A DNA stretch of 64,000 nt from an uncultured Oligoflexia bacterium. Its GTDB lineage: Bacteria > Bdellovibrionota > UBA1018 > CAZJVD01. This document shows positions 1 through 64,000 of the stretch, piece after piece (the first letter of the stretch is position 1; every line of letters starts with the position of its first letter). The notes under the pieces were generated by a model, which saw only the letters and a program-made list of their open reading frames with translations, was not told where the DNA came from and made no database searches. The stretch is from contig CAZJVD010000005.1 of the NCBI GenBank assembly GCA_964549505.1, positions 64,618-128,617 on the forward strand. Reading direction: 5' to 3'. Both the position numbers and the translations under genes were made by a program.

Positions 1-288
1 ATCCTCGCCGCCCTCTATGAGAAGCGAGGCAGCAATCCTGTTATCGAGTTTCTCTTAAGAACGAATAAGACACGTGGAACAGAACGCTTTTTCAACGCAA
101 TTCAACTTCTGCCCAATCCTACGGAAAACACGCCCGCAACGGAGAGCAAAGACGGCACAAAGTGGATTATCTTTTCAACGATTGGCTCTGTCAGCGCAGA
201 GCAAACCGACGCGTTTCGGTCGTTAGCTTCGTCAAAAGGCGCGTCGAGCGAGTCCCGCGATTCTCGCGATTTTAACGACGAACATTAA
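1..288 (+). CDS. 3' end of a plus-strand CDS entering the window from upstream (partial, product unknown)
   Basis: Frame 1 is open from base 1 to a TAA at 286-288 (..KWIIFSTIGSVSAEQTDAFRSLASSKGASSESRDSRDFNDEH*). No start lies within the window, so it is absent from the ORF track. Confidence 0.3.
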   Translation: MLAALYEKRGSNPVIEFLLRTNKTRGTERFFNAIQLLPNPTENTPATESKDGTKWIIFSTIGSVSAEQTDAFRSLASSKGASSESRDSRDFNDEH

Positions 289-1198
289 AATACGACGTCT
301 CGTTCTCATCGCGCTCGCGCGGGCCTTTTCGTCCACGATCGCCTGAACCTCGACCGTCACGTCCGCCGCCGCCGCCACCACGGCCATCGCGCCCACCTCG
401 TCCACCGCGCTCTCCACGACCTCCGCGACCACCACGTTCGTCGCGTCCATCACGTCCCGGGCGTGGGCCACGACCTGCGATCTGCAGATACTCAGCGAGA
501 AAAAAATGATCTCCCAGTTTCACGGCAGAACTCGGAGGTTTTTCGTTTTCAGCGAGCGCGAACACGGTCACCTTCCGAAGTTCACGGACGCGGCGCGGAT
601 CGATCACATCAAGCGCCAATAGCATCTGGTCGATCTTTTCGGCTTTCACGCGATGGGTCTCTTCCAGCTTCTTTGCAAAGTCGGGTTTGATCTCTTCTTC
701 GATCTGCTTTTTCTCTTCAGTGAGTTCGGCACGCGAACGAAACTTTAGTTTACGCACGGACGGTTCTGATTTCGTGCTCTTCGTGCTTACTGATGTGGCG
801 GGTTCCGTGGCCAGTTCCGTAGCCGATTCCGCCGCTGATGTTGCGGTCACTGCTGGCTCTTCGGCTTCGGCCGCATCGACGTCCACGGACGCCTGCACGC
901 CTGCGTCTACGTCTGCACTTTCGATCGGAGTCGGCTCGGCCGCCGGTTCATCGCTCACCACATCACTGGCTGCTTCGGCGATCACGTCGTTGGCCATGTC
1001 ACTGGCCACATCAATCGATGACTCTGCGGCTGCCGCTGCTTCGGCGGCGAGCTCCGCTGATGGTTCCCCAGACAGCTCCAAAGACGCCTTTGGCGCCCCA
1101 ACCGATTTACCCAAACGGCGGCGGGCTCGCACTAACTCCTCGCGAACCGTAAAAGCACTACGCAGCGTGATCCCATCGAACTCCGTCACTGTTTTCAT
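272..1198 (-). CDS. hypothetical protein with an acidic Ala/Glu/Ser/Asp-rich low-complexity centre and a C-terminal RGG/RG-repeat tail (possible nucleic-acid-binding protein)
   Basis: 308-aa ORF. The C-terminus reads GRGGRGERGGRGGRDGRGGGGGGRDGRGSGDRGRKGPRERDE, an RGG-box-like tail. I recognised no enzymatic motif. The start is uncertain. Confidence 0.4.
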   Translation of the reverse strand: MKTVTEFDGITLRSAFTVREELVRARRRLGKSVGAPKASLELSGEPSAELAAEAAAAAESSIDVASDMANDVIAEAASDVVSDEPAAEPTPIESADVDAGVQASVDVDAAEAEEPAVTATSAAESATELATEPATSVSTKSTKSEPSVRKLKFRSRAELTEEKKQIEEEIKPDFAKKLEETHRVKAEKIDQMLLALDVIDPRRVRELRKVTVFALAENEKPPSSAVKLGDHFFLAEYLQIAGRGPRPGRDGRDERGGRGGRGERGGRGGRDGRGGGGGGRDGRGSGDRGRKGPRERDENETSYFNVRR

Positions 1199-1251
1199 AG
1201 GCCGGGAGCTTACACCGCGGAGCGCCTTTAGGGTAGCGGCCCCTTTGCGTT

Positions 1252-2487
1252 TTGCATCGTTTTTATGGGTTTCCTTATATGTTGTCAGGAGCCCTTCCCT
1301 GCCCCCTAAATAAAGCTATGGGATTGTATTCCCGGTTCATCGACGCCCACCCTGACGTCCAGCATTTCGCGGCCCACAGCCATCACCCTTGGCCGGACGT
1401 CACCCGCGACGCTGTTCTTGAAGCTTGGGAACTCTCCAATCGGTACGCGGACGACAAGTGGAACGCCGTCTTGGGTCCGATCACCCAGGAGCTCCAGTCC
1501 CTCATCGGACCGTGGTTAGGTCTTGGCACTGGGGAACATCTTGTCTTCGGAAGTAGTACGTTTGAACTCGTTAGTCGTATTCTGTCGTGCCACCTCGGAA
1601 AACGCCCTTTTTCAATTCTGACAACCGACGGGGAGTTTCACAGCGCTCGACGTCTTTTTTTGAGATTTCAGGAAATGGGTCTTGCAACACTCAAACAGGT
1701 CCCCGTTTTTCCAATCGCCACCCTATCGGAACGCCTTCTCGCGGAGGCCGATCGCAGCCCCCCTGACATGGTCTTTGCGAGTCACGTGTTTTTCGAGACA
1801 GGTGTGATCTTTAAGGATGTAACCGTGTGCTTCAAGACCCTAGCCGAGCGAATGTCCGCAACGACCGCATTGGTGATCGACGGTTACCACGCTTTTGGCG
1901 CACTCCCTGTGGACCATCGTCCATTGGCCGATTCGGTTTTCTACATCGCCGGCGGGTACAAGTACGCTCAGGGTGGCGAAGGTGTTTGCTTCGCGCACAT
2001 CCCGCCACGCTTTTCACTCTTGCCGGCTTTGACGGGTTGGTTTGCGGAATTCGCTCCGTTTTCTCGTTCAGCGAACCGTTTCGCCGGAGCTACTTACGAT
2101 TTCACAGCGCAGTTTCGCCTACGCGCCAGTCTTCGCGCGTTTCACGATGCGGGCATCGACCCCCAAGGTGTTCGGGACCATGTCACGGCCCTCAAGCGTC
2201 GCCTCTATGAAAACCTGGAAAACCTGGACCGCACGCCGGCGACTGCTTTCTTAAAGGCCCTCCCGCCTGGACCGCGCTGCTTCGAATCGGTTGCGGCGCG
2301 CATCGAGGGAACCGGAAACTTCGCAGTCTTCGAAGGTCGCACCGCGGAGCTTTGGGTCGCACATCTCAAGAAAGCGGGGATACTCTGCGACTCACGTGGC
2401 GAGCGGTTACGCCTCGGCTTTGGTCTCTATCACGACACACAAGCCATCGATCGCCTTTGCCACACTCTGGCAGCGATCGCAGTCTAA
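1252..2487 (+). CDS. class V aminotransferase-fold PLP-dependent enzyme, kynureninase-like
   Basis: The motif GGYKYAQGGEGVCFAHIP matches the YKY(L/A)xxGxG PLP-lysine region of kynureninase and class-V enzymes. Length is about 390-410 aa. The start is either the TTG at 1252 or the ATG at 1318 (MGLYSRF). Confidence 0.55.
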   Translation: MHRFYGFPYMLSGALPCPLNKAMGLYSRFIDAHPDVQHFAAHSHHPWPDVTRDAVLEAWELSNRYADDKWNAVLGPITQELQSLIGPWLGLGTGEHLVFGSSTFELVSRILSCHLGKRPFSILTTDGEFHSARRLFLRFQEMGLATLKQVPVFPIATLSERLLAEADRSPPDMVFASHVFFETGVIFKDVTVCFKTLAERMSATTALVIDGYHAFGALPVDHRPLADSVFYIAGGYKYAQGGEGVCFAHIPPRFSLLPALTGWFAEFAPFSRSANRFAGATYDFTAQFRLRASLRAFHDAGIDPQGVRDHVTALKRRLYENLENLDRTPATAFLKALPPGPRCFESVAARIEGTGNFAVFEGRTAELWVAHLKKAGILCDSRGERLRLGFGLYHDTQAIDRLCHTLAAIAV

Positions 2488-2556
2488 GAACCTGTCCGCC
2501 AAGAACTTCCCTTTCCGAACATTCCAAGCTACACAGAAAAAAGAGGACCCCCCATC

Positions 2557-4506
2557 ATGAGTCAAGCCTTTTCCCCCCATATCCCGGCTAGTCGCTCGCT
2601 ACCGGAACTGACGCTACGATCGATCGTGCTCGGTTTTATTCTTTCAGCGGTTCTCGCAGCTGCGAACACCTACCTCGGCCTCTATGCAGGGATGACGGTG
2701 TCGGCGTCGATTCCGGCAGCTGTGACGTCCATGGTGATCTTCCGTCTCTTTCGAACAGCGAATATTTTAGAGAACAATGCCGTCATGACTGCGGCTTCAG
2801 CAGGCGAAGCCCTGGCAGCCGGAATGCTTTTCACGCTTCCAGCTCTCGTGTTGATGGGCCATTGGGAAAGCTTCCGATACTGGGACACGCTCATGATTGC
2901 TCTCTGCGGCGGATTCCTAGGCGTTCTCTTCACGGTACCGCTCCGACAAGCGCTCGTGATCAAACGAGGCCTTCCATTTCCAGAGGGTGTTGCCATCAGC
3001 GAGGTTTTGAAATCGGGTGAGGCCGGCGGACGCGACCTGCTCGTTCTTGCGTTCTCGTCATTGGTTGCGGCTCTCGTCAAGTATTGCAACAGCGCTGCTA
3101 ACCTTTGGTCGGCAGTACTTGAAAAGGCGACCGTCGTCGGTGGTCGAACGTTTTTATACTACGGAATGGACCTGTCCCCAGCACTCTTCGCGGTCGGTGC
3201 CATCGTTGGCCTTCCGGCCTCGTTCGTGATTTTTGCCGGTGGTGCGATCGGCTGGTGGATCGCGATTCCGATTTACATCTGGGTCACAGGAACCCCGACC
3301 GACATGCCTGCCATGGATCTCGGATACATGGTTTGGAGTACGAAGATTCGCTACATCGGTGTCGGCGCGATGGTGATCGGCGGTCTCTGGGCGCTGTACG
3401 AACTGCGCGACACTTTGAAAACAGCCGGAGAGCAGGCTTTACAAGTTATTCGTGGCGCTCGCACGCGCAAAAGCCAGCAGATGGCGTCACAACCACGGAC
3501 GGAACGAAACATTCCGTTATCCTGGGTACTCATTGGCATGGTTGTCATGTTGATCCCAATCTTCATCATCTATGTCCGCGAAATTCAGAGCCTACCGATC
3601 TCCATTGTCATGGCGATCGTGATGTTGATCGCAGGTTTCTTTTTCTCGGCGGTTTCTGGATATATGTCGGGCGTGGTGGGAGCGAGCAACAATCCTGTTT
3701 CGGGAATTACGATTGCAACGCTTCTGTTCGCAGCACTCCTGCTTTTGGTCCTTCTGGGTCGTGGATCGCCCGTCGGTCCAGCCGCAGCGATTCTGGTCGC
3801 AGCCGTTGTTTGTTGTGCGGCCTCCATGGGAGCCGACAATCTCCAAGATCTGAAATGCGGGCAACTTCTCGGGGCGACACCCTGGAAGCAACAGCTCGTT
3901 CTCGGTGTCGGTGTGATTGGCGGAGCTGTCGTGACGGGCCCCGTTCTCAATCTTTTGAACACGGCGTATGGATTCGGGGCGAAAGACGCCGCTCATCCGC
4001 AAGCACTTGCGGCACCTCAAGCAACTCTGATGCTCAATGTTTCGAAAGGTGTGTTCGGTGCTGGTCTTCCGTGGGGCATGGTCTTCATCGGAATTCTGGT
4101 CGGCGCTGGCGTCATCCTAATAGATCGCATGCTTGAGGCACGAAAAGCTAAGTTTCGAATGCCGGTTCTTGCGTTCGCAATCGGGATTTATCTTCCGTTC
4201 GAACTAGGAAGCTGCATCCTCATGGGTGGCATTCTTGCTTGGGCGCTCGGTCGACGTCTGAATAAGATGTCCAAGGCCGCTCAGGAACGCGGTCAACGCC
4301 TGAGTTTGCTCTTTGCTTCGGGTCTCATCACCGGTGAATCGCTGATGGGAATTTTCATCGCGATTCCGATCGTGCTGAGCGGTAAGGCCGATGTGTTTCA
4401 GATCTTGCCAGAATCGCTCGGCGCATGGCCGGGATTGATAGCGATGGGTCTGATCGCTTACTGGCTCTACAATCACGCACTGACGGCTGCACGTAAAGTG
4501 GCGTAG
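2557..4506 (+). CDS. OPT-family oligopeptide transporter
   Basis: 649 aa with many transmembrane segments. The N-terminus LRSIVLGFILSAVLAAANTYLGLYAGMTVSASIPAAVTSMVIF is typical of the OPT superfamily. RBS-like GAGGA lies upstream of the ATG at 2557. Confidence 0.85.
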   Translation: MSQAFSPHIPASRSLPELTLRSIVLGFILSAVLAAANTYLGLYAGMTVSASIPAAVTSMVIFRLFRTANILENNAVMTAASAGEALAAGMLFTLPALVLMGHWESFRYWDTLMIALCGGFLGVLFTVPLRQALVIKRGLPFPEGVAISEVLKSGEAGGRDLLVLAFSSLVAALVKYCNSAANLWSAVLEKATVVGGRTFLYYGMDLSPALFAVGAIVGLPASFVIFAGGAIGWWIAIPIYIWVTGTPTDMPAMDLGYMVWSTKIRYIGVGAMVIGGLWALYELRDTLKTAGEQALQVIRGARTRKSQQMASQPRTERNIPLSWVLIGMVVMLIPIFIIYVREIQSLPISIVMAIVMLIAGFFFSAVSGYMSGVVGASNNPVSGITIATLLFAALLLLVLLGRGSPVGPAAAILVAAVVCCAASMGADNLQDLKCGQLLGATPWKQQLVLGVGVIGGAVVTGPVLNLLNTAYGFGAKDAAHPQALAAPQATLMLNVSKGVFGAGLPWGMVFIGILVGAGVILIDRMLEARKAKFRMPVLAFAIGIYLPFELGSCILMGGILAWALGRRLNKMSKAAQERGQRLSLLFASGLITGESLMGIFIAIPIVLSGKADVFQILPESLGAWPGLIAMGLIAYWLYNHALTAARKVA

Positions 4507-4528
4507 CCGGAGCGCAGAAGGAAAGTTT

Positions 4529-4912
4529 ATGGCCGACCACGCGCCAGGTTTCTTAAAACTCGTTCACGCAGCGAAATCGCAGATTCAGGAGACGACCGTT
4601 GACGCGGTCAAAGAGCGTCAGGATCGGGGAGAATCGTTTTTGTTGATCGACTGCCGCGAAGATCGTGAGTGGCAGGCCGGTCACTTACCGGGAGCCACGC
4701 ATCTGGGAAAGGGCATCATCGAGCGAGACATTGAAAAACTCGTTCCTGATCGATCGAAAGAAATCGTTATCTATTGTGGCGGCGGATTTCGCTCAGCACT
4801 CGCTGCCGCGAGCCTCAAGGAGATGGGCTATCCGACGGTAATATCGATGGACGGTGGGTTTCGAAGCTGGAAAGAGAAGGGGTTTCCGGTTGTGAAACCT
4901 CAGTCGAAATAG
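4529..4912 (+). CDS. rhodanese-domain sulfurtransferase
   Basis: 127 aa. Motifs FLLIDCREDREWQAGHLPGATHLG and the active-site loop IVIYCGGGFRS. Confidence 0.85.
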   Translation: MADHAPGFLKLVHAAKSQIQETTVDAVKERQDRGESFLLIDCREDREWQAGHLPGATHLGKGIIERDIEKLVPDRSKEIVIYCGGGFRSALAAASLKEMGYPTVISMDGGFRSWKEKGFPVVKPQSK

Positions 4913-6227
4913 CGCGATTCTTCCCTTCGATCCATTTCGAAAAGTATTTCAGTCTCTCCCACCCAAACCGATTCAGTGCTCGCTCACGCCACGACTTTCG
5001 TGCATCCCGAGCTTCGCGCTCAGCATCGAGCGAACCGTCTTTCTTCTTATCGAGATACTCGGCGACGAGATCCGTCCATCGTTTGCCGTGAAAGTCGGCA
5101 TCCCCTCGCTCTTGTAAAACGACTGCACCACGCAGGGTCCAATCCTGAAACACATCCTGTTCAACGACGCCTCGAACAGCGGCTTCGGCGACCTTGTCGG
5201 CTTCAAAACTCTCAGCCCAACCTGCAAAGGGTTCGCCCATCCCTTCGGATCCCATGGGGGTCGTGACAACAGCCGTTTGAGCCGTCCAGGCATCGACAAT
5301 CTTCCCTTTTTGTCCCGCGCCAAATCGAAGCGGTGCGAGCAAGACACGGTACTGCGAAAGCGTCGTCACGGAATCGACCGCCCATCCCTTGCACGCGACA
5401 CCGGGAGTTTTTTCGGCCGCCTCAACCACTTTCCGGGAAAGATAAGCGCCATAGATATGCCACTCAGCACGCGGGAGTCGCTTCCGAATTGCTGGCCATA
5501 CCGTCTGCATTCCCCAAAGAACTGCATCTTCGTTCGGCGCATGTCGCATGTTTCCGATGAACACAAAGTCGCGTCGGTCATCGAACGCAACCGGGACTCG
5601 GAGTTCGCCTGACGCATGAATCGGTAAGAGCATCAGGCACTCTTTTGCGATACCGTTTTTCGTGACCAACCATTGCATCTCAGCGGGCGAAACGAGTAAC
5701 GAAAGATCGGAGCGTTCGATAGCAGCGCACTCCCGTGCTTCGACCTCACGGTCAAGAGCTGGCTCGAGCGCCGGTTCGTGTACCGGTTCGTGCACCGGTT
5801 CGTGTACCAGCTCGTGTAACGGACAAGCTTTCTCAACAGCCTGCTGCCGCGACAATCTCAAGAAACTCAAGTCCTGCGTATCGAGAATGCGTAATACTTG
5901 CGGGGCTCGCTCGCGCACGCGCCAGCTCCACATCTCTTCGCACACGAACGTATCAAAAAGCACGAGGTCGACCGTCTTGAGAAACGCATCCATCTCGCGG
6001 CTGCTTGTATTTGGATCAGCGACCATCAGCTGAACCAAGGGGTTCTCGTCGAGTTGTCGCTTTTTAAGTCGTGCGTTTGAGATCAACGTGATCGCAGCGT
6101 CACCCCAACGCGCACGTAACCACGCGATCACCTGCAAAACGCGGACGCTTGCTGCGGAACTGGAGGGTTCAGGAAAGACACGTACAAAATAGGCCACCTG
6201 AAGGGGCTTCACTAACTCTCTCGTCAC
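4815..6227 (-). CDS. glycosyltransferase family 4 (GT-B fold)
   Basis: The C-terminal half carries FIGNMRHAPNEDAV..IYGAY..GWAVDSVTTLSQYRVLLAPLRFGAGQKGKIVDAW..TTPMGSEGMG, typical of GT1/GT4 C-domains. It contains an in-frame (HEPV)n repeat. The 3' end overlaps the rhodanese gene by 98 bp. Confidence 0.6.
   Translation of the reverse strand: MTRELVKPLQVAYFVRVFPEPSSSAASVRVLQVIAWLRARWGDAAITLISNARLKKRQLDENPLVQLMVADPNTSSREMDAFLKTVDLVLFDTFVCEEMWSWRVRERAPQVLRILDTQDLSFLRLSRQQAVEKACPLHELVHEPVHEPVHEPALEPALDREVEARECAAIERSDLSLLVSPAEMQWLVTKNGIAKECLMLLPIHASGELRVPVAFDDRRDFVFIGNMRHAPNEDAVLWGMQTVWPAIRKRLPRAEWHIYGAYLSRKVVEAAEKTPGVACKGWAVDSVTTLSQYRVLLAPLRFGAGQKGKIVDAWTAQTAVVTTPMGSEGMGEPFAGWAESFEADKVAEAAVRGVVEQDVFQDWTLRGAVVLQERGDADFHGKRWTDLVAEYLDKKKDGSLDAEREARDARKSWRERALNRFGWERLKYFSKWIEGKNRAISTEVSQPETPSLSSFETHRPSILPSDSPSP
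5771..5818. repeat. 12-bp tandem repeat x4 (ccggttcgtgta-like) inside the GT4 gene, encoding HEPVHEPVHEPALEP
   Basis: Seen directly: ccggttcgtgtaccggttcgtgcaccggttcgtgtaccagctcgtgta. Confidence 0.8.
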
Positions 6228-6306
6228 AGGGGAGGTGTATCAGACTTCGACCGCGCGCGCCAAGACGCAGCGCCTATAGTATCTATTTATAGTTTAATAA
6301 TAGAAC

Positions 6307-6903
6307 TTAATTGGGAACAGCGACGTCCGCGTCGGTCGACAAGTCCGTCTCCACGCCGCCGCCGACCGAGGCCCCGAGGTTCAGGATTTCAAAGCCTGGC
6401 TGCCCCGTCGAAACCACCAGCTTGAGTAGAAACTCTGCTAACGGATTCTCGCTGGAGTGGTCAGCGTCGGTAAGCACGTGACTGATATAGATCAAACCAC
6501 TGCTATCGATGGCGCTTGTATCGATCGCAGCATCAATGAGTACAATCGACGCTTCATTTGAGTTCGATGCACAGGCGATCGATGCCACGAATTCACGAAG
6601 AATACCCTCTTCTGGTGTCGGCAACGAGACGCCGGTCCATCGAAGACTCTTTGAAATTTCAAGCGTGGAGGCGTCGCACTCGGTTGGCTCCTGTTGAAGC
6701 GCGACACTGAATTGAACGCGCATCACACCGATCGAAACGGGCACCGTAATGACGTCACCGCTCGTGACCCCGGCGATCACCGGAGCTAACGTGCCTCCCC
6801 CGATTTCAGACTCAGCATCTCCAAACATACCGGGCGCACAAGCGCTCAGCGACAGCGCTAAAAAAAGGAAAGCAGATTGAATGAAACTTGTTTTTCTAAC
6901 CAT
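6307..6903 (-). CDS. hypothetical lipoprotein
   Basis: Signal peptide plus lipobox MVRKTSFIQSAFLFLALSLSAC. Start taken at the ATG at 6903 (the track start at 6912 is a TTG). AT-rich intergenic DNA lies on both sides. Confidence 0.45.
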   Translation of the reverse strand: MVRKTSFIQSAFLFLALSLSACAPGMFGDAESEIGGGTLAPVIAGVTSGDVITVPVSIGVMRVQFSVALQQEPTECDASTLEISKSLRWTGVSLPTPEEGILREFVASIACASNSNEASIVLIDAAIDTSAIDSSGLIYISHVLTDADHSSENPLAEFLLKLVVSTGQPGFEILNLGASVGGGVETDLSTDADVAVPN

Positions 6904-7018
6904 CCCAAACAAACTAGCTCCAGCTAGCTCCCTGAACCGTAATTATAGCAAAAACATATCATAATAGTCAACTATATGTAACAGTATAACTATATGTTAT
7001 TGCTTACTTAATTAAGTT

Positions 7019-7804
7019 TTACAGGGGATCTTCTGCGCTATCAAGAGCTTGGTTCGGAGTGGCATAACCCCCCATCGGTTTATTGCCCGCCTGACGGAGA
7101 TTGATCAGAAGGCGAACTGGAATATCGACGCTCACGCCCTGACCCGAGAAGTGAGCCACGATGCTCATGAGGTACAATCCAGCCTTCGGTGTGCCCAGAA
7201 CCGAGAAGGTCGCAGGTAATACAAAACCGCTCGTCAAACCGCTCAGCTTGCGCGTCAGCCCTAGACGCAAACCGGCTTCAAACTGCAGTCCGGAAGAAAG
7301 CTTACGAAAAATGTCAGTGAAAGCGAGAGCATCCTCAGGCAGCTGAAGAAACACGCCGGACTGAAAGTTCTCAGGCCCAAGCACACTCGGTAGATCGCCG
7401 CCGGTCGATAAAAGATCTGAATAAACGCTCATTTCGAGCGAATCGGGCATGAGACGCCCTTCAAATTCTAGATTCTGAACCGCACTCACGTATTGTTCCG
7501 GAAGCGGAAGATCGACCGTGGCCGAACGAAGCGGCATCTGGGGTCCGCCCACGTGACCAGGAGCAGCTCCACCCCCAAAAGCGTTAAACGTTCCTCCCCC
7601 TCCGGCCTCGGGAAGACTGATCTCCAACGTTCCCTCAGAGACCACAGTCTCAACTCCAATTGAGCTCGATACGGCGTTCAGCGTCCTGTCGGCCGTTTCA
7701 GATTCGCCCATCATCATCGGCGCGCACGCAGGAGCCGCCATCGATAAGAAGGCTAAGATAGGTAATGACGCTAATGACGACGGACACAGTTTCCCAGTAA
7801 CCAT
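7019..7804 (-). CDS. hypothetical secreted/lipoprotein
   Basis: N-terminus LASLPILAFLSMAAPACAPMMMG, a signal peptide with a Cys. It shows weak local similarity to the upstream lipoprotein (both contain a TLEIS motif). Flanked by AT-rich DNA. Confidence 0.45.
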   Translation of the reverse strand: MVTGKLCPSSLASLPILAFLSMAAPACAPMMMGESETADRTLNAVSSSIGVETVVSEGTLEISLPEAGGGGTFNAFGGGAAPGHVGGPQMPLRSATVDLPLPEQYVSAVQNLEFEGRLMPDSLEMSVYSDLLSTGGDLPSVLGPENFQSGVFLQLPEDALAFTDIFRKLSSGLQFEAGLRLGLTRKLSGLTSGFVLPATFSVLGTPKAGLYLMSIVAHFSGQGVSVDIPVRLLINLRQAGNKPMGGYATPNQALDSAEDPL

Positions 7805-7925
7805 AGAGATTCTTCGCTCTCCATTATAATGGGCAAACGACTAAATCTCTCGCGTGTAATTTATTAAAATAACCTATAATTACAGTAGGTTACATGCGGT
7901 ATTTACAGATTTTTAACTATCTGCA

Positions 7926-8714
7926 TCAGACGGCGGAACTGGCATCCGATGAATCTGAACCAGCGCCCTCAACGCCCTCCTGGACCTGATTGAGAACGTC
8001 CGCAATATGGCCGTTGACCTGAACTCGGTTATAAACCCGTCGGATCACACCGTCGCCATCGATCACAAACGTCGTTCGTTCGATACCGATCGACTTACGA
8101 CCGTACATATTCTTCTCTTTAAGAACACCGTACTTTGTCGACACTTCGCCCGTCTCATCAGCCAAGAGCTTGAACTGAAGACCATACTTCTCAGCAAACT
8201 TCTGATGGCTTCTGACGTCGTCCCGACTGATGCCGAGAACCAAAACACCGCTTTGTTCAAACTGCTGTAACTCGCGCTGAAAGTCGCACGCTTGCTGCGT
8301 ACAACCAGGGGTCATGTCTTTCGGATAAAAATACAGCACGACCTTCTGACCACGAAGATCCGACAGTCGAATGATCTCACCGGTATGTGTCGGAAGCTCA
8401 AAATCAGGAGCTCGCATCCCCTCACTGAGAATCACACCGCGAGCAATCAACCCCGAAGGCGTGGCAGACTTCGCCTGCTTCGTTCCAGGCGCCGTCGCTC
8501 TCGGCGTCGTCGCTTTTGCCTTCGATGTCACTTTTGACGTCGCCTTCGCTGACTTTACCGATTTCGACGGCTTCGATGACTTTCCCGATTTTGCAGGTTT
8601 TGCCGATTTTGCCGACTTTGCATGAAGCGTTTTTCGTGCTGCTTTCTGTACTTTTTTCTTAGAATTTTTATTTTTAGTTTTGGTTTTAGTGGTTCGCGTT
8701 TTTTTCTTTGCCAT
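7926..8714 (-). CDS. bcp: peroxiredoxin Bcp (PrxQ type) with a ~115-aa lysine/alanine/serine-rich histone-H1-like N-terminal extension
   Basis: The C-terminal domain APDFELPTHTGEIIRLSDLRGQKVVLYFYPKDMTPGCTQQACDFQ is a classic Bcp. The N-terminus is MAKKKTRTTKTKTKNKNSKKKVQKAARKTLHAKSAKSAKPAKSGKSSKPSKSVKSAKATSKVTSKAKA. Start taken at the internal ATG at 8714, which has RBS-like spacing. The longer track ORF to 8873 would add an unconvincing N-terminus. Confidence 0.75.
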   Translation of the reverse strand: MAKKKTRTTKTKTKNKNSKKKVQKAARKTLHAKSAKSAKPAKSGKSSKPSKSVKSAKATSKVTSKAKATTPRATAPGTKQAKSATPSGLIARGVILSEGMRAPDFELPTHTGEIIRLSDLRGQKVVLYFYPKDMTPGCTQQACDFQRELQQFEQSGVLVLGISRDDVRSHQKFAEKYGLQFKLLADETGEVSTKYGVLKEKNMYGRKSIGIERTTFVIDGDGVIRRVYNRVQVNGHIADVLNQVQEGVEGAGSDSSDASSAV

Positions 8715-8773
8715 AGTCTGCCCAATATCATGAGGACCTTGGAGAAACGAGGTGTTTTCGATACATCTTTTGG

Positions 8774-10231
8774 ATGCGGAAAAACGGACGCGCGCGCTTA
8801 GTTTTTGCTGTGGGTCTTGTAAGCTTAGCTGCCTCACTCGCTGGTGCTGTGCAGCTATCAGCTCACAAGCCATTTTGGGGAGACGAGGCCCAAGAAATCC
8901 TCCAGACGTGCGAACAAGAGAGTGCGCACATGGCTACCGACGGAGCGATCGGACAATGCAGTCCGCTACCGATTTACTATATTCTTCAGCGCACTCAAGC
9001 GCGTATCGGTTCGATCGCGGGTGAAGGCATCGCCATATGGACCCGTCGAATCAGCCTCCTGGCCGCGGTCGGTTTAGTGGCCGTGATGGTTTGGATGCTT
9101 TACCCACAGGGAGGTCTGCCCGCTTTTCTAGGCGCTGCCAGCGTGATCGATAATCCTCTTTTTTTTCAGTTTGCTGCGGAGGCACGTCCTTACATGCTGT
9201 GGCTCTGGGCTTATGCGCTCGCGATGGGTCTCTTCTGGCGCGACTATCATGACCGCCGACCCAAAAGCCTCATGCGCCGTGGAGCGATTTCGCTCTTTCT
9301 TGCGGGACTTGTCAGTCCCGGATCAGGACAAGCCTTCGCCTTTTGGGCTGCGGAGGGTGTGCCCCGCTCAAAACGGACAGCGCTCTGGATCGGTTTGATT
9401 CTCGTCGCCAGTTTTGCGGTCTCGTTTTACTACGCCGGCTCGACGTGCATGCGAACCGGTGCATCGGAGGGAACATGGTCCACTTCGCCGCACAGAGATT
9501 TGATTCTTGGGTTTCTTAGAGTCGCGCTTCCCTCGGGCCCCTTCGCATGGACAATGACGGGAGTCCTGTGTGTCGGACTTTACTCACTTTTCCGCGACCC
9601 TAGCGCCTCAGGTCGAGCGATACGCAACATACTCGTGACTCAGGGTCTAGCTACAGCTGCCCTTGTGGGTCTGATTCTGTATTTTGACTATTTTCTCGTT
9701 CAACGAAACTTTGTTTTCATGATGATCTGGCGCGGAATTCTGGTCGGTCTGGGCACGTCCTATATTCTCTCCCGATTTCGAACGGTAGCTCTCGAGTGTG
9801 TAGCGACGGCGCTTCTTCTCGCGCTGCCTGTGGCAAGCTGGTTCCGGGTGCACCGCCATCGCAGTTTTGTCGCTGATTTTCCAGTTCCTCTCGACACGCG
9901 TTACCGCGAAGACAAGGCGCCGGATCTTTACTACTACACGTTCGAAAAGCATCGTCCCGGATTCTCGCCGACCTTTGAGGGGGCGCTCAACTTCGCGGCG
10001 CGCGTGGAGAAATCCATCGTCTCGGACACCGACGTTTCCGATACCGATCGCTCGGCGGCGACTCCGCGACCTCGCTGTTTTATCGATACGTACCATCCCA
10101 CCGACCCATGTCCGACGGATCCTCCGCCCATACGTGCGACGCCGCGTACGACCTCAAATGCAACGGAGACTGCAAGTGAGCCGATACGCCTTGCCATATG
10201 CGGACGAGATTTTCAGTTGAACAGACGATGA
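8774..10231 (+). CDS. polytopic membrane protein, possibly a GT-C fold (ArnT/PMT-like) glycosyltransferase
   Basis: 485 aa with about 10 predicted transmembrane segments. An early periplasmic-loop FWGDE motif resembles the DE motif of GT-C enzymes. The gene neighbours the GT9/GT2/flippase genes. The family assignment is inference. The C-terminal ~90 aa are low-complexity. Confidence 0.4.
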   Translation: MRKNGRARLVFAVGLVSLAASLAGAVQLSAHKPFWGDEAQEILQTCEQESAHMATDGAIGQCSPLPIYYILQRTQARIGSIAGEGIAIWTRRISLLAAVGLVAVMVWMLYPQGGLPAFLGAASVIDNPLFFQFAAEARPYMLWLWAYALAMGLFWRDYHDRRPKSLMRRGAISLFLAGLVSPGSGQAFAFWAAEGVPRSKRTALWIGLILVASFAVSFYYAGSTCMRTGASEGTWSTSPHRDLILGFLRVALPSGPFAWTMTGVLCVGLYSLFRDPSASGRAIRNILVTQGLATAALVGLILYFDYFLVQRNFVFMMIWRGILVGLGTSYILSRFRTVALECVATALLLALPVASWFRVHRHRSFVADFPVPLDTRYREDKAPDLYYYTFEKHRPGFSPTFEGALNFAARVEKSIVSDTDVSDTDRSAATPRPRCFIDTYHPTDPCPTDPPPIRATPRTTSNATETASEPIRLAICGRDFQLNRR

Positions 10232-10268
10232 AGAAGAGAAGTCGATTGTCCGGGTTCATCAACACACC

Positions 10269-11276
10269 TTAACGGGTGGCCTTTCCAATACGGCCGCGCC
10301 CAACACTCACTTCAATCGTGTGAGCCTTTTTTGGGGACGATGACTCTGACCCAGACCCTGACCCTGACGATGACGATTCGAAACGTTCGACTTCACCCTG
10401 TCCGACGGCAAGCTGATACTTGTAGGCCTCACGTTTTCCGGGCGCAATCAACACTTGTCCAGACTCCAGTTTCGCTCTTACGCTGAACGCAGCTTCGTTG
10501 ATTCGTAGCTCCCCACGTTCTCCTTCGACGATCACACTCGTGTCTCTGGGCACCGCCACGTTGCACTCGAGACCGGACCGGTCACTCCAGTCGAGCGTGA
10601 GCACACCCTGCTCGTTTCTCGCACGAAAACCATCCGAGTCGCCTCCACGAGCTTTGCAACTCCAGGAAAGTTTACCGTCCGCCGCGGTTCCGATCGCTAT
10701 CTGTCCCGACGCAAACAAGACAGCCACCGACGCGTCGCGAGTGACCTCCGACGAACCCGAGAAAGCGGCTTTCGAACGCCGGTCACCATGCTTGGTTGCA
10801 TGCTTTGGGGTCGTTCCGACAATCGTGATATCGCCGGCGCCACCTGAGATCTGCCCAGAGAACTGCACGGCACCACCCAGAAGAGAAATCTGGTCTTTCT
10901 CTCCATCGATTTTCAGCAACGGCGTGAACCGTGTGATCAAAAAAACAACAACCAGTACGGCCGCGAACACCATCCCGAGTATCCCAATCACGATCCACTT
11001 GACGAAGGGCCTTATCGGCGGCTTGATCGACGATTGGGTCGGGTTGAGTCCGCGTTCCAGCAGGTAGCGATTCGCAACCGTCTCGGGCGCTCCGAGTGCC
11101 GCGAGGACCAGCTCGAGCTTCCCTTCCGGATCGCGCTCCATTGCCGAGAGAACATGACTCTTGATCTCCGTCACAATCTCCACGCGATCGCTCACAGGAA
11201 ACGGCCGAAGTACGTGTTCCAGCGCCGTTAAGTAGCTTTCAAGTTTTGGATCCCGCCGTGCTTCATAGGTCGCCAT
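10269..11276 (-). CDS. membrane protein with an N-terminal DUF1700/HAAS-like domain and a C-terminal beta-rich DUF4097-like (putative adhesin) domain
   Basis: ESYLTALEHVLRPFPVSDRVEIVTEIKSHVLSAMERDPEGKLELVLAALGAPETVANRYL matches the DUF1700 N-terminal pattern. A single transmembrane segment and a repetitive beta-strand region follow. Start taken at MATYEA (11276). The track start is at 11303. Confidence 0.5.
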   Translation of the reverse strand: MATYEARRDPKLESYLTALEHVLRPFPVSDRVEIVTEIKSHVLSAMERDPEGKLELVLAALGAPETVANRYLLERGLNPTQSSIKPPIRPFVKWIVIGILGMVFAAVLVVVFLITRFTPLLKIDGEKDQISLLGGAVQFSGQISGGAGDITIVGTTPKHATKHGDRRSKAAFSGSSEVTRDASVAVLFASGQIAIGTAADGKLSWSCKARGGDSDGFRARNEQGVLTLDWSDRSGLECNVAVPRDTSVIVEGERGELRINEAAFSVRAKLESGQVLIAPGKREAYKYQLAVGQGEVERFESSSSGSGSGSESSSPKKAHTIEVSVGRGRIGKATR

Positions 11277-11363
11277 AACATTATACCTAGTATTACTAAG
11301 CATAACCCGTCCACCCTCACCCGACAGCCTGTGCTACATTTAGTGAAACAAAGGACCCATCTC

Positions 11364-12629
11364 ATGAACTCGAACCCGGCACCGCCTTTGACCCAACCGC
11401 GATCCCGTAAAGCCGCGCTCGGCTTTATCTTTGCGACCGTTGCCATTGATATGATCGGCATCGGCATGATCGTGCCGTCACTGCCTGGGATCATGCGACG
11501 TTTTTACTCCGATCCTTCTGACATCAGCCAAGCCTTCGGCGTTTTCATCACCGTCTATGCGTTCATGCAGTTTCTGGCCTCACCGCTTCTCGGCGCGCTG
11601 AGCGACCTCTGGGGACGCCGGCCGATTTTATTGATCTCGCTCGCATTCGCAGCAATGGATCATGTGTTGATGGCGTTCGCACCCACGCTCACGATCCTTT
11701 TTATCGGACGTGTGATCGCGGGTTTGACCGGAGCGAATATCACGGTCGCGATGTCATACATCGCCGACATCAGTGACGATAAGAAGCGCGCCGCTAACTT
11801 TGGCCTCGTTGGTGCCGCGTTCGGCCTGGGCTTCGTGATTGGCCCGGCACTCGGTGGGCTGGCTTCGGGACTGGGAGACCAAGCCCCTTTTCTCATCTCG
11901 GCGGGTCTCAATCTGGTGAACTTTGTTTTCGGTTTTCTTGTTCTCCCCGAATCCCTCCCCAAGGAAAAGCGCCGACCGTTCAGCAGCGCCAAACTCGATC
12001 CATTTTCGAGTATCATTCGGTCCTTTCGAAGCCCTTCACTTCGAATTTTCTTCGTCGCTCACTTTCTCTTTCAGCTCTCCGGCCAGACTCATCCCTCGAT
12101 CTGGACACTCTACAATCAGCACCGCCATGGTTGGTCAGTCAAAGAAGTCGGATTTTCTCTGGCAGCTGTCGGACTCTTGTCGGCTTTTGCTCAAGGTTTT
12201 CTGACGCGCTGGATGACTCCACGACTGGGCGAAGTAAGAACGCTCCATCTCTGTGGTATCGGCACCACACTGGCCATGCTCGGTTTCGCTCTCGCGACCC
12301 AGAGCTGGATGATGATTGCTCTCTTGCTGATCTCGGCTCCGTCGTGGGTGCTCGGTCCGGTATTACAGGCGCTCGCTAGCAAGACCGTAGGCCCGCAAGA
12401 TCAGGGTGAACTTCAAGGGGCCCTCGTCGGACTTTCAAGTCTGGCGATGGTGCTCAATCCCTTAATCGTGACTCAGCTCTTTGCTCATTACACAAAACCG
12501 ATGTTTCCAGAGTGGGCTTCAGGAGCTCCTTACTTCTTTGCGGCTCTTGTGGGATTGATCGGCTGGTTTGCCTTACGAAAAATCGCTCATCATCCGAGCG
12601 TTGCCGAAGTCCCGACTAGTACAGCCTGA
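11364..12629 (+). CDS. MFS transporter, TetA-like (DHA1) family
   Basis: GFIFATVAIDMIGIGMIVPSLPGIM...LGALSDLWGRRPILLISL...GRVIAGLTGANITVAMSYIADIS are the class-defining TetA/MFS_1 motifs. Start ATG at 11364 follows an AAAGGA RBS. Confidence 0.85.
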   Translation: MNSNPAPPLTQPRSRKAALGFIFATVAIDMIGIGMIVPSLPGIMRRFYSDPSDISQAFGVFITVYAFMQFLASPLLGALSDLWGRRPILLISLAFAAMDHVLMAFAPTLTILFIGRVIAGLTGANITVAMSYIADISDDKKRAANFGLVGAAFGLGFVIGPALGGLASGLGDQAPFLISAGLNLVNFVFGFLVLPESLPKEKRRPFSSAKLDPFSSIIRSFRSPSLRIFFVAHFLFQLSGQTHPSIWTLYNQHRHGWSVKEVGFSLAAVGLLSAFAQGFLTRWMTPRLGEVRTLHLCGIGTTLAMLGFALATQSWMMIALLLISAPSWVLGPVLQALASKTVGPQDQGELQGALVGLSSLAMVLNPLIVTQLFAHYTKPMFPEWASGAPYFFAALVGLIGWFALRKIAHHPSVAEVPTSTA

Positions 12630-13735
12630 CTTGCACGAAAAATGTCGGCAGAAACAATTTCGGAAACACACGGAAACTTAGGGTCATGAGCGCCGACTTT
12701 CAAATACGGACAGTTCCACGCACATCGAAAACAAGCGCGAGGTGACGCCACGACCTGAAGATTTGAAAATCCTTCGGGATAAGGAAAGAACCGCCCCCAA
12801 TGTCCACCGCCCACAACAGCAATCGTCGGAACCTGTAAGTGAGCAGCCAAATGTGCGACCACCGAGTCGAAAGCAAGCACGAGGCGAGCGCGTGAAATCA
12901 TACGTATCAGTTCCGAAAAGTTCGTCTGTCCCACGCGATCCGTAGCTGAAACACGAAGCTTCGTACGAATCGCATCGCCGCGCGCACGATCACTCTCACT
13001 CCCGCACAGAACGGCATACAGGTCGGTTTCTGACCCGATCTGATTGATGATGTCGGCGATCTGGTCGGCCGTCATCAGCTTACGCGTATCGCGTGATCCG
13101 CAGTGCACCAAGAGATACTGTCCAATCGACGCCGTCGTTGGTGGTACGCAGTTCTTCCAATCAAACTCTGACCAGACCAGACCGAGACGCAAAGCTAAGA
13201 TTTGATACGCCTGTGTCTCATGAATCCATGGCCCCACTTGGAGTTCGCGTTCGTACGTTTCACTCACACCCTTACCATCGACTCCCGATCGAACGGCCCA
13301 ACGTACGAATGTGCGCGCCGAACGCGCTAACCAATAAGAAAGGCGGTTCTCCGGGGTGCGCACCGGGACAACCACGATTCCAAACGAAAACCTCCACAGT
13401 TTAAAATAGAACGCCCAGCGCTTCCATGGTTTGAGCAAAAGATCACGTGAATCACAGCTGATCATCGTCCAGGGAAACCCCACCGTTCGAAGCAAATCCG
13501 CCGCCTCATCCGTACACACGAGAACACAGTTCTCTTTTCCGAATGTTGCTTCGAGAGACTGCAGAAGATCCATGGTCAAAACCATGTCACCAAGAGCGTC
13601 CGTCCGAATCACACAAACACTCTTGCTCTTTCGCGGCTGAAGACGCCAACTCATGAGCACCCGTAGAACCGGAACACAGAGGGTTTCGAGACATTCTTGA
13701 AAGACCGTGAACACACGGTAGAGAATCTGCTTCAC
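12590..13735 (-). CDS. glycosyltransferase family 9 (LPS heptosyltransferase-like)
   Basis: VCVIRTDALGDMVLTMDLLQSL, LLVHCGSRD and VLCGSESDRARGD are typical of GT9. Confidence 0.7.
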   Translation of the reverse strand: MKQILYRVFTVFQECLETLCVPVLRVLMSWRLQPRKSKSVCVIRTDALGDMVLTMDLLQSLEATFGKENCVLVCTDEAADLLRTVGFPWTMISCDSRDLLLKPWKRWAFYFKLWRFSFGIVVVPVRTPENRLSYWLARSARTFVRWAVRSGVDGKGVSETYERELQVGPWIHETQAYQILALRLGLVWSEFDWKNCVPPTTASIGQYLLVHCGSRDTRKLMTADQIADIINQIGSETDLYAVLCGSESDRARGDAIRTKLRVSATDRVGQTNFSELIRMISRARLVLAFDSVVAHLAAHLQVPTIAVVGGGHWGRFFPYPEGFSNLQVVASPRACFRCAWNCPYLKVGAHDPKFPCVSEIVSADIFRASQAVLVGTSATLG

Positions 13736-13737
13736 AG

Positions 13738-14649
13738 TTACCTAGGGCGCGCCGCGATCGATGGGATGTAAAGTGTCTTATGATCCATGCGCTGAGAAAA
13801 GTGCGCAAGATGGCGATTGATACCGTAGTAAACGGGTTTCAGGCCACGAAGAACCGGCAAACGCCCCAGAAACTTCATCATGTAAACACGAACCACCTCG
13901 AGCTGGGTCCGAACTCGTTGAACAAAGTAGTGACGACGGTCAATCTGCCCCTTAAGTGAAGAGCTGATCTGGACTAACTCCCCCATGGACCGACGCCACT
14001 CACGATTGGAGAGTCCATCCATCCCGCAAGCGATAAGTGTGTAGGGGAACGTTCGCGTCTTGATCGCATTCAAGTAACAACGCAAGTAATGTTCGTAATC
14101 AGCAGCAACCGTATATCGCATGTCAAATACTCCCGCTTTTCCAAATACCTCGCGCTTATAAACAACGCCCTGATGACAGAGTCGGTTCCGCCCCAAAATA
14201 TTCGCTTCGAGCATCGGTTTCGGCAGCATCGGATAGAGGTATCGACCATCGCGGTAGAGTCGCGCACCACAGAGTGCTAGTTCGACACTCTTGTCTTTCT
14301 CAAGCTCGCGACAGACGCGCTCGAGTAAAAGCGCATCGAGTAACACATCTCCAGAGTTCAGGAACCAAACCAATCGTCCACGCGCGACTTCGATCCCTCG
14401 ATTGAAGGCCGCATACACTCCCTTAGGCTGTTCAATCACACGTCGCAACGGCCACGACTGCTTGTCCAAACGATCAATGACCGGTTGTGTGACCTCGGGC
14501 GACGAATCGACAATAATGTGCTCCCACGAAACACAGGACAACCGGAGCGGATGCAGCGAAACGAATGTACGAAGCAAGTCACTCGGGTTGTTGTACGTCG
14601 CAGTAACAATCGAAAGCGTGATATCGCTCACAGATCGAAACCCTAACAC
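13738..14649 (-). CDS. glycosyltransferase family 2
   Basis: N-terminus LSIVTATYNNPSDLLRTFVSL...IVDSSPE, a GT-A fold with a DxD-type context. Confidence 0.8.
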   Translation of the reverse strand: MLGFRSVSDITLSIVTATYNNPSDLLRTFVSLHPLRLSCVSWEHIIVDSSPEVTQPVIDRLDKQSWPLRRVIEQPKGVYAAFNRGIEVARGRLVWFLNSGDVLLDALLLERVCRELEKDKSVELALCGARLYRDGRYLYPMLPKPMLEANILGRNRLCHQGVVYKREVFGKAGVFDMRYTVAADYEHYLRCYLNAIKTRTFPYTLIACGMDGLSNREWRRSMGELVQISSSLKGQIDRRHYFVQRVRTQLEVVRVYMMKFLGRLPVLRGLKPVYYGINRHLAHFSQRMDHKTLYIPSIAARPR

Positions 14650-14688
14650 GCGCCGCTGCGATCAAACAGCCCTAGGGTCGCCCAAGGG

Positions 14689-15924
14689 TCAATGAGACCG
14701 ATAGCCCCTGACGCGCGCGCTTACAACGCCGAGATAAACCAAAACTGGGACGAGATTGGTCCATTGGCCCCAAACCACGCCCTGAATTCCATAGCCGCGC
14801 TTCAGAAAAAAACTGGTCCAACCCAGGACCCATGCACTGCTCAGGAACGACGACACGAGATTGATTCGAATCTCACCGACACCATTCAAGAAAAACATCG
14901 GAACCGCTGTCAGCGAAAGCAGACCGTACGACAGCACGAGCCCTTGATGAAAGCCCGTGACATGATCCGCGAGATCCTTACCCACCCACAGCACGAGCAT
15001 GGGTTTCGAGAACACCCAAAAGAAACCGACCAGACCTACCGTGACGAACGCAAAGAAGATCCAGTTGGACTTAAACCGAGCAACGAGTTCCGCGGACCAG
15101 CGCTGCGCTTGCGAAGCAACAGCAAAGAGATGCGAGGTCGCCGAAACGATGAGGTTATGAATCGGAAGTGCCGCCTTCTGGGCGACTGCATAGAGCGCCA
15201 ATGCGTCTGGGCCAAGAAAAACCATGAGCAGCTGCTTGTCGAGCTGCCCGAGAGCTGCGCTGAGACCGTTTTGTACAAAACTCGCCGTTGCATACCCGAG
15301 AATCGTTTTGAAAGAACGACCGCGTTCGCGACCCGCGTTCCATCGGGTACGGCGACCGAGACGACTCCATGAAAGGGCAGCAGCCACGAGCGCGCTGACC
15401 GCACCAGCAAGCACCACGATCCAAAGCAGTCCATAAACCCAAGCGGCCACAGCGCTGAACACGGGCAACATCATCCGAGCGGCAGCATTGACGCGCGCAG
15501 CGCCGCCGAAATCTCCGCGCGCTTTCATGAGATTCTGTGCCGTCAGTTCCAAAATGCGTCCCAAAGACTGAATGAGAGCCAACAGAACCAGAAGAGTCGT
15601 ACCCGTTCCACTCGCAGCATAGACAGCACAAGCACTCCCGGTCAGAACAGTGACCATGGTGATTTGAAACCGGCGCACCGAACGTGTGATGTTATGTACT
15701 GACTCCACGTCTCGAGCAGCTTCGCGCATGAGTGCATCGGGCAGTCCAAAACTGAGAAGCAGACCGATCTCTGTAAGGCTCTGAAAGAAAGCCCAACGTC
15801 CGAACTCCGTGAGTCCTAGGGTTTTTAGAAGAATGGGTGTGAGAAGGAAGGAGAGAAGAAGCTGAAGCCAGTACTCGGTCGAACCAAGAATGGCCCAACG
15901 AAAACGAACCGAGCGGTCAGCCAT
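14689..15924 (-). CDS. polysaccharide biosynthesis / oligosaccharide flippase (Wzx-like, MOP superfamily)
   Basis: 411 aa with about 12 transmembrane segments. It heads the GT2/GT9 operon on the minus strand, and the N-terminal pattern is typical of Wzx/PST-family flippases. Confidence 0.65.
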   Translation of the reverse strand: MADRSVRFRWAILGSTEYWLQLLLSFLLTPILLKTLGLTEFGRWAFFQSLTEIGLLLSFGLPDALMREAARDVESVHNITRSVRRFQITMVTVLTGSACAVYAASGTGTTLLVLLALIQSLGRILELTAQNLMKARGDFGGAARVNAAARMMLPVFSAVAAWVYGLLWIVVLAGAVSALVAAALSWSRLGRRTRWNAGRERGRSFKTILGYATASFVQNGLSAALGQLDKQLLMVFLGPDALALYAVAQKAALPIHNLIVSATSHLFAVASQAQRWSAELVARFKSNWIFFAFVTVGLVGFFWVFSKPMLVLWVGKDLADHVTGFHQGLVLSYGLLSLTAVPMFFLNGVGEIRINLVSSFLSSAWVLGWTSFFLKRGYGIQGVVWGQWTNLVPVLVYLGVVSARVRGYRSH

Positions 15925-16018
15925 GTCGCAAGGGCTAACACGAGTCGTTCGCGCGTCTCAAGTTCTTTATGGCACTTTACGCGTTGCGTGTCGCGACAAG
16001 ACCGTGCAACCTCAACTC

Positions 16019-17104
16019 ATGACACTCGGAACCATCGTGTTTGCTGTCGCTGTGGCTCACACGTTCTTCACGGGTTTTCTCAAGCAGCGTTTACCGCGCT
16101 CGCTCGCTATTCTGGGCGAAGTCGAGTGGGTGTTTGCGATTTGGGCGATATTCTTTCTTGTACTGCAGCTGACGTTTCACGGTTTCGCAGAGACGACCGC
16201 TTATGTACGAACACTTTCGTTTCACGAGCCGCTGCTGGTGTTTGTCCTCATGTCGGTTGCGGGCACTCGTGGCGTTGTCGGAGTCACGTCATGGGCCTTG
16301 GAAACGATCGCGCAGGTCGTACCGTTGGCTTCACCATCACGACTTTTTCTCACGGTCCTCGTTCTGGGTCCTCTCGCGGGCAGCCTCATTACCGAACCGG
16401 CAGCAATGACAGTCACAGCACTCATTTTGAAGCGACGGTTTTTCGACAAAAAGCCATGGCCGCCGACTCTTCTGTACGCCACCATCGCAGTCCTTTTTGT
16501 GAACGTTTCGGTGGGCGGCGTTCTCACTCATTTTGCCGCACCCGCCGTCGTCCTCGTCGCGCGTTCGTGGGGCTGGGATACGGCGTACATGTGGCACCAT
16601 TTTGGCTGGAAAGCTCTGATCGTGGTTGTCTTGAACGCAGGTACTCTGACGTTCCTTGTACGGCATCAGCTGCGCGGTCTCCGAGTCATGCGTCAACCGC
16701 TGCGCTGGAAAACGTTCCCACCGAGTCTCGGCTGGAGGCATCCCATTGGTGTCTTTGCGTTTCTCAGCGGACTCGTGGTGCTGGCAGGCCAGCAAGGCTG
16801 GTGGATACAGCCCCTGATCGGCCAGCTTGAACCCACCTCGCTCTTCTGGCTCACGACTGGCCTGACAGCGATCACTGACAATGCTGGACTCACACTGCTG
16901 GGTTCACAGATACCCGATCTTTCGACTCTCATGAAACACGCGCTCGTCGCAGGAGCCGTCGCTGGTGGTGGCCTGACCGTCATTGCAAATGCTCCCAACC
17001 CCGCCGGACTCTCGATTCTCGAAATCGCGGGCTTTCGGCACGAACGACTGTTCCTAGCGGCTCTGGTTCCCACGCTTATTGCCGCAGCCGTCCTCTTGAT
17101 TTGA
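16019..17104 (+). CDS. polytopic membrane protein of unknown function (possible ion transporter)
   Basis: About 360 aa with 10 or more hydrophobic segments. Start taken at MTLGTIV (16019). The track ORF begins at 15890 and overlaps the flippase start. Confidence 0.45.
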   Translation: MTLGTIVFAVAVAHTFFTGFLKQRLPRSLAILGEVEWVFAIWAIFFLVLQLTFHGFAETTAYVRTLSFHEPLLVFVLMSVAGTRGVVGVTSWALETIAQVVPLASPSRLFLTVLVLGPLAGSLITEPAAMTVTALILKRRFFDKKPWPPTLLYATIAVLFVNVSVGGVLTHFAAPAVVLVARSWGWDTAYMWHHFGWKALIVVVLNAGTLTFLVRHQLRGLRVMRQPLRWKTFPPSLGWRHPIGVFAFLSGLVVLAGQQGWWIQPLIGQLEPTSLFWLTTGLTAITDNAGLTLLGSQIPDLSTLMKHALVAGAVAGGGLTVIANAPNPAGLSILEIAGFRHERLFLAALVPTLIAAAVLLI

Positions 17105-17140
17105 CAACACCAAAAGGCAAAAGGACACTAGTAGAGGGCG

Positions 17141-18070
17141 ATGCAAAAGAAAATTTTTGAACTTAAACCTTCGGGCTACCACTGGGTCGACCTCTCACAG
17201 CCGACCGAGGATGACGTAGAGAATCTCGCCGAGCACTACGGCCTGCATCCGACGTCCGTTGAAGACTGTCTTGAACCGAAGCACTTGCCCAAGTTCGAGC
17301 ACGTCAGCGGTCTTAATTTTTTGATTCTGCGAGCCTACGACGAACGCTGTTCGTCTGACGCGGACACGGTTCAAGAACTCACACGCAAGATGGCCGTCTT
17401 TGCAGGAAAGAATTTTGTTCTCACGGTTCATCGCTCGGACCAGCCGTTCATTGCTGATCTTCGCCAAAAATGGGGACAGCTGCTTTCAACGAGTGAACCA
17501 AAACCCACCCAGTTATTGGCCGAGATTCTTGAGAGTGCGGTCATGACCTATGAAGCACCCCTCGAGACGACGTTGATTGCGCTTGAGGATCTGGAGTCAC
17601 GCATTTTTCGAGGCGATGACTCTCGTCAGATCATTCAGGATGGATTTTATTTCAAGCGCCGCCTTTCCATCTTTCGCCGTATCTTACGGCTCACGCTCGA
17701 TGTCGTACGTAAGCTTCACTCCGAAAGCGAAACGCAGTCCCCTCTTTTGCAGGACGTTCGTGAGCATGCCGAACGCCTCCTTTTTTCGGCAGAAGAGCTC
17801 CATGACAATGTTCAAAGTCTTTTGCGACTTCACCTATCGCTCGAAAGTCAGCGCACGAACGAAGCGTCCCTCCAGACCAATTCGGTCGTGCGATTGCTCA
17901 CGGTGGTTTCCGTGTTTTTCATGCCTATCAGTTTTATAACGTCGCTTTATGGAATGAACTTCGACCTCTCCGAGTTTCACTGGAAACATGGCTATGCGTT
18001 TGTTTGGGGAGCCATGGGCTTATCGACCGTCGGCACTTATATCTGGATGAAAAAACGAGGATGGCTCTAG
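17141..18070 (+). CDS. corA: CorA-family Mg2+/Co2+ transporter
   Basis: A C-terminal transmembrane pair carries FFMPISFITSLYGMNF (GMN motif). The length of 309 aa is typical. Confidence 0.85.
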   Translation: MQKKIFELKPSGYHWVDLSQPTEDDVENLAEHYGLHPTSVEDCLEPKHLPKFEHVSGLNFLILRAYDERCSSDADTVQELTRKMAVFAGKNFVLTVHRSDQPFIADLRQKWGQLLSTSEPKPTQLLAEILESAVMTYEAPLETTLIALEDLESRIFRGDDSRQIIQDGFYFKRRLSIFRRILRLTLDVVRKLHSESETQSPLLQDVREHAERLLFSAEELHDNVQSLLRLHLSLESQRTNEASLQTNSVVRLLTVVSVFFMPISFITSLYGMNFDLSEFHWKHGYAFVWGAMGLSTVGTYIWMKKRGWL

Positions 18071-19185
18071 TCGTTCTCGTCGGGCGTCGACGAAAAGCAT
18101 TTCAAGCAGCACGTGCACTCGGTCTCGATGTTATTCGCATCTCTTCTCGTCTGAGCTTTGAGCAAGCCTGCGCGAAAATCGAAACAGCCCGTCGCGGTCG
18201 AAAACTCAAAGCCGTACTTGCAACGACGGAAAGCGCCCAATGGACAGCCGCACGCCTACGAACACGCTTTCGCGTGCGCGGTCTAACCGACAAGACAGTC
18301 CTCCCTTTTCATGACAAGCGAGCGATGAAACGAAAAGCGCGTCAGCTTGGGATTCCAACAGCAGCGTTTCAGATTTTCGATCGACGGTCTCCGCGCCACT
18401 CTCGCAAGAGGATCGCGACCCGACTCGCCCGTCGCTGGGGGTTTCCGATGGTTGTGAAATCCCCGCGCCTGTCGGGTAGCCGCGAGCAGATCATCGCGCA
18501 CGATCTACGCACCCTCCATCGAGCGCTGGATCGCAACCGTCACCCCGATCGTATCGTCGAGGCATGGCTCCACGGTACCGAGATGAGCTGCGAACTGGTT
18601 CTTCAACGTGGTCGTGTGATCTTTGAAAATCTCACAGCCTATATCGCCCATCACGCCATCAATCTGATGCCGGCACCACTTCCCAAGCCGGTCGCAGTTC
18701 TGACGAAAGCTTTCGCACGGAATGTCGCACGTGGTTTTGGCGTTCGAGACGGCATCATTCATCTCGAACTTTTCTGGACCGCACGCGGCCCTTTTCTTGG
18801 CGAACTCACGCAGCGACCACCGGGCGGATATCTGATGGACCTGATTCGATACTGTTATCGAGTCGACGCCTGGAAGCTGTGGATCTGTTCGGAACTGGGT
18901 ATCCCGATGCCACGAAAGCTACCGAAGGCTCGTGGCTCGGCGCTCGCGTGGATCATCCATCCGGGCGCAGGTCGCATCCGTAGCGTGACTGGCGTCTCAC
19001 AAATACGAAAACACCCAGCGCTCCGGAGCTGGAAATCACAACCCACCAGAAACTTCACAATAGGCCTCCGCAAAGGCTCTGGCGAAGAGTGGGGACACGC
19101 TCTGTTTTCTGCGCACGATCGACGCGCGCTTGTGACCGATGTACTCAAACTTCGCGCGGGACTAAAGTTTACCCTTTCCCCTTAG
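18061..19185 (+). CDS. ATP-grasp domain protein (substrate unknown)
   Basis: ATP-grasp-like layout ([25 protein letters not shown]...[17 protein letters not shown]...). Its start overlaps the corA stop by 10 bp, and it converges on rimK. Confidence 0.5.
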
Positions 19186-20092
19186 TGCGAACGGAACCCG
19201 TCTCAGCGTGACGCTCAATGTACTCGATCACCTGTGAGGCAATATCCGTTTTGGTCGCGCGTTCGATGCCTTGAAGTCCGGGCGATGAATTGACCTCGAG
19301 AACCATCGGTCCGCTCCGCGATCTCAACAGATCGACGCCTGCGAAGTTGAGCCCAAGTGCTTTGGCGGCTTTCACCGCCGTCGCACGCTCATCGGCCGTG
19401 ATCTCGACCGCCACCGCTGTTCCACCGCGATGAAGATTGGATCGAAACTCCCCTGTCTTTGCTTGGCGTTTCATCGAAGCGACGACCTTGTCGCCGATGA
19501 CAATGCAGCGAATATCGCTACCCTTTGCTTCCTTGATAAACTTCTGAACGAGAAAGTGGGCCTCGAGGCCACGAAACGCATCGATCACACTCTCTGCAGC
19601 CTGACCGGTCTCCGCAAGGACCACGCCTTTGCCCTGTGTTCCCTCGAGAAGCTTGATCACCAGCGGCGCTCCACCCACCATTTTGATAAGATCTTGAGTG
19701 TTTTTCGCCGAATGTGCGAAACCGGTGATCGGCATTCCGATTCCTTTGCGCGAGAGCAGCTGAAGAGCGCGAAGCTTGTCCCGCGAACGCGAGATCGCCA
19801 CACTCTCGTTGATCGTGAACACTTCGTTCATCTCAAACTGTCTTAGAACAGCTGTTCCATAGAACGTGATCGACGCTCCGATGCGCGGAATGATCGCGTC
19901 GATATCGTCGAGAATCATGTCTTTAAAATGCACGAGCGGCTTCCGAGCCGCGATATTCATAAAACACTTCAAGGGATCGACAACGAGCACCTTATGCCCG
20001 CGCTCTTCCGCAGCTTCGACCAGACGTCGGGTCGAAAAAATCTGAATACTACGCGAAAGAATCCCGATCCTCATCCGGCGATGCTTTACCAT
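19169..20092 (-). CDS. rimK: RimK-family alpha-L-glutamate ligase (ribosomal protein S6 modification protein)
   Basis: [35 protein letters not shown] plus an ATP-grasp core. Start taken at MVKHRRM (20092), which follows AAGGAAA. Confidence 0.85.
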
Positions 20093-20525
20093 GCTGATTT
20101 CCTTTTTTATGGCTGAGTAAATACGACCGACCTGTGTCGATAAACAGTTTTCGTCGAATGGCCTGGCGTCCAATCAACATTCGAAATCCCATGAGATCCC
20201 GATTCACAAGCGTGACCTCACACTCGGTTTTGAAACGACCGATTTGAATCTCGACTCTCACCACAGGACGTTCCGTCAGATGCCCGGTCGAACTACGCAC
20301 TTTGCGTCGCTCGATCAATCGTGTTTCCACTTCACACGATCCCTCGGAGCCCCCTTGTAAAGGGTGCACATCGAAACGTACCCATGTTTGACGACGTTTT
20401 TTAAAGAACCGAATATTTTCTGCGTGCAGCGCTGACGTCCGCGCGCCCGAATCCACTTTCGCTTTCACTGCGACGATTCCCCACCCCGGTATACTGACCC
20501 ACTCGCGCCACCCAATCGTCGTCAC
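20049..20525 (-). CDS. RimK-associated putative ATP-dependent zinc protease (retropepsin-like, PF05618 family)
   Basis: [35 protein letters not shown] is the hallmark of this family. It sits immediately upstream of rimK. Confidence 0.7.
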
Positions 20526-21802
20526 GAGGCTGCGTTTCCTTGCGCTTCAGCTGGCAACTGGGTCACCCGAACACGTGTGACGCGATTACCAGAGACATCG
20601 AGAACGCGGAGTTCATAGGGACCGACCGTCACGCGATCTCCGTCACGCGGAACCTTGCCGAGACTGTTGAACAAAACGCCACCCATCGAATCACCACGTT
20701 CAGCTTTGAGTGTCCACCCGGTCTCACGATTGAAATCATGCACGAGCAAGCGACCAAGAACATCATACTCAACGTCCGACACCTTTTGAATCGACATCAA
20801 CTCGTCCTTGTCGAATTCATCTCGAATCTCGCCCACGATTTCTTCTAAAATATCCTCTTGCGTGAGCAAACCTTCCGTCACACCGTACTCATCCTTGACC
20901 ATCGCCATATGAATGAACGCGGCTTGCATTTCGCGCAAGAGTTTCAGAATCGGAATTCGGTCGGGCACACGAAGCACCGGTTTAATAATCTCTTGAATCC
21001 CCATTTCGCGATCGGGGCTGTGGTAAACGAGTTTGACGAGATCTTTGAGGTGCACAAGGCCCAAAATCTGATCGAGATTGTCTTTGTAGATTGGAACACG
21101 CGTGTAGCGTTCCTCAAGCATCTGATCGAGCAGCGCACGCGCCGAGATCTGCACCGGTTGCGCGTAAATCTCAGCTCGCGGGATCAAAATATCTTTTGCA
21201 GTCAGTTTGGACGCCTTCGCAGCCGAACCGATGATCGGAATCGGCGATGAATCCATCTTCCGTGCGCGCACTTGTCCTGCAAGTCTGAGTAGCGATTCGG
21301 TCGAACGCACGTCCTGATCTTTGACTTCGCCTGCGAGCCGATTGACGAACGGGTCAATGAATCGATCGAAGAGAAAGTGAATCCAAAACGAAAGTCGATG
21401 GATCACGTACAACGGCAGCGACACAAGGTACGCTACTCTTCTGGGATTGCGGGCACCGACAGCCTTCGGAACGACTTCGGAAACGACAATAATTAGAACC
21501 GTGACGACAGCTGTCCCGACTCCTAACCCGATCCCATCACCTAAGATCGCCATCCCGAGCGAGGCGGCCAGAGCAGCAGCCAAGGTGTTCACAATATTGC
21601 TTCCAACAAGAATCGTGACCAAGAGCTTCGATGAGGACTTGAGCAACTCACGTGCGGCGACCGCTGACGGACCAAATTTACCTTTAATATCCTGGTCGAT
21701 TTCCTCGGGAGTAAGACGCAGAAGCGCGGTTTCGGCGGCCGAAAAAAAGGCAGACAGAATCAAACAACCTAAAAGCAGGAGAAGCGTCTCCACATGCAGC
21801 AT
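20522..21802 (-). CDS. CNNM/CorC/HlyC-family transporter (DUF21-CBS pair-CorC_HlyC)
   Basis: The N-terminal DUF21 segment is LLLLGCLILSAFFSAAETALLRL. CBS-like repeats and a C-terminal transporter-associated domain follow. Confidence 0.85.
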   Translation of the reverse strand: MLHVETLLLLLGCLILSAFFSAAETALLRLTPEEIDQDIKGKFGPSAVAARELLKSSSKLLVTILVGSNIVNTLAAALAASLGMAILGDGIGLGVGTAVVTVLIIVVSEVVPKAVGARNPRRVAYLVSLPLYVIHRLSFWIHFLFDRFIDPFVNRLAGEVKDQDVRSTESLLRLAGQVRARKMDSSPIPIIGSAAKASKLTAKDILIPRAEIYAQPVQISARALLDQMLEERYTRVPIYKDNLDQILGLVHLKDLVKLVYHSPDREMGIQEIIKPVLRVPDRIPILKLLREMQAAFIHMAMVKDEYGVTEGLLTQEDILEEIVGEIRDEFDKDELMSIQKVSDVEYDVLGRLLVHDFNRETGWTLKAERGDSMGGVLFNSLGKVPRDGDRVTVGPYELRVLDVSGNRVTRVRVTQLPAEAQGNAAS

Positions 21803-21943
21803 TCTTATAATCTACAACCTAAGAGCGCTCACGCGATGCACAATCTTCTGTCAGAGTTTTGACATCTCCCTTTTTTCCCTCTAAAACTAGTTCATCAAGG
21901 AAGAGAGCCCATGGATGTAGAAGAAGGGCTCATTGGGGGGAAG

Positions 21944-23914
21944 ATGATTCGTTACTGTTTCCGATTGCGGAATTTACGTTCCATTGCGGTTGTGTTCCTA
22001 TCGTTAGGTATTCTTGCGGCGTGTGATCCTGTTCCAGGACGAACGCTCAATTCGGACGAGAAAGAGGCCGACATGCGCGCCATCTTTACGTGGTTCGAAG
22101 AGTACTACACACCACTCGCGTACAAACAACAGCGCTTTAACTTCGACTACGAGACTCTCAAGACCGAAGCACTCGCGAAAGCGCGTGCCACCGAAGACAA
22201 CGAAGCGTTCTATCGTGTGGTTCACGAGTTCGTTGCGAACTTTCAAGACGCTCACACGTCTGCTGCGCTAACTAATGCGAAGTTACCGGGTCGTGTGGAG
22301 ATTGCGTTCTTGGGGTTCTCGGGACGGCGCGCTGGTCACGCATTGCTCGTCAACGACATCATGCCGTTGATGAATCCGGAACAGTCGTCCTACCCGATTG
22401 AAGTCGGGGATCTCATCACAGCGATCGACGGTGTGGCACTTCCTCGTTTCGTTCTCGAGAATCTAACAAAGTCACGCAATCTAGGGAATCCTGAGTCCAA
22501 TATCACGGCACTCATGAATCGGACGTTCAACCGATCCACGTTGCATGGAAACATGCCGACTTCGGACACGGTGACGCTGACACTCGAAAGAGAGGGCGTG
22601 ACAAAAACCGTACGCATGCCGTGGATCCGCAGAGATCTTTTTGAACTCAGCAAGGACTTAGCCGTCGATGCGGCTGCAAAAGAAGCGGCTGGTAAGAAAA
22701 AGAAGAAAAAAGAAAAGACATCGAATGCCTTGTCGATTCGCACTCCTCAAGGACCGGTGACCCTCACGCTCGAAGGCTTACAGGGCCGACCATTCCAACT
22801 CGATCAGATCAAACAGCAACTCGAAAGCACGTCCGGAGAGCCACGTTTCTCGCGCTTTTATAAGTCCTTTCAGATCGCTAACGAGTTCACCGGCTGGAAG
22901 GTGCTTAAAGCCGGCGCACAACAGCCCACAGAATGGGAAACGTTCGAAAAGGAGCGTGTCGTACCAGAATTTGCGATTCGATCACCGAAGTCGGAGATCT
23001 TTCCGGCTTATGTAATCAACAACCCGGGACGTCCCGTCGGCGTCGTGCGTATCAGCACGTTTTCGACAGGCGAAACCACCGAGAAGTGTATCGCGGAGAT
23101 ACAAGAGACGTTGCGTTTCTTTCAGCACCACGGCGTCGGCGACATCGTGATCGACATGATTGACAACGGCGGTGGATCACTCGATCTCGTTCTGAAACTC
23201 GCTCAAGCGTTCTCACGTGAGCGCCTTGAGTTTCCCGGTGTGCAATTCGGTCTGAACGAAAACTGGATGAGCGATATGCATTCGGCTGCGGTCTCGAGCC
23301 CCAGTCATCTTGACCGAGAACACTTCCGCAGAGTGTACGCGGACCTCCTCGCACAGCGAAATGCTGGAGCTCGGGTCTCGAAAACTTACGACATCGTCGA
23401 TATGCTGATGCCGTTTGAAGTGGAAGGGAATGCGTCGGTAACCCGGAGGTTCAACATCGCCCTCTTGCAAGACGAGATGTGCGCCTCGGCCGCCGATATT
23501 TTCTCGTACATGCTCAAACGCAATACCGAGATCGGCAAGATGAACGCCACACTCATTGGACAACAAACCATGGGGGCCGGCGGAAACGTCGTCAAACACT
23601 GGCAGACACCCAATGCTCATATCGATCTGCACCAAACCGAGTCGCTTTTCGTGAAGGCAGACGGCACTTATCTCGAAAACAATGGGATTGAAGCCGATAT
23701 CACCACGCCCGTGAGTCTTCATGCGCAAACTCAGTATCGTTCGCTGTACACCATGGCGCTCGAGACGCTCTTGCAACAGAAGACTGCAAAGCGCTTTCGC
23801 CAGATCGATCCTGATGCGGTCAAGCGGGGCGATCCTTTGACGGAACCGAAAACAGCTCTGTCCAAGAAGTGTGACAGGCTTTTATCGGCCCCTCGACGCC
23901 CCAAAGCCGCGTAA
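21944..23914 (+). CDS. S41-family (C-terminal processing / tail-specific protease-like) peptidase, lipoprotein
   Basis: GVVRISTFSTGETTEKCIAEIQETLRFFQHHGVGDIVIDMIDNGGGS is the S41 catalytic core. The signal peptide plus lipobox is LSLGILAAC. Start taken at MIRYCF. Confidence 0.7.
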   Translation: MIRYCFRLRNLRSIAVVFLSLGILAACDPVPGRTLNSDEKEADMRAIFTWFEEYYTPLAYKQQRFNFDYETLKTEALAKARATEDNEAFYRVVHEFVANFQDAHTSAALTNAKLPGRVEIAFLGFSGRRAGHALLVNDIMPLMNPEQSSYPIEVGDLITAIDGVALPRFVLENLTKSRNLGNPESNITALMNRTFNRSTLHGNMPTSDTVTLTLEREGVTKTVRMPWIRRDLFELSKDLAVDAAAKEAAGKKKKKKEKTSNALSIRTPQGPVTLTLEGLQGRPFQLDQIKQQLESTSGEPRFSRFYKSFQIANEFTGWKVLKAGAQQPTEWETFEKERVVPEFAIRSPKSEIFPAYVINNPGRPVGVVRISTFSTGETTEKCIAEIQETLRFFQHHGVGDIVIDMIDNGGGSLDLVLKLAQAFSRERLEFPGVQFGLNENWMSDMHSAAVSSPSHLDREHFRRVYADLLAQRNAGARVSKTYDIVDMLMPFEVEGNASVTRRFNIALLQDEMCASAADIFSYMLKRNTEIGKMNATLIGQQTMGAGGNVVKHWQTPNAHIDLHQTESLFVKADGTYLENNGIEADITTPVSLHAQTQYRSLYTMALETLLQQKTAKRFRQIDPDAVKRGDPLTEPKTALSKKCDRLLSAPRRPKAA

Positions 23915-23991
23915 AAGCTTCGTTGCAAAGCTTTTAGGAAAATGCCAAAACTGGGGTCAAATAAAACATTTGACCCCAGGAGGTTCTTTTC
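23913..23991 (+). terminator. two tandem stem-loops between the S41 peptidase gene and ahpC; the second sequesters the ahpC Shine-Dalgarno
   Basis: aaaagctt-cgttgca-aagctttt (23913-23935) is an 8-bp stem. ctggggtcaaa-taaaaca-tttgaccccag (23951-23979) is a perfect 11-bp stem followed by gaggttcttttc and the ATG. The SD (AGGAGG, 23977-23982) overlaps the 3' arm. Confidence 0.4.
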
Positions 23992-24576
23992 ATGAGCGTA
24001 CTCACCGGACGACAAGCCCCAGGCTTCAAGGCAGATGCGGTCTTTGGATCGGAATTCAAGACGGTTCAGCTCTCCGACTACCAGGGCAAAAAGTACGTCG
24101 TACTCTTTTTCTACCCCTTGGATTTTACGTTCGTGTGTCCAACCGAACTTCACGCATTCCAAGAAAAGCTCGCGCAATTCAAAGAGCGCGGCTGCGAAGT
24201 TCTAGGTTGCTCCGTCGACAGCAAGTTTTCCCACGCCGCTTGGTTGAACACGCCCAAGAATAAGGGCGGCATCCAAGGCGTCACGTATGGATTGATTTCG
24301 GACCTCGGCGGTCGTATTGCTCGCGACTTTGACGTTCTCGCCGATGGTGGTGTCGCGTACCGAGGACTTTTCTTGATCGACCGCGATGGTATTGTTCGTC
24401 ACCAAGTCGTGAACGATCTCCCGCTTGGTCGCAACGTCGACGAAGCGCTTCGCATGGTGGATGCTCTTCAACATTTTGAGAAGAACGGCGAAGTCTGCCC
24501 GGCTAACTGGTCCAAAGGTAAGGACGCCATGAAAGCGACTGGCGAGGGTGTTTCGAACTATCTTTCGAAGCACTGA
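23992..24576 (+). CDS. ahpC: typical 2-Cys peroxiredoxin (AhpC/Prx1 family)
   Basis: FTFVCPTEL (peroxidatic Cys) and a C-terminal EVCPANW (resolving Cys). Length 194 aa. Confidence 0.9.
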
Positions 24577-24651
24577 GCGTAACCAGTCACGGGCGGTGCG
24601 GAAGCATCGCTAAGACATGAGGCCGAGCCCGGTAGTACGGCTGAGCAAGCG

Positions 24652-24707
24652 GGATCATGGGGATTATGGGGATTACGGGAATCACGGGAATCACGAGGAT
24701 CTCAGCC
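24652..24707. repeat. 9-bp tandem repeat x5-6 (ggggattat/gggaatcac) in non-coding DNA
   Basis: Seen directly: atggggattatggggattacgggaatcacgggaatcacgaggatc. Confidence 0.7.
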
Positions 24708-24732
24708 AGGCATTAGGTTTGACGCAGGTTCG

Positions 24733-24865
24733 CTTGTTCCGGAACAAGCGCATTGCGTTATCATTGTTACACTGCGACGCCGTTGCTGGTCACCCACTGC
24801 GTTTGTGGCGGCGGAAGCAGTGGCTCTTATGGTGACTTCACTAGCGGTACTTGTGCCGGCACAAG
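24733..24865. repeat. REP-like palindromic repeat locus A: CTTGTTCCGGAACAAG (24733-24748) and CTTGTGCCGGCACAAG (24850-24865)
   Basis: Perfect 16-bp palindromes of the same family as the locus at 53881-53962. Shared flanking motifs include atcattgtta, ggtcacc and tcactgcg. Confidence 0.7.
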
Positions 24866-24915
24866 CGAACCTGCGTTATTTTAGCCAACACAGTTTATTG
24901 GTCGCAACCTGACGC

Positions 24916-25464
24916 TCAGCAACGTCCTTGTACAACCGCGGCTTTCAAGCTGTCGACGTGCGATAGCCAGCGGGCGATGACGTCTTCAGCGAAACCCGTT
25001 TCACGCAAAGTCTCGACAAGAATGACGCGACGGCGGTCAAAGTGTCCCGGTTTGATCTTGAAGGGCGCGTGCACACGCTGCATTTCGCGATGCACGTCCG
25101 AACTGTGCGCATCCGATCTGCGCACGTCCGGTCTGCCCACATCCGGTCTGCGCGCAACTCCGGCATCCGCTCTATCCGCGACCGGCTGAGCCGCTGGACC
25201 CGACGACGGCGGGACCTGCCCCTGGTCGGACAATGCATCCGCGGACGCCTTCACAATGGATGCATTCACGATGGATACATTCTCAATGGACGCATTCACA
25301 CTCGCCGCATTCAAAGTGGACGCATTCAAGAACGTGATCGTCATTTCGGTCTCGCGCTCAACGAGTCGCGCGAGGTCGGACTTCGCGAAGTAAAAACCGA
25401 TCATCGTGTCGGCTCGGACTTTCTCATAGAACTTCGTCAGCGCGGCATGAACGCGATCACGCAT
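24916..25464 (-). CDS. truncated (2/2) haemoglobin interrupted by an in-frame ~90-aa low-complexity insertion encoded by two 15-bp minisatellites
   Basis: The N-terminal TKFYEKVRADTMIGFYFAKSDLARL and the C-terminal MQRVHAPFKIKPGHFDRRRVILVETLRETGFAEDVIARWLSHVDSLKAAV match trHb conservation (B/E-helix FY, F-helix His, FD). The middle region NASTLNAASVNASIENVSIVNASIVKAS...RRPDVGRPDVRRSDAH is repeat-encoded. Start taken at the ATG at 25464. Confidence 0.55.
   Translation of the reverse strand: MRDRVHAALTKFYEKVRADTMIGFYFAKSDLARLVERETEMTITFLNASTLNAASVNASIENVSIVNASIVKASADALSDQGQVPPSSGPAAQPVADRADAGVARRPDVGRPDVRRSDAHSSDVHREMQRVHAPFKIKPGHFDRRRVILVETLRETGFAEDVIARWLSHVDSLKAAVVQGRC
25105..25172. repeat. 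15-bp minisatellite x4 inside the trHb gene (gcgcatccgatctgc / gcacgtccggtctgc / ccacatccggtctgc...)
   Basis: Seen directly. It encodes the RRPDVG/RPDVR/RSDAH repeats. Confidence 0.7.
25252..25330. repeat. 15-bp minisatellite x5 inside the trHb gene (caatggatgcattca-like)
   Basis: Seen directly. It encodes NASIV-type pentapeptide repeats that contain N-x-S sequons. Confidence 0.7.
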
Positions 25465-25493
25465 ACGGACCGCCCCCTCCCCCGCAAACGCGG

Positions 25494-26153
25494 TCACGCA
25501 TAGGGATTGGTCCCTGCCGCATGATCGGTAACATCCACAACGTCTGTGATCTCTGGAAACTTGCGTGTGAGTGCGACGCGAATTCCGTCGCGCAAGGTCT
25601 GCGCCGCCATTCCGCATCCCTGACAACCACCCGCCATCTCAACGTACGCTCGCGGTAGTTCGACTTTCGTCAGTTTTGCTCGCCCGCCGTGCGACGCAAG
25701 GGACGGATTGATCTCGGTATCGATCAAACGCTCGATCGCCGAAAACAATTCGCTTCCCTTCGCAGACGCTCCGTCCGTGTTACCCGGTCCACCGGCCGAC
25801 ACGACCGCCTGGCCAAAGTCCGACGGCCACACCATACCTTCTGCAAACGTGGCCCGAATTGCGTCACCGACCTGTCGTCCAATCTGCGGCCAGGGTTGCT
25901 CCATGGACTCAGCGGTACGCGACACGATCAAACGGTGCGACTCTATAAAAACAGACTCGACCGCACTCACCCCAAAGATTCTTCGTAACAACGGCGTGTC
26001 ACTTCGATCCCATCGTACGGACTCGTTGCGATGAACTGCAAGCTTACCCGGGAAAACAACCCGGTCGATATTGAACTCGCAAACCCGCGGATCTGGCAAA
26101 GGTTTACCGAAAATTTTTACTGGAGATTCAGGCGTGGGTGTCGCGATCGCCAT
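25494..26153 (-). CDS. Nfu-type Fe-S cluster carrier (Nfu_N scaffold domain plus NifU-like C-terminal CxxC domain)
   Basis: A C-terminal GGCQGCGMA motif sits in a NifU-like domain. A ~90-aa Nfu_N-like domain lies N-terminal to it. Located in the Fe-S operon. Confidence 0.7.
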   Translation of the reverse strand: MAIATPTPESPVKIFGKPLPDPRVCEFNIDRVVFPGKLAVHRNESVRWDRSDTPLLRRIFGVSAVESVFIESHRLIVSRTAESMEQPWPQIGRQVGDAIRATFAEGMVWPSDFGQAVVSAGGPGNTDGASAKGSELFSAIERLIDTEINPSLASHGGRAKLTKVELPRAYVEMAGGCQGCGMAAQTLRDGIRVALTRKFPEITDVVDVTDHAAGTNPYA

Positions 26154-26162
26154 TCATCCGCC

Positions 26163-27338
26163 TCAAACCGTGAACTCCGCCGTCGATTCTTTGCGATCGA
26201 CAAGACATTTGGTGCACTCACAATGTTTACGGAGTTTGTCGTACGGATAGATACCCGTACGATGACCATCCGAAAATTCGAAACCAAAAGCGTAGCGTCC
26301 GATCGGTTGATATCCTTTGATTGCGGTATTCGTCGGAATTTTTGTCGGATCGAGGGTTCGCTTGCCGGTGTTCTCATCGATGCAGCTCGCGCAACCGCAC
26401 TGCACCCGAAGACGGTAACCGTGATGTTCCGACTTGTGTCCATCCGGCCACGTGATCGAAAACTTTCCCGTAGGATCGAGCGCCGCTTGCAAGGGTTGAT
26501 CGGCGTCCAAAGCTCCTGAGTAAGCATCCAAAGTTTTCAAAAGTTCGCGCGCAATGGCAACGAAAGCTTGCCCCGAAACCGTCTTCTCACCGCCAGAACG
26601 TTCCAGCGCCGGTTCCCCTCGATCGCTGTCGTCGACAAGCGTCGGGTCCAGCGGCACACGCCCCAGAAACGGAATATGTTGTGCGGATGCGAGCTTTTCC
26701 GTACCCGTTTTCTTAAAAATATCCGTTTCCTTGCCACAATGACCGCAAACAAACCCGCTCATATTCTCGACCAAGCCCAGAATCGGAACACGGACCTGTT
26801 GAAACATACGAATGCCCTTTTGAGCGATCTCAAGCGCCAGCTTTTGAGGCGTTGAAACAATCACGGCACCCGTAAGCTTCGCACTCTGCGCGAGCGTCAG
26901 CTGTACGTCCCCCGTTCCCGGAGGCAGATCCAGAATCAAAACATCGAGTTCTCCCCAGAGTACGCCATCCAAAAACTGGTGAATCACTTTCATCGCCATC
27001 GGTGCACGCCACACGACCGGACCATCGCGTGGAATCAACGCTCCCATCGAGACCATTTTTATTCCGAAATGTTCGACGGGTGTAATCTCACCTTTTTCGT
27101 TCTGACGAGGTCCTTCGCCCCAACCCAGCAACGATGTCTGACTCGGGCCATAGATGTCGGCGTCGAGCATTCCTACTTTGAGCCCTTCGCGCTTGAGCGC
27201 AATCGCGAGATTGGCAGCAACCGTCGACTTACCTACGCCGCCCTTACCGCTTCCGACGGCTATCAAATGCTTGACCCACGCTGTGCCTGGAGGCGGTGTC
27301 ACGGTCGTCGCATCGTCTTTGTTTTTCCAGAATGCCAT
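26163..27338 (-). CDS. apbC: Mrp/ApbC/NBP35 P-loop ATPase (Fe-S cluster carrier) with a C-terminal DUF971-like Cys-rich domain
   Basis: Deviant Walker A GKGGVGKSTVAANLAIAL and N-terminal FWKNKDD-type features. The C-terminus is CGCASCIDE...CECTKC. Confidence 0.85.
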   Translation of the reverse strand: MAFWKNKDDATTVTPPPGTAWVKHLIAVGSGKGGVGKSTVAANLAIALKREGLKVGMLDADIYGPSQTSLLGWGEGPRQNEKGEITPVEHFGIKMVSMGALIPRDGPVVWRAPMAMKVIHQFLDGVLWGELDVLILDLPPGTGDVQLTLAQSAKLTGAVIVSTPQKLALEIAQKGIRMFQQVRVPILGLVENMSGFVCGHCGKETDIFKKTGTEKLASAQHIPFLGRVPLDPTLVDDSDRGEPALERSGGEKTVSGQAFVAIARELLKTLDAYSGALDADQPLQAALDPTGKFSITWPDGHKSEHHGYRLRVQCGCASCIDENTGKRTLDPTKIPTNTAIKGYQPIGRYAFGFEFSDGHRTGIYPYDKLRKHCECTKCLVDRKESTAEFTV

Positions 27339-27522
27339 CTCTATTCTCCTGTTACCTTTACGTCGCTCAAGTATATCGCTCTGTACATCGTCCTACCTAT
27401 TCATCGGCCTACTCATTGGCTCACTCATCGGCCCACAGCCCGGCCGGAAAATCGGCTTGTGACTTGGCCCACGGCCGGACCCGGAAAGCAGCCCACGACT
27501 CGGCCTGCAATCGTAACGACGC

Positions 27523-27933
27523 TTACGTCGAAAAACTCGAACCACAACCGCATGTACGTTTCGCATTTGGATTTGAAAACTCAAAACCACGTCCATCCAA
27601 ACCGTCCGAAAAATCTAAGACCGTACCTTTTAAAAACAGCAGCGACTTCTTATCAACTACAACCTGCACGCCGTCCTTTTCAAATACCTGGTCATCGGCA
27701 TGGGGGGCAGCGAGGACACCGACCTCCGCTGTCTCTCCCGAAGCTGTCATCTGAGAGCCGTGGTGAGAACCCAGATGAGTACTGACACTCTCAAATCCGA
27801 GCTTGTAACTCATCCCGGAACAACCACCACCAATCACACGCACGCGCAAAATAGCGTTCTCTGGACTGGGCTCTTTTGTTTTTAAAATCTTGATCTGCGC
27901 GACTGCGCGATCCGTTAGTTCAAACGTCGTCAT
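27523..27933 (-). CDS. A-type Fe-S carrier (IscA/SufA/ErpA, HesB family)
   Basis: [14 protein letters not shown] and C-terminal CGCGSSF. Overlaps the sufB stop by 4 bp. Confidence 0.85.
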
Positions 27934-29378
27934 CCGACACTCCCTTCCAACTTGAGATCGAGCAGACGGGTTGCCTCGATCGCAAATTCCATTGGTAACG
28001 TCTTAAAAACCTCTTCGCAGTAACCGTTGATAATGAGTTTCCGCGCTTCGTCCTCATCAAGACCGCGGCTCATGAGATAAAACAGCTGTTCTTCCGAAAC
28101 ACGCGAGGCCGTCGCTTCGTGTTCGATCACGGCCGTCGAGTTACGAACATCGATCAAAGGAAAGGTGTTGGCTACACAGGTTGGACCAATCAGAAGCGAG
28201 TCGCATTGCGTGAAGTTTCGCGCTCCGGTTGCGCGCGGACTCACTTGAACAGCACCGCGATAGGTTTGCACACCGTGCCCCGACGAAATCCCTTTCGAAA
28301 TGATCCGACTCCGCGTGTTCTTTCCGAGATGAATCATCTTCGTACCCGTATCCGCTTGCATCCTATGATTGGTGATCGCGACGCTGTAAAACTCGCCAAC
28401 CGAACCATCACCTTCGAGAACACAGCTCGGGTACTTCCATGTGATCGCAGAGCCCGTTTCGACTTGCGTCCACGAAATCTTCGAGCGTTCTCCTAAGCAA
28501 CGACCGCGCTTGGTGACAAAATTATAGATTCCGCCCTTACCTTTTTCGTCGCCCGAGTACCAGTTTTGAACCGTGGTGTACTTGATGGTCGCATCGTCGA
28601 GCGCAACCAGTTCAACGACAGCCGCATGCAATTGGTTTTCATCACGCATTGGCGCCGTGCAACCCTCGAGGTAACTCACCACAGAGCGTTCATCAGCAAT
28701 GATCAATGTCCGCTCAAACTGTCCTGTTTCGGAAGCATTGATGCGAAAATATGTCGAAAGGTCCATCGGACAAGCGACGCCTTTCGGAATGTAAACAAAC
28801 GATCCGTCGCTGAAGACAGCAGAGTTCAATGCCGCAAAATAATTGTCACCAATCGGCACCACGGACCCCAGATATTTACGAACGAGCTCCGGACATTCTT
28901 GCATCGCTTCGGATATGGAACAGAAAATCACACCCTTTTTTCGAAGCTCTTCTCGATGGGTGGTGACCACCGAAACACTGTCGAAAACAGCGTCAATAGC
29001 TACGCCTGCTAGGCGTTTCTGTTCGTGAAGTGGGATTCCAAGCTTGGCGTACGTTTCCAAAAGTTTTGGATCGACTTCATCCAAACTCTTGGCTTTCTCT
29101 TTCACACGAGGCGCCGAAAAATAGGTGATCGCCTGATAGTCAATCGGCGGATAGTGAACACGTGCCCAGGAAGGCTCGGTCATGGCCTGAAACTTCTTGA
29201 ACGCTTTCAGCCGAAACTCGAGCATCCAATCGGGTTCTGATTTTTTTGCTGAGATCGCCCGCACCGTGGCTTCCGTCAAACCAGCAGGAATCCGATCTTC
29301 TTCGATATCAGTGACAAAACCATATCTTGAATAATCGCGCGCGATATCGGGTTTCGCGGGCACCGTTTCGGTTCTCAT
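27930..29378 (-). CDS. sufB: Fe-S cluster assembly protein SufB
   Basis: 482 aa. Conserved SufB C-terminal block [57 protein letters not shown]. Confidence 0.9.
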
Positions 29379-29860
29379 ATGCGAACCTCGTCGCCAGCAC
29401 TCACACTCTCACGCGTCACCTGACCCGAGTGACCCGAGCCTTCGAGCGCGTGCTTGAGCGTCGTCCAACCCAGAAGCGCACACTTGATCCGCACCGGAAA
29501 GCGGCGAACGCCCTGAAGGGACTCGACATCGGTTCCGGAAAACGAAACCGGATTCTCTCCTTGCATCAGCGCACGAAAGTCTTCGACGGTCTTTCGAGCT
29601 TCATCGACCGTCCGACCCTGAACTTCTTCAGTCATCATACTTGAGCTCGCCATGCAGATCGAACAACCCTCGCCCTGAAACCGACACGCTGTGATGCGCT
29701 TCTGTTCCGTATCGAGCTGCAGACACACACGTACGCGGTCTCCGCAGAGAGGATTGAAACCTTCTTCGACGCGGTCAGGCTTAGGCAGACTGCCGAAGTT
29801 CCGCGGATCACGGTGGTGGTCCAAAATCAGCTCTTTATAAAGCAAATCAAGGTCTTCCAT
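29375..29860 (-). CDS. SufU/IscU-family Fe-S scaffold or sulfur-transfer protein (NifU-like N-terminal domain)
   Basis: N-terminus [21 protein letters not shown], a [26 protein letters not shown] Cys triad, and [10 protein letters not shown]. Start taken at 29860, which leaves an operator-like palindrome upstream. The track start is at 29902. Confidence 0.7.
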
Positions 29861-29895
29861 CAGCTTTGCGCCCGATTCTACAGGGCCTGAGTATT

Positions 29896-29922
29896 TAATC
29901 AATACTTTTTAGTATTAATTTG
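29896..29922. promoter_or_regulatory. AT-rich imperfect inverted repeat (AATCAATACTtttttAGTATTAATT) in the divergent suf/lipoprotein promoter region
   Basis: Seen directly. 9 of 10 bases match between the arms with a 5-bp spacer, 36-60 bp upstream of the sufU-like ATG. A candidate operator for an unidentified repressor. Confidence 0.35.
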
Positions 29923-29988
29923 ATTTTGCCCCCCAAAGACCCGCCTTATCGTAAACTTAAGCAGTATTGAACCTGAAAGGATCCCCGA

Positions 29989-30348
29989 ATGAGCCGAATA
30001 AGAAAGACATCCTACTGTGTGCTGGGTTTGGTCATGACGACACTGATGATTGGATGCGCCAGCTCGCAGAAGTCCGATGCCGAACTCGCCAAGAGCGATG
30101 GGATTGATGTGCCCATGGCACCGAAAACACCCGTCATCAGCGATGCGACCTCGGTCACATGCTCCAAAGGCAATGACGTTCGAACCGTCTCGAACCTCAA
30201 ACGCGCCAGCGGCGGGTGCGAGGTCGAGTACGTCAAGTTTGGTGAAAAAAACATCGTCGCGAGTGCCGCGAGTGATCTCGGTCATTGCATGAAGATCATG
30301 GAACGGATCGAAGGAAAGCTCAAAGCTTCGGGCTATAGCTGTCAATAG
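29989..30348 (+). CDS. small hypothetical lipoprotein
   Basis: Signal plus lipobox CVLGLVMTTLMIGCASSQ. 119 aa. The 3' end overlaps the hemH 3' end by 29 bp. Confidence 0.4.
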   Translation: MSRIRKTSYCVLGLVMTTLMIGCASSQKSDAELAKSDGIDVPMAPKTPVISDATSVTCSKGNDVRTVSNLKRASGGCEVEYVKFGEKNIVASAASDLGHCMKIMERIEGKLKASGYSCQ

Positions 30349-31414
30349 AACGCGCCTTAAAGTCTTTTAAGCGCGGCTCCTTTGCGCACGACTCGTTTAA
30401 CCACGACGCAAATCCAGCGACCCATTCCGGCGAAGCGTTCACGCACGACACGAGTGTGCACGTCGTTCCCCCGGCTTCTTCGAATTGCTCACGCACGCGG
30501 ATTCCAACCTCTTCGAGTGTTTCGAGACAGTCGGACACAAACGATGGGCATGCAACCACGAGATGGCGCACGCCGTTTTTCGCCAAAGCTGGAACGACTT
30601 CGTCGGTATAGGGGCGGATCCACGGCTTGCGACCGAGACGTGACTGAAACGAAAAACTCCATTTTTCCCTGGGAATCCGTAGATTTTCAGCAAGCCCCTT
30701 AGCCGTGGCGAGACACTGCGCTCGGTAACAGTGCTCGAGACGCGCCCCGGGTTGCTCACAGCAATCCGCACTCTCGAAACAGCTTTCGCAGCCTGAAATT
30801 TTTTGAATCTGGTGCACCGGAAGACCATGAAAGCTGAAAAGAACATGGTCCCATGTCTGAACGGATAACTTTTTTCTAATCTCGGACGCCTGCGCTTCGA
30901 TAAAAGCACGCGCATCGAAAAACGGTGAGGCACGACGAATCGTGATCTCCGTCGCTTGTTTTCGAGCCAGCTTCTCAACGTACTGAAACGTCGACTCACT
31001 CGAAGCAAGCGCATACTGCGGGTAGAGCGGAACCACACGCACGGTTTTCACGCCAGCCGCTACGAGCTCACGAAACGCAGCGGCGAGCGACGGAGTTCCG
31101 TAACGCATACCGAACGCCACCGGACCCAAGCCATGAACGCCCGCCTGGGCACGGAGCTTTTCAATAAACTCACTCGAATGGAATCGAAGAGGGGAACCCT
31201 TCTCGGACCAGATCTTTTGATAAGCCTTCGCAGAAGCGTGCTTCCGACGAGGTGTGATCACCACGTTCACGAGTAGCCACCTAAAAACAGCAGGGATATC
31301 AATGACATGTGGGTCCATCAGGAACTCCCGGAGATACCGACCTACTGCCTCGGGCGTCGGAGCGTCAGGAGTGCCTAGATTAGCTAGAAGCCAGCCCTCA
31401 CCTTTGTCGATCAC
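30320..31414 (-). CDS. hemH: ferrochelatase
   Basis: N-terminus GWLLANLGTPDAPTPEAVGRYLREFLMDPHVIDIP. 364 aa, co-linear with ferrochelatase family conservation. Confidence 0.85.
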   Translation of the reverse strand: MIDKGEGWLLANLGTPDAPTPEAVGRYLREFLMDPHVIDIPAVFRWLLVNVVITPRRKHASAKAYQKIWSEKGSPLRFHSSEFIEKLRAQAGVHGLGPVAFGMRYGTPSLAAAFRELVAAGVKTVRVVPLYPQYALASSESTFQYVEKLARKQATEITIRRASPFFDARAFIEAQASEIRKKLSVQTWDHVLFSFHGLPVHQIQKISGCESCFESADCCEQPGARLEHCYRAQCLATAKGLAENLRIPREKWSFSFQSRLGRKPWIRPYTDEVVPALAKNGVRHLVVACPSFVSDCLETLEEVGIRVREQFEEAGGTTCTLVSCVNASPEWVAGFASWLNESCAKEPRLKDFKARSIDSYSPKL

Positions 31415-32062
31415 TCAATCCTCTTTCAACTCGGTCACGACGCGGTTGGAAATCTCATCTCGATCGTCACTACGCCTTGGAAAATAACGAGCGAGCTTCT
31501 CACCGGTGTTGAGTACAGCCGTTTCAATGGCCTTTGGAAGATCCTTGTTAAGACCCTTTCCCAAAAGACGAATCTCATCGTTCCAATACTCAGTACCTAC
31601 CTTTTCGTGAATTCCACGGTCCGCCAGAATCTCCACTCTTCGTTCCAGTAAGGACACGTACAAGAGAACAGCCGCGCGATCGCGGGTTTCGAAAAGACCG
31701 AGGGTCGCAAACTGTTCGAGACAGGCTCGGTGTACAACCTCACGTGCCCAATGATCCCACACCAACCAACGCCTGAACGCCGGAATGACAGGAAGAACAG
31801 ATCCAATGGCAGCGCCCACGGTCTGAAAAATCAAGAGGCCACGAACACCCGCGTCCCAAAACAGGTTCTGTCCCGCCAGTAAAAAAATTCCTGAACCCAA
31901 AATAAAGCCAAGGAAAGCTGAAAACCAGTACGAGAACATGTAGTGGCTGCTGGCACCCACGACTTGCACCACGATCTCACCGCTCGTACGCAGCTCCGCC
32001 TTTTGAACGGCTGCTTCAATAATCGCAAGCTCTGCTTCCGAAAACACACGCTTCTTTACCAT
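31415..32062 (-). CDS. TPM-domain (formerly DUF477) membrane protein
   Basis: Start taken at MVKKRVFSEAELAIIEAAVQKAELRTSGEIVVQVV, a TPM-like N-terminus. The ATGGTAA overlap with the upstream TPM gene indicates translational coupling. Confidence 0.65.
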   Translation of the reverse strand: MVKKRVFSEAELAIIEAAVQKAELRTSGEIVVQVVGASSHYMFSYWFSAFLGFILGSGIFLLAGQNLFWDAGVRGLLIFQTVGAAIGSVLPVIPAFRRWLVWDHWAREVVHRACLEQFATLGLFETRDRAAVLLYVSLLERRVEILADRGIHEKVGTEYWNDEIRLLGKGLNKDLPKAIETAVLNTGEKLARYFPRRSDDRDEISNRVVTELKED

Positions 32063-32838
32063 CGCGACGACGCCCCTCCTCCACCAAAACCTCCGCCAAA
32101 ACCTCCACCCCCGAACCCGCCGCCTCCGAATCCACCGCCCCATCCCCCACCACCCGGACCTCGTCGGCCCCAACCGAAACCTGTTCTGGGCTGAAGACGC
32201 GAACCAGTGAAAATGCGAAGGACGAGAAAGAAGATCAACAAGAAGAAGAACCATCCCATTCCAGAAAATCGCACCGTCTTACGAGGCGACGTCCGAGCAC
32301 CACCCTCAGTCGGTACCCCAAGTTTCTCGGCCATCGCCTCCAGACCAGCGACGACAGCCTGACCGCGGTACCCGTTACGCAAGAGCGGTACGATGTGATC
32401 GGACAGAATACGCTTTGCTTCCACGTCGGTAATGAATTCTTCAAGCCCGTAGCCGACCTCGAGTCGGAGCGCGCGGTCGGAGGGAACCACGACCAACACA
32501 AAACCACGATCGGACTTCTTGTCGCCCAGCTTCCAGGCGTCAGCGACCTTGATCGCGAACTCTTCGACGGACATGCCACGCGTGTCGGCCGCGATCAGCA
32601 CGACACCTTGTGCGTTCGCACGTTCACGCAGCTCGGTTAAAGTCGACACAATGGCGGAACGATCGCCACCCGAAAGCCACGCGATCTCCTCCACCACAGG
32701 GCCGGTCATAGGACCTATGACACTTGGAACCGGCGGCTGATCGGCGAGTGCAAGCGCACTCAGAAACACCCACGCGCCGCACAGGCCCCATATTCTGCAC
32801 CACATTCTATTGATGAACCTAGCGCCCCTTTGTACCAA
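32056..32838 (-). CDS. TPM-domain protein (YgcG-like) with a C-terminal transmembrane segment and a Gly-rich (GGGFGGG)n tail
   Basis: A signal peptide, then SVIGPMTGPVVEEIAWLS..VVLIAADTRGMSVEEFAIKVADAWKLGDKKSDRGFVLVVV (TPM core). The tail is GWGRRGPGGGGWGGGFGGGGFGGGGFGGG. Confidence 0.75.
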   Translation of the reverse strand: MVQRGARFINRMWCRIWGLCGAWVFLSALALADQPPVPSVIGPMTGPVVEEIAWLSGGDRSAIVSTLTELRERANAQGVVLIAADTRGMSVEEFAIKVADAWKLGDKKSDRGFVLVVVPSDRALRLEVGYGLEEFITDVEAKRILSDHIVPLLRNGYRGQAVVAGLEAMAEKLGVPTEGGARTSPRKTVRFSGMGWFFFLLIFFLVLRIFTGSRLQPRTGFGWGRRGPGGGGWGGGFGGGGFGGGGFGGGFGGGGASSRW

Positions 32839-33438
32839 CTAAAACGCCACTTTCGGTGCCTGAGCAGCTCCCTGCTCCGCTGAAAAAGACTCGCGTACAT
32901 TCAAATGTAGAAGATATTTTGCTGTGAGATTCGTCGGAAAGTGACGAACCAGTTCGTTGTACTCCTTGATGGACTCAGCAAAGCGAACGCGCGCCACATT
33001 GATACGATTCTCAGTTCCTTCTAATTGTGCCTGGAGATCCCGAAAGTTCTCGTTAGCTTTGAGATCGGGATACTTCTCGACCACAACCAAAAGACGGCCG
33101 AGAGCTGAGCTCACGCTCGACTGAGCATCCGTATACTTCTTGATCGCCGCCGGATCTCCGACTTGCTCGGCTCGAAGGCCACCACCGCTGGTCGCCTGAA
33201 GCGCTTTGGTGCGCGCTTCCATCACCGCCGTAAGCGTATCTTTTTCATGCTTGGCGTAACCTTTTACGGTTTCCACAAGATTGGGGATCAAATCAAAACG
33301 GCGTTGGTAAGCAGCTTCGACGGTGGACCACGACTGTTTGACGGCTTCGTCGGCTGATTGCAAACGATTGTACCCACAACCACTTAAGATAACGAGTGCA
33401 GCAAACACACTCAGAGACAGCAGTTTCTTTGTTTTCAT
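32839..33438 (-). CDS. lemA: LemA-family protein
   Basis: MKTKKLLSLSVFAALVILSGCGYNRLQSADEAVKQSWSTVEAAYQRRFDLIPNLVETVKGYAKHEKDT is the LemA signature. The LemA then TPM-family gene order is classic. Confidence 0.85.
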   Translation of the reverse strand: MKTKKLLSLSVFAALVILSGCGYNRLQSADEAVKQSWSTVEAAYQRRFDLIPNLVETVKGYAKHEKDTLTAVMEARTKALQATSGGGLRAEQVGDPAAIKKYTDAQSSVSSALGRLLVVVEKYPDLKANENFRDLQAQLEGTENRINVARVRFAESIKEYNELVRHFPTNLTAKYLLHLNVRESFSAEQGAAQAPKVAF

Positions 33439-33474
33439 GCCGCACTTTTATCACAAAATGCGTGTACGAAGAGC

Positions 33475-36400
33475 TTAATCTTCGGGGTTTGCGCGCAGAC
33501 TCTCGGCGAGTTCGTCGTACAGAGCGCGCTGCCACGAAAGCAGGGCTTCAGGCTTCACGGCTTTTGCTTCTTGCGAAGCCACGCTGCGGTACCCATGGCG
33601 CCAAGCTGCACGCGCTAAAAACAGATGAACCGCATCGGCATACTTTGGATTTTTTTCCGCGACCTTCAGCAGTGGAGCCGCGGTCCAAGGATCACCCAGA
33701 GCCAGTCGCATAAACCCTATCAGGAAACTTCGGTCTTCGAGGGACTCATTTGAGTACGCTACGTACTCCGCTGCTGCCCATCCGCCTTTTTGAATGAACT
33801 GATAGACCTTATTAAGTCCCGAGGTCTTTTTCCCTTCGCGTTCGGCTTTTTCGAAGGCCGCTTCGAGCGCGAAGAGATCGTCCGCTTGATCTGGAACGTC
33901 TGGAAAGCACGGCATCTGATCGCACAGCGGTGGCTTCGCCTTTTCCAGAGGTGGCATGTAAACGAGTTGCTCGCGTTCGCGATCACAAACATTCTTTTCT
34001 TGATTGTAGATCGACTTCATCTCGACAATCTTTGAGTCGATCTTCTTTACAAAGTCCGGCCACTGTTTACTTTCAATGACGGGGCTCTTCATGAAAACAA
34101 GTCGGTCCACTGCATCTTTCTGAATCTTTGCAGCGGCGCAAAGGGCTGTGATTGTCACCTGAGGAACACCGGTATTGAGAAACTTTTTGAGCTCGTCCTT
34201 GCTGGCACCCAGATCTTTGAGTGTTTCAGCGACACGATCGAGTCGCGATCGAAGCTGTTGTGCTGCCGGACCACTGTCGGATGCTGGTTTACGATCGTTC
34301 GCCCATTTTGCTGACGGGAGCTTACTCACATCGAGGCCACTCTCCATCACGCGCATCCAAAGAGGCTGGAGAACACCCACGCCTCGAAGCGTTTCGGCGT
34401 TGGCCTGCAGATAAACCTTGATCTCGTCGTACACGGGATGCTTATCCCGAAGTGTTTGGAGATAAACATCGCGCATCAGAATCCACACCGGCGCTTCAGC
34501 TTTCTTTGGATCCAGGAGCGGCTTCAAAGACGCCCATGCCGATTGATAGATCTTGTTCCAATAGTACATCCGCGCGATGGTAAGACGGTTCTTTGACTCA
34601 AAGAGAAAGGGAGCTTTCCGTTCAAGGAGAATCGCGATCTGCTCTTTCGTCTTCTTGGGTTCGTAGTAGCTTCCGTACAACAGCATGGCTTCCCAACGAA
34701 TAAGATCGTGCTTGGGATGATCGGGATACACAGCAAGTCCCTGCACTAAGGCATCCGCGCGATGGACCATCTGTCCGAGGCTCTCCCATGCTTTTGCTTC
34801 TTGCATGAAAATTTGAAACACGAGTTCCGATGAATTCTTATCGAGACCCGGGCGCGCAACGCCAGAGGCCTTGAACCGTTCGAGCTCCTTGAAAAATTCT
34901 TCTGATTCGGCTGGCAACTTATACGTGACCAAAAGGTTGTGCCAACTCTTCACCGTCACATCAGATGCAGTGCTAGAGCCCGTAGCTCGTGCGTACCATG
35001 CCCTTGCCTCGACCGAGTTCTTTGCCTTCTCTTCTTTGAAAGCAGCCTGGAAGGCCGCTTCCTGACGAATGCTTTTAACTTGTTTCAGGAACTCTGCGCT
35101 CTTTGCATCGCCCTTCTTAGAGACGATTTCGGCGACAGCGTCGGAGGATAGGAATGCTTCTCTCCACTGCTCGTCTTTATACAAGCGCTTGTTATGCGAA
35201 AAAAACTGTTCTTCGTGGTGCTTGTCCACTCCATCGCGATCGAAGAGCATCACGAGAACGTTACGCGCACGCTCAAACTGCGAAGCGTAAAACAGCGACT
35301 CAAGAACCAGAAACTCAGCAAGGGTCTTATCTTTCGACTTTGGAAACTGCTGAATATACCACTCGGCACCTTCAGCGACTTTCACGTAATCGTCCGCGCC
35401 GACTCCCTTTTGGTTCGCCAACTTCTGCGATACTTCCTTGAGAAGCCGAAGAACACTCAACGCAGCATCGTCACGGTTTTCGTAGCCTTGAATCTCAGCC
35501 GCGCGACGATACCAGGCCAACGCATCGACGGTTTGCTTGAGTTGTTCCTTGCGTTGCGCCCCGTAGTACCAGAGATGACCCTCTTTAGAGTTAGGATAGT
35601 GACTGAGAAACGAAGCGTACAGTTCGTCCGTGGCTTTCCAGATATCGCGATCGTCGGTCTTCTTCGCTTCTTTGTGAATCGTCAGAAGAAGTGCCACGAT
35701 CTTGCTTTCGAGATCGTCGCCCTCTTTGCTGTCCTTCGGAAGTTTCGGCAGATACTCTTTGAGAGCAAGTGGCATCAGCTCTCGTTTGCCAGCGGCCAAT
35801 AGTGTGTAGAGCAACTCGTTCATCCAGAGGTACGAACGCGTGTCGCTCGGAGTTTTGAGCAAGATACTCCACACGGATATCGAGTCTTCAAATCGTCCGA
35901 TTTTTTTGTAGACCAACGCGAGACGTTCACGAGCCCGAATTTTGTCATCCGCTGTCCACCCAAAAATTTCGAGTTCTTGAAGCGCATCTTTGAAGCTGGC
36001 CTGCTCTGCCAACATCATGAGCATGTCCTGTCGCGCCTCGCGCGCTAAACTACCCGGAAGATCCGCTTGGTCACGATGACGTTGATAGTGAAGCACAAGA
36101 CGCTCGAGGTGACGAAGAGCAGCCCACTTCTTTTCCTGGTTGTAGAGAACCCACGATGCCTTGTAGACGCCATACGCCGACTTTTCGGGGTTGCCCAGTT
36201 GGGCAAGCAATCGATAGTTCACGATGGCTTTCTCAAAGTTTGCATCGTCAAAGTAGTAGTCCGCTAAGATCTGAAAAACGTCGGCGCGGTACACCCCATT
36301 GGGATAGAGCTCGCTGAACCTGTTTAAGAACGGAATCGCCTCGCGCGTTTTCGTCTGTTCCCACAAGCAAGCAATATAGAGGAAGGCAGCGTCTTCCGGT

Positions 36401-37638
36401 AAGGACGCTCTTCCTTTTTCAACCATGGCATTAATGATGGGTCTAAGAAGATTCTCGGCGATTCGAAGCGCTTCCTGAGACTGCGTCTTGTACTTGGTCG
36501 GGTCTTCGACACGATAGACGCTGGCCAGATGCCAGTGAAGTTCCGCGCCCAGGTGCACGACCGCTCCGTCGCGCGCTGAATCGGGTATCCTTTTGTAGAG
36601 ATCCACAAGCTTCGAAAGGGCCCCGAGACGTGTCTTAAAATCCCCAGTTGCCGCTTGCTTGTCGACATAGTGGTCAAATCCAGTTTCAACTAAGAACTTT
36701 TCTCGCAGCACTTCAAGAGCGTTTGGAACAAGTGCGTGTTCAGCCCGCGCGAAAGCTCGTTCTTTATCGCCGCTCCGCGAGAGCGTGAAAGCTTCGATGA
36801 GCGCGAGCTCACCTCGCTCACCGTCACGCATACGCTTTTCAACATCGTGAGCGGCATCCAACGCGCGTGTCAACTCCTCCGTACGTGTGTGCGTTCCCAA
36901 GGCGAGTAAAGACCAAAGACGTCCGAGCGATGCAGCAGGTGCGAAGGCCGAGTTTTCAGGAATCGCTTCAAAGTAGACGAGCGCTTCATCGAATCGCTTC
37001 TTTTGGTAGTAGGCGCGACCCAGTAAAATGTACGCTAACTCACGCCACAGTTCGTACGGGCCAACTGTCCCGACATACAACTGAGCGGGAGCGCCCGAAC
37101 CACCCGAAACATAAAGAGGATCAAAGCGTGACTCGGACAGGAGAAGCTCAAGGTTCTCAATGACGACGTCGGCTTTTCCTTCGAACTCGTGATCAAGCGC
37201 TTCAAGGGTCACACGCACGGGGTAGTCCGGGCTCTGCTTGCCAATCGGCCAGGACTTTAGCGCCTTCTTGAGAGTGTCGGTTGTATCGAGCCAAGTCGCC
37301 AGATCCGACATCTGAAGGGGGCGGACGATCTCTGCTACTTTTTCTGGTGCGTTTTCTGTCACTCTTTTCGCCACCGTGTTCGAAGGCGCCGCTGACGAGA
37401 CCACCGACGGATAGACCTCGGGTTTGTTAGCTGGCTTTGTGACGGGTTTTGCGCCCTTTGAAATCTTTTTCTGAACGGTCTTTTTCTGAGAATTTTGCTT
37501 TGGCGCCGGCTTTACAGGTCGTTTCGCTGCCGATTTTGCTTTTGCCTTGCTGACGGGCTTCGCCGCATGCACGCTCGAAAGCGATAGACTCACGGCAACG
37601 GCCATAGCTGCTACGACGCCGGCGAGACACCTCATCAC
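33475..37638 (-). CDS. giant (1387 aa) secreted TPR-repeat protein with a Lys/Ala/Pro-rich N-terminal region
   Basis: Signal peptide AMAVAVSLSLSSVHA, then KPVSKAKAKSAAKRPVKPAPK. It shows TPR-like periodicity throughout (LG/AY/YY helical hairpins). Its start overlaps the stop of the GYF-PilZ gene by 4 bp. Confidence 0.6.
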   Translation of the reverse strand: MMRCLAGVVAAMAVAVSLSLSSVHAAKPVSKAKAKSAAKRPVKPAPKQNSQKKTVQKKISKGAKPVTKPANKPEVYPSVVSSAAPSNTVAKRVTENAPEKVAEIVRPLQMSDLATWLDTTDTLKKALKSWPIGKQSPDYPVRVTLEALDHEFEGKADVVIENLELLLSESRFDPLYVSGGSGAPAQLYVGTVGPYELWRELAYILLGRAYYQKKRFDEALVYFEAIPENSAFAPAASLGRLWSLLALGTHTRTEELTRALDAAHDVEKRMRDGERGELALIEAFTLSRSGDKERAFARAEHALVPNALEVLREKFLVETGFDHYVDKQAATGDFKTRLGALSKLVDLYKRIPDSARDGAVVHLGAELHWHLASVYRVEDPTKYKTQSQEALRIAENLLRPIINAMVEKGRASLPEDAAFLYIACLWEQTKTREAIPFLNRFSELYPNGVYRADVFQILADYYFDDANFEKAIVNYRLLAQLGNPEKSAYGVYKASWVLYNQEKKWAALRHLERLVLHYQRHRDQADLPGSLAREARQDMLMMLAEQASFKDALQELEIFGWTADDKIRARERLALVYKKIGRFEDSISVWSILLKTPSDTRSYLWMNELLYTLLAAGKRELMPLALKEYLPKLPKDSKEGDDLESKIVALLLTIHKEAKKTDDRDIWKATDELYASFLSHYPNSKEGHLWYYGAQRKEQLKQTVDALAWYRRAAEIQGYENRDDAALSVLRLLKEVSQKLANQKGVGADDYVKVAEGAEWYIQQFPKSKDKTLAEFLVLESLFYASQFERARNVLVMLFDRDGVDKHHEEQFFSHNKRLYKDEQWREAFLSSDAVAEIVSKKGDAKSAEFLKQVKSIRQEAAFQAAFKEEKAKNSVEARAWYARATGSSTASDVTVKSWHNLLVTYKLPAESEEFFKELERFKASGVARPGLDKNSSELVFQIFMQEAKAWESLGQMVHRADALVQGLAVYPDHPKHDLIRWEAMLLYGSYYEPKKTKEQIAILLERKAPFLFESKNRLTIARMYYWNKIYQSAWASLKPLLDPKKAEAPVWILMRDVYLQTLRDKHPVYDEIKVYLQANAETLRGVGVLQPLWMRVMESGLDVSKLPSAKWANDRKPASDSGPAAQQLRSRLDRVAETLKDLGASKDELKKFLNTGVPQVTITALCAAAKIQKDAVDRLVFMKSPVIESKQWPDFVKKIDSKIVEMKSIYNQEKNVCDREREQLVYMPPLEKAKPPLCDQMPCFPDVPDQADDLFALEAAFEKAEREGKKTSGLNKVYQFIQKGGWAAAEYVAYSNESLEDRSFLIGFMRLALGDPWTAAPLLKVAEKNPKYADAVHLFLARAAWRHGYRSVASQEAKAVKPEALLSWQRALYDELAESLRANPED

Positions 37639-38519
37639 GCCACCTCCCTTGTCGCTCGCGGTGCGTGCGCAAGTTCGTGCATGACAAACTCGGCAATCTG
37701 CCTGCGTAGCTTCGGACTCATACGGAGAAAGAATAAGCCAACACCCTTCTTGCCATCGTGATTGAGCACACGAATCACAACTGTCGAAACCGAGAATGTT
37801 CCGATGCCAGGGACACCCCGAAGCGTGACAACAAGCTCCTCTCCTTTTTCAAAAGGATCCTTCTCGTCCAAAAGAACGAAGACACCCTTTTCGGAGATAT
37901 CCGCACACCGCGCTGTGATCACACGTTTATGGTCGTGCAGAATAATCGGAACTTCGAGTGGAACACGCGGGTAACGGCGATAGTTGTTTTCTGTCGTGTA
38001 CTCACCGGGCTGGCGTGGTTCAGGACGTGGCTCAGGACGCGATTCGATGCGCTGGTGTGGTCGAACGGCGGGTTCAGGCCGAACAGGTTGGCGGCGTTGA
38101 ACTGTTTGGGGCACCTTTTGGGCCACCGTTTGCGGCGCTGGTTGTGGAGTCGGTCGAACAACGGGTTTTGAAACAGGTTTTGCCGCTGCTTTTGCCACAG
38201 GCGGCGGGGCAGTAACGGGCGCCGGAGACGACGCAGGCTTCGCGGGTTTAAAGCTCGGAGCGGGCGGAACAGGAACACTCAAAGTCGGTGGTCGCTTCTC
38301 CAGATTCTCGGTGAAGTCGACAACCTCAAAAATTCGTTTCCAGCTCTTCTCACCCGTCTGGGCCCAGAGAGAACAGTAGATAAACTCGTCAAAACGCAGC
38401 GTTCCCGCGCTCAACCGGCTTTGAATATCCTCGGTCCTATAAGGACCAACAGGATCTCCGGATTCCGAATCTGGCAGATACCAGCGTTTCTTTGGAGGTT
38501 TTTTTGATGTTGAGTCCAT
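37635..38519 (-). CDS. GYF_2 (DUF4339)-domain plus PilZ-domain protein with a Pro-rich linker; putative c-di-GMP receptor
   Basis: N-terminus WYLPDSESGDPVGPYRTEDIQSRLSAGTLRFDEFIYCSLWAQTGEKSWKRI (GYF_2 pattern). C-terminus RRYPRV (RxxxR) and DISEKGVFV (DxSxxG) PilZ motifs. Confidence 0.7.
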   Translation of the reverse strand: MDSTSKKPPKKRWYLPDSESGDPVGPYRTEDIQSRLSAGTLRFDEFIYCSLWAQTGEKSWKRIFEVVDFTENLEKRPPTLSVPVPPAPSFKPAKPASSPAPVTAPPPVAKAAAKPVSKPVVRPTPQPAPQTVAQKVPQTVQRRQPVRPEPAVRPHQRIESRPEPRPEPRQPGEYTTENNYRRYPRVPLEVPIILHDHKRVITARCADISEKGVFVLLDEKDPFEKGEELVVTLRGVPGIGTFSVSTVVIRVLNHDGKKGVGLFFLRMSPKLRRQIAEFVMHELAHAPRATREVA

Positions 38520-38701
38520 TGCTCTAGAGCCTGCTCCTATTCGTAGACTTTTCGGCGCCTTGACCAGTTTTTTTAACCCCTAAGTAGGGCGTGTCCTGGT
38601 GTCAAAAATCGGCATTTCCGTTCAAGGAGTGCCCTTAAAACGCCGAAACGTTACCCAGGAGAAGCATAGCGAAAAGCATAACGAGACGTAGAACGACTCA
38701 T

Positions 38702-40303
38702 ATGAGGGACTTCCGAGGACTCTTCTTCATTATTGGTATCGCTTCATTACCCGCGCTGGGTGGCGCCGGGTTCCGCCTTGCGTCCGCCGCCGACGCGAGC
38801 TTCGGTTTTTACTTCGACACGAAAACACAGCGCTACTTTGCGAGCAACGTGTCGCGCTTCCTCTCCCGCTCTGGAAAGAACCCAAACATGGGGTTGCTTG
38901 AAGTGAGTGTCAACGGCAGCGCCTTTGAGACATTTGACGGTACGATCGACTTTGGTGAAGAAGGAAACTATGAAGTTCGTTTCCGAACCCCCGACACAAA
39001 GCTGAGCTGGACGCCTGTCCAAGAGTTCAGCGTTTGGGTGGACCTCACCCCTCCGGAAAGTGCACCGACCTGGCAGGGCGCAGTTTTTGAACGGGACGGA
39101 AAGACGTTCGTCACAAGTAAGTCGGCTCTGACCGTTCAGGCTCAAGACAATCTGTCCGGAGTGAAAAATATCTTTTGGAAGAAAAAAGAAGGACCGGCTG
39201 TTTTCCCTGCCAAACTACAGTTTCAAAAAGAAGGGCCCGTTGAGATCGAAGTTGCTGCCCGTGATTTTGTCGGCAATACAGAAGCCTTCTACCCTGTGCG
39301 CTTCGTCGTCGACAACACGGCTCCCGAAACATCTGCAGTGATTGAGGGCAAATCTCAAGACACGCAAGCGGGGCGCTTTATGGCGCGCGGAAGTCGTATC
39401 ACGCTCAAGGCTCGAGATGACGCTTCGGGCGCTGCACGCACCGAGTATCAGATCGGCAATGGACCCGTGACAGAATTTACGGCACCACTCCTGATCACCG
39501 AAAATAAAATGGAGCTCAAGTTTCGCTCGGTCGACAATGTCCAGAACGAGGAAGCTTGGAAAACGCTCTCCGTTCTTCAGGATAGCACTCCGCCGACGCT
39601 TGCTCTCAAACGTCAGGGACAGTTTATCGCTTTTGCAGGACGCACCTACGCAAAACCAGGATTCAAGTTAGCGCCCAGCGCTTCAGATCAAGGTAGCGGC
39701 CTTGAGCGGATCACTTACGCCTTAAACAAAGCTGGATTTCGAACACTCGAGAGCTCGGCTCTGGAGTTTCGTGACCCCGGTATCTTCGAAATTCGAATCG
39801 TTGCGCGTGACCGCATTGGCAACGAGGCAGAGAGCAGTCCAACGACCGTCGTGATCGACAACCAAGCTCCCGTCACAGAGCTCATCACGCAGCAAGCGTC
39901 CACAGACAAAGAAGGTGTTCTCCACACTCAGATTCCAAACCGAATTGAATTCGAGGCAAAAGACACAGGTATCGGCCTTGAACGCATCGAGTACAGTTAC
40001 GACGGTTCCGAATACAGCACATTTTCAAAACCCATCGACCTCAGTCTCTGGGAAACGTCCACACGTACAATGTTTTTTAGATCCGTTGACCGCCTCGGAA
40101 ACACCGAAGCTGCAAAAAAAGTGACGGTTTCCGTGGTCAACACCAAGCCGACCGTGGACCTCTTTGTCGAACAAGCATCCTTGCCGGAAGTTCCACTCTC
40201 GCGCCTGGAAGGCGGAGTGCCGAAAGTGCGTGAGCCGGCGTCCTCAAATCCTCGCGTCAAAGCGAAGTCCGCACCGGTAAAACGCAAAGGAGGTCGCCGA
40301 TGA
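38702..40303 (+). CDS. secreted protein with four tandem ~95-aa Ig-like (Big-type) domains and a basic C-terminal tail
   Basis: Signal peptide LFFIIGIASLPALGGAGF. Repeats are delimited by D(L/N/S)T(P/A)P(E/T), each containing a D-x-SG-x-x-x-I-x-Y motif (DNLSGVKNIFW, DDASGAARTEYQ, DQGSGLERITYA, DTGIGLERIEYS). Confidence 0.55.
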   Translation: MRDFRGLFFIIGIASLPALGGAGFRLASAADASFGFYFDTKTQRYFASNVSRFLSRSGKNPNMGLLEVSVNGSAFETFDGTIDFGEEGNYEVRFRTPDTKLSWTPVQEFSVWVDLTPPESAPTWQGAVFERDGKTFVTSKSALTVQAQDNLSGVKNIFWKKKEGPAVFPAKLQFQKEGPVEIEVAARDFVGNTEAFYPVRFVVDNTAPETSAVIEGKSQDTQAGRFMARGSRITLKARDDASGAARTEYQIGNGPVTEFTAPLLITENKMELKFRSVDNVQNEEAWKTLSVLQDSTPPTLALKRQGQFIAFAGRTYAKPGFKLAPSASDQGSGLERITYALNKAGFRTLESSALEFRDPGIFEIRIVARDRIGNEAESSPTTVVIDNQAPVTELITQQASTDKEGVLHTQIPNRIEFEAKDTGIGLERIEYSYDGSEYSTFSKPIDLSLWETSTRTMFFRSVDRLGNTEAAKKVTVSVVNTKPTVDLFVEQASLPEVPLSRLEGGVPKVREPASSNPRVKAKSAPVKRKGGRR

Positions 40304-40614
40304 GACAGATCCTCCTATCATTCATAATCGGTGTCTTCGCCCTCAGTGTACCACTCGCCGTACAAGCTGCTCCTAAAGCACGCGCGAAGGCCACCGCGTC
40401 TTCCGCCGACAAGAAGAAAAAGGTCATCTACCGCAAGTACACACAGCTCGATTTCACCGGCGAATCCGTACAGGGACAAGCGAAAGCCCCCGAGATTTTC
40501 TACGTCTTTCAACGCCGACGCGCTGGCGGTATCGAAGCTGCTCGCGCTCCCTCGTCGCTCAGCCACCAAAAGACCACGACCTTTAACGAATTGAAAGGAG
40601 CGCTCGTACCATGA
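40300..40614 (+). CDS. small secreted Lys-rich hypothetical protein
   Basis: Signal peptide FIIGVFALSVPLAVQA. ATGA overlaps on both sides indicate translational coupling. Confidence 0.4.
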   Translation: MRQILLSFIIGVFALSVPLAVQAAPKARAKATASSADKKKKVIYRKYTQLDFTGESVQGQAKAPEIFYVFQRRRAGGIEAARAPSSLSHQKTTTFNELKGALVP

Positions 40615-42362
40615 GTGGGCTAGCTCTTTTCTTACGAGATCCGGTCTATAAGTCGGAACGTTTCGTCAGCAGCATTGGAACGCGCTCGGTGGTCGGCAAT
40701 AGCAAAGACGTTCAAATCTTCGTCGACGACATCCGCTGCAGCCCCGTCCACGCACTGCTCGAAGCTCAAGCCGATGGAAACCGTGTGACGGTCATCGATC
40801 TAGGGAGCCGGTTTGGTACCTACACCCAAAAAGGTGCTCGTGTTCAAGAACACACGATCGCCGTTGGCGAGTCGATTGTTATTGGCAGCCAAACGCTCGT
40901 TCTTCGCCCGACACCCAAAGATGATCCGTCTCAAGTCGCCATGAGCGATCGCTCGAAAGCAAAACCTGTCGCCACGGCCAAATCGGGAGACATCGGCCTC
41001 ATCACCGATCGAACCCTTCTTCAAGCCACGCTCTTTTGGGGAGAACAACCGCTCGAGGTACGAACGTTCGAGTCCGGATCTGATCTCACCGTCGGTCCTC
41101 AGAAGCACGCAACCTTCTGTGTGAGCCTCATGGACTCGCGCTTTCACGGCGCACCGTTTGCGATTGCGCACTATGCTCAGAACGAACTTCTCCTGAACGT
41201 TCCGCCTGAAATGTCGGGACTCATCTGGGTCGGCCAGGATCCCATAGCGCTGGATACTTTACGCAATAAGGCTCCTCCAACACGTGACAATCCAGAACTC
41301 AAAGTCCGACTGCGTCTCGGAGATCGTGCGGAACTGCATCTCGGCGAACTGACGCTCAGTTTCGTGTTCGTCAATCCGTCTGAGAAAATCCCGACTCCGG
41401 TCTTTCGAGTGACGGACCAGATCCTTCTGCGCGTTTTTATATTCATGATGGCATTTTACGGGCTTGTTTTTGTCGCTCTCAACGCCATCACACCGGAGGA
41501 AGAGCCAACCACACTCAAAGATGTTCCGAAACATCTCAAACGCGTGGTCATGGATGCCGGTATTGCGCAGGCCATGAAAAAACAACGTGCCGCAATCGGT
41601 GAGCTCGCGATGAATAACGAAGGCGGACGCGCGCGCGGAGAAGAAGGACGCGCTAAGGCGGAAAACAATCCTCGTGAAGCCGAAGCTCAACAGAACAAGG
41701 CGATGCAGCAAAAAGCGTTGCCCAAAAAAGCTGGCGATACGAAAGTTGCACAACAGCAAGAACAAGAGGCTGATCTCGATCTGGATGCGGCATTCAACAG
41801 CACGACGAAGAAGGCCCTTTCGGGCAGCGTCTCCGTGGTCGGAAAGCGCAGCGACGGTAACACCGCAACGGCACTTGCCGACGGCGGTTTTGCGCGCGGC
41901 CGCGTAGGCGAAGGAAGCGGTGGCGGCGGACAGAGTGTGGGTATAGGAGCGCTCAGCGGGCTCAGTACCGGCGGCGGCATGGGATCAGGAGACTACGGTC
42001 TCAGTCCTTCGAAAGGTCGCGAAATCAAAATTCCTGAAGGCGAAGAACTCGTGATTCTCGGTGGATTGGACCCCGATGTCATCGCGAGCATTATAAAACG
42101 TTACCTGCCGCAGATTCGTCACTGTTATGAAACTCAGCTCAGTCAGAACTCGCATCTTAAAGGCAAGGTCGGCGTGTCGTTTGTGATCGGACCGAACGGT
42201 AACGTTCAGAACGCAACGATCTATGAAAGCTCTCTGAACGAGCGCAACACAGAGGCGTGCATCATCAGTAAAGTTAAAGGCTGGAATTTTCCTAAACCAC
42301 GAGGTGGGGGAACCGTCGGCGTACGGTATCCGTTCCTCCTCATGTCCACACAGGACAAGTAA
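40611..42362 (+). CDS. FHA-domain / single-transmembrane / TonB C-terminal-domain protein (TonB- or TolA-like energy transducer with a cytoplasmic FHA head)
   Basis: The N-terminal FHA block is RSVVGNSKDVQIFVDDIRCSPVHALLEAQADGNRVTVIDLGSRFGTYTQKG. The transmembrane segment is ILLRVFIFMMAFYGLVFVALNAI. A Lys/Gln/Glu-rich linker follows. The C-terminal KGKVGVSFVIGPNGNVQNATIYESSLNERNTEACIISKVKGWNFPKP matches the TonB_C fold. Confidence 0.7.
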   Translation: MSGLALFLRDPVYKSERFVSSIGTRSVVGNSKDVQIFVDDIRCSPVHALLEAQADGNRVTVIDLGSRFGTYTQKGARVQEHTIAVGESIVIGSQTLVLRPTPKDDPSQVAMSDRSKAKPVATAKSGDIGLITDRTLLQATLFWGEQPLEVRTFESGSDLTVGPQKHATFCVSLMDSRFHGAPFAIAHYAQNELLLNVPPEMSGLIWVGQDPIALDTLRNKAPPTRDNPELKVRLRLGDRAELHLGELTLSFVFVNPSEKIPTPVFRVTDQILLRVFIFMMAFYGLVFVALNAITPEEEPTTLKDVPKHLKRVVMDAGIAQAMKKQRAAIGELAMNNEGGRARGEEGRAKAENNPREAEAQQNKAMQQKALPKKAGDTKVAQQQEQEADLDLDAAFNSTTKKALSGSVSVVGKRSDGNTATALADGGFARGRVGEGSGGGGQSVGIGALSGLSTGGGMGSGDYGLSPSKGREIKIPEGEELVILGGLDPDVIASIIKRYLPQIRHCYETQLSQNSHLKGKVGVSFVIGPNGNVQNATIYESSLNERNTEACIISKVKGWNFPKPRGGGTVGVRYPFLLMSTQDK

Positions 42363-42380
42363 TTTTGAGAGGGGCAGACT

Positions 42381-43448
42381 ATGGATAAACTGATTACATA
42401 CTTCCAAGAAGGCGGGCTGATCATGTGGCCGGTCCTTATTCTGTTGATCATCGGCTGGACGGTGATCGCGGAACGGATCTACATGGTTCTGTTTGTTTAC
42501 AACGCCGATGGGGCCATGCTGATGCAGAAGCTTCAGCGGCTGATCCTCGATAACAATCTTAACGAAGCGATCAAGCTCTGTAACAGCAACAAGAAAGCTG
42601 CCGTTTATCAAGTGCTCAAGGCAGCACTCGTCAACGCGGACCGACCTTTCGAAGAACTTCAAGGGCATGTTGAAGTCGCGACTCTAGGCGTTGTTCCCAA
42701 GCTTCAACATCGGATGACCTACTTGTTCTCGATTGCGAACACCGCAACCCTCATCGGTCTTTTAGGAACGGTTGTCGGTCTGATCGAAACGTTCGGTGCC
42801 GTCGCCGTGGTCGAAGGATCACAGAAACAGGAGATGATCTCAGGCGGTATCGCAACCGCTCTGAACGCAACGGCGTTTGGTCTCTTTGTCGCGATTCCGT
42901 GTATGCTCGCGTACGGATTTCTATACAACCGCATCAACGGTGTTATCGATGATGTTGAGCACTATTCAGCCCGACTTTTGATGCTGTTGCGCACCGGCCG
43001 CGAGTACTTCGAAAACTATACTGTCGATAAGACTGTTTCGACGGAACAGCGCCCAAAAATGGCGAAGAAGAAGTCCCCTATTCCGCCTTCTCTAGGCGGT
43101 GGAGCCGCGGCTCGAGCACCAGCCCCAGCTCGCCCCAAGGCTCAGGCCCGTCCAGTCGCACAGCCCGTTCGGGGCGGCACCAATCCGTCGATCGCTCGCG
43201 GTTACACACACTCTGGGATCCATGCAGCGCCTCATCTCGCTCAGCCTCCGGTTTCACCACCTGTTGTCGAGGAAACGGCCGACGAGCAGCTGGAGGAAAC
43301 AGGTACGTACGTTGAACGCGACGATGTCGGATACCACACCGTAGGTGCCAGCGCGGATGACGCGGTCGAGGCACAGGAGCAGGAACAAGTCGACGAAGCT
43401 TACGAAGATGGCGGCGAAGACAGCGGAGACGACGAGAATGCAGCGTAA
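42381..43448 (+). CDS. MotA/TolQ/ExbB-family proton channel with a ~140-aa Pro/Ala-rich then strongly acidic C-terminal tail
   Basis: LIMWPVLILLIIGW..LFSIANTATLIGLLGTVVGLIETF..GIATALNATAFGLFVAIPCMLAYGFLYNRI are the TolQ/ExbB motifs. The tail ends ..EEQLEETGTYVERDD..EAQEQEQVDEAYEDGGEDSGDDENAA. Confidence 0.85.
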   Translation: MDKLITYFQEGGLIMWPVLILLIIGWTVIAERIYMVLFVYNADGAMLMQKLQRLILDNNLNEAIKLCNSNKKAAVYQVLKAALVNADRPFEELQGHVEVATLGVVPKLQHRMTYLFSIANTATLIGLLGTVVGLIETFGAVAVVEGSQKQEMISGGIATALNATAFGLFVAIPCMLAYGFLYNRINGVIDDVEHYSARLLMLLRTGREYFENYTVDKTVSTEQRPKMAKKKSPIPPSLGGGAAARAPAPARPKAQARPVAQPVRGGTNPSIARGYTHSGIHAAPHLAQPPVSPPVVEETADEQLEETGTYVERDDVGYHTVGASADDAVEAQEQEQVDEAYEDGGEDSGDDENAA

Positions 43449-44061
43449 ACGCAAAGAAATGATGCAGAGTGAGCTGACCATCATCTCCTTGATGGACGTG
43501 CTCACGACCCTGCTCTTCTTCTTGCTCGCAACTTCGTCTTTTTCGCAATTTGCGATCCTGACAGCGTCATCGATGTCTCAGAGTGCGTCTCCTCCCAAGG
43601 AAGACAAGCCGAAGTTCAGTCTTCAGATCGCGATGAGCTCGCCGAATGATGTTGCGATCTTTCTGGGTCCCGCGGCGAAACTTCCGATTCGTGACAAGGC
43701 CCGGCTCTATCAGTACCTGTCTCAGAATTTTAAGGGCAATGAGAACATCGGGTGGGTTCGTCAGATTCGCGGCCCTCAAGCACGTGAGGTTCTCGCCCGC
43801 GTACAGGAGACACTGAAGGTGATCAAACTTGGCTTTCCTCACGAAAACCAAGCGGTCGTGGTTTTTGCCGATCCCGTGCCCTATCAGGAAACCATTGAGG
43901 CGATCTCCGCCGTACGATCGTTGCCGGATACCGATCCTGGCTTTCGAATGGATAAGCTCACAGGGGGTTCCGAGCTCACACGCGTCCTTTTTCCTGAGAT
44001 CGTTGTGTCTGAAATGGAAGGCGATCTCCGCGTCGCCGGTCGACCCATGGGTAAGTCGTGA
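43438..44061 (+). CDS. ExbD/TolR-family protein (paralogue 1, extended C-terminus)
   Basis: MQRKRKEMMQSELTIISLMDVLTTLLFFLL is the ExbD N-terminal transmembrane signature. Its start overlaps the tolQ-like stop by 11 bp. Confidence 0.7.
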   Translation: MQRKRKEMMQSELTIISLMDVLTTLLFFLLATSSFSQFAILTASSMSQSASPPKEDKPKFSLQIAMSSPNDVAIFLGPAAKLPIRDKARLYQYLSQNFKGNENIGWVRQIRGPQAREVLARVQETLKVIKLGFPHENQAVVVFADPVPYQETIEAISAVRSLPDTDPGFRMDKLTGGSELTRVLFPEIVVSEMEGDLRVAGRPMGKS

Positions 44062-44615
44062 TGAGAAAGAAAAGCCTGATCAAGAGCACGCGCGGCCATC
44101 GTCATCATCCTGAGATGAGCATGAATATTACGGCCCTGATGGACATTCTCACGGTTTTGCTCTTCTTCTTGATCAAGAGCTACAACGTGTCGGCCTCGTC
44201 GTTGACACCGCCAAAGGACATCACGCTTCCAAAATCGCGTACCGAAGACAAAGCCGAGCAGTCGATCGTATTAGCCATCACAAAGACTGCTGTACTCCTG
44301 AATAATGACCCGATCGCCCAGCTGCAACAAGGCAACTTCGCTCGCCGTGACATTGCCGGAGACAACCGAACCGTTCTACCGATCAAAAAAATTCTCGATC
44401 AAGAGCAGAAAAAGCGCCTTGCGATCTACAAAGACGAAGGCAATCTCAGCTTCCTGCCACCGGGTAAGATCCTGATCCAGGCCGACTATAAGCTACCCTT
44501 TAACGTCCTGAAGTATCTCTTGCACACGGCTGCGATCAGCGGTTACTCCGACTATCAATTCGTTATCCAAAACGTGTCGCCAGGACCTGCTCCCGCCTCT
44601 GTTCCCAAAAAGTAA
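44061..44615 (+). CDS. ExbD/TolR-family protein (paralogue 2)
   Basis: MSMNITALMDILTVLLFFLI..SIVLAITKTAVLLNNDPI..NVLKYLLHTAAISGY. A 1-bp TGATG overlap with the previous gene. Confidence 0.7.
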   Translation: MRKKSLIKSTRGHRHHPEMSMNITALMDILTVLLFFLIKSYNVSASSLTPPKDITLPKSRTEDKAEQSIVLAITKTAVLLNNDPIAQLQQGNFARRDIAGDNRTVLPIKKILDQEQKKRLAIYKDEGNLSFLPPGKILIQADYKLPFNVLKYLLHTAAISGYSDYQFVIQNVSPGPAPASVPKK

Positions 44616-44670
44616 CACCTTCAAAACGCCTCGCGACTGGCGCCCCGATCACGCCCATTCACACGTCACC

Positions 44671-44707
44671 CGCGAAACTTTTCGCAGCTCCTTGTTTTTT
44701 TTGTTTG
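44671..44707 (+). terminator. weak rho-independent terminator candidate after the exbD paralogue
   Basis: Short stem gcgaa-actt-ttcgc followed by ctccttgtttttttgtttg. The stem is only 5 bp. Confidence 0.25.
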
Positions 44708-44717
44708 TACAAATTTT

Positions 44718-45560
44718 TTGAATGTGTTTCTTATCGCTTATGTGGGTAGGGAGTTTAAATTTGGAGCCAGAGAGTTGAACGCGCTCCGGGCCACGTTGTT
44801 TGGCCTGTTGTTCGCACTCGGTCAGACGTTGTTCGTTGTAAGCGGTTGGTGCGATCCCACTGAGAACGGCCTGCGTGCTTTGTCTGGTGGACCACCGCCG
44901 GGACGCGATCCGATTGTCCCGCAGGACCTCATCGCTGAGATCCGGCACTCACTACCTGAAAGCAAACTAAAGCTCGAACTCGAACGCATCGAGGAAACGC
45001 TCGATACGTTGCCAGCTAGCTTTGCGGAAGGCGAAGGACCAGCGCTTGAGAAACACCTCGGACGTCGGTTTGCCGAGACGCTTTTGAGGGCCCGCGTCCT
45101 TGATGCGATGGACATCGGTACGGCGGCAGCTGCAGAAGAGCAGCGTGAGAATGCTCGCGAGATCCTTCGAACGGCCCTTGCGGTAGCGATCCGTACCCAG
45201 TACGGACTGGACCGCCTCGCCGATAGCTTTAACTCCAAGCGACTTTTGGCCTACATGTTGGTCGAAGTGTTTACCGTTTCCGTCGCCATTATAGGCTCGA
45301 ACTACTACAAAGAAGTGGGAACCCTTCAGTCGCTGGTGCTCGCCCAGGCCATCGCTCTTGCGGCGATCTTGCCGGTACGCTGGTTCTTTCGAACCGTTAA
45401 GGTCTCACGGATGGATGCCCTGATGGATCACTTCTGGAAAGGTGTGAACGAACGAGGTCTTGAGATTCCCGATCGAAAGACATTTCTGAGAGAAACCCTC
45501 GGCATCCCGGAAGGCACTACTAATTGCCAGATTCTTTTAGGTCTCCGAAAACCCAGCTGA
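44718..45560 (+). CDS. hypothetical secreted protein (periplasmic, unknown function)
   Basis: The track start at 44718 is a TTG. A signal-peptide-like LNALRATLFGLLFALGQTLFVVSGWC begins about 44775 after a GGAGCCAGAGAG stretch. I recognised no domain. Confidence 0.4.
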   Translation: MNVFLIAYVGREFKFGARELNALRATLFGLLFALGQTLFVVSGWCDPTENGLRALSGGPPPGRDPIVPQDLIAEIRHSLPESKLKLELERIEETLDTLPASFAEGEGPALEKHLGRRFAETLLRARVLDAMDIGTAAAAEEQRENAREILRTALAVAIRTQYGLDRLADSFNSKRLLAYMLVEVFTVSVAIIGSNYYKEVGTLQSLVLAQAIALAAILPVRWFFRTVKVSRMDALMDHFWKGVNERGLEIPDRKTFLRETLGIPEGTTNCQILLGLRKPS

Positions 45561-45645
45561 ACGGGTGTCAAATAGACAGGTCCCGGAAACCCTGGCGAAA
45601 ACTGGCGCTTAGGTTCGATTTTTTACATGATATTGATTTAATAAA

Positions 45646-46917
45646 TTGTGGTATATACGGCGCGGTATGATTGCGTTGTTACTGTCTCTCCTTTTCACTC
45701 CACCAAGCCACGCCATCACACCTGTACGCATTTTCTATCTCCCGCTCTGGAGCCTGGTTCACGAAGACGTCCTCATTGATCGAGGGACTCGCCAGACCGA
45801 GGGCGCCGGCTGCACACGTTATCAATCCACGCTTCCAGGTCGCGCCGATCTTGGAAAGGGAGTGCTCCATCTCTGCCCCTGGTCGATCGATTATGTCATG
45901 GCCCTCGTGATCGCGGACTTCCTCTCACTCGACACGCGCTACTTCGGACACCCCGTGTTTCTACAAAGGGACGATCAGGTCCTTCGTGGCTTTTGGACCC
46001 CTATCCTCCCGCTGCTACGTGAGTCGCCTGAGGGGTCGCTGAGCGACCGTGCTCAGGCTGTTCAGAGCCTCACTCTTCGCACCAAGATCGAGATGATAGG
46101 ACAGATGCTTCTCTTGGGAGTCACGGGTCTCGATTCCTTCTGGGAGAACGAAGCTCCCCTTCAGGACCTCTTCGTCAAACCGCGTACCGCAGGACCCGAA
46201 CTTGTTTCTTTTACGATGACCCGACCTCGGTTCAACCGTATTCGCAGTGGAACAACGGACCCGGTAGAAGCTGGCAAACAATGGGCAAAAGATGCGGCCA
46301 GGGCGCTCAGCACCATTCAGTCGCTACTGCGCGATTCCAAGTTTCGTGAATCGCCAGAGTTCTTCGCACTGCGAAGACTCTTCAAGCGTCTCAGGCAGCT
46401 GCCTCAGCTCTTCGATGCCGACTCACCGATTCGGGACCTCGTTGACCGATGGAGCCAAGCTGCGGCGACTGAGCCGGGGGTAGTCTCCAGCTTCGAACTG
46501 AACGACACGGGGCAAGCCAGCTCCAGACGAGAAGCGACCTTTCCGTCATCAGATGAGGTCGTCACCGCCCAGTCGATCCAGGCAGAATACCGGGACTACG
46601 TAACGAAGTTTGCAAAAGCTGCTGAAACCGGCTTTGCACACGCATTCGACCTGGAAATATTTCCAGAAAGAGATTTTTTACAAGGTCTCACTTCGGAGAT
46701 TTCACAAAAGGCTCTTTGGACACTCAACAACCATGTCATGACATTTAGCACTGATCATCGTGGCGGCTCTGCCGAACTGCAACGACTTTGGCTCTCGATA
46801 CCCGATCGGCATTCGCATGCCATCAACCCCGAAGCCTGGACGACATTGCGCGCTCAAGCCAAGTGCGACGCCCGTCTCAAACCTCATCAAACGGGGCAGA
46901 AAACCCCAGAAGCATGA
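45646..46917 (+). CDS. hypothetical secreted protein
   Basis: Signal peptide MIALLLSLLFTPPSHA. 423 aa. No recognised domain. Confidence 0.45.
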   Translation: MWYIRRGMIALLLSLLFTPPSHAITPVRIFYLPLWSLVHEDVLIDRGTRQTEGAGCTRYQSTLPGRADLGKGVLHLCPWSIDYVMALVIADFLSLDTRYFGHPVFLQRDDQVLRGFWTPILPLLRESPEGSLSDRAQAVQSLTLRTKIEMIGQMLLLGVTGLDSFWENEAPLQDLFVKPRTAGPELVSFTMTRPRFNRIRSGTTDPVEAGKQWAKDAARALSTIQSLLRDSKFRESPEFFALRRLFKRLRQLPQLFDADSPIRDLVDRWSQAAATEPGVVSSFELNDTGQASSRREATFPSSDEVVTAQSIQAEYRDYVTKFAKAAETGFAHAFDLEIFPERDFLQGLTSEISQKALWTLNNHVMTFSTDHRGGSAELQRLWLSIPDRHSHAINPEAWTTLRAQAKCDARLKPHQTGQKTPEA

Positions 46918-47954
46918 ACGTCTCCCGGAGTGTCCTGGGCAGTTTCTTTCTCTCGGCTCTAGCCGGTTGTTTCACGTACTCAGAACCTGCTCGCCACCCG
47001 CAGATCGACGCTTATCTCATCAGAGAGTACGGGACCTCGGACTTACAAAAAACCCATTCACAGTACGCTGTATTTGAGACCGATGGCCCTAATGAGTTTC
47101 TAGAACTGGCGATCACACTCGCCGAGTTTCCTCGGGAACGCTTCCGCGTCGAACGGCCCGAAACGGGTAATGTGAAGATAGCGGTCAAACTTCTCGGCCA
47201 CTCGGATGCTGCGATCGATCAGTTTCGAGAAAGGCATGTCGCGAGCTCGGGACACCTGTTCGACATCACACCCGACATCTACTGCTACAAAGTGAACGAC
47301 GACGCCTCCAAGATCGCTGGCGTCTGCATCTATGAAGTGGTGGTCCTCATCCCAGAGACCTCAAACACGGCCGTCTCGATCAACGGTGAACGCGTGATGC
47401 GTCCCGCTGAAGTGTGGACTCGATCCGACCTCAAAGCTCGTCTCGCAAACCTTCTACCATCCGAAACGACCGAGCAGATCTTCGCGATCTATGTCGAATC
47501 GCAACGCGCAAAGCGCTTTCTCACGATGAACGATGTTCTCGAGACGATCGCTTGGATCGCAGCGGCTCCTTCACGATCGATGGACTCGACACCGTGGCGA
47601 ACCGTTATCGATCGTCTGACGGGTCATGTGACGGATCCTGAGAACAGTTTCCGTGCTGTCGTGCGGAAGTTAACAGACGATCCCGCGATGATCTTCCCCG
47701 TCGTTCCGTTCGTAGAGGCGTTCTCGGAACGTGGTTATCCTGTGCCATGGAGGGATGTGACCGACCTTATCAACACAATCGACCTGACACAGGCGTCGCT
47801 TCCGCTCATTGGAACCGCTCTCGGAACGTATCCGGACGACGGTCCGATCATCTCAGCAAACGATTTGGAAGCTCTTATGGCCGTGGAACGCAGGCGCCCT
47901 CAAGGACAAATGGAAACGATCCAACGCCTACTCGGGCATCGAGTCCTACGGTAG
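46914..47954 (+). CDS. hypothetical lipoprotein
   Basis: Start taken at MNVSRSVLGSFFLSALAGCF (lipobox LAGC). This ATG overlaps the upstream stop (ATGA). The track ORF from 46788 would overlap the previous gene by 130 bp. Confidence 0.5.
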   Translation: MNVSRSVLGSFFLSALAGCFTYSEPARHPQIDAYLIREYGTSDLQKTHSQYAVFETDGPNEFLELAITLAEFPRERFRVERPETGNVKIAVKLLGHSDAAIDQFRERHVASSGHLFDITPDIYCYKVNDDASKIAGVCIYEVVVLIPETSNTAVSINGERVMRPAEVWTRSDLKARLANLLPSETTEQIFAIYVESQRAKRFLTMNDVLETIAWIAAAPSRSMDSTPWRTVIDRLTGHVTDPENSFRAVVRKLTDDPAMIFPVVPFVEAFSERGYPVPWRDVTDLINTIDLTQASLPLIGTALGTYPDDGPIISANDLEALMAVERRRPQGQMETIQRLLGHRVLR

Positions 47955-47963
47955 AACAAATCC

Positions 47964-48761
47964 TCAGCCACCTAGATATGCTTTTTTAATCTCTTCAGAG
48001 TTCAGAAGCTCTTTAGCCTTACCCTTGAGTTTGATCGTGCCTGTTTCAAGAGCGAGCGCTTCGTGGGCGATTTCGAGTGCCATCAACGCATTCTGTTCGA
48101 CGAGTAGGATCGTGGTTCCTGCTTGGTTGACCTTCACAATCGTTTCAAAAATCCGGTCCATCACCTGCGGCGCGAGCCCCAGCGACGGTTCATCCAAGAG
48201 CAGAAGCTTTGGGCGACTCATGAGCGCACGTCCGATTGCCAACATCTGTTGTTCACCGCCTGAAAGCGTCCCTGCGTTCTGATCGATGCGCTCTTTGAGG
48301 CGTGGAAACAGCTCGAACACCTTTTCGACATCCGACGTAATGTCCGCGCGATCGCGCCGGAGATAACTTCCGAGGTCCAGGTTTTCGCGAACGCTCATAT
48401 TTGTGAAAATTCCGCGGCCTTCCGGAGCATGACCGACACCTCGGCGCACAATCTCGTCCGGACGAAGCCCGAGAAGTGTTTGTCCTTCAAAGACAACATT
48501 TCCACGTGATGGCGCGAGCAACCCTGAAATCGCCCGCAAGGTCGTGGTCTTGCCAGCCCCGTTGGCTCCAATCAGCGCGAGGATTTCACCCCGTTTGACA
48601 GAAAACGAAATCCGCTTGAGCGCTCGAACCTGTCCGTACTGAACCTCGATGTCTCTAAGCTCCAGCATGGGCTCGTCGTTACCGCTGCCATTACTAGCAC
48701 CGCTGGAACCGCTAGAACTACCGGGAGAGTCCTTAGAGCTTTCTCGCACACTCGCACTCAT
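47964..48761 (-). CDS. livF: branched-chain amino acid ABC transporter ATP-binding protein (LivF-like)
   Basis: Walker A GANGAGKTT, signature LSGGEQQMLAIGRAL, and Walker B LLLLDEPS. Confidence 0.85.
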   Translation of the reverse strand: MSASVRESSKDSPGSSSGSSGASNGSGNDEPMLELRDIEVQYGQVRALKRISFSVKRGEILALIGANGAGKTTTLRAISGLLAPSRGNVVFEGQTLLGLRPDEIVRRGVGHAPEGRGIFTNMSVRENLDLGSYLRRDRADITSDVEKVFELFPRLKERIDQNAGTLSGGEQQMLAIGRALMSRPKLLLLDEPSLGLAPQVMDRIFETIVKVNQAGTTILLVEQNALMALEIAHEALALETGTIKLKGKAKELLNSEEIKKAYLGG

Positions 48762-48766
48762 GATCG

Positions 48767-49600
48767 TTAGGAGGTTTTCTTTTCTTTAGCGCGACCGAGG
48801 TACGCCTCGAGCACTTTCGGATTGTTTCTTACCTCTTCGACGCCGCCTTCGGCAATCTTTTCTCCGTGATCGAGAACAACAATGTGTTCGCTGATGCCCA
48901 TCACGAGCTTCATGTCGTGTTCAATCAAAAGCACCGTGATTCCGAATTCATCACGAATACGCTTAATGATCGCCATTAAATCGTGCGTTTCTTGATTGTT
49001 GAGACCCGCGGCTGGCTCATCAAGAAGTAAAAGCTCTGCGCCTGTCGCCATCGCTCGAGCCAGTTCGAGAGCACGCTGTTGCCCGTACGGAAGACAGCGG
49101 GCCACCTCGTCCGCTTTACTCTCCATCCCGAAAATAGCGAGCAACTCCATGGCCTCAGAGGTTGTACGACGCTGTCGCGCCTCAAACCCAGAAGAACGCA
49201 GCGCCGAAGCAATCAACCCCGATGGATCATGCAGATCGGCCGCGACACGAAGATTGTCGAGAACACTGAGATCCTTAAAGAGTCGAATGTTCTGAAATGT
49301 CCGTGCGATCCCGCGCGCGGTGATCTCATGAGGACGTAACCCCCGGATAGACGCACCCTTGAACAGGATATCGCCGGCGGTCGGGAGGTACACGCCCGTC
49401 AGCATATTGAAAACGGTCGTCTTACCTGCTCCATTGGGACCGATAAGCGCAGTGATTTTTCTTCGCTCGAGCGCAAACGAAACATCCGCTACCGCTTTGA
49501 GTCCCCCAAACTGAATCGTGAGACCCTTGAGCTCAAGAACATTTTTCGCCGTAATACTCTGATTTATTTTAAGACCCAACCGAACTCTTTCGCTTTCCAT
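48767..49600 (-). CDS. livG: branched-chain amino acid ABC transporter ATP-binding protein (LivG-like)
   Basis: GPNGAGKTT, LPYGQQRALELARAM, LLLLDEPAAGLN. Confidence 0.85.
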   Translation of the reverse strand: MESERVRLGLKINQSITAKNVLELKGLTIQFGGLKAVADVSFALERRKITALIGPNGAGKTTVFNMLTGVYLPTAGDILFKGASIRGLRPHEITARGIARTFQNIRLFKDLSVLDNLRVAADLHDPSGLIASALRSSGFEARQRRTTSEAMELLAIFGMESKADEVARCLPYGQQRALELARAMATGAELLLLDEPAAGLNNQETHDLMAIIKRIRDEFGITVLLIEHDMKLVMGISEHIVVLDHGEKIAEGGVEEVRNNPKVLEAYLGRAKEKKTS

Positions 49601-49692
49601 GATTTCCCCCCGAGGAAATGAAAAGATCCTTTACCCAAATATGTCCATGTAAGCCTACGCGTACCCACGCGCACACTCATTGCCTTACTGTC

Positions 49693-50757
49693 TTAAACGA
49701 TCTTTAACCTTCCTGTTCGCGTCCCATCGGACACTGCTGCCGCTTTTCGAAATTTGCTACGAAGCGCCTTAAACCATCCCAGATCGTAAATCTCACGACT
49801 GCCCAAGAATCCATTCGGACGCGTGAGCATCAGCACAATCAACGACAGACTATAGATGATCATACGGAGGTCCACTTGCGTGAGTTCTTGAAGCGGACGC
49901 AAAGCTTCACGTAAAACTGTGAGAAAAATCGCAGCCATCACACTACCGGTCAACGAACCCATTCCACCCAAGACGACCATGATAATGATTTCGAAACTGC
50001 GATTGAAATCAAACGTCTGTGGGTTCAAATAAGTTAAATAGTGGCCAAACAAGCCTCCGGCAACGCCAGCGAAGAACGCGCCGATCACAAAGGCTCGCAC
50101 TTTTGCTTTCGTCGTGTTCACACCCATGGCTTCTGCGGCTACTTCATCTTCGCGTACCGCAAGAAAGGCTCGACCATGGCGCGAATGCATCAGGCGCCAG
50201 ATCAAGAACACACAGAGCACAGCCGCGCTGAACACCCAACCAAAGCTCGTCCACTTCGGAATCCCGGGCATTCCGCGTGCGCCGCCGACGAACTGAATAT
50301 TAAGAATCAGGACACGGATGATCTCGCCAAATCCCAGCGTGACGATCGCAAGATAGTCACCCTTGAGCCGCAACGACGGCAATCCGACGACATAGCCCGC
50401 GATTGAAGCTGCAAGACCTCCAACACCCAAAACGACTCCGAACAAGAGCGGCTGCGCGATCATCGACGGGAGTCCGAGCAATGTGCCGTCCGGAAATACC
50501 GTCGTCGATAAAACACATGAAACATAGGCTCCGACCGCCATGAAACCGGCGTGCCCCATCGAAAACTGGCCTGTGATGCCGTTCACAAGATTGAGTGAAA
50601 CGGCCAACGTGATATTGATCCCGGCATAGACGAAGATCGAAAACCAGTAGGGATCGATCACGGACTCGAGCATGGGTCCCACTACAAAAGCGAGTCCAAC
50701 ACCTAAAATGAGCGTCCCCAGCTGGTGAGCCGCTTTTTGAAAAAACGTTGGCACCAC
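49693..50757 (-). CDS. livM: branched-chain amino acid ABC transporter permease (LivM-like)
   Basis: 354-aa polytopic permease in the LivHMGF gene order. Confidence 0.8.
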   Translation of the reverse strand: MVPTFFQKAAHQLGTLILGVGLAFVVGPMLESVIDPYWFSIFVYAGINITLAVSLNLVNGITGQFSMGHAGFMAVGAYVSCVLSTTVFPDGTLLGLPSMIAQPLLFGVVLGVGGLAASIAGYVVGLPSLRLKGDYLAIVTLGFGEIIRVLILNIQFVGGARGMPGIPKWTSFGWVFSAAVLCVFLIWRLMHSRHGRAFLAVREDEVAAEAMGVNTTKAKVRAFVIGAFFAGVAGGLFGHYLTYLNPQTFDFNRSFEIIIMVVLGGMGSLTGSVMAAIFLTVLREALRPLQELTQVDLRMIIYSLSLIVLMLTRPNGFLGSREIYDLGWFKALRSKFRKAAAVSDGTRTGRLKIV

Positions 50758-50766
50758 GATGTCCCC

Positions 50767-51681
50767 CTACACTTTCTCGGGTCGAAACTGCCCCAGAATC
50801 CCCGCTGGTCGAAAAAGTAAAATCCCGATCAAGATCGCAAACGCAAGAGCATCTCGATACGTGGATGCCCAATATCCAACCACAAGACTCTCGGCGATCC
50901 CTAAAATCAATGCGCCCATCACGGCACCTGTGACGTTTCCGATGCCACCCACCACGGCCGCAACAAAGGCTTTCAAACCAAACATTACACCCATCAGCGG
51001 ATCGATTTTGGGATAGGTCAGTGCCACGAGGACGCCTGCCGCCCCCGCCAACGCCGAGCCCAACACGAACACAAAGCTGATTGTCCGATCCACGTTGATG
51101 CCCATCAAAGCCGCATTGGCGTGACTATGCGATACCGCGCGCATCGCTCGCCCCGGTCGCGTGTGAAAAATAATCGTTCGTAGAGTCACCATCAACGCCA
51201 AGCTCACGGTCAGCACGATGAGTTGCAGAACATTGATCTGCACTTCCGAACCGCCCAACGCAAACCGAATAGGTTCGTCAGCGGCAAACAGAGGTGGAAA
51301 AAACTTTGGATCGGGACCAAACACGAGTTGCCCGCCGAACTGCAAAAACAAACTCACACCCACTGCGGTGATCAACACATTGATACGCGGCGATTTACGG
51401 AGCGGGCGATAGGCCAAACGTTCAATCGTGAAACCCAGAATGCCCGAAAACGCCATGGCGCCGCACATTCCGATGAGCAACGATCCAATCCCCGGATGAT
51501 CACTGAGGCCCAGATAGCGTGAAAGGTAGAACCCGGCAAACGCACCCATCATGTAGACTTCGCTGTGAGCGAAGTTGATGAGCTGAAGAATACCGAAGAC
51601 CATCGTGTAGCCCAACGCAATCAGAGCATAGATGGCGCCTTGACCGATTCCGTTAATGAGATGCTGTATAAATTCTGCCAT
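50767..51681 (-). CDS. livH: branched-chain amino acid ABC transporter permease (LivH-like)
   Basis: N-terminus MAEFIQHLINGIGQGAIYALIALGYTMVFGIL, typical of LivH. Confidence 0.8.
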   Translation of the reverse strand: MAEFIQHLINGIGQGAIYALIALGYTMVFGILQLINFAHSEVYMMGAFAGFYLSRYLGLSDHPGIGSLLIGMCGAMAFSGILGFTIERLAYRPLRKSPRINVLITAVGVSLFLQFGGQLVFGPDPKFFPPLFAADEPIRFALGGSEVQINVLQLIVLTVSLALMVTLRTIIFHTRPGRAMRAVSHSHANAALMGINVDRTISFVFVLGSALAGAAGVLVALTYPKIDPLMGVMFGLKAFVAAVVGGIGNVTGAVMGALILGIAESLVVGYWASTYRDALAFAILIGILLFRPAGILGQFRPEKV

Positions 51682-52885
51682 GGATCGCTTCCGCTTGCGT
51701 ATTCTGCGTGGTCTTCGTCCCTGGGTTCACTTTTTCCTTAAAGATAAACTTTCCGTCACGTACTTCCAAAACGACCGCAGCTTTCTCAGCATCGCGGTTC
51801 GCATTGATCGTAATCCTGCCCGTGGCCGCAGCAAAGTCTTTTGTCGCCGCAAGTGCATCGCGAATCTCCGACGGTTGCAGGTTTGCCGTACGCTTCATGG
51901 CATCCGCAAGAACGAGCATCGCATCGTAACCCATCGCCGCTAAACCGTCCGGCACAACATTGAACGCCGCCTGGTAATCACGAATGAACTTCTGCGTTTC
52001 CGGCGAGCTGTCATCGACCGCGTAGTGGTTCGAGAAGAACGTATTATTGAGTGCTTTTCCGCCGATCTCAGTCAAGCGGACAGAATCCCATCCGTCGCCA
52101 CCCAGAAGTGGAACCTTGATTCCGAGTTCACGCGCCTGACGTGCGATCAAACCCACTTCGGTATAATATCCAGGAACAAAAATGCCGTCAGGGTTCGCTG
52201 TTTTTAAAGACGTCAGCTGACTCTTAAAATCCACGTCTCCATTGGAGTAACTCTGATCACCCACGATGGCAGCGCCCTGTTTTTTTGCGTACTCAGCAAA
52301 AAAGTCTGACAGCCCAATGGAGTAATCATTTTTTACGTCACGTAAAATCGCCAGCCGCTTAAGCTTCAACGACTGCGTCGCAAATGTTGCCATAACCTGG
52401 CCCTGGAAGGGGTCAATGAAGCAAACGCGAAAAATATAATCGCCGACCTGCGTGACCTTGGGATTCGTCGACGACGGCGTCATCATCGGAATTTTGTTAG
52501 CCTGTGCAATCGGTGCCATCGCGAGCGACCGTGAACTGGCCACCTCACCGAGCAGAGCAATAACCCTGTCTTGCGTTATCAGACGCGTGACTGCGGTTGC
52601 TGCCTCTTCGGGCTTACCTTGGTCATCAAGAACGACCATTCGAATCTTCTTACCGTGAATTCCTCCAGCAGCATTGATCTGCTGTGTAGCGAGCTCAATC
52701 CCATCGCGCGTGCTCGTTCCAAAGGTTGCCTCGGTTCCGGTCAAACTTCCGACCTGCCCAATCACGATTTCGGTTGCTGAAGTTGCGTTGTTCTTCTTGC
52801 TGCATCCATTCAGAACCAATACTGCAGTGCCCAAAGCAGCTAGCAGAATCCATTGGAAACGCTTGTTTCTAAGAACTTTTTTCAT
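51653..52885 (-). CDS. ABC transporter substrate-binding lipoprotein, type I PBP (LivK/LivJ family)
   Basis: Start taken at MKKVLRNKRFQWILLAALGTAVLVLNGCSKK (lipobox). Periplasmic-binding-protein type I fold motifs (GxxSS, YxxG). Confidence 0.8.
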   Translation of the reverse strand: MKKVLRNKRFQWILLAALGTAVLVLNGCSKKNNATSATEIVIGQVGSLTGTEATFGTSTRDGIELATQQINAAGGIHGKKIRMVVLDDQGKPEEAATAVTRLITQDRVIALLGEVASSRSLAMAPIAQANKIPMMTPSSTNPKVTQVGDYIFRVCFIDPFQGQVMATFATQSLKLKRLAILRDVKNDYSIGLSDFFAEYAKKQGAAIVGDQSYSNGDVDFKSQLTSLKTANPDGIFVPGYYTEVGLIARQARELGIKVPLLGGDGWDSVRLTEIGGKALNNTFFSNHYAVDDSSPETQKFIRDYQAAFNVVPDGLAAMGYDAMLVLADAMKRTANLQPSEIRDALAATKDFAAATGRITINANRDAEKAAVVLEVRDGKFIFKEKVNPGTKTTQNTQAEAIHGRIYTASH

Positions 52886-52950
52886 GGAGTGATCCTTTCC
52901 CACGTACCGATCTAAAGTCATAGATCATTTATTAGATTGTTGTCCAGGAT

Positions 52951-53718
52951 GTGTTCGGTGCTATGCTCGACACTCGAACAATGACCGACCTAATCGATTT
53001 CCTCTTCCAGTGGTTACAGATTGCAATCGACTTTGTGCTCCATTTGGACACCCATTTGGCCGCTCTTTCTGCCGCGCTCGGACCTTGGTTTTATGTCGCA
53101 CTTTTTGCGGTGATTTTCGCTGAAACAGGTCTTGTGGTGACACCTTTTTTGCCCGGCGATTCACTCTTGTTTGCTGTTGGAGCACTGACCGTCGTTCCGG
53201 GATCCGGACTGGCGATGGAGATCTTGTTTCCGCTCTTGCTCGTCGCTGTTTTTCTTGGTGATAACGTCAACTATCATTTTGGGAAGTGGCTTGGGCCTCG
53301 TGTTTTTTCTCTGTCGGCATCGCATGAATCTCAAACGGGCGCCCATCCACGCACAACGACAGCCGCTTTTGCATCGCGGGTGTTCAATCGGGACCACCTG
53401 ACGCGAGCGCAAGCGTTCTACGAACGCTACGGCGCGCGCGCTATCGTCATCGCGCGTTTCGCGCCGATCTTGAGGACATTCGCGCCGTTCGTCGCTGGTA
53501 TTGGTCACATGAAATACCGTCGCTTTTTGTCGTACAGTTTCGGTGGAAGCGTGGCGTGGATATCGATTTTTCTCTATGGTGGTCGTTGGTTCGGTAATCT
53601 TCCGGCCGTTCAGAAGAACTTTCACTTCGTGATTTTCGGCGTGATTGGTCTGTCACTCCTGCCTGTCGCTATTGAGTTCTGGAAGGCACGACGCTCGTCG
53701 CGGGCGATGGCGCTTTAG
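52951..53718 (+). CDS. dedA: DedA-family (SNARE-associated / TVP38) membrane protein
   Basis: FAETGLVVTPFLPGDSLLFAVGAL and GRF(A/V)P..R is the DedA signature. GTG start. Confidence 0.85.
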   Translation: MFGAMLDTRTMTDLIDFLFQWLQIAIDFVLHLDTHLAALSAALGPWFYVALFAVIFAETGLVVTPFLPGDSLLFAVGALTVVPGSGLAMEILFPLLLVAVFLGDNVNYHFGKWLGPRVFSLSASHESQTGAHPRTTTAAFASRVFNRDHLTRAQAFYERYGARAIVIARFAPILRTFAPFVAGIGHMKYRRFLSYSFGGSVAWISIFLYGGRWFGNLPAVQKNFHFVIFGVIGLSLLPVAIEFWKARRSSRAMAL

Positions 53719-53768
53719 ACACGCAAAACATTCGGAGATGCGCCCTCCGTCCATTCTCGAGTTCACTG

Positions 53769-53962
53769 CTATTAGAGATCATTGTTATTCAAGGTCGTTG
53801 TTATTAGGTGACCAACCACACGCTCCACCCCATTGGGTCGCGGACATGTGCCATGGCGTTATGTCACTGCGGAGCCGTAGCACTTGTGCCGGCACAAGTG
53901 CTCACTGCTACTTACTTGTCCCGGTTCAAGTGCTCACTGCTACTTACTTGTCCCGGCACAAG
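53769..53962. repeat. REP-like palindromic repeat locus B: CACTTGTGCCGGCACAAGTG (53881-53900), CTTGTCCCGGTTCAAG (53915-53930) and CTTGTCCCGGCACAAG (53947-53962), with a directly repeated ~33-bp unit and upstream atcattgtta / ggtgacc motifs
   Basis: Seen directly. Same family as locus A at 24733-24865. Confidence 0.7.
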
Positions 53963-54128
53963 TAACCAGTTCAAAATCCAGACGGAGCAGTTTGAAATAC
54001 GGCCAAGCTACTCCGCCGGCGGAGGTACGCAGCCACGGATCAAGCCCGCAGAGACGTGACGCGAAGGTATGTTGCGTGGTGGTATCGCATGTTTGTAACG
54101 CATCCTCGCTACCAAAAGTAGCCGGACA

Positions 54129-54995
54129 CTATTTGGCTTCTTGAGCCTTCGGCGTCGCGGCGACGTCGGCGTCAAATGCACTGCGCAGCACGTCCAGAAC
54201 GGGCGCCGAAAGAGTCAGCGGTTTCCGAAGGTCGTTCCCGAACCGTCCACCGAGACCGCCCCACTGCCCTTCGCCAATCTCCACCAACTGGCCCGATGTC
54301 ATACCGGTAAACGTCTTTCCGAATTCGAGCTTTCCTTCGTAAACGACGACTTCAGCTTCCCCGAGCAGCGGTTCAAATTTCGCGATGAACTGTGTTCCAC
54401 GGACGCCCATCACAGCGGCGCGCGTACGGATGCGAACCCATGCTTTTCCGGGACTGTCTTTCTTTACGGACCATAGGCACGCGCCCGACGTCAGTTCGTA
54501 AACGCCTTTTTCTGGGTCAGGTCTCGCTAAGAAGATTTTCGTTTTTTCTGCAAGCTTGACGCTTGTGTCTTTACCCAAGAAAACGAGCGTAACTTTCGAC
54601 TTTGGTCCCGTCTCGATCCAGCCTTCGGACGAAACGATCGAACTCGCCGTAAGAGCCTTGTCTTGAAAACGAACCTGTCCAACGACGCCTTCGATGCGGG
54701 CAAACGGGTCCGCCGCCAGAACGGTCGCCCCCGTGACGAAAGCAGCACCTGAAAGCAGGAGAACTCTTGGGGTCCACAGGCGCCCTACCCACGACGTGCG
54801 CGTCCGCCGCCGTATCAGAGCCGGCTCGCCCAGCTTACCCTGCACACCGTGCTCGCCTGGATCACTACGTCGATCGTACCCACCACATCCACCACGCCCA
54901 CTACATCCACCACGCCCACTACATCCACCACGCCCACCACGCCCACCACGTCCACTACATCCAGCGCATCCACTACATCTATTGACCTGAAACAT
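54129..54995 (-). CDS. FecR-domain protein with an N-terminal Cys/Gly/Arg repeat (CSGRGG)n and a single transmembrane segment
   Basis: The periplasmic part carries VRIRTRAAVMGVRGTQF (the FecR VRGT motif). The N-terminus CSGCAGCSGRGGRGGRGGCSGRGGCSGRGGCGG is encoded by 18-bp tandem repeats. No sigma factor gene is adjacent. Confidence 0.55.
   Translation of the reverse strand: MFQVNRCSGCAGCSGRGGRGGRGGCSGRGGCSGRGGCGGYDRRSDPGEHGVQGKLGEPALIRRRTRTSWVGRLWTPRVLLLSGAAFVTGATVLAADPFARIEGVVGQVRFQDKALTASSIVSSEGWIETGPKSKVTLVFLGKDTSVKLAEKTKIFLARPDPEKGVYELTSGACLWSVKKDSPGKAWVRIRTRAAVMGVRGTQFIAKFEPLLGEAEVVVYEGKLEFGKTFTGMTSGQLVEIGEGQWGGLGGRFGNDLRKPLTLSAPVLDVLRSAFDADVAATPKAQEAK
54871..54975. repeat. tandem ~18-bp repeats (ccactacatccaccacgc-like, about 5 copies) inside the 5' end of the FecR-domain gene
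   Basis: Seen directly. Confidence 0.7.
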
Positions 54996-55100
54996 TCTGC
55001 AATTATAAGCCCTTCCGCCAATGATTCAGTGCGTCTTTTGCGTGCTATACTAGAGTCAACTTCCTGCCAGTTCGACCCGATAAGTAACTAGAAAAGTCAG

Positions 55101-56165
55101 GTGTTTTCCCGGGACTTTTTTGACATCCGGCTTTTGAGAGGAAAATTGGTGGCGAATCTCGGACAAGCGCGCAGCCTACGTGCGCGAACAATTCCGTTTC
55201 TAGCGAACATCGTGAGCGGCGTAGCCATGCTCTCGTGGGGTTGCGTCTCGCCCGAAGATCTTCGCAAGAGCACACTCAACGAAGCGCCGACTCATTTGAT
55301 TCCGCTCGGTTCGGGCGAGAAGGCCGTCTCGATTATCTTCCTTGCGTCGAGCAGTGGAAGTTTTGACGTTCCGACAGCTTCCACCGTCAATACTCCGGGA
55401 TCAGGACTACAGATTCAGCGCATATTCCGTCCTAACGGAACCGAACTCGCATCCTATGCCGACACCGACTGGCCGAGCTGGGTTCCTTCTGTCGAAATCG
55501 GGATCTCCGGCCCAAACAACACCGCGGCTCCTCATCAAGACTGTGCTCGTTTTTCTTTACCGGCCGTGGACGGACTCGCAAAGTGTGACTTCAACGGCGA
55601 CTCCGTCAAAGACGAAGACTGTGGCGGCCCTTCACGCTACCTCCGCGTGAGTGAACTCGACTGTGCCTCCGGATCAACGCTCGTCGGAAACGGCGGCGGA
55701 TCGGACGGCGTCTATATTCGCGTAAGATTTGATCGGAATAACCTCAAGCCAACCGAAAACATCTTGGCGGTTCTCGAATACGCAGCCAGCGGTCTGAACA
55801 GCGCGCTCGCATCACCGCTCGGTTGTTTCGCCGGAGGTGCGTTCACACCGACGGGTACGGACTGTTCGGACCACAGTTACCAGGTCTTTTTGAAACGTTC
55901 GGCTTCGGACGTCGTCGCAAACTACGTGACGGTCGTCCCTCCCGTCACAGGTTTTGTAGACACCGCTAAAAAACGGGGTGGTTCAAAACCGCTCACGCGC
56001 GAGTTTCTGCTTCCGCTCGCATCAGACTCACAGCTTCAGTACCTGCAGATCTCGCGCATCAATGGATTGCCGCTCTCAGCGACAGATTTCACCACACGTT
56101 GCGGATCGAACTCACCCTTCTGTGTGGGAATGGTTTTTTACAGACTTTTGTTGATCAGGATTTAA
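55101..56165 (+). CDS. hypothetical secreted Cys-containing protein
   Basis: An alternative GTG start at 55149 follows GAGAGGAAAA and gives the signal peptide VANLGQARSLRARTIPFLANIVSGVAMLSWGC. No recognised domain. Confidence 0.4.
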   Translation: MFSRDFFDIRLLRGKLVANLGQARSLRARTIPFLANIVSGVAMLSWGCVSPEDLRKSTLNEAPTHLIPLGSGEKAVSIIFLASSSGSFDVPTASTVNTPGSGLQIQRIFRPNGTELASYADTDWPSWVPSVEIGISGPNNTAAPHQDCARFSLPAVDGLAKCDFNGDSVKDEDCGGPSRYLRVSELDCASGSTLVGNGGGSDGVYIRVRFDRNNLKPTENILAVLEYAASGLNSALASPLGCFAGGAFTPTGTDCSDHSYQVFLKRSASDVVANYVTVVPPVTGFVDTAKKRGGSKPLTREFLLPLASDSQLQYLQISRINGLPLSATDFTTRCGSNSPFCVGMVFYRLLLIRI

Positions 56166-56178
56166 TCAGGCTTTTACG

Positions 56179-59100
56179 ATGAACTGGAACGGACGAACAA
56201 AATCACAGCAGTTTCGAACGATCGACGACGCGAAGCCGGCGCGGGCGCATGCGCGTGCGGCGCCGAACCGAATAAATGCGGCGAACGCCGTCCACGCAGC
56301 CGTTCTGGCGCTCGCCTTTGCTCTGACACTCTCTCTGATTCTAGCGGGCTGTGCGGCCGACTATACAGACATCAACAAACTCAAAGCCAAGGCTCTCGGT
56401 AAGCTTTCGGCTCAAGCGCAACTCGAAGACGGTGTTCAAAACACAAAGATTCGTCTCCATCACACGGATTTTTATACGATCACTGGCCCCAACGCTTACA
56501 ACTGCGCAGGGGACATCAAACGCTTTTACGATTCGCTCGAAGGAAACGCGCTGGCTCCGACACAGTTAGCTGCCGATCTTGTGGACTCGTCGAGCACCAT
56601 CAAACCTTCGTTCTTGAAAAACGTCTCGACCGATATCACCGACTCCAACTCAGGCGTCGTGGGAAACTTAGCTTACAGCTGCTCGTACGGAGATGGCCTG
56701 GGCGTCACACCCGCTTCAAATTGCGCCAGCTTTGACTTCGGAGCCATTGGTGGAATTCCAACATCACTCGGCGGAACACTTCTTATCCAAGGCGGAATCC
56801 GAGATCTCAACTACGCCAATACCGAAGACGGCACGAACGGGCAGATCTCCACTGTGGCTTGTGGTCCGTTGATTCCACAATCGCAGATCACGGGCGCTGA
56901 CGAAGAAACCGGTGTCAATGCGTGTCCGACCGACTTCTACGCACTCGGCGTCGAGGTGCTGCCTCCGACTGCAGCCGGAACAAGCCTGGCACCAGGAGTC
57001 TCAGCACCCAACTCAAATCCTATCTCATCTTGGTTAAAGATGGACAGCAGCTCGACCACGCCTCAAGGCGGAACGGGCGGAGCCATGGTCTACAGCCAGC
57101 AGACAGCTCAAGCGATGCTTTTTGGTGGTTCCGCGCCGATCACAAGTTCTTCGTTCACAGATCCTCAATACGACACACGTGACACCTGGGTCTTCGATAT
57201 GAAAACCCAAACGTGGATCAAGATCGCGACGCAATCGACAAGCGCCGCGAATGTCACCACAATGAAAGACTGCGGAAAGAGCACGACCGCCAACTGCGGA
57301 AGTACGACGGCTTTGCTCGACGTTTCAAAAGATGTCGGCGGCCGTGCGGTGTTCGGCTATGTAGCGTCTCCGAACGTTTCATTACAGTCGATGACATCCG
57401 ACGGAACGGTTCTCGCAGCGCACATCGACCGCACACAGCGGATACTCGTCGCCGGAGGACTGCGCGGAATCGACGTGAGCAACTCGGCGATCTATCACGA
57501 CGATATTCACAAGTTCAATCCAACGTATGGACCAGAATTTGTCGACGTCGAAGATCAAGCAGCAGCAGCCGCTTCAGACCTCGTCACCCAATGGATGGAC
57601 AGTTACCACACACAACTCATGAACGGTCGAAACACGTTCAACCCAACCACTGTCTGCACGAACGCCGAAAACAAGCGCGTTTTGGCTCACAAAGCGATCG
57701 GAACTGCACCCGTCGGCTCTACCGACTGCTCGTACACGAACGGAAATGTTTTCAACTTTGGTTCGGCGTTCACTCGTACCTTCGCGAGCGCTCTCGCACC
57801 GGGATCCATGCTCGTGCTCGGTGGATTCAGTTCGGCGTCGACCACAGGAGCTGCTGGTGCAGCCAACGGTGGTAACATGCAGTGGTTCGAGCGCCTCTAC
57901 ACGACCGACCCACTCGACATCACACCTTCCAATACCAGCAACTTTTCTGTGATTCCCACATTCAACTTTGATGACAACTCCGGCGGCGCCTCGTCGCTCG
58001 TGCAAGGCCAAGAACTCTCACCAGGACTTTGGAAACAACTCGGCGAAGGTGGCGGTAACACGATTCCGGACTGGGGAGGTAACTCGATCGTCCCAGGCTT
58101 CGATTTGACCACGAACGAGTACGCGATCTTCGGCGGAACCAACTGCAAAAAGTACCTCGTCCCGACAAGCGGCGGTATTTGTCCGGGCACGGGTTCGACG
58201 ACCGTTACGTTCAACAGCGTCGACCTATACTGGGATCTCGGAACATCCGTACCCGACAGCGCGGGAGCCGGTCTCGGGAACGGTCTAGCGACGATCACGG
58301 CGACCGCGATCGCAGCGGCTCCACCTCCTCCGCAAAAAGCCGGCATCGCTACCGCACGTGGGCTCGATGGAGGAAACAACGCCATTCTTCTAGCTTGGGG
58401 TGGCACCAACGACGTCAATCTCAGCAACGTAACGGATCCGGCTATTTACTACTTGTATAACAACGCCGGAACACCAACTTGGGCGCAGGTCACACCCAAC
58501 GCGCCTCGACCCACACCCGTCGTGAACGGCACGATGGTCTTCAGTCATGTGACGAAAAAGTTTTATCTCTTCGGCGGGCTACGCACGTCTCCAACGATCG
58601 CGAACTCATCTGAAACCTGGGAACTTTCCGTTTCGGGTACCTGTACATCCTCGGGAACATGCACCTTCACATGGAAACAACTCGACGGTACTGCAGGTCT
58701 CACGTGCTATCCGTCGTGCCCAGCTTCCCGACGCAGCCACGGTATGGTCGAAGTCAACTATAATGACCAGAACTCAGGCCAGAGCGAATACACAAGCTGC
58801 GATCAGAACGACGGATGCAGTTTCGGAATCTTCATGGAAGGTGGAACACAAGACGGTATTAGCGTTCTATCCGATCGCTGGATGCTCGATCCGACGGCCA
58901 ACGGAGGACGCGGCCACTGGCAGAAAATGGAAGATCTTCCTCCGCGACGACTGCATGCCATGACGACGCTCAGTTACTTTGTCCCGTCGCTGAACCGCTC
59001 AGTTCACCGAACGCTGATTTTTGGCGGAGAAACCGGCTTGCATAGCCCAGGACAAACAAGCGCCACGGGACAGGTCTTCGTAGCACCGACGTTGGGCGAC

Positions 59101-60828
59101 ACACATATGTTTGACCATGAGACACAAACGTGGACGCGCGTTCAGCTGCTGGGCATGGGCGTGCATGATGATGGCATCGACTATGACTTTTCAGGCGACA
59201 CGCGATCACATCGCGAGGTTCGCCAAACCTATCTTGTCAACGACACGGACACGAATCGCACCACACTTCGACAACTCAGTCCGCCGCCGCTCGCAGGTCA
59301 CACGATGGTCACACGAACGTTTGGATCGGCTTCGTCTTCATCGACCAGTGCTGTCGAGCCGCTCGCTATTCCCGAAGTGTGGCTCGTCGGTGGCCGCAAA
59401 AAAGACGGTTCTTACGCAAAGCTGAACGAAGTCTGGAAGTTCTGCTCGGGAAGTACGGGAGAAGACTACGGCGAAGTGTTCACACTCGATTCGACTTCAG
59501 GAACCTATGTCGTCAGCAGTCAGGACTACACCACCAGCAAAGGTGTCTGTGACGCTTACGGCACGACTTCCAACCCGACATCGACGAGCCCAAGTCGCAC
59601 TGCCGAAGGTCGTTGGTTACGCAAAGTTCCTCTCAACAGTTCACTCGCCGCTATTCAAACGGACTTCTCCTTAGTTGCTGCGGACGCTGTTGATCCATCG
59701 GCGACGTACTCGTATCTCGGAGCAGCGACGTACAATCCGGTCGAGGACCGCATGATCTTGGTCGGCGGACTTTCTCCTGGAGCCGTAAACGAACTCATCA
59801 CCTCGTCAACAGCTCGAACGATCACGGGATACTCCGGCGGCAAGTTCAATGTCCTTGAGTACACGCCTCCGTCTCAGTCAATTATTCCGCAAGGCACGGG
59901 TGGCAGCGGAGGCACACCTGACAATGTCGGTCTCGACGATGGTGATCGATCGCTGCTGCACGGAATTTGGACCCAAGCACAACCCTGTTTCTCCACGTCG
60001 CAACCGACGGCTCGCTACGGTCATGCACTCGCCTACGATACGCTCAATCAACAGCTCATCTTAGTAGGTGGTTACGACGTCAACGACAGCGACCTCACCT
60101 ACACCCATATCTACAACACGACGTCGGGCGGAAGTGTCGACACGGCTGATGTCTGGGCTGCGAAGCGATACCGAACTGCTTCCGTCAGCGGGACAGACGC
60201 GACAACGAGTTACTGCTACGGCTGGCATCCGATCACGACGTACGGCAACCTCGTAGATACGGACGATCTCGTCATGCCGGACCACGGCTTGAGCCATATG
60301 GCTTACGCCTTTGTCCCGAGCACGGGTTACAACACAGGTTATTACTCTGTGTTCGATGAAGCGTGCGTAAATGCAGGACCGATTGCGTCTAATGACCCGA
60401 GTGTCTCCAAGCTTCTTGCCGGTGGCGTCGATATCGACCTCGATCGCGATAAACTGGGTCCGAACGAAAACATCTTGCTGCAGCTGACCCTCATGCCCCT
60501 TGGAGATCAGAACCGATCTCCCGATTCGACCATGTTTGATGAAGCCGAAGAGAGCGCCTTCCGTATCCATTTGATGTCGACAGGAAAAGACGAGGAAATT
60601 TTGAAACAAGTTTATCAGCCTCGTTACCTCACTTACACGGACGACCAAGCGTACCCAAAACTTATCGATACTCTTTCTGTTGTCTCCGTACCCACTGGAA
60701 AAATTCGCCAAGAACAGGTGCTAATTCCACTGAGCGCCTTCCCGGAAGTCGATCGCATTCGTATCGAACGGTACTCGGGATCGGCGATTTTGCTCGAAAC
60801 GACGCTACATAAGATGGGGTACCGATGA
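56179..60828 (+). CDS. giant (1549 aa) Kelch-repeat beta-propeller lipoprotein
   Basis: Lipobox LSLILAGC. Multiple Kelch-like blades (GG dyad...W-x-hD...T-x-T-W pattern, e.g. MVYSQQTAQAMLFGGS...TWVFDMKTQTWIKI; TLIFGGETG...THMFDHETQTWTRV). Confidence 0.6.
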   Translation: MNWNGRTKSQQFRTIDDAKPARAHARAAPNRINAANAVHAAVLALAFALTLSLILAGCAADYTDINKLKAKALGKLSAQAQLEDGVQNTKIRLHHTDFYTITGPNAYNCAGDIKRFYDSLEGNALAPTQLAADLVDSSSTIKPSFLKNVSTDITDSNSGVVGNLAYSCSYGDGLGVTPASNCASFDFGAIGGIPTSLGGTLLIQGGIRDLNYANTEDGTNGQISTVACGPLIPQSQITGADEETGVNACPTDFYALGVEVLPPTAAGTSLAPGVSAPNSNPISSWLKMDSSSTTPQGGTGGAMVYSQQTAQAMLFGGSAPITSSSFTDPQYDTRDTWVFDMKTQTWIKIATQSTSAANVTTMKDCGKSTTANCGSTTALLDVSKDVGGRAVFGYVASPNVSLQSMTSDGTVLAAHIDRTQRILVAGGLRGIDVSNSAIYHDDIHKFNPTYGPEFVDVEDQAAAAASDLVTQWMDSYHTQLMNGRNTFNPTTVCTNAENKRVLAHKAIGTAPVGSTDCSYTNGNVFNFGSAFTRTFASALAPGSMLVLGGFSSASTTGAAGAANGGNMQWFERLYTTDPLDITPSNTSNFSVIPTFNFDDNSGGASSLVQGQELSPGLWKQLGEGGGNTIPDWGGNSIVPGFDLTTNEYAIFGGTNCKKYLVPTSGGICPGTGSTTVTFNSVDLYWDLGTSVPDSAGAGLGNGLATITATAIAAAPPPPQKAGIATARGLDGGNNAILLAWGGTNDVNLSNVTDPAIYYLYNNAGTPTWAQVTPNAPRPTPVVNGTMVFSHVTKKFYLFGGLRTSPTIANSSETWELSVSGTCTSSGTCTFTWKQLDGTAGLTCYPSCPASRRSHGMVEVNYNDQNSGQSEYTSCDQNDGCSFGIFMEGGTQDGISVLSDRWMLDPTANGGRGHWQKMEDLPPRRLHAMTTLSYFVPSLNRSVHRTLIFGGETGLHSPGQTSATGQVFVAPTLGDTHMFDHETQTWTRVQLLGMGVHDDGIDYDFSGDTRSHREVRQTYLVNDTDTNRTTLRQLSPPPLAGHTMVTRTFGSASSSSTSAVEPLAIPEVWLVGGRKKDGSYAKLNEVWKFCSGSTGEDYGEVFTLDSTSGTYVVSSQDYTTSKGVCDAYGTTSNPTSTSPSRTAEGRWLRKVPLNSSLAAIQTDFSLVAADAVDPSATYSYLGAATYNPVEDRMILVGGLSPGAVNELITSSTARTITGYSGGKFNVLEYTPPSQSIIPQGTGGSGGTPDNVGLDDGDRSLLHGIWTQAQPCFSTSQPTARYGHALAYDTLNQQLILVGGYDVNDSDLTYTHIYNTTSGGSVDTADVWAAKRYRTASVSGTDATTSYCYGWHPITTYGNLVDTDDLVMPDHGLSHMAYAFVPSTGYNTGYYSVFDEACVNAGPIASNDPSVSKLLAGGVDIDLDRDKLGPNENILLQLTLMPLGDQNRSPDSTMFDEAEESAFRIHLMSTGKDEEILKQVYQPRYLTYTDDQAYPKLIDTLSVVSVPTGKIRQEQVLIPLSAFPEVDRIRIERYSGSAILLETTLHKMGYR

Positions 60829-60974
60829 TGCCACTAAAAGCGTTCAGCTCACGTATAGCCCCTGGCCAGTGTCTAAGCCTTAGACGGGCGAAAAAAGGCA
60901 TTACGCCTTCGGGACAGGTTTTATCTGCTTTGGTCGCGGCAAGAACTTTGCTTTGTAGCATCTGGAGGGGAAGA

Positions 60975-62873
60975 GTGAACAAAGCGTTAATCGCAATCGC
61001 CCTTGGTGCTGCGCTCTCAGCGTGCACGAATAATGCGCTCAATGCTGCGCTCAAAAAAGGCAAATCAGGCCTTCCTGCGATCAGCCTTGGCAATCTCATG
61101 ACGATCACCAATGTCGTGATCTCCAATAATTCGAGTTCAGATTTCGAGGTACTCGGTGCCGGCGACGATCCATTCGGACTGTGTATATCGGCAGGTGCGA
61201 CCACTCTCTTTGGTCCAAGCGCCTGTAAGTGCGTTTACAACTATACCAATCCAACTAACAGCGCCGTTCAAGTTCAAGAGGAAGTCGACACGACCTATGT
61301 CGAATCGAAACTCGTCCGATGCAGCACAGCGACGATCTCAGCCGCTGGCGCCACATCGGTCGATGTCTCGGTGAAACTCACGGCCGCAAACGCGGGGTCT
61401 AATTCTATCACCGTTGATTTCAGTGGTGCGACCAACGCGCTCGATCTATCGGATGCCACAAGCTTTACGCAAGTCGGTCGCTATCAGTGTCGAGATGTCA
61501 TCTACATTCCAAGTATGTTCTGCGGCAGCGGCGAGACGGATTGTATGTACGATCCGATTCAATCGGAAAGCACACGCTTCTCGTATCCTTTGAACTTTTA
61601 TGCCTCCAACTTAGGAGGCGCACTCGTCTCGTTTGCCCGAAAAGCATCGGCTGCCACAGGAACAGGGGTTGGGTTTTTTTCGAAGTGGGAATGCTCGATG
61701 GACGTCAAGAATCCAAAGGCATTTGAGAACAAGTGGATTTACTCTGTCGGACCGGACAGCGCCGGAAGCAAAGTGGTCTATCCACCGACGGCGGGCGCGT
61801 TCGATCGTGCGACATTTTATCTCGCTCGTAAACGAGCGGGCGTCTTCAATGTACCGATCAACGCCTTTGTCGCTCCTGGAACGCTGACCTCGAGTCCGGG
61901 CGTGGGCGGCATACAGGCTCCCGAAACGTTTGAGCCGATTGGTTATGGTGCACGCCCCGTAACAACGGCCGCCGGCGAAATCTGCCCAGAAACATCGACC
62001 ACGATTCCGTCTGGATTTGCTTGGGTTAAGGTTTGGGCGTTTGCGGGTGACCTCGTCCCGCGACGTTATGTTCAGACCACTCAAGACGTTGTGAGCTTCG
62101 GTCACGTCGGATGCAATCCCGACGACTACTCCGACGGCGAGTTTGTCTTTCCGGATTGTTCGGAGTCAGGACCCGTTTACCGAGCACCGCGCCTTGGTCA
62201 GATCACAAACTCGACGACAGGACTTGCGGCACGGATTTTCTTGGAAGCTGGAGCGTGTGTTGAGTTTGCACGAACACAGATAGCTGGTGGTCAGGTCGGA
62301 GCGCCCGTCGGTGCATCGGCAGTGGCGGCCGACTGGTTGACGGACATCGGGACCCAACCGTCTGCTGCGGGACGATCGCTCGCAACAGCGTCGTTTCCAA
62401 CCGACTATCCTAATGGAACGGACTGGTTTGCGAAGCCCTCCTCCGACAATCTCGGAACACCTTGGAATCTCGTCAGCCAAGCAGATGACAATGGCAGCAT
62501 CAGTAACGCCAACATCACTGCTGACAATATCTGGAGTCGCTACGACCAAGGCGCCGCATGGAGCAATACGATGGTGGATACGACAGATCTCGATAATGGG
62601 CAGTCTCGCGTAGATTATCTTTTCGTTGTTTCACCGAAGACCGTCATGTTCGATACGATGAACAATAGACTTCCTGGACATGAACCCTATTTTCCATACA
62701 CCTACAAACGCACCGAGGAATGCGACAGCCCCGATCCGGCCTCGGATCCGACTTGCGTCCTCAACGCTCAAAAGATCACGACGTACGACCTTTGGTCTGC
62801 CGAAATAACCTCAAACCCAGACGCGCCTTCGCAACAATTGGTCTATCCTGTTTGCGCACTTCAACCGATCTAA
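60975..62873 (+). CDS. Cys-rich hypothetical lipoprotein (paralogue A)
   Basis: GTG start after GGAGGGGAAGA gives VNKALIAIALGAALSAC (lipobox). An alternative ATG at 60825 is ATGA-coupled to the Kelch gene but gives a 66-aa pre-Cys leader. Confidence 0.5.
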   Translation: MNKALIAIALGAALSACTNNALNAALKKGKSGLPAISLGNLMTITNVVISNNSSSDFEVLGAGDDPFGLCISAGATTLFGPSACKCVYNYTNPTNSAVQVQEEVDTTYVESKLVRCSTATISAAGATSVDVSVKLTAANAGSNSITVDFSGATNALDLSDATSFTQVGRYQCRDVIYIPSMFCGSGETDCMYDPIQSESTRFSYPLNFYASNLGGALVSFARKASAATGTGVGFFSKWECSMDVKNPKAFENKWIYSVGPDSAGSKVVYPPTAGAFDRATFYLARKRAGVFNVPINAFVAPGTLTSSPGVGGIQAPETFEPIGYGARPVTTAAGEICPETSTTIPSGFAWVKVWAFAGDLVPRRYVQTTQDVVSFGHVGCNPDDYSDGEFVFPDCSESGPVYRAPRLGQITNSTTGLAARIFLEAGACVEFARTQIAGGQVGAPVGASAVAADWLTDIGTQPSAAGRSLATASFPTDYPNGTDWFAKPSSDNLGTPWNLVSQADDNGSISNANITADNIWSRYDQGAAWSNTMVDTTDLDNGQSRVDYLFVVSPKTVMFDTMNNRLPGHEPYFPYTYKRTEECDSPDPASDPTCVLNAQKITTYDLWSAEITSNPDAPSQQLVYPVCALQPI

Positions 62874-62890
62874 GAAAGGGAGACTAGGCT

Positions 62891-64000
62891 TTGAATCGCC
62901 ACACTCAAAAACGCAAATCGATCGTCACGATTCTGACAGCTGGCTTTGCGGTCATCTTTTTCTCGTCCTGTGCGAACTTTGGCGATGTGTCCAAGCTTTT
63001 GAAAAAAGCAAAAGACTCGCTCGCTCAGTTGAGTGGTATTCCGACATCAATGACGATTGCGAACGTTACGGTGGATTCATCCCAGTCGTCCTCAACTCCT
63101 GTCACGACGGTCTACATTAGCCAAACGGACTCACTCCATCCATTGACGGACTTCTGCTCAATACAAAGTTCGGGTACGATCAACAAAAATTGTGATTGCC
63201 TCTTTCGCTGGACAGAGAGCAATCAGAGCACCGGCAGTAACGTCACAATCAATCGTGAAGTCCGCTCCGCACTCGTCAGCGTTCAACCTTATCTCACGAC
63301 TTGTAACGCCCCAGAGGCATACGCCAATGAAATTCCAAACGGTACGCAGATCCGCATTTCCGTTATCCCACGCTCGGGTAACAATAGCGGTGGATTTGCA
63401 ACCGACGAATATCGGTTCACAAAGGGCACGACTGTTGCCGGTGACTTTTTCGATTCCGAAGGCCGCGCGTTCAACGATATCCTTCGCTACAGCTGCTATG
63501 AAAAGACAGCCAAAGGCCTCGGTGTTCGCAACAAGATCTTGAAAGCAACGAGTTCGTCAGGCGAGGAGAAACCCTTTCCACTTGCGAGCGGGTTCTGTCC
63601 CGATGGCGTGACGGCGGTCGAAGGTTGCGAAGCGTCCGCACCTGCTCAATACACAGCTCAGAGTTATTACTACGACTTGTCGGTTCCGTCGCAGATCGCT
63701 GGGATCATCAAGTCAGAAAATCAGAAGTATGTGTGCCCGAAAGTTCGCGAGCCGATCGATGGCAACGGTTCTATCGGAACGGAAGCGCGATTTTATCCGC
63801 TCGATAAAAGTTACTCATTGGCGCAGGCTTACAGTTCTGACTTCTCAGTTCCTGTTCAAGGGCCAACGGTTTTGGGCGTAACGAACGACCCACAGACAGC
63901 GACCACGTCGTGCAGTGTGCCCGGCGACACGGCACCTTCGCAGACTCAGCCTCCCAATCCGACAAGCATCGCCTACAAGTGTCAGGGTTTCGCCATGGTT
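62891..64000 (+). CDS. Cys-rich hypothetical lipoprotein (paralogue B), 5' portion; runs off the window end
   Basis: TTG start after AAAGGGAG. The signal plus lipobox is IVTILTAGFAVIFFSSC. The frame is open to base 64000. Its N-terminal region aligns with paralogue A (LKKGKSGLPAISLGNLMTITNVVIS versus LKKAKDSLAQLSGIPTSMTIANVTVD; CKCVYNYT versus CDCLFRWT). It is missing from the ORF track because it has no stop in the window. Confidence 0.45.
   Translation, partial: MNRHTQKRKSIVTILTAGFAVIFFSSCANFGDVSKLLKKAKDSLAQLSGIPTSMTIANVTVDSSQSSSTPVTTVYISQTDSLHPLTDFCSIQSSGTINKNCDCLFRWTESNQSTGSNVTINREVRSALVSVQPYLTTCNAPEAYANEIPNGTQIRISVIPRSGNNSGGFATDEYRFTKGTTVAGDFFDSEGRAFNDILRYSCYEKTAKGLGVRNKILKATSSSGEEKPFPLASGFCPDGVTAVEGCEASAPAQYTAQSYYYDLSVPSQIAGIIKSENQKYVCPKVREPIDGNGSIGTEARFYPLDKSYSLAQAYSSDFSVPVQGPTVLGVTNDPQTATTSCSVPGDTAPSQTQPPNPTSIAYKCQGFAMV

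Follow-up and report, generated by a model that had tools for sequence, protein, structure and literature searches.

The window analysed here, that is the whole 64-kb stretch of DNA, carries at positions 37635..38519 (minus strand) a gene whose product joins an N-terminal GYF domain, a proline-rich linker and a C-terminal PilZ domain, and which we consider, with a probability of roughly 55%, to be the c-di-GMP input module of a gliding machinery, PilZ serving for sensing and GYF for docking. The protein is a good candidate for a switch predicted to turn surface gliding on and off. The open reading frame, read from its ATG start, encodes 294 amino acids and contains a Pfam PilZ match at E=7.5e-16; no hydrophobic N-terminus, export signal or transmembrane (TM) segment was found in it, and the product is predicted to be a small soluble cytoplasmic protein made of a docking domain and a c-di-GMP sensor domain. 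An identical protein is present in public data, on one 194-kb contig. The architecture of GYF_2 domain, linker and PilZ domain given in the original prediction is borne out by the Pfam PilZ match, by homologues, by profiles and by the fold search.

The PilZ domain with its C-terminal helix occupies residues 181-285 (37665..37979, minus strand). Its match to Pfam PilZ (PF07238) covers residues 181-280 and profile positions 3-101 of 102 and, at 58.8 bits against a cutoff of 22.5, the domain stands well above the threshold of the HMM check that had been suggested for it. The AF2 model has pLDDT >90 for residues 185-285 and shows, as does Foldseek, the six-stranded beta-barrel followed by a C-terminal helix; all 41 PDB matches found by Foldseek at E<=1e-3 are PilZ domains, with MotI/DgrA, BcsA, Alg44 and YcgR among the fold neighbours (E 4e-7 to 1e-5). 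By translation both canonical motifs are intact, RxxxR as RRYPR (R181-R185, 37965..37979, minus strand) and D/NxSxxG as DISEKG (D207-G212, 37884..37901, minus strand), and the extended RRxxxR form is absent from the domain, position 180 being Tyr. RRYPR is aligned with RQYPR of PA0012, the structure of which has been solved with c-di-GMP (8u0i), and the motifs of the two proteins align residue for residue. Among 142 relatives R181 is found in 114, R185 in 128, the D/N in 112, the S in 122 and the G in 130. On these intact and conserved motifs c-di-GMP binding by the domain is predicted. Intact PilZ motifs do not guarantee binding.

PilZ domains can also act as nucleotide-independent interaction modules (compare PlpA, type II PilZ and FlgX), in which case GYF-PilZ would serve the machine as an adaptor for structure or polarity and not as a c-di-GMP receptor. 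PlpA keeps the motifs, reportedly without c-di-GMP binding, and regulates gliding reversals, and the tetrameric PilZ protein FlgX is reported to stabilise stators (PMC11725899). Within the family, RxxxR has been lost in the member P0013, and the alignment has at least one motif residue missing in 52 of the 142 relatives. However, all five key residues are present together in at least 90 of the 142, both motifs are near-invariant in the close family, and the presence of each residue in 112-130 of the relatives is what is expected of a ligand site. With the alignment to c-di-GMP-bound PA0012 also speaking against it, we regard a nucleotide-independent adaptor as unlikely and keep the c-di-GMP sensor as the preferred reading of the domain.

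The N-terminal domain required more indirect evidence. On the single sequence Pfam GYF_2 (PF14237) is not significant, scoring 14.6-14.9 bits (E=0.023-0.028) where 25.8 would be required, and spans only profile positions 1-34 of 50, and the full-length protein gives no GYF_2 match at E<=1. The third Trp is replaced by Tyr and the loop between beta3 and beta4 has three extra residues, and this substitution and insertion are the likely cause of the score below the cutoff. As GYF_2 is not significant on the protein's own sequence, the assignment was made through homologues, profiles and structure. The homologue P0002 scores above the cutoff (30.7 bits), all 20 of the 20 family N-domains compared match GYF_2 (best 1.3e-11), and among 147 relatives the match is found in 129. 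Against PDB sequences the family profile scores best with the GYF domain of GltJ of Myxococcus (PDB 7z3c), at E=2.5e-9, and another profile search gave 2.1e-4 for it; hhalign to the same GltJ domain gives a probability of 97.5% and E=7.5e-12. In the AF2 model the GYF fold, a four-stranded sheet with two helices in the order beta-beta-alpha-beta-beta-alpha, extends over residues 12-73 (38301..38486, minus strand) with pLDDT ~90, the modelled N-domain having a pLDDT of 84.5. The top 15 PDB matches of this model in Foldseek are GYF domains or GYF-like subunits (GIGYF1/2, GltJ, Smy2, CD2BP2), with TM 0.55-0.62 and modest E-values of 5e-3 and weaker. The prediction of an N-terminal GYF_2 domain is thus secured by homologues, by the family-profile and hhalign matches to GltJ and by the modelled fold, though not by the Pfam cutoff on the protein's own sequence (14.6 bits), and judged by profile comparison its closest GYF relative is the one in GltJ, a protein of the gliding machine.

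The two domains are separated by a linker of about 100 amino acids (residues 77-180, 37980..38291, minus strand), which is disordered by prediction (pLDDT 41-58) and, counted over the 96 residues that neither domain match covers between them, contains ~30% Pro. Its proline-rich nature and its place between the domains agree with the original prediction, the length of ~120 amino acids given there does not. It is ~70 amino acids longer than the linkers of the closest relatives, which measure 22-40 amino acids and carry a conserved YPKCxLPKKxSxGL motif. Word-indexed homologue searches gave just 3, 14 and 29 proteins, probably because words of the proline-rich linker saturate the candidate list, and the size of the family was for that reason taken from an exhaustive profile search of cluster representatives, 667 of which were found at E<1e-3. 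Among 160 sequences examined 99 have the GYF_2-PilZ architecture and 43 have two or three GYF_2 domains before PilZ. The architecture had been called unusual; carried by at least 142 clusters at 50% identity, it is not rare. Taxon labels found among the members are Bacteriovoracia, Bdellovibrionales and Oligoflexia MAGs.

The gene is followed by one for a giant, putatively exported TPR protein of 1386-1387 amino acids (33475..37635, minus strand) with weak TPR and YbgF matches. At the junction (37632..37648, minus strand), which reads GGGAGG-TGGCGTG-ATGA, a Shine-Dalgarno sequence GGGAGG lies at 37648-37643, the PilZ stop TGA at 37637-37635 and a tandem TGA at 37634-37632. The TPR gene could start at the ATG of 37635, with an overlap of 1 nt and GGGAGG placed 7 nt upstream, or at the GTG of 37638, with an overlap of 4 nt. 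Overlapping or adjacent junctions are also present in relatives, as ATGA in L001 and L007, with 4 nt in L010 and with 11 nt in L006. The overlap of stop and start put forward previously is therefore real and evolutionarily conserved, but not in the exact form described, since the literal ATGA arises with the second, in-frame tandem TGA. Of the 12 genomic contexts examined, 11 have a GYF_2-PilZ gene followed by a TPR gene for 1338-1453 amino acids, with proteins that are 21-46% identical. The pair was seen in the window, in L001-L010 and in one further contig, with Bacteriovoracia, Bdellovibrionales and Oligoflexia MAGs among them; one family member, P0189 (L011), is not adjacent to a TPR gene. 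The TPR protein of the window is 28-38% identical over ~1250 amino acids to the product of the gene after GYF-PilZ in five relatives. It was not matched in a search with the GltD model, and no family model named it; by size, TPR content, signal peptide and position it resembles GltD and Bd1478 and may be a GltD orthologue.

The original prediction took this coupling to imply co-translation at a fixed stoichiometry and a complex with the TPR protein. According to such an explanation the two products would be held in a fixed ratio in a physical complex, with GYF-PilZ as the c-di-GMP-gated adaptor of a TPR scaffold. The overlapping stop and start, the internal Shine-Dalgarno sequence, the maintenance of the pair in 11 of the 12 contexts across deep divergence and the fact that GYF and TPR are both protein-interaction modules are all in its favor. 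However, the N-terminus of the TPR protein (MRCLAGVVAAMAVAVSLSLSSVHA, then AKP) is signal-peptide-like, as are those of all four orthologues read (L001, L006, L007 and L008), which like it are similar to periplasmic GltD in size and position, GYF-PilZ has neither an export signal nor a TM segment, and GltD of M. xanthus has been modelled as a periplasmic pillar of the gliding machine (PMC11761067). The two products are most likely, judging from their N-termini, in different compartments, and because the TPR protein and these orthologues have signal-peptide-like N-termini and GYF-PilZ carries no export signal, a fixed cytoplasmic complex is unlikely and the claim of fixed stoichiometry was not upheld. 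In the window's TPR protein the signal peptide is followed by a stretch rich in Pro and Lys, which was considered as the GYF ligand and ruled out, this stretch being absent from the orthologues; its absence is a further point against the complex.

The gene content marks the locus as a gliding cluster of the Agl-Glt type from a member of the Bdellovibrionota, with the GYF-PilZ gene at its head, a context that is absent from the original prediction. The divergent operon on the plus strand begins with a gene for an OmpL47-type multi-barrel / Ig-like surface protein (38702..40303, NCBIfam barrel_OmpL47 2.4e-53), conserved in L001, L002, L004 and L008. It is followed by a gene for a small GltF/CglF-like protein of 104 amino acids (40300..40614, NCBIfam gliding_CglF 4.4e-5, below cutoff), which precedes gltG, the place that its counterparts occupy in M. 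xanthus and B. bacteriovorus (PMC3169522). The GltG-like protein itself (40611..42362) has an FHA domain (Pfam 3.8e-9), a TM segment and an AgmX/PglI TonB-like C-terminal domain, and is matched by NCBIfam gliding_GltG at 1.8e-65, under the equivalog cutoff, and by myxo_SS_tail at 1.8e-29, above the cutoff. An AglR-like channel of the MotA/TolQ/ExbB family and two ExbD/TolR-like (AglQ/S-like) subunits come next (42381..44615; Pfam MotA_ExbB 4.6e-26, ExbD 3e-6 and 3e-11). The C-terminal tail of the AglR-like protein is long, Pro/Ala-rich and then acidic; among relatives its length varies between 9 and 181 amino acids, which weakens the case for the proline-rich tail as a conserved GYF ligand. 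Among the larger window ORFs scanned for c-di-GMP enzymes, none carries a GGDEF, EAL or HD-GYP domain; no Rfam family was matched in the window, where a c-di-GMP/cGAMP (GEMM) riboswitch upstream of the gene had been considered, and promoter and terminator scans around the GYF-PilZ gene gave background level.

No GltA/B/C/H/K-like genes were recognised within the window and, with GltA/B/C/K-like genes missing there, "gliding" could also be read as "Glt-like envelope machine". The cluster might in that case be a paralogue of the Glt-like core complex with a non-motility function, perhaps in transport (envelope or polysaccharide), in predation or, as with Nfs, in spore-coat assembly, and GYF-PilZ would couple that function to c-di-GMP. 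Luciano et al. described Glt-like paralogues with non-motility roles and core complexes in non-gliders (PMC3169522). In L006 the neighbours of the pair are genes for polysaccharide modification (ALGX, MBOAT, glycosyltransferases), exopolysaccharide machines are classically under the control of c-di-GMP and PilZ, and BcsA and Alg44 are among the fold matches of the domain. We nevertheless find a non-motility role doubtful, as the GltF- and GltG-type matches and the AgmX/PglI tail domain belong specifically to the gliding set of myxobacteria and Bdellovibrio, and the proven glider B. bacteriovorus shares the gene set of this cluster, its operon likewise headed by a PilZ gene.

In the gliding machinery, which we thus prefer as the setting, the PilZ domain would sense c-di-GMP and the GYF domain would, by analogy with that of GltJ, hold the protein on a proline-rich segment that the machine or a scaffold exposes to the cytoplasm; possible docking partners are the C-terminal tail of AglR, the protein's own linker and an AglZ-like scaffold encoded elsewhere. 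Nucleotide binding may then alter the assembly or activity of the motor in the manner of YcgR and MotI on the homologous MotA stator. The GYF-PilZ gene opens a two-gene unit that it forms with the gene for the exported GltD-like TPR protein, and this unit faces the divergent operon for the remaining envelope motor (OmpL47-like, GltF-like and GltG-like proteins and the AglR/Q/S-like proton channel). The identity of the domains, the intact and conserved motifs, the conserved gene pair and the setting in the cluster are established by the analysis, whereas that the protein binds c-di-GMP, what it docks to and in which direction it affects gliding are inferred.

Several known systems share parts of this arrangement. 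YcgR of E. coli and MotI/DgrA/YpfA of B. subtilis are PilZ brakes or clutches on the MotA stator with the same RxxxR and D/NxSxxG motifs, MotI (5vx6) being the best PilZ match of GYF-PilZ in both sequence and fold (3.9e-6 in the profile search, 4e-7 in Foldseek), and like them GYF-PilZ is tied, by gene context, to a proton-driven motor of the MotA/TolQ/ExbB family, here the AglR-like channel. However, YcgR and MotI are flagellar and have an N-terminal PilZN (YcgR_N) domain or a second PilZ-like barrel, whereas no Pfam match to PilZN was found in GYF-PilZ, the N-terminus of which is a GYF domain, and it does not belong to that family. PlpA, PixA and PixB tune gliding and type IV pilus motility in M. 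xanthus, a relative with the same machine, but they are respectively a stand-alone PilZ protein, a PilZ-receiver and a 2xPilZ-acetyltransferase, none with GYF, they act on the MglA polarity module and none is reported as encoded with glt genes. In the same phylum, the gliding operon of B. bacteriovorus HD100 has the PilZ gene Bd1482 as its 5'-most gene, proposed in 2012 as the receptor that connects the cyclase DgcA with gliding and, in the literature searched, mentioned only there (PMC3271064). It heads the Agl-Glt-type operon Bd1482-Bd1474 and precedes aglR-aglQ-aglS-gltD, whereas the GYF-PilZ gene has the gltD-like gene directly after it and the agl genes on the opposite strand, diverging from it; the likeness of the two is one of operon position, and homologue searches with GYF-PilZ returned no named B. 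bacteriovorus protein.

The comparison with GltJ (AgmX) of M. xanthus concerns the GYF domain, which in both proteins is of the same bacterial subtype and the same four-strand, two-helix fold, is flanked by a flexible linker and is encoded in an Agl-Glt cluster. The GYF domain of GltJ binds a proline-rich sequence of AglZ through its conserved beta-sheet (PMC11135422). GltJ is a membrane protein of 674 amino acids with a zinc ribbon (ZnR), a TM helix, a TonB-like C-terminal domain and gating by MglA-GTP, whereas GYF-PilZ is soluble, lacks ZnR, TM and TonB_C and has a PilZ domain instead. GYF-PilZ as a GltJ orthologue was ruled out, the GYF part being all that the two have in common, and an NCBIfam GltJ match (E=0.007, residues 76-168) was dismissed as low-complexity similarity of the proline-rich linker. 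Bdellovibrio is reported to be without GltH, I, J and K (PMC3169522). It is tempting, if rather speculative, to suppose that in Bdellovibrionota GYF-PilZ replaces the cytosolic switch of GltJ, a GltJ-type GYF domain recruiting the cytoplasmic platform to the Agl-Glt motor with gating by PilZ-bound c-di-GMP, or possibly 3',3'-cGAMP, and not by MglA-GTP on a ZnR-linker. The possibility of 3',3'-cGAMP as the PilZ ligand comes from Bd0367/DgcA: gliding of B. bacteriovorus needs 3',3'-cGAMP from Bd0367, with an effect that seems to be at the level of gliding-gene mRNA (PMC9140294). The cGAMP effect in B. bacteriovorus is not obviously exerted through a PilZ protein, a point against GYF-PilZ as an input module.

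Both PilZ adaptors that act on motors of the MotA family and docking through GYF in gliding have precedents, and we do not describe a new kind of system here. What is new is a whole GYF_2-PilZ family locked to the gltD-like gene of gliding-type clusters across Bdellovibrionota, with a GYF domain of the type through which the Myxococcus machine is attached to its platform in the cytoplasm and with predicted c-di-GMP-binding residues under conservation. The DgcA/Bd0367 cyclase controls gliding in Bdellovibrio and the paper describing it names no receptor (PMC9140294). For the link between cyclic dinucleotides and gliding in predatory bacteria of the Bdellovibrio type, the family is a concrete and cheaply testable candidate. 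The evolutionary story suggested is one in which the docking domain was kept and the regulatory input differs. If GYF-PilZ does replace GltJ, focal-adhesion-type gliding would be gated by a second messenger in predatory bacteria, and the receptor that has long been sought downstream of DgcA would be the GYF-PilZ family.

The gene at 37635-38519 (-), called as an open reading frame with an ATG start, encodes a 294-aa protein (GYF-PilZ). Its predicted N-terminal GYF_2 domain gave no Pfam match at E<=1 in the full-length protein, and the isolated N-terminus reached only 14.6-14.9 bits, below the cutoff of 25.8. This failure on the protein's own sequence is probably explained by the family alignment, in which the third conserved Trp is replaced by Tyr and the beta3-beta4 loop is longer by three residues. 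P0002, a homologue of the same architecture with 34% identity, scored 30.7 bits with the same Pfam model, and GYF_2 was matched by all of the 20 family N-domains (best 1.3e-11). When all PDB sequences were searched with a profile of 56 family sequences, the top match was 7z3c (E=2.5e-9), in which the GYF domain of Myxococcus xanthus GltJ/AgmX was solved by NMR. A 14-sequence profile gave 2.1e-4 against the 7z3c chain, and hhalign aligned the N-domain alignment to it with 97.5% probability (E=7.5e-12, 24% identity). The AF2 model of residues 7-82 (pLDDT 84.5) has four strands and helices, and its top Foldseek matches were the GYF domains of GIGYF2, GltJ, Smy2, GIGYF1 and CD2BP2, with TM values of 0.55-0.62 and modest E-values, from 5e-3. 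The GYF assignment is therefore solid by homologues, profiles, hhalign and fold search, despite the sub-cutoff Pfam score of the protein itself.

The PilZ domain (residues 181-280) was matched directly by Pfam with E=7.5e-16 and 58.8 bits (cutoff 22.5). Translation of the exact coordinates confirmed that both predicted c-di-GMP-binding signatures are intact: RRYPR (R181-R185) at 37965-37979 (-) and DISEKG (D207-G212) at 37884-37901 (-). In a direct phmmer comparison these aligned with RQYPR and DLSDTG of PA0012, a single-domain PilZ protein with a structure determined with c-di-GMP (8u0i). Confidence is high for both domains of the full-length AF2 model (pLDDT about 90); residues 77-181 between them are disordered. 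This linker is Pro-rich as originally predicted (30% Pro), but its length is about 100 aa and not ~120 aa; it is ~70 aa longer than the linkers of the closest relatives. Directly after the GYF domain close relatives carry a conserved YPKCxLPKKxSxGL (alignments A2/A5 of the family; window residues 74-85), a distant subfamily has YPK(V/S)PIP at this position, and the GltJ GYF construct likewise runs on into APRPSKP. The window protein has the expanded linker (RPPTLSVPVPPAP...) in place of this proline motif, which might belong to the fold itself or serve as an intramolecular pseudo-ligand.

Word-indexed searches returned few relatives, the named ones being from MAGs of Bacteriovoracia, Bdellovibrionales and Oligoflexia and mostly annotated as “hypothetical protein”. 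When 1.84 billion cluster representatives were searched exhaustively with a profile, 667 matched at E<1e-3, of which 150 also passed E<1e-10 and 41 passed E<1e-30. Pfam GYF_2 was found in 129 of 147 examined relatives, and PilZ also in 129 of 147. By local domain HMMs, 160 sequences comprised 99 GYF-PilZ, 42 GYF-GYF-PilZ and one with three GYF domains before PilZ. Since 142 of the 160 thus have one or more GYF domains joined to PilZ, the architecture is common in environmental data and does not deserve to be called unusual. The binding residues are conserved in these 142 proteins (R181 in 114, R185 in 128, D/N207 in 112, S209 in 122 and G212 in 130), and at least 90 retain all five.

A TPR gene encoding 1338-1453 aa lies directly 3' of the GYF_2-PilZ gene in the window, in the relatives' loci L001-L005, L006 (Oligoflexia), L007, L008/L009 and L010, and on one further contig; L011 alone is an exception to this gene order. 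The junction is often a 4-nt ATGA overlap, and OmpL47-like, small, GltG-like and MotA_ExbB genes are usually close to the pair. Identity among the syntenic GYF_2-PilZ proteins goes down to 21-23%, which indicates that the linkage is ancient. In the distant L006 (227-7953, Oligoflexia MAG GCA_016715815.1) the pair is preceded by genes for polysaccharide modification (ALGX, MBOAT, methyltransferases, glycosyltransferases), a neighborhood in view of which some of these Glt-like clusters may be connected with the handling of exopolysaccharide.

The TPR protein of the window (1386 aa) has a signal-peptide-like N-terminus, as do its orthologs in L001, L006, L007 and L008, those whose N-termini were read. 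It resembles GltD/AgmU in size, repeats, position and export; the HD100 counterpart is Bd1478 (1237 aa), and in a published model of the gliding machine GltD forms its periplasmic pillar (PMC11761067). No family model that would name the TPR protein was matched, so its GltD-like identity is inferred. Beyond the TPR gene, after a 36-nt gap, the same strand carries a LemA gene and two genes with TPM domains (31415-33438 (-)); they were not found behind the TPR gene of relatives and are therefore probably an unrelated neighboring operon.

At the junction the coding strand reads GGGAGG TGGCGTG ATG A. The PilZ frame closes with tandem in-frame stops, TGA TGA (37637-37632 (-)), between which the ATG of the TPR gene is nested. 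Translation could start at this ATG (37635), where the overlap is 1 nt and a good Shine-Dalgarno sequence precedes the codon by 7 nt, or at a GTG (37638), where the overlap is 4 nt. The cistrons do overlap, as originally predicted, but a literal ATGA is formed only with the second stop codon. Such coupling had been taken to imply co-translation at fixed stoichiometry. A cytoplasmic complex of the two products is unlikely, because the TPR N-terminus is signal-peptide-like while GYF-PilZ has no export signal; with no hydrophobic N-terminus or membrane segment in its 294 aa, GYF-PilZ is cytoplasmic by default. The operon shared with an exported protein most plausibly reflects joint regulation of components of a single machine.

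A divergent operon starts at 38702 with a gene for an OmpL47-type multi-beta-barrel/Ig-like surface protein (38702-40303 (+), NCBIfam 2.4e-53). Then come genes for a 104-aa GltF/CglF-like protein (4.4e-5), a GltG-like protein with FHA, TM helix and AgmX/PglI TonB-like tail (gliding_GltG 1.8e-65, myxo_SS_tail 1.8e-29), an AglR-like MotA/TolQ/ExbB channel (42381-43448 (+), 4.6e-26) and two ExbD/TolR proteins. The OmpL47 family takes its name from Leptospira. An OmpL47-type gene also heads the operon in L001, L002, L004 and L008, and a related Big/PKD protein is encoded in the distant L007 and L010; in the literature surveyed, the OmpL47-type protein is missing from the Glt component lists of M. 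xanthus. Judged by sequence matches, the operon content is that of the Agl-Glt gliding machinery, whose definition comes from M. xanthus and which Bdellovibrio has in an expanded form, though Glt-like paralogues can have non-motility roles (PMC3169522). No GltA/B/C/K genes were recognisable within the window. The first ExbD-like frame, as listed with a GTG start, overlaps the AglR gene by 104 nt (43345-43450 (+)). Pfam ExbD matches it only from residue 40 onward, two consecutive internal Met codons come directly behind the AglR stop, and translation probably begins near 43450. The AglR-like channel carries a ~130-aa C-terminal extension (residues about 225-355), Pro/Ala-rich and then strongly acidic. 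In relatives these tails span 9-181 aa and show no sequence conservation except the terminal -AA or -VA that all of them have (DENAA, SHDAA, GQNAA, SEDAA, KKVA). Ala is likewise the last residue of most members of the GYF-PilZ family (EVA, QSA, QTA, KTA and others); this could be coincidence or a C-terminal signal common to both, such as a protease degron.

Comparison of 55101-62873 (+) with L001 (1-3246) and L004 (about 1-3640) showed that a gene for a 1549-aa Kelch-repeat protein (56179-60828 (+)) and the 354-aa frame preceding it are 37-43% identical to two genes directly behind the ExbD genes of these loci. In the window the pair is ~10.5 kb from the agl genes, separated by three orphan frames (44718-47954), a Liv-type ABC transporter (47964-52921 (-)), a VTT-domain gene and a FecR-domain gene, so the gliding cluster appears to have been split by inserted DNA. 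The literature surveyed describes no role for a giant Kelch protein in the gliding machine. Otherwise the window contains housekeeping genes (Suf/Nfu/ferrochelatase, peroxiredoxins, transporters, glycosyltransferases); no c-di-GMP-metabolising enzymes were among the window ORFs scanned and no Rfam family matched in the window.

YcgR and MotI are PilZ proteins acting directly on MotA-family stators, and AglR belongs among the MotA/TolQ homologues; both by sequence and by fold, the PilZ domain of the window protein is matched best by MotI. In M. xanthus the GYF domain of GltJ docks the machine to the cytoplasmic platform, binding a proline-rich sequence of AglZ through a conserved beta-sheet face, and MglA-GTP gates the adjacent linker (PMC11135422). 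GltJ is reported absent from Bdellovibrio (PMC3169522). On the precedents of GltJ docking and of stator control by YcgR and MotI we propose that GYF-PilZ is most likely a c-di-GMP-responsive adaptor of the gliding machine. Its GYF domain would tether it to a proline-rich cytoplasmic element, the PilZ domain would read c-di-GMP and the flexible linker would give the PilZ domain reach to the motor. The tether could be the Pro/Ala-rich C-terminal tail of AglR, which would be cytoplasmic by TolQ topology, the protein's own linker, serving as autoinhibitory pseudo-ligand, or a scaffold whose gene lies elsewhere. Caveats to this proposal are that gliding of B. bacteriovorus requires 3',3'-cGAMP made by Bd0367 and correlates with the mRNA levels of gliding genes (PMC9140294), that AglR tails differ so widely in length among relatives, and that the window has no recognisable GltA/B/C/K genes.

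GYF domains in gliding have been known since 2022-2024 from GltJ. Bd1482, a PilZ gene heading a Bdellovibrio gliding operon, has been a candidate receptor of DgcA since 2012 (PMC3271064); beyond that paper we found no further mention of it in the searchable literature, where GYF or DUF4339 is not combined with PilZ in any paper either. What is new is the GYF_2-PilZ fusion, its tight, ancient linkage to a gltD-like gene across Bdellovibrionota, and the GltJ-type character of its GYF domain.

Follow-up and report, generated by a model that had tools for sequence, protein, structure and literature searches.

The gltG-like gene and its neighbours

The 64-kb stretch of DNA from an uncultured Oligoflexia bacterium that we analysed here (the window) carries a translationally coupled operon for an OmpL47-repeat protein, a GltF-like protein, a GltG-like protein, a TolQ/ExbB-like protein and two ExbD-like proteins, the last three resembling AglR, AglQ and AglS. 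Genes overlap by 4 nt inside the operon, and the ATG start of the gltG-like gene overlaps the stop codon upstream of it as ATGA. Two divergent genes adjoin the operon.

33475..37638, minus strand: GltD-like periplasmic TPR protein, 1387 aa, with a signal peptide; divergent
37635..38519, minus strand: GYF-PilZ cytoplasmic protein, 294 aa, with a GYF-like domain, a Pro-rich linker and PilZ; divergent
38702..40303, plus strand: OmpL47-repeat secreted protein, first gene of the operon, 533 aa, with four OmpL47-type beta-barrel repeats
40300..40614, plus strand: GltF (CglF)-like small secreted protein, 104 aa; 4-nt overlap with the gltG-like gene
40611..42362, plus strand: GltG-like protein, 583 aa, with an FHA domain, an FHA-like domain, a transmembrane (TM) helix, a linker and an AgmX/PglI (TonB_C-like) C-terminal domain
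42381..43448, plus strand: MotA/TolQ/ExbB-family channel protein (AglR-like), 355 aa; Pfam MotA_ExbB, 91.5 bits
43345..44061, plus strand: first ExbD/TolR-family protein (AglQ/AglS-like); Pfam ExbD, 27.7 bits
44058..44615, plus strand: second ExbD/TolR-family protein (AglQ/AglS-like); Pfam ExbD, 43.9 bits

The order OmpL47-repeat, gltG-like, aglR-like, exbD, exbD was identical in all nine Bdellovibrionota loci. The OmpL47-repeat protein, kept in each of the nine, has a signal peptide and matched NF047446 with 178 bits. For the AglR-like protein the top NCBIfam match was TolQ, under its cut-off; identity to the proteins encoded at the nine syntenic loci was 55–67%, over residues 1 to ~230 only, and the C-terminal tail is long and of low complexity. 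Both ExbD-like proteins, syntenic in 9/9 loci, keep the TM Asp (within ‘SLMDVL’ and ‘ALMDIL’ respectively), as do the paired paralogues AglQ and AglS. Alignments of the first begin near residue 30, and its true start is probably an ATG at 43438–43459.

The GltF-like protein has a signal peptide. It matched NF033764 at E 4.4e-5, which is under the cut-off, and the verified GltF of a myxobacterial locus (L068) at E 2e-5 by BLASTP, and a GltF-like match lies upstream of the gltG-like gene in seven of the nine loci; on these similarities the assignment is a weak one. The GltD-like protein matched GltD of the same myxobacterial locus with 23% identity over ~300 aa (E 3e-16), in addition to TPR and YbgF-like matches; its gene is kept in five Bdellovibrionota loci, and in many Myxococcota loci, too, gltG has a GltD-like gene upstream. 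The GYF-PilZ gene was present in six of the seven loci with enough upstream sequence. The PilZ domain of its product scored 58.8 bits and contains the RxxxR and DxSxxG motifs, and GYF_2 scored 14.9 bits, as compared with 27.9 bits in the orthologue at locus L001 (cut-off 25.8).

Of the gene linkage that marks an Agl–Glt core, gltG with gltD, gltE, (gltC) and aglR/Q/S, a part is seen: the gltG-like gene is adjoined, in synteny, by GltD-like, weakly GltF-like, TolQ/ExbB-like and two ExbD-like genes. Neither the window nor the conserved block yielded a homologue of GltE, GltC, GltA/B or the CglB adhesin, and gltE, gltH, gltI and gltJ are absent from the vicinity of the gltG-like gene. NCBIfam models of gliding proteins gave no matches in the large neighbouring ORFs at 46788–47954, 55101–56165, 56179–60828 and 60825–62873. 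Because the ORFs downstream, at 44718–47954, are not syntenic in relatives, we left them out of the system.

Architecture of the GltG-like protein

GltG (PglI), the force-transmitting protein of the gliding machinery of Myxococcus xanthus, was described in 2011 as a protein with FHA and TonB_C domains (PMC3169522), and its layout was modelled in 2025 (PMC11761067): an FHA domain, an FHA-like domain next to the membrane, one TM helix, a disordered periplasmic region and a TonB_C-like end. The protein encoded in the window has every one of these parts, as follows.

40611..40922, plus strand: N-terminal FHA domain, cytoplasmic, residues 1–104 (Pfam, AlphaFold2 model, Foldseek)
41007..41375, plus strand: central all-beta FHA-like domain just before the TM helix, residues 133–255 (model, Foldseek)
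41418..41486, plus strand: single TM helix, residues 270–292 (hydropathy, model)
41529..41618, plus strand: conserved periplasmic juxtamembrane helix, residues 307–336 (AlphaFold2 model)
41619..42053, plus strand: disordered linker low in Pro, residues 337–481 (pLDDT under 50)
42054..42344, plus strand: periplasmic AgmX/PglI C-terminal domain of the TonB/TolA C-terminal fold, residues 482–578

The fusion of FHA and TonB_C domains across a TM helix, pointed out in an earlier note on this DNA, is not new; it had already been published as M. xanthus GltG/PglI (PMC3169522, PMC11761067), to which the window protein is homologous over its full length. Residues 136–579 aligned to positions 203–647 of the NCBIfam model NF033760 (gliding_GltG) at E 1.8e-65. 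The score of 221.7 bits lies below the curated cut-off of 650 bits that this equivalog model sets for the whole protein, whereas GltG of the myxobacterial locus scored 1031.5 bits. As judged from these scores the protein is a GltG homologue and not an equivalog, and it may differ from M. xanthus GltG in function. In BLASTP against the verified myxobacterial protein, the C-terminal domain was 43% identical (E 4e-25) and the FHA domain 33% identical (E 1e-10), and the two proteins are collinear, with domain order, a central-domain motif and a Gly-rich linker in common. The closest database relatives are proteins from Bdellovibrionota/Bacteriovoracia metagenome-assembled genomes named ‘AgmX/PglI C-terminal domain-containing’ or ‘TonB family’; the nearest is only 53% identical, which indicates a divergent lineage. 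A profile of the GltG-like family collected 1,769 cluster representatives at E ≤ 1e-30.

The confident parts of the AlphaFold2 model are residues 1–104, 133–255, the TM helix and 483–578. That an FHA domain stands at the cytoplasmic N-terminus was borne out: Pfam FHA (PF00498) matched residues 27–92 with 37.3 bits (E 3.8e-9, cut-off 20.7), the modelled domain has a pLDDT of ~90, and Foldseek with the full model retrieved the FHA domains of GarA and OdhI at E ~4e-8, with a TM-score to the target of ~0.8.

The earlier note had also described a second, degenerate FHA-like stretch, for which the support is weak. Residues 133–255 form an all-beta domain (pLDDT ~90) that, with the first FHA domain removed, gave weak Foldseek matches to FHA structures (4h87, E 6e-3; 3gqs, E 1.7e-2, TM-score 0.58), and the domain is homologous to the central domain of GltG, aligning to the GltG model from its position 203 on and sharing with myxobacterial GltG a ‘FWGEQ/SWGDQ’ motif. 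Pfam, in contrast, gave no match to the domain alone even at E ≤ 10, and its origin as a repeat of the first domain was rejected, as profile–profile comparison with hhalign produced no in-register or significant match.

Hydropathy and the model agree on one TM segment between the cytoplasmic FHA domain and the periplasmic TonB_C-like domain, as had been proposed. The only strongly hydrophobic 19-residue stretch (Kyte–Doolittle 2.39) is at residue 271, and it is helical in the AlphaFold2 model. In the family alignment the TM helix contains no conserved polar residue and no Ser/His motif of the TonB ‘SHLS’ type. The juxtamembrane region beyond it is rich in invariant or nearly invariant residues (P306, G317, A321, A328, I329, G330 and, past the helix, G338–R340). 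The linker that follows is, as claimed, low in Pro, but its description as Lys/Gln/Glu-rich misses the commonest residue, Gly (G 19%, A 12%, E 9%, S 8%, K 8%, Q 6%); the corresponding region of myxobacterial GltG is likewise Gly-rich.

The C-terminal domain belongs most clearly to the AgmX/PglI family, with 101.7 bits to NF033768 over residues 486–577 (E 1.8e-29, cut-off 40) and a match to NF033761 (GltJ/AgmX) over residues 491–575 (E 3.7e-9). A motif scan for a second protein with such a tail, which would be GltJ-like, found the gltG-like gene alone in the window. The TonB_C-like character claimed for it is seen in the fold; the sequence scores fall on either side of the cut-off. With the whole protein, Pfam TonB_C (PF03544) narrowly missed its cut-off of 24.6 (23.7 bits); with the last 107 residues alone it scored 27.4 bits. 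Among solved structures, the family profile matched TonB C-terminal domains (6i97_D, E 9e-4), and the alpha/beta domain modelled at residues 483–578 (pLDDT ~90) retrieved, after removal of the first FHA domain, the TonB C-terminal domain 6sly (E 3.7e-4) together with those of FusB and TolA.

A candidate force transducer and its probable output

Homology, structure, operon context, the literature and the pattern of FHA residues described below all lead us to regard the protein, with considerable confidence, as a TolA/TonB-like protein of the GltG/PglI family that transduces force in an envelope-spanning machine of the Agl–Glt type in Bdellovibrionota. The earlier note had proposed a PMF-energised transducer in the periplasm, linked to a module that recruits partners in the cytoplasm, and this is a reasonable idea. 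Most likely, the protein is the TolA-like transducer of a proton-driven machine of this type, in which the FHA domains are phospho-independent docking modules.

In M. xanthus, two-hybrid assays revealed the interaction of GltG with AglR, and deletion mutants its requirement for gliding (PMC3169522); a complex of AglR5QS with GltG has since been modelled in Myxococcus (PMC11761067). By analogy with this published work, the adjacent TolQ/ExbB-like (AglR-like) protein would form a pentamer that holds a heterodimeric ExbD-like (AglQ/AglS-like) axle, and the GltG-like protein would dock onto this pentamer through its TM helix and the preceding FHA-like domain. Proton flow through the motor would then perform conformational work in the GltG-like protein, and this work would reach the TonB_C-like domain through the conserved juxtamembrane helix and then the flexible, Gly-rich linker. 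The TonB_C-like domain may engage periplasmic or outer-membrane partners, for example the GltD-like TPR, GltF-like and OmpL47-repeat proteins. The N-terminal FHA domain would tether the protein, independently of phosphorylation, to a partner or scaffold in the cytoplasm, rather than read out a kinase, and the machine would likely serve surface motility of the gliding type or some related function of the envelope. The domain architecture, the GltG homology and the structure and conservation of the operon are direct observations; we infer every step of force transmission in the Oligoflexia host, and the cellular output.

The resemblance to the Agl–Glt focal-adhesion machinery of M. xanthus extends over the length of GltG (PglI, MXAN_4867), with the same domain order and homologous N-terminal FHA, central and C-terminal domains, and over its linkage to gltD-like, gltF-like, TolQ/ExbB-like and two ExbD-like motor genes. 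In contrast to M. xanthus, which keeps its G1 and M1 clusters apart, the gltG-like gene of the window sits in one operon with the motor genes; its conserved neighbours are the OmpL47-repeat and GYF-PilZ genes instead of gltE, gltH, gltI and gltJ. Nearer in lineage, at the level of phylum, are the ‘expanded core complex’ clusters of Bdellovibrio bacteriovorus (e.g. Bd0828–0838; Luciano et al., 2011), of which Bdellovibrio has four sets (PMC3169522). These likewise combine GltD/F/G-type genes with AglRQS-type motor genes, a likeness that we take from the published description.

The core complex alone is insufficient for motility and occurs also in non-gliders (Luciano et al., PMC3169522). A Glt-like core with a role other than motility, like the Myxococcus Nfs spore-coat system or Tol–Pal-like envelope maintenance, is accordingly an alternative that we consider unlikely but give some weight: paralogous Glt-like clusters do have non-motility functions, and the conserved block is without GltA/B/C/E/K and an adhesin. 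The absent components may, however, lie elsewhere in the genome, as M. xanthus distributes its own over the G1, G2 and M1 clusters. Moreover, a GltF-like gene is present, and gltF is one of the group A genes, which occur in Myxococcales and Bdellovibrionales alone (PMC3169522). Gliding is proven for Bdellovibrio, which possesses several clusters of this kind (PMC3169522, PMC9140294). The two readings share one molecular mechanism and differ in cellular output only.

Probable cytoplasmic docking and related transducers

The earlier note had coupled the transducer to Ser/Thr-kinase signalling through phosphothreonine (pThr) binding by the FHA domain. When the window protein is placed in the register of GarA, Asn replaces the Arg of the ‘GR’ motif and Phe the Asn of the ‘NG’ motif, both of which contact pThr; the Ser and His of SxxH and the fold are kept. 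Of the G-R...S-x-x-H...N-G signature, whose absence the earlier note had named as refuting its reading, the G-R and N-G residues are thus lacking and S-x-x-H remains. Among 38 members of the subfamily, the position of the ‘GR’ Arg is occupied by Lys in 17, Arg in 8, Thr in 6, Ser in 3, Asn in 2 and Ala and Gln in one each, and that of the ‘NG’ Asn by Tyr in 17 and Phe in 15 (Tyr/Phe in 32/38), with Asn in a single member; the SxxH Ser is kept in 17. The scaffold residues (Gly, His, Asp-x-Gly-Ser and Gly-Thr) are, on the other hand, invariant or nearly so. Drift at the pThr-contact positions around an invariant scaffold is the pattern expected if there is no selection on phosphate binding. The subfamily differs here from myxobacterial GltG, to which the two best-conserved domains of the window protein are only 33–43% identical: the ‘GR’ Arg is kept by all 20 Myxococcota orthologues.

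We therefore think it quite improbable that the FHA domain binds pThr produced by a Hanks-type kinase encoded elsewhere, with Ser/Thr phosphorylation gating the PMF-driven transducer. Such gating would suit a domain that HMM and fold alike mark as a genuine FHA, that keeps the SxxH residues and whose relatives in part retain the Arg, and an FHA–pThr switch is known from Bdellovibrio DgcB (PDB 6hc0, among our Foldseek matches). It fits poorly with the two substitutions and with the neighbourhood, as both the 64-kb window and the conserved gene cluster lack genes for a Hanks kinase or a PP2C phosphatase; the statement that the window lacks a Ser/Thr kinase stood up to both a Pfam search of ~48 ORFs and a six-frame motif scan. 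In the published model, moreover, the FHA domain of GltG binds the TPR protein GltI, as predicted with an unphosphorylated partner (PMC11761067). The kinase coupling is hence poorly supported, and we retain phospho-independent docking as the probable function.

GltG and GltJ have been described as modular, TolA/TonB-like proteins (PMC5349195). Like TolA and TonB, the GltG-like protein crosses the inner membrane once, has a partner motor of the MotA/TolQ/ExbB–ExbD/TolR 5:2 type and ends, after a long spacer in the periplasm, in a domain of the TonB/TolA fold. It differs from them in the ~270 cytoplasmic residues, with two FHA-type domains, before the TM helix, in having neither an SHLS-type TM motif nor a Pro-rich spacer or long TolA-II helical spacer, and in a neighbourhood with two different ExbD paralogues and no TonB-dependent receptor or Pal/TolB. 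With M. xanthus GltJ (AgmX) it shares the AgmX/PglI C-terminal domain and single-pass topology. The cytoplasmic domains of GltJ are, however, ZnR and GYF and not FHA, and the GYF-like domain of the window is on a separate, soluble PilZ protein encoded by an adjoining gene. An ordinary TonB paralogue that energises TonB-dependent nutrient transporters with the adjacent ExbB–ExbD–ExbD genes, a reading that the fit to TonB C-terminal domains, the Pfam TonB_C match of the isolated domain and the directly downstream motor genes might suggest, is very unlikely and was rejected on the strength of the top matches to the GltG and AgmX/PglI families, a TIGR01352 (TonB) score of 22.8 bits (cut-off 27.1), the position of the TM helix behind two cytoplasmic domains and its missing Ser/His motif, the lack of a Pro-rich spacer, the absence of receptor domains (Plug, TonB_dep_Rec) from every window ORF scanned, and the GltD-like and GltF-like neighbours.

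The phospho-independent Agl–Glt-type transducer allows an extension that we offer as speculative and rather doubtful. The eight conserved genes (GltG-like, the three AglRQS-like, GltF-like, GltD-like, OmpL47-repeat and GYF-PilZ) might form, in this Bdellovibrionota subfamily, a compact, self-contained, c-di-GMP-gated engine of surface motility, in which the FHA domain docks onto the GYF-PilZ protein or its Pro-rich linker, replacing the GltI/GltJ platform of Myxococcus.

As a protein architecture the window protein adds little, since FHA–TM–TonB_C is the published design of GltG. Its value is comparative: in uncultured Bdellovibrionota the Glt/Agl core here takes the form of a compact operon, the FHA domain of the subfamily has lost phosphate-binding residues that myxobacterial GltG keeps, and two of the conserved neighbours, the GYF-PilZ and OmpL47-repeat proteins, were undescribed. 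These two could help to find the means by which Bdellovibrio-like predators glide; according to a 2026 review, this problem is open and the gliding machinery of Bdellovibrio still unidentified (PMC13104615). Were the eight-gene engine real, the cluster would be a concrete candidate for that machinery.

Domain architecture of the GltG-like protein

The ORF at 40611..42362 (+) encodes 583 aa, exactly as the earlier note had delimited it, and lies within an operon having 4-nt overlaps. Its ATG start overlaps the stop codon of the preceding gene by 4 nt, with an AGGAG close 5'. The earlier note had proposed a cytoplasmic FHA domain joined through one transmembrane (TM) segment to a periplasmic TonB_C fold, and both ends are borne out. 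Pfam assigns residues 27-92 to an FHA domain with a score of 37.3 bits against a cut-off of 20.7. The TonB_C match at residues 514-561 scores 23.7 bits against a cut-off of 24.6 in the full-length protein, and passes it, at 27.4 bits, when the scan is restricted to the C-terminal 107 residues. Among solved structures, a profile built from 38 homologues matches the FHA domains of GarA and OdhI at E ~1e-10 and TonB C-terminal domains at E ~1e-3. The alignment of these 38 sequences was the input for an AlphaFold2 model.

Segments of the AlphaFold2 model of the GltG-like protein (residues)
1-104: beta-sandwich (FHA), pLDDT ~90
105-131: disordered linker, low confidence
133-255: second all-beta domain, pLDDT ~90
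270-292: sole hydrophobic helix (TM), Kyte-Doolittle maximum at 271
307-336: conserved periplasmic helix
337-481: disordered stretch (linker), pLDDT <50
483-578: C-terminal domain, ααββαβ, pLDDT ~90

Compared with the PDB using Foldseek, the full model matched FHA domains at E ~4e-8. Residues 131-583 were modelled separately, so that FHA matches are attributable to the central domain alone. The C-terminus of this shorter model matches H. pylori TonB-CTD (E 3.7e-4), and also FusB, E. coli and P. aeruginosa TonB, and TolA-III. The central domain matches the FHA domains of kanadaptin, CT664, Mek1 and Dun1, together with SMAD/IRF3-type domains (E 6e-3 to 0.1), and as modelled is FHA-like by fold. 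The second FHA-like stretch suggested earlier therefore holds as a fold, but hhalign detected no sequence similarity to domain 1 and Pfam no match. The linker, described as rich in Lys, Gln and Glu, is indeed poor in proline, but its commonest residue is Gly (G 19%, A 12%, E 9%, S 8%, K 8%, Q 6%). In the alignment, helix 307-336 has many invariant positions and is followed directly by a conserved G338-R340 motif.

Relationship to myxobacterial GltG

Residues 136-579 align with positions 203-647 of the NCBIfam model for adventurous gliding motility protein GltG (NF033760, E 1.8e-65). Because the score of 221.7 bits is far under the 650-bit equivalog cut-off, the sequence identifies the protein as a GltG homologue and not as a certified functional equivalent. 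The AgmX/PglI C-terminal domain model (NF033768) scores 101.7 bits, over its cut-off of 40. At E ≤ 1e-30, the family profile picks out 1,769 cluster representatives in a library of 1.84 billion proteins, many of them full-length matches of 590-750 aa.

We then compared the protein with GltG from a complete Myxococcaceae genome whose locus (L068) has the canonical gltD-gltE-gltF-gltG-gltH order. This GltG reaches 1031 bits on NF033760; GltE, GltF (CglF) and GltH (CglE) of that locus also exceed their own cut-offs. The window protein and the L068 GltG are 43% identical over the C-terminal domain (E 4e-25), and over the N-terminal FHA the figure is 33% (E 1e-10). Set next to each other, both proteins show one collinear series: an FHA domain, followed by a disordered linker, the central domain, the TM helix, a helix rich in Lys/Glu/Gln, a disordered Gly-rich tract and the C-terminal domain. 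They share the central-domain motif 'FWGEQ/SWGDQ' and a C-terminal domain start, 'LD.(D/E).I...I.R....I..CYE.QL'.

GltG (PglI, MXAN_4867, 640 aa) was described as having Pfam FHA and TonB_C domains and one TM helix, was demonstrated to interact with AglR, and belongs to a conserved 'core complex' with GltD, GltE, GltC and AglR/Q/S, of which Bdellovibrio bacteriovorus has four expanded sets (Luciano et al. 2011, PMC3169522). A 2017 commentary groups GltG and GltJ as 'modular TolA/TonB-like proteins' (PMC5349195). In a predicted AglR5QS-GltG complex, the TM helix and central FHA bind the pentamer, and the N-terminal FHA is predicted to bind the TPR scaffold GltI (PMC11761067). Given the NCBIfam identity, the collinearity and the published descriptions, the FHA-TM-TonB_C fusion to which the earlier note drew attention is the layout that defines a known family.

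Gene order in Bdellovibrionota

Genes of the cluster
33475-37638 (-): GltD-homologous TPR protein, 1387 aa, signal peptide, divergent (E 3e-16)
37635-38519 (-): GYF-PilZ protein, divergent; GYF-like domain, Pro-rich linker, PilZ domain
38702-40303 (+): secreted protein, 533 aa, four OmpL47-type beta-barrel repeats (NF047446, 178 bits)
40300-40614 (+): 104-aa secreted protein, weakly GltF/CglF-similar (NF033764, E 4e-5; against L068 GltF, E 2e-5)
40611-42362 (+): GltG-like gene (NF033760, NF033768)
42381-43448 (+): MotA/TolQ/ExbB-family protein (AglR-like)
43345-44061 (+): first ExbD/TolR-family protein, TM Asp kept
44058-44615 (+): second ExbD/TolR-family protein, TM Asp kept

All cluster proteins were searched by tblastn against 79 fetched loci. 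The order OmpL47-repeat, GltG-like, AglR-like, ExbD, ExbD is the same in 9/9 Bdellovibrionota loci, and in all nine the OmpL47-repeat gene comes first, at the position of Myxococcus gltE. A GltF-like match occurs in 7/9, a GltD-like gene in five, and the divergent PilZ gene in six of the seven with enough upstream sequence. The exception, L009 (Bdellovibrionales), has at 1-4700 unrelated genes in place of the GltD-like/GYF-PilZ pair, among them two ORFs that by eye look like a HEPN/nucleotidyltransferase pair and one of 403 aa carrying a P-loop motif, which suggests an insertion or rearrangement at the upstream edge of that operon. Myxococcota loci carry a GltD-like gene in the same orientation as gltG, 5-6 kb upstream of it. 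Equivalents of GltE, GltC, GltA/B and CglB, required for Myxococcus gliding, were not found within the 64-kb window. Architecture, homology and conserved linkage place the protein as a new, divergent GltG-family member in a compact Bdellovibrionota operon.

Residues ~215-355 of the AglR-like protein include a tail of ~130 residues, Pro/Ala-rich and then strongly acidic, which is lineage-specific, as relatives align over residues 1 to ~230 only. The first ExbD-like ORF as listed has a GTG start and overlaps the AglR-like gene by ~100 nt; as alignments with homologues begin near residue 30, translation probably starts at one of the ATGs in 43438-43459 instead.

ORFs 3' of 44615 showed no synteny in the 79 loci. 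A gene set at 54129-62873 is unrelated to the GltG-like finding: a FecR-domain protein (54129-54995, -), then on the + strand a 354-aa protein without family match, a 1549-aa Kelch-repeat protein (56179-60828) and, overlapping it, a 682-aa protein without family match. Adjoining the GltD-like gene, and not syntenic with the cluster in relatives, is a series of housekeeping genes for iron-sulfur and haem functions (24916-33438, -): Nfu/NifU, a Mrp/NUBPL-type ATPase, SufB/D, NifU_N and ferrochelatase, followed by two ORFs with TPM-domain matches (one weak) and LemA.

The FHA pocket and a proposed mechanism

The earlier note had the FHA domain possibly reading Ser/Thr phosphorylation. We tabulated the canonical FHA residues in register of the GarA alignment.

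Canonical FHA positions in the window protein, its subfamily (38) and Myxococcota GltG (20, from L068 and 19 further loci)
'GR' Arg: window Asn; subfamily K17, R8, T6, S3, N2, A1, Q1; Myxococcota Arg 20/20
'SxxH' Ser: window Ser; subfamily Ser 17/38; Myxococcota Ser 16/20
'NG' Asn: window Phe; subfamily Y17, F15, S4, N1, A1; Myxococcota Glu 19/20

At the scaffold positions, Gly, His and the D-x-G-S and G-T motifs vary hardly or not at all, whereas the contact positions drift, a pattern of sequence conservation pointing to a Bdellovibrionota subfamily that keeps the fold while the phosphate-binding pocket is not under selection. The N-terminal FHA may be used differently in Bdellovibrionota and Myxococcota. 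As the earlier note had said, the window encodes no Ser/Thr kinase: there is no Hanks kinase among its ~48 ORFs (Pfam) and no Hanks catalytic-loop motif in a six-frame scan, nor is there such a kinase in the conserved cluster. With these absences and the drifting pocket, in which the pThr-contact Arg is Asn and the 'NG' Asn is Phe in the window protein, kinase coupling is the less likely reading. The earlier interpretation is right in part, for topology and for coupling to a PMF motor, and is probably wrong on phospho-signalling.

By homology with Tol/Ton and the modelled AglR5QS-GltG complex, we favour a motor-linked transducer. The TM helix and juxtamembrane FHA-like domain would dock on the adjacent ExbB-like pentamer, and proton flow through the pentamer and an ExbD-like heterodimer would cause a conformational change. 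This would be relayed along periplasmic helix 307-336 and the flexible Gly-rich tract and reach the TonB_C-like domain, which could touch partners in the periplasm or outer membrane, with the GltD-like, GltF-like and OmpL47-repeat proteins as candidates, while the N-terminal FHA would tether the motor to a cytoplasmic partner. The presumed output would be gliding or another envelope function.

Of the by-products, the conserved GYF-PilZ neighbour (37635-38519, -) is the most interesting. In this cytoplasmic protein of 294 aa, an N-terminal GYF-like domain is followed by a Pro-rich linker of ~100 residues and a PilZ domain with intact c-di-GMP-binding motifs, RxxxR ('RRYPR') and DxSxxG ('DISEKG'). 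Its L001 orthologue, from another Bdellovibrionota locus, exceeds the GYF_2 cut-off (Pfam). No paper combining GYF, PilZ and gliding was found in the literature searched, and to our knowledge GltJ is absent from Bdellovibrio. The protein could serve as an input for c-di-GMP, or take the place of GltJ's GYF domain, and could connect c-di-GMP to a Glt-like machine in organisms without GltI and GltJ.
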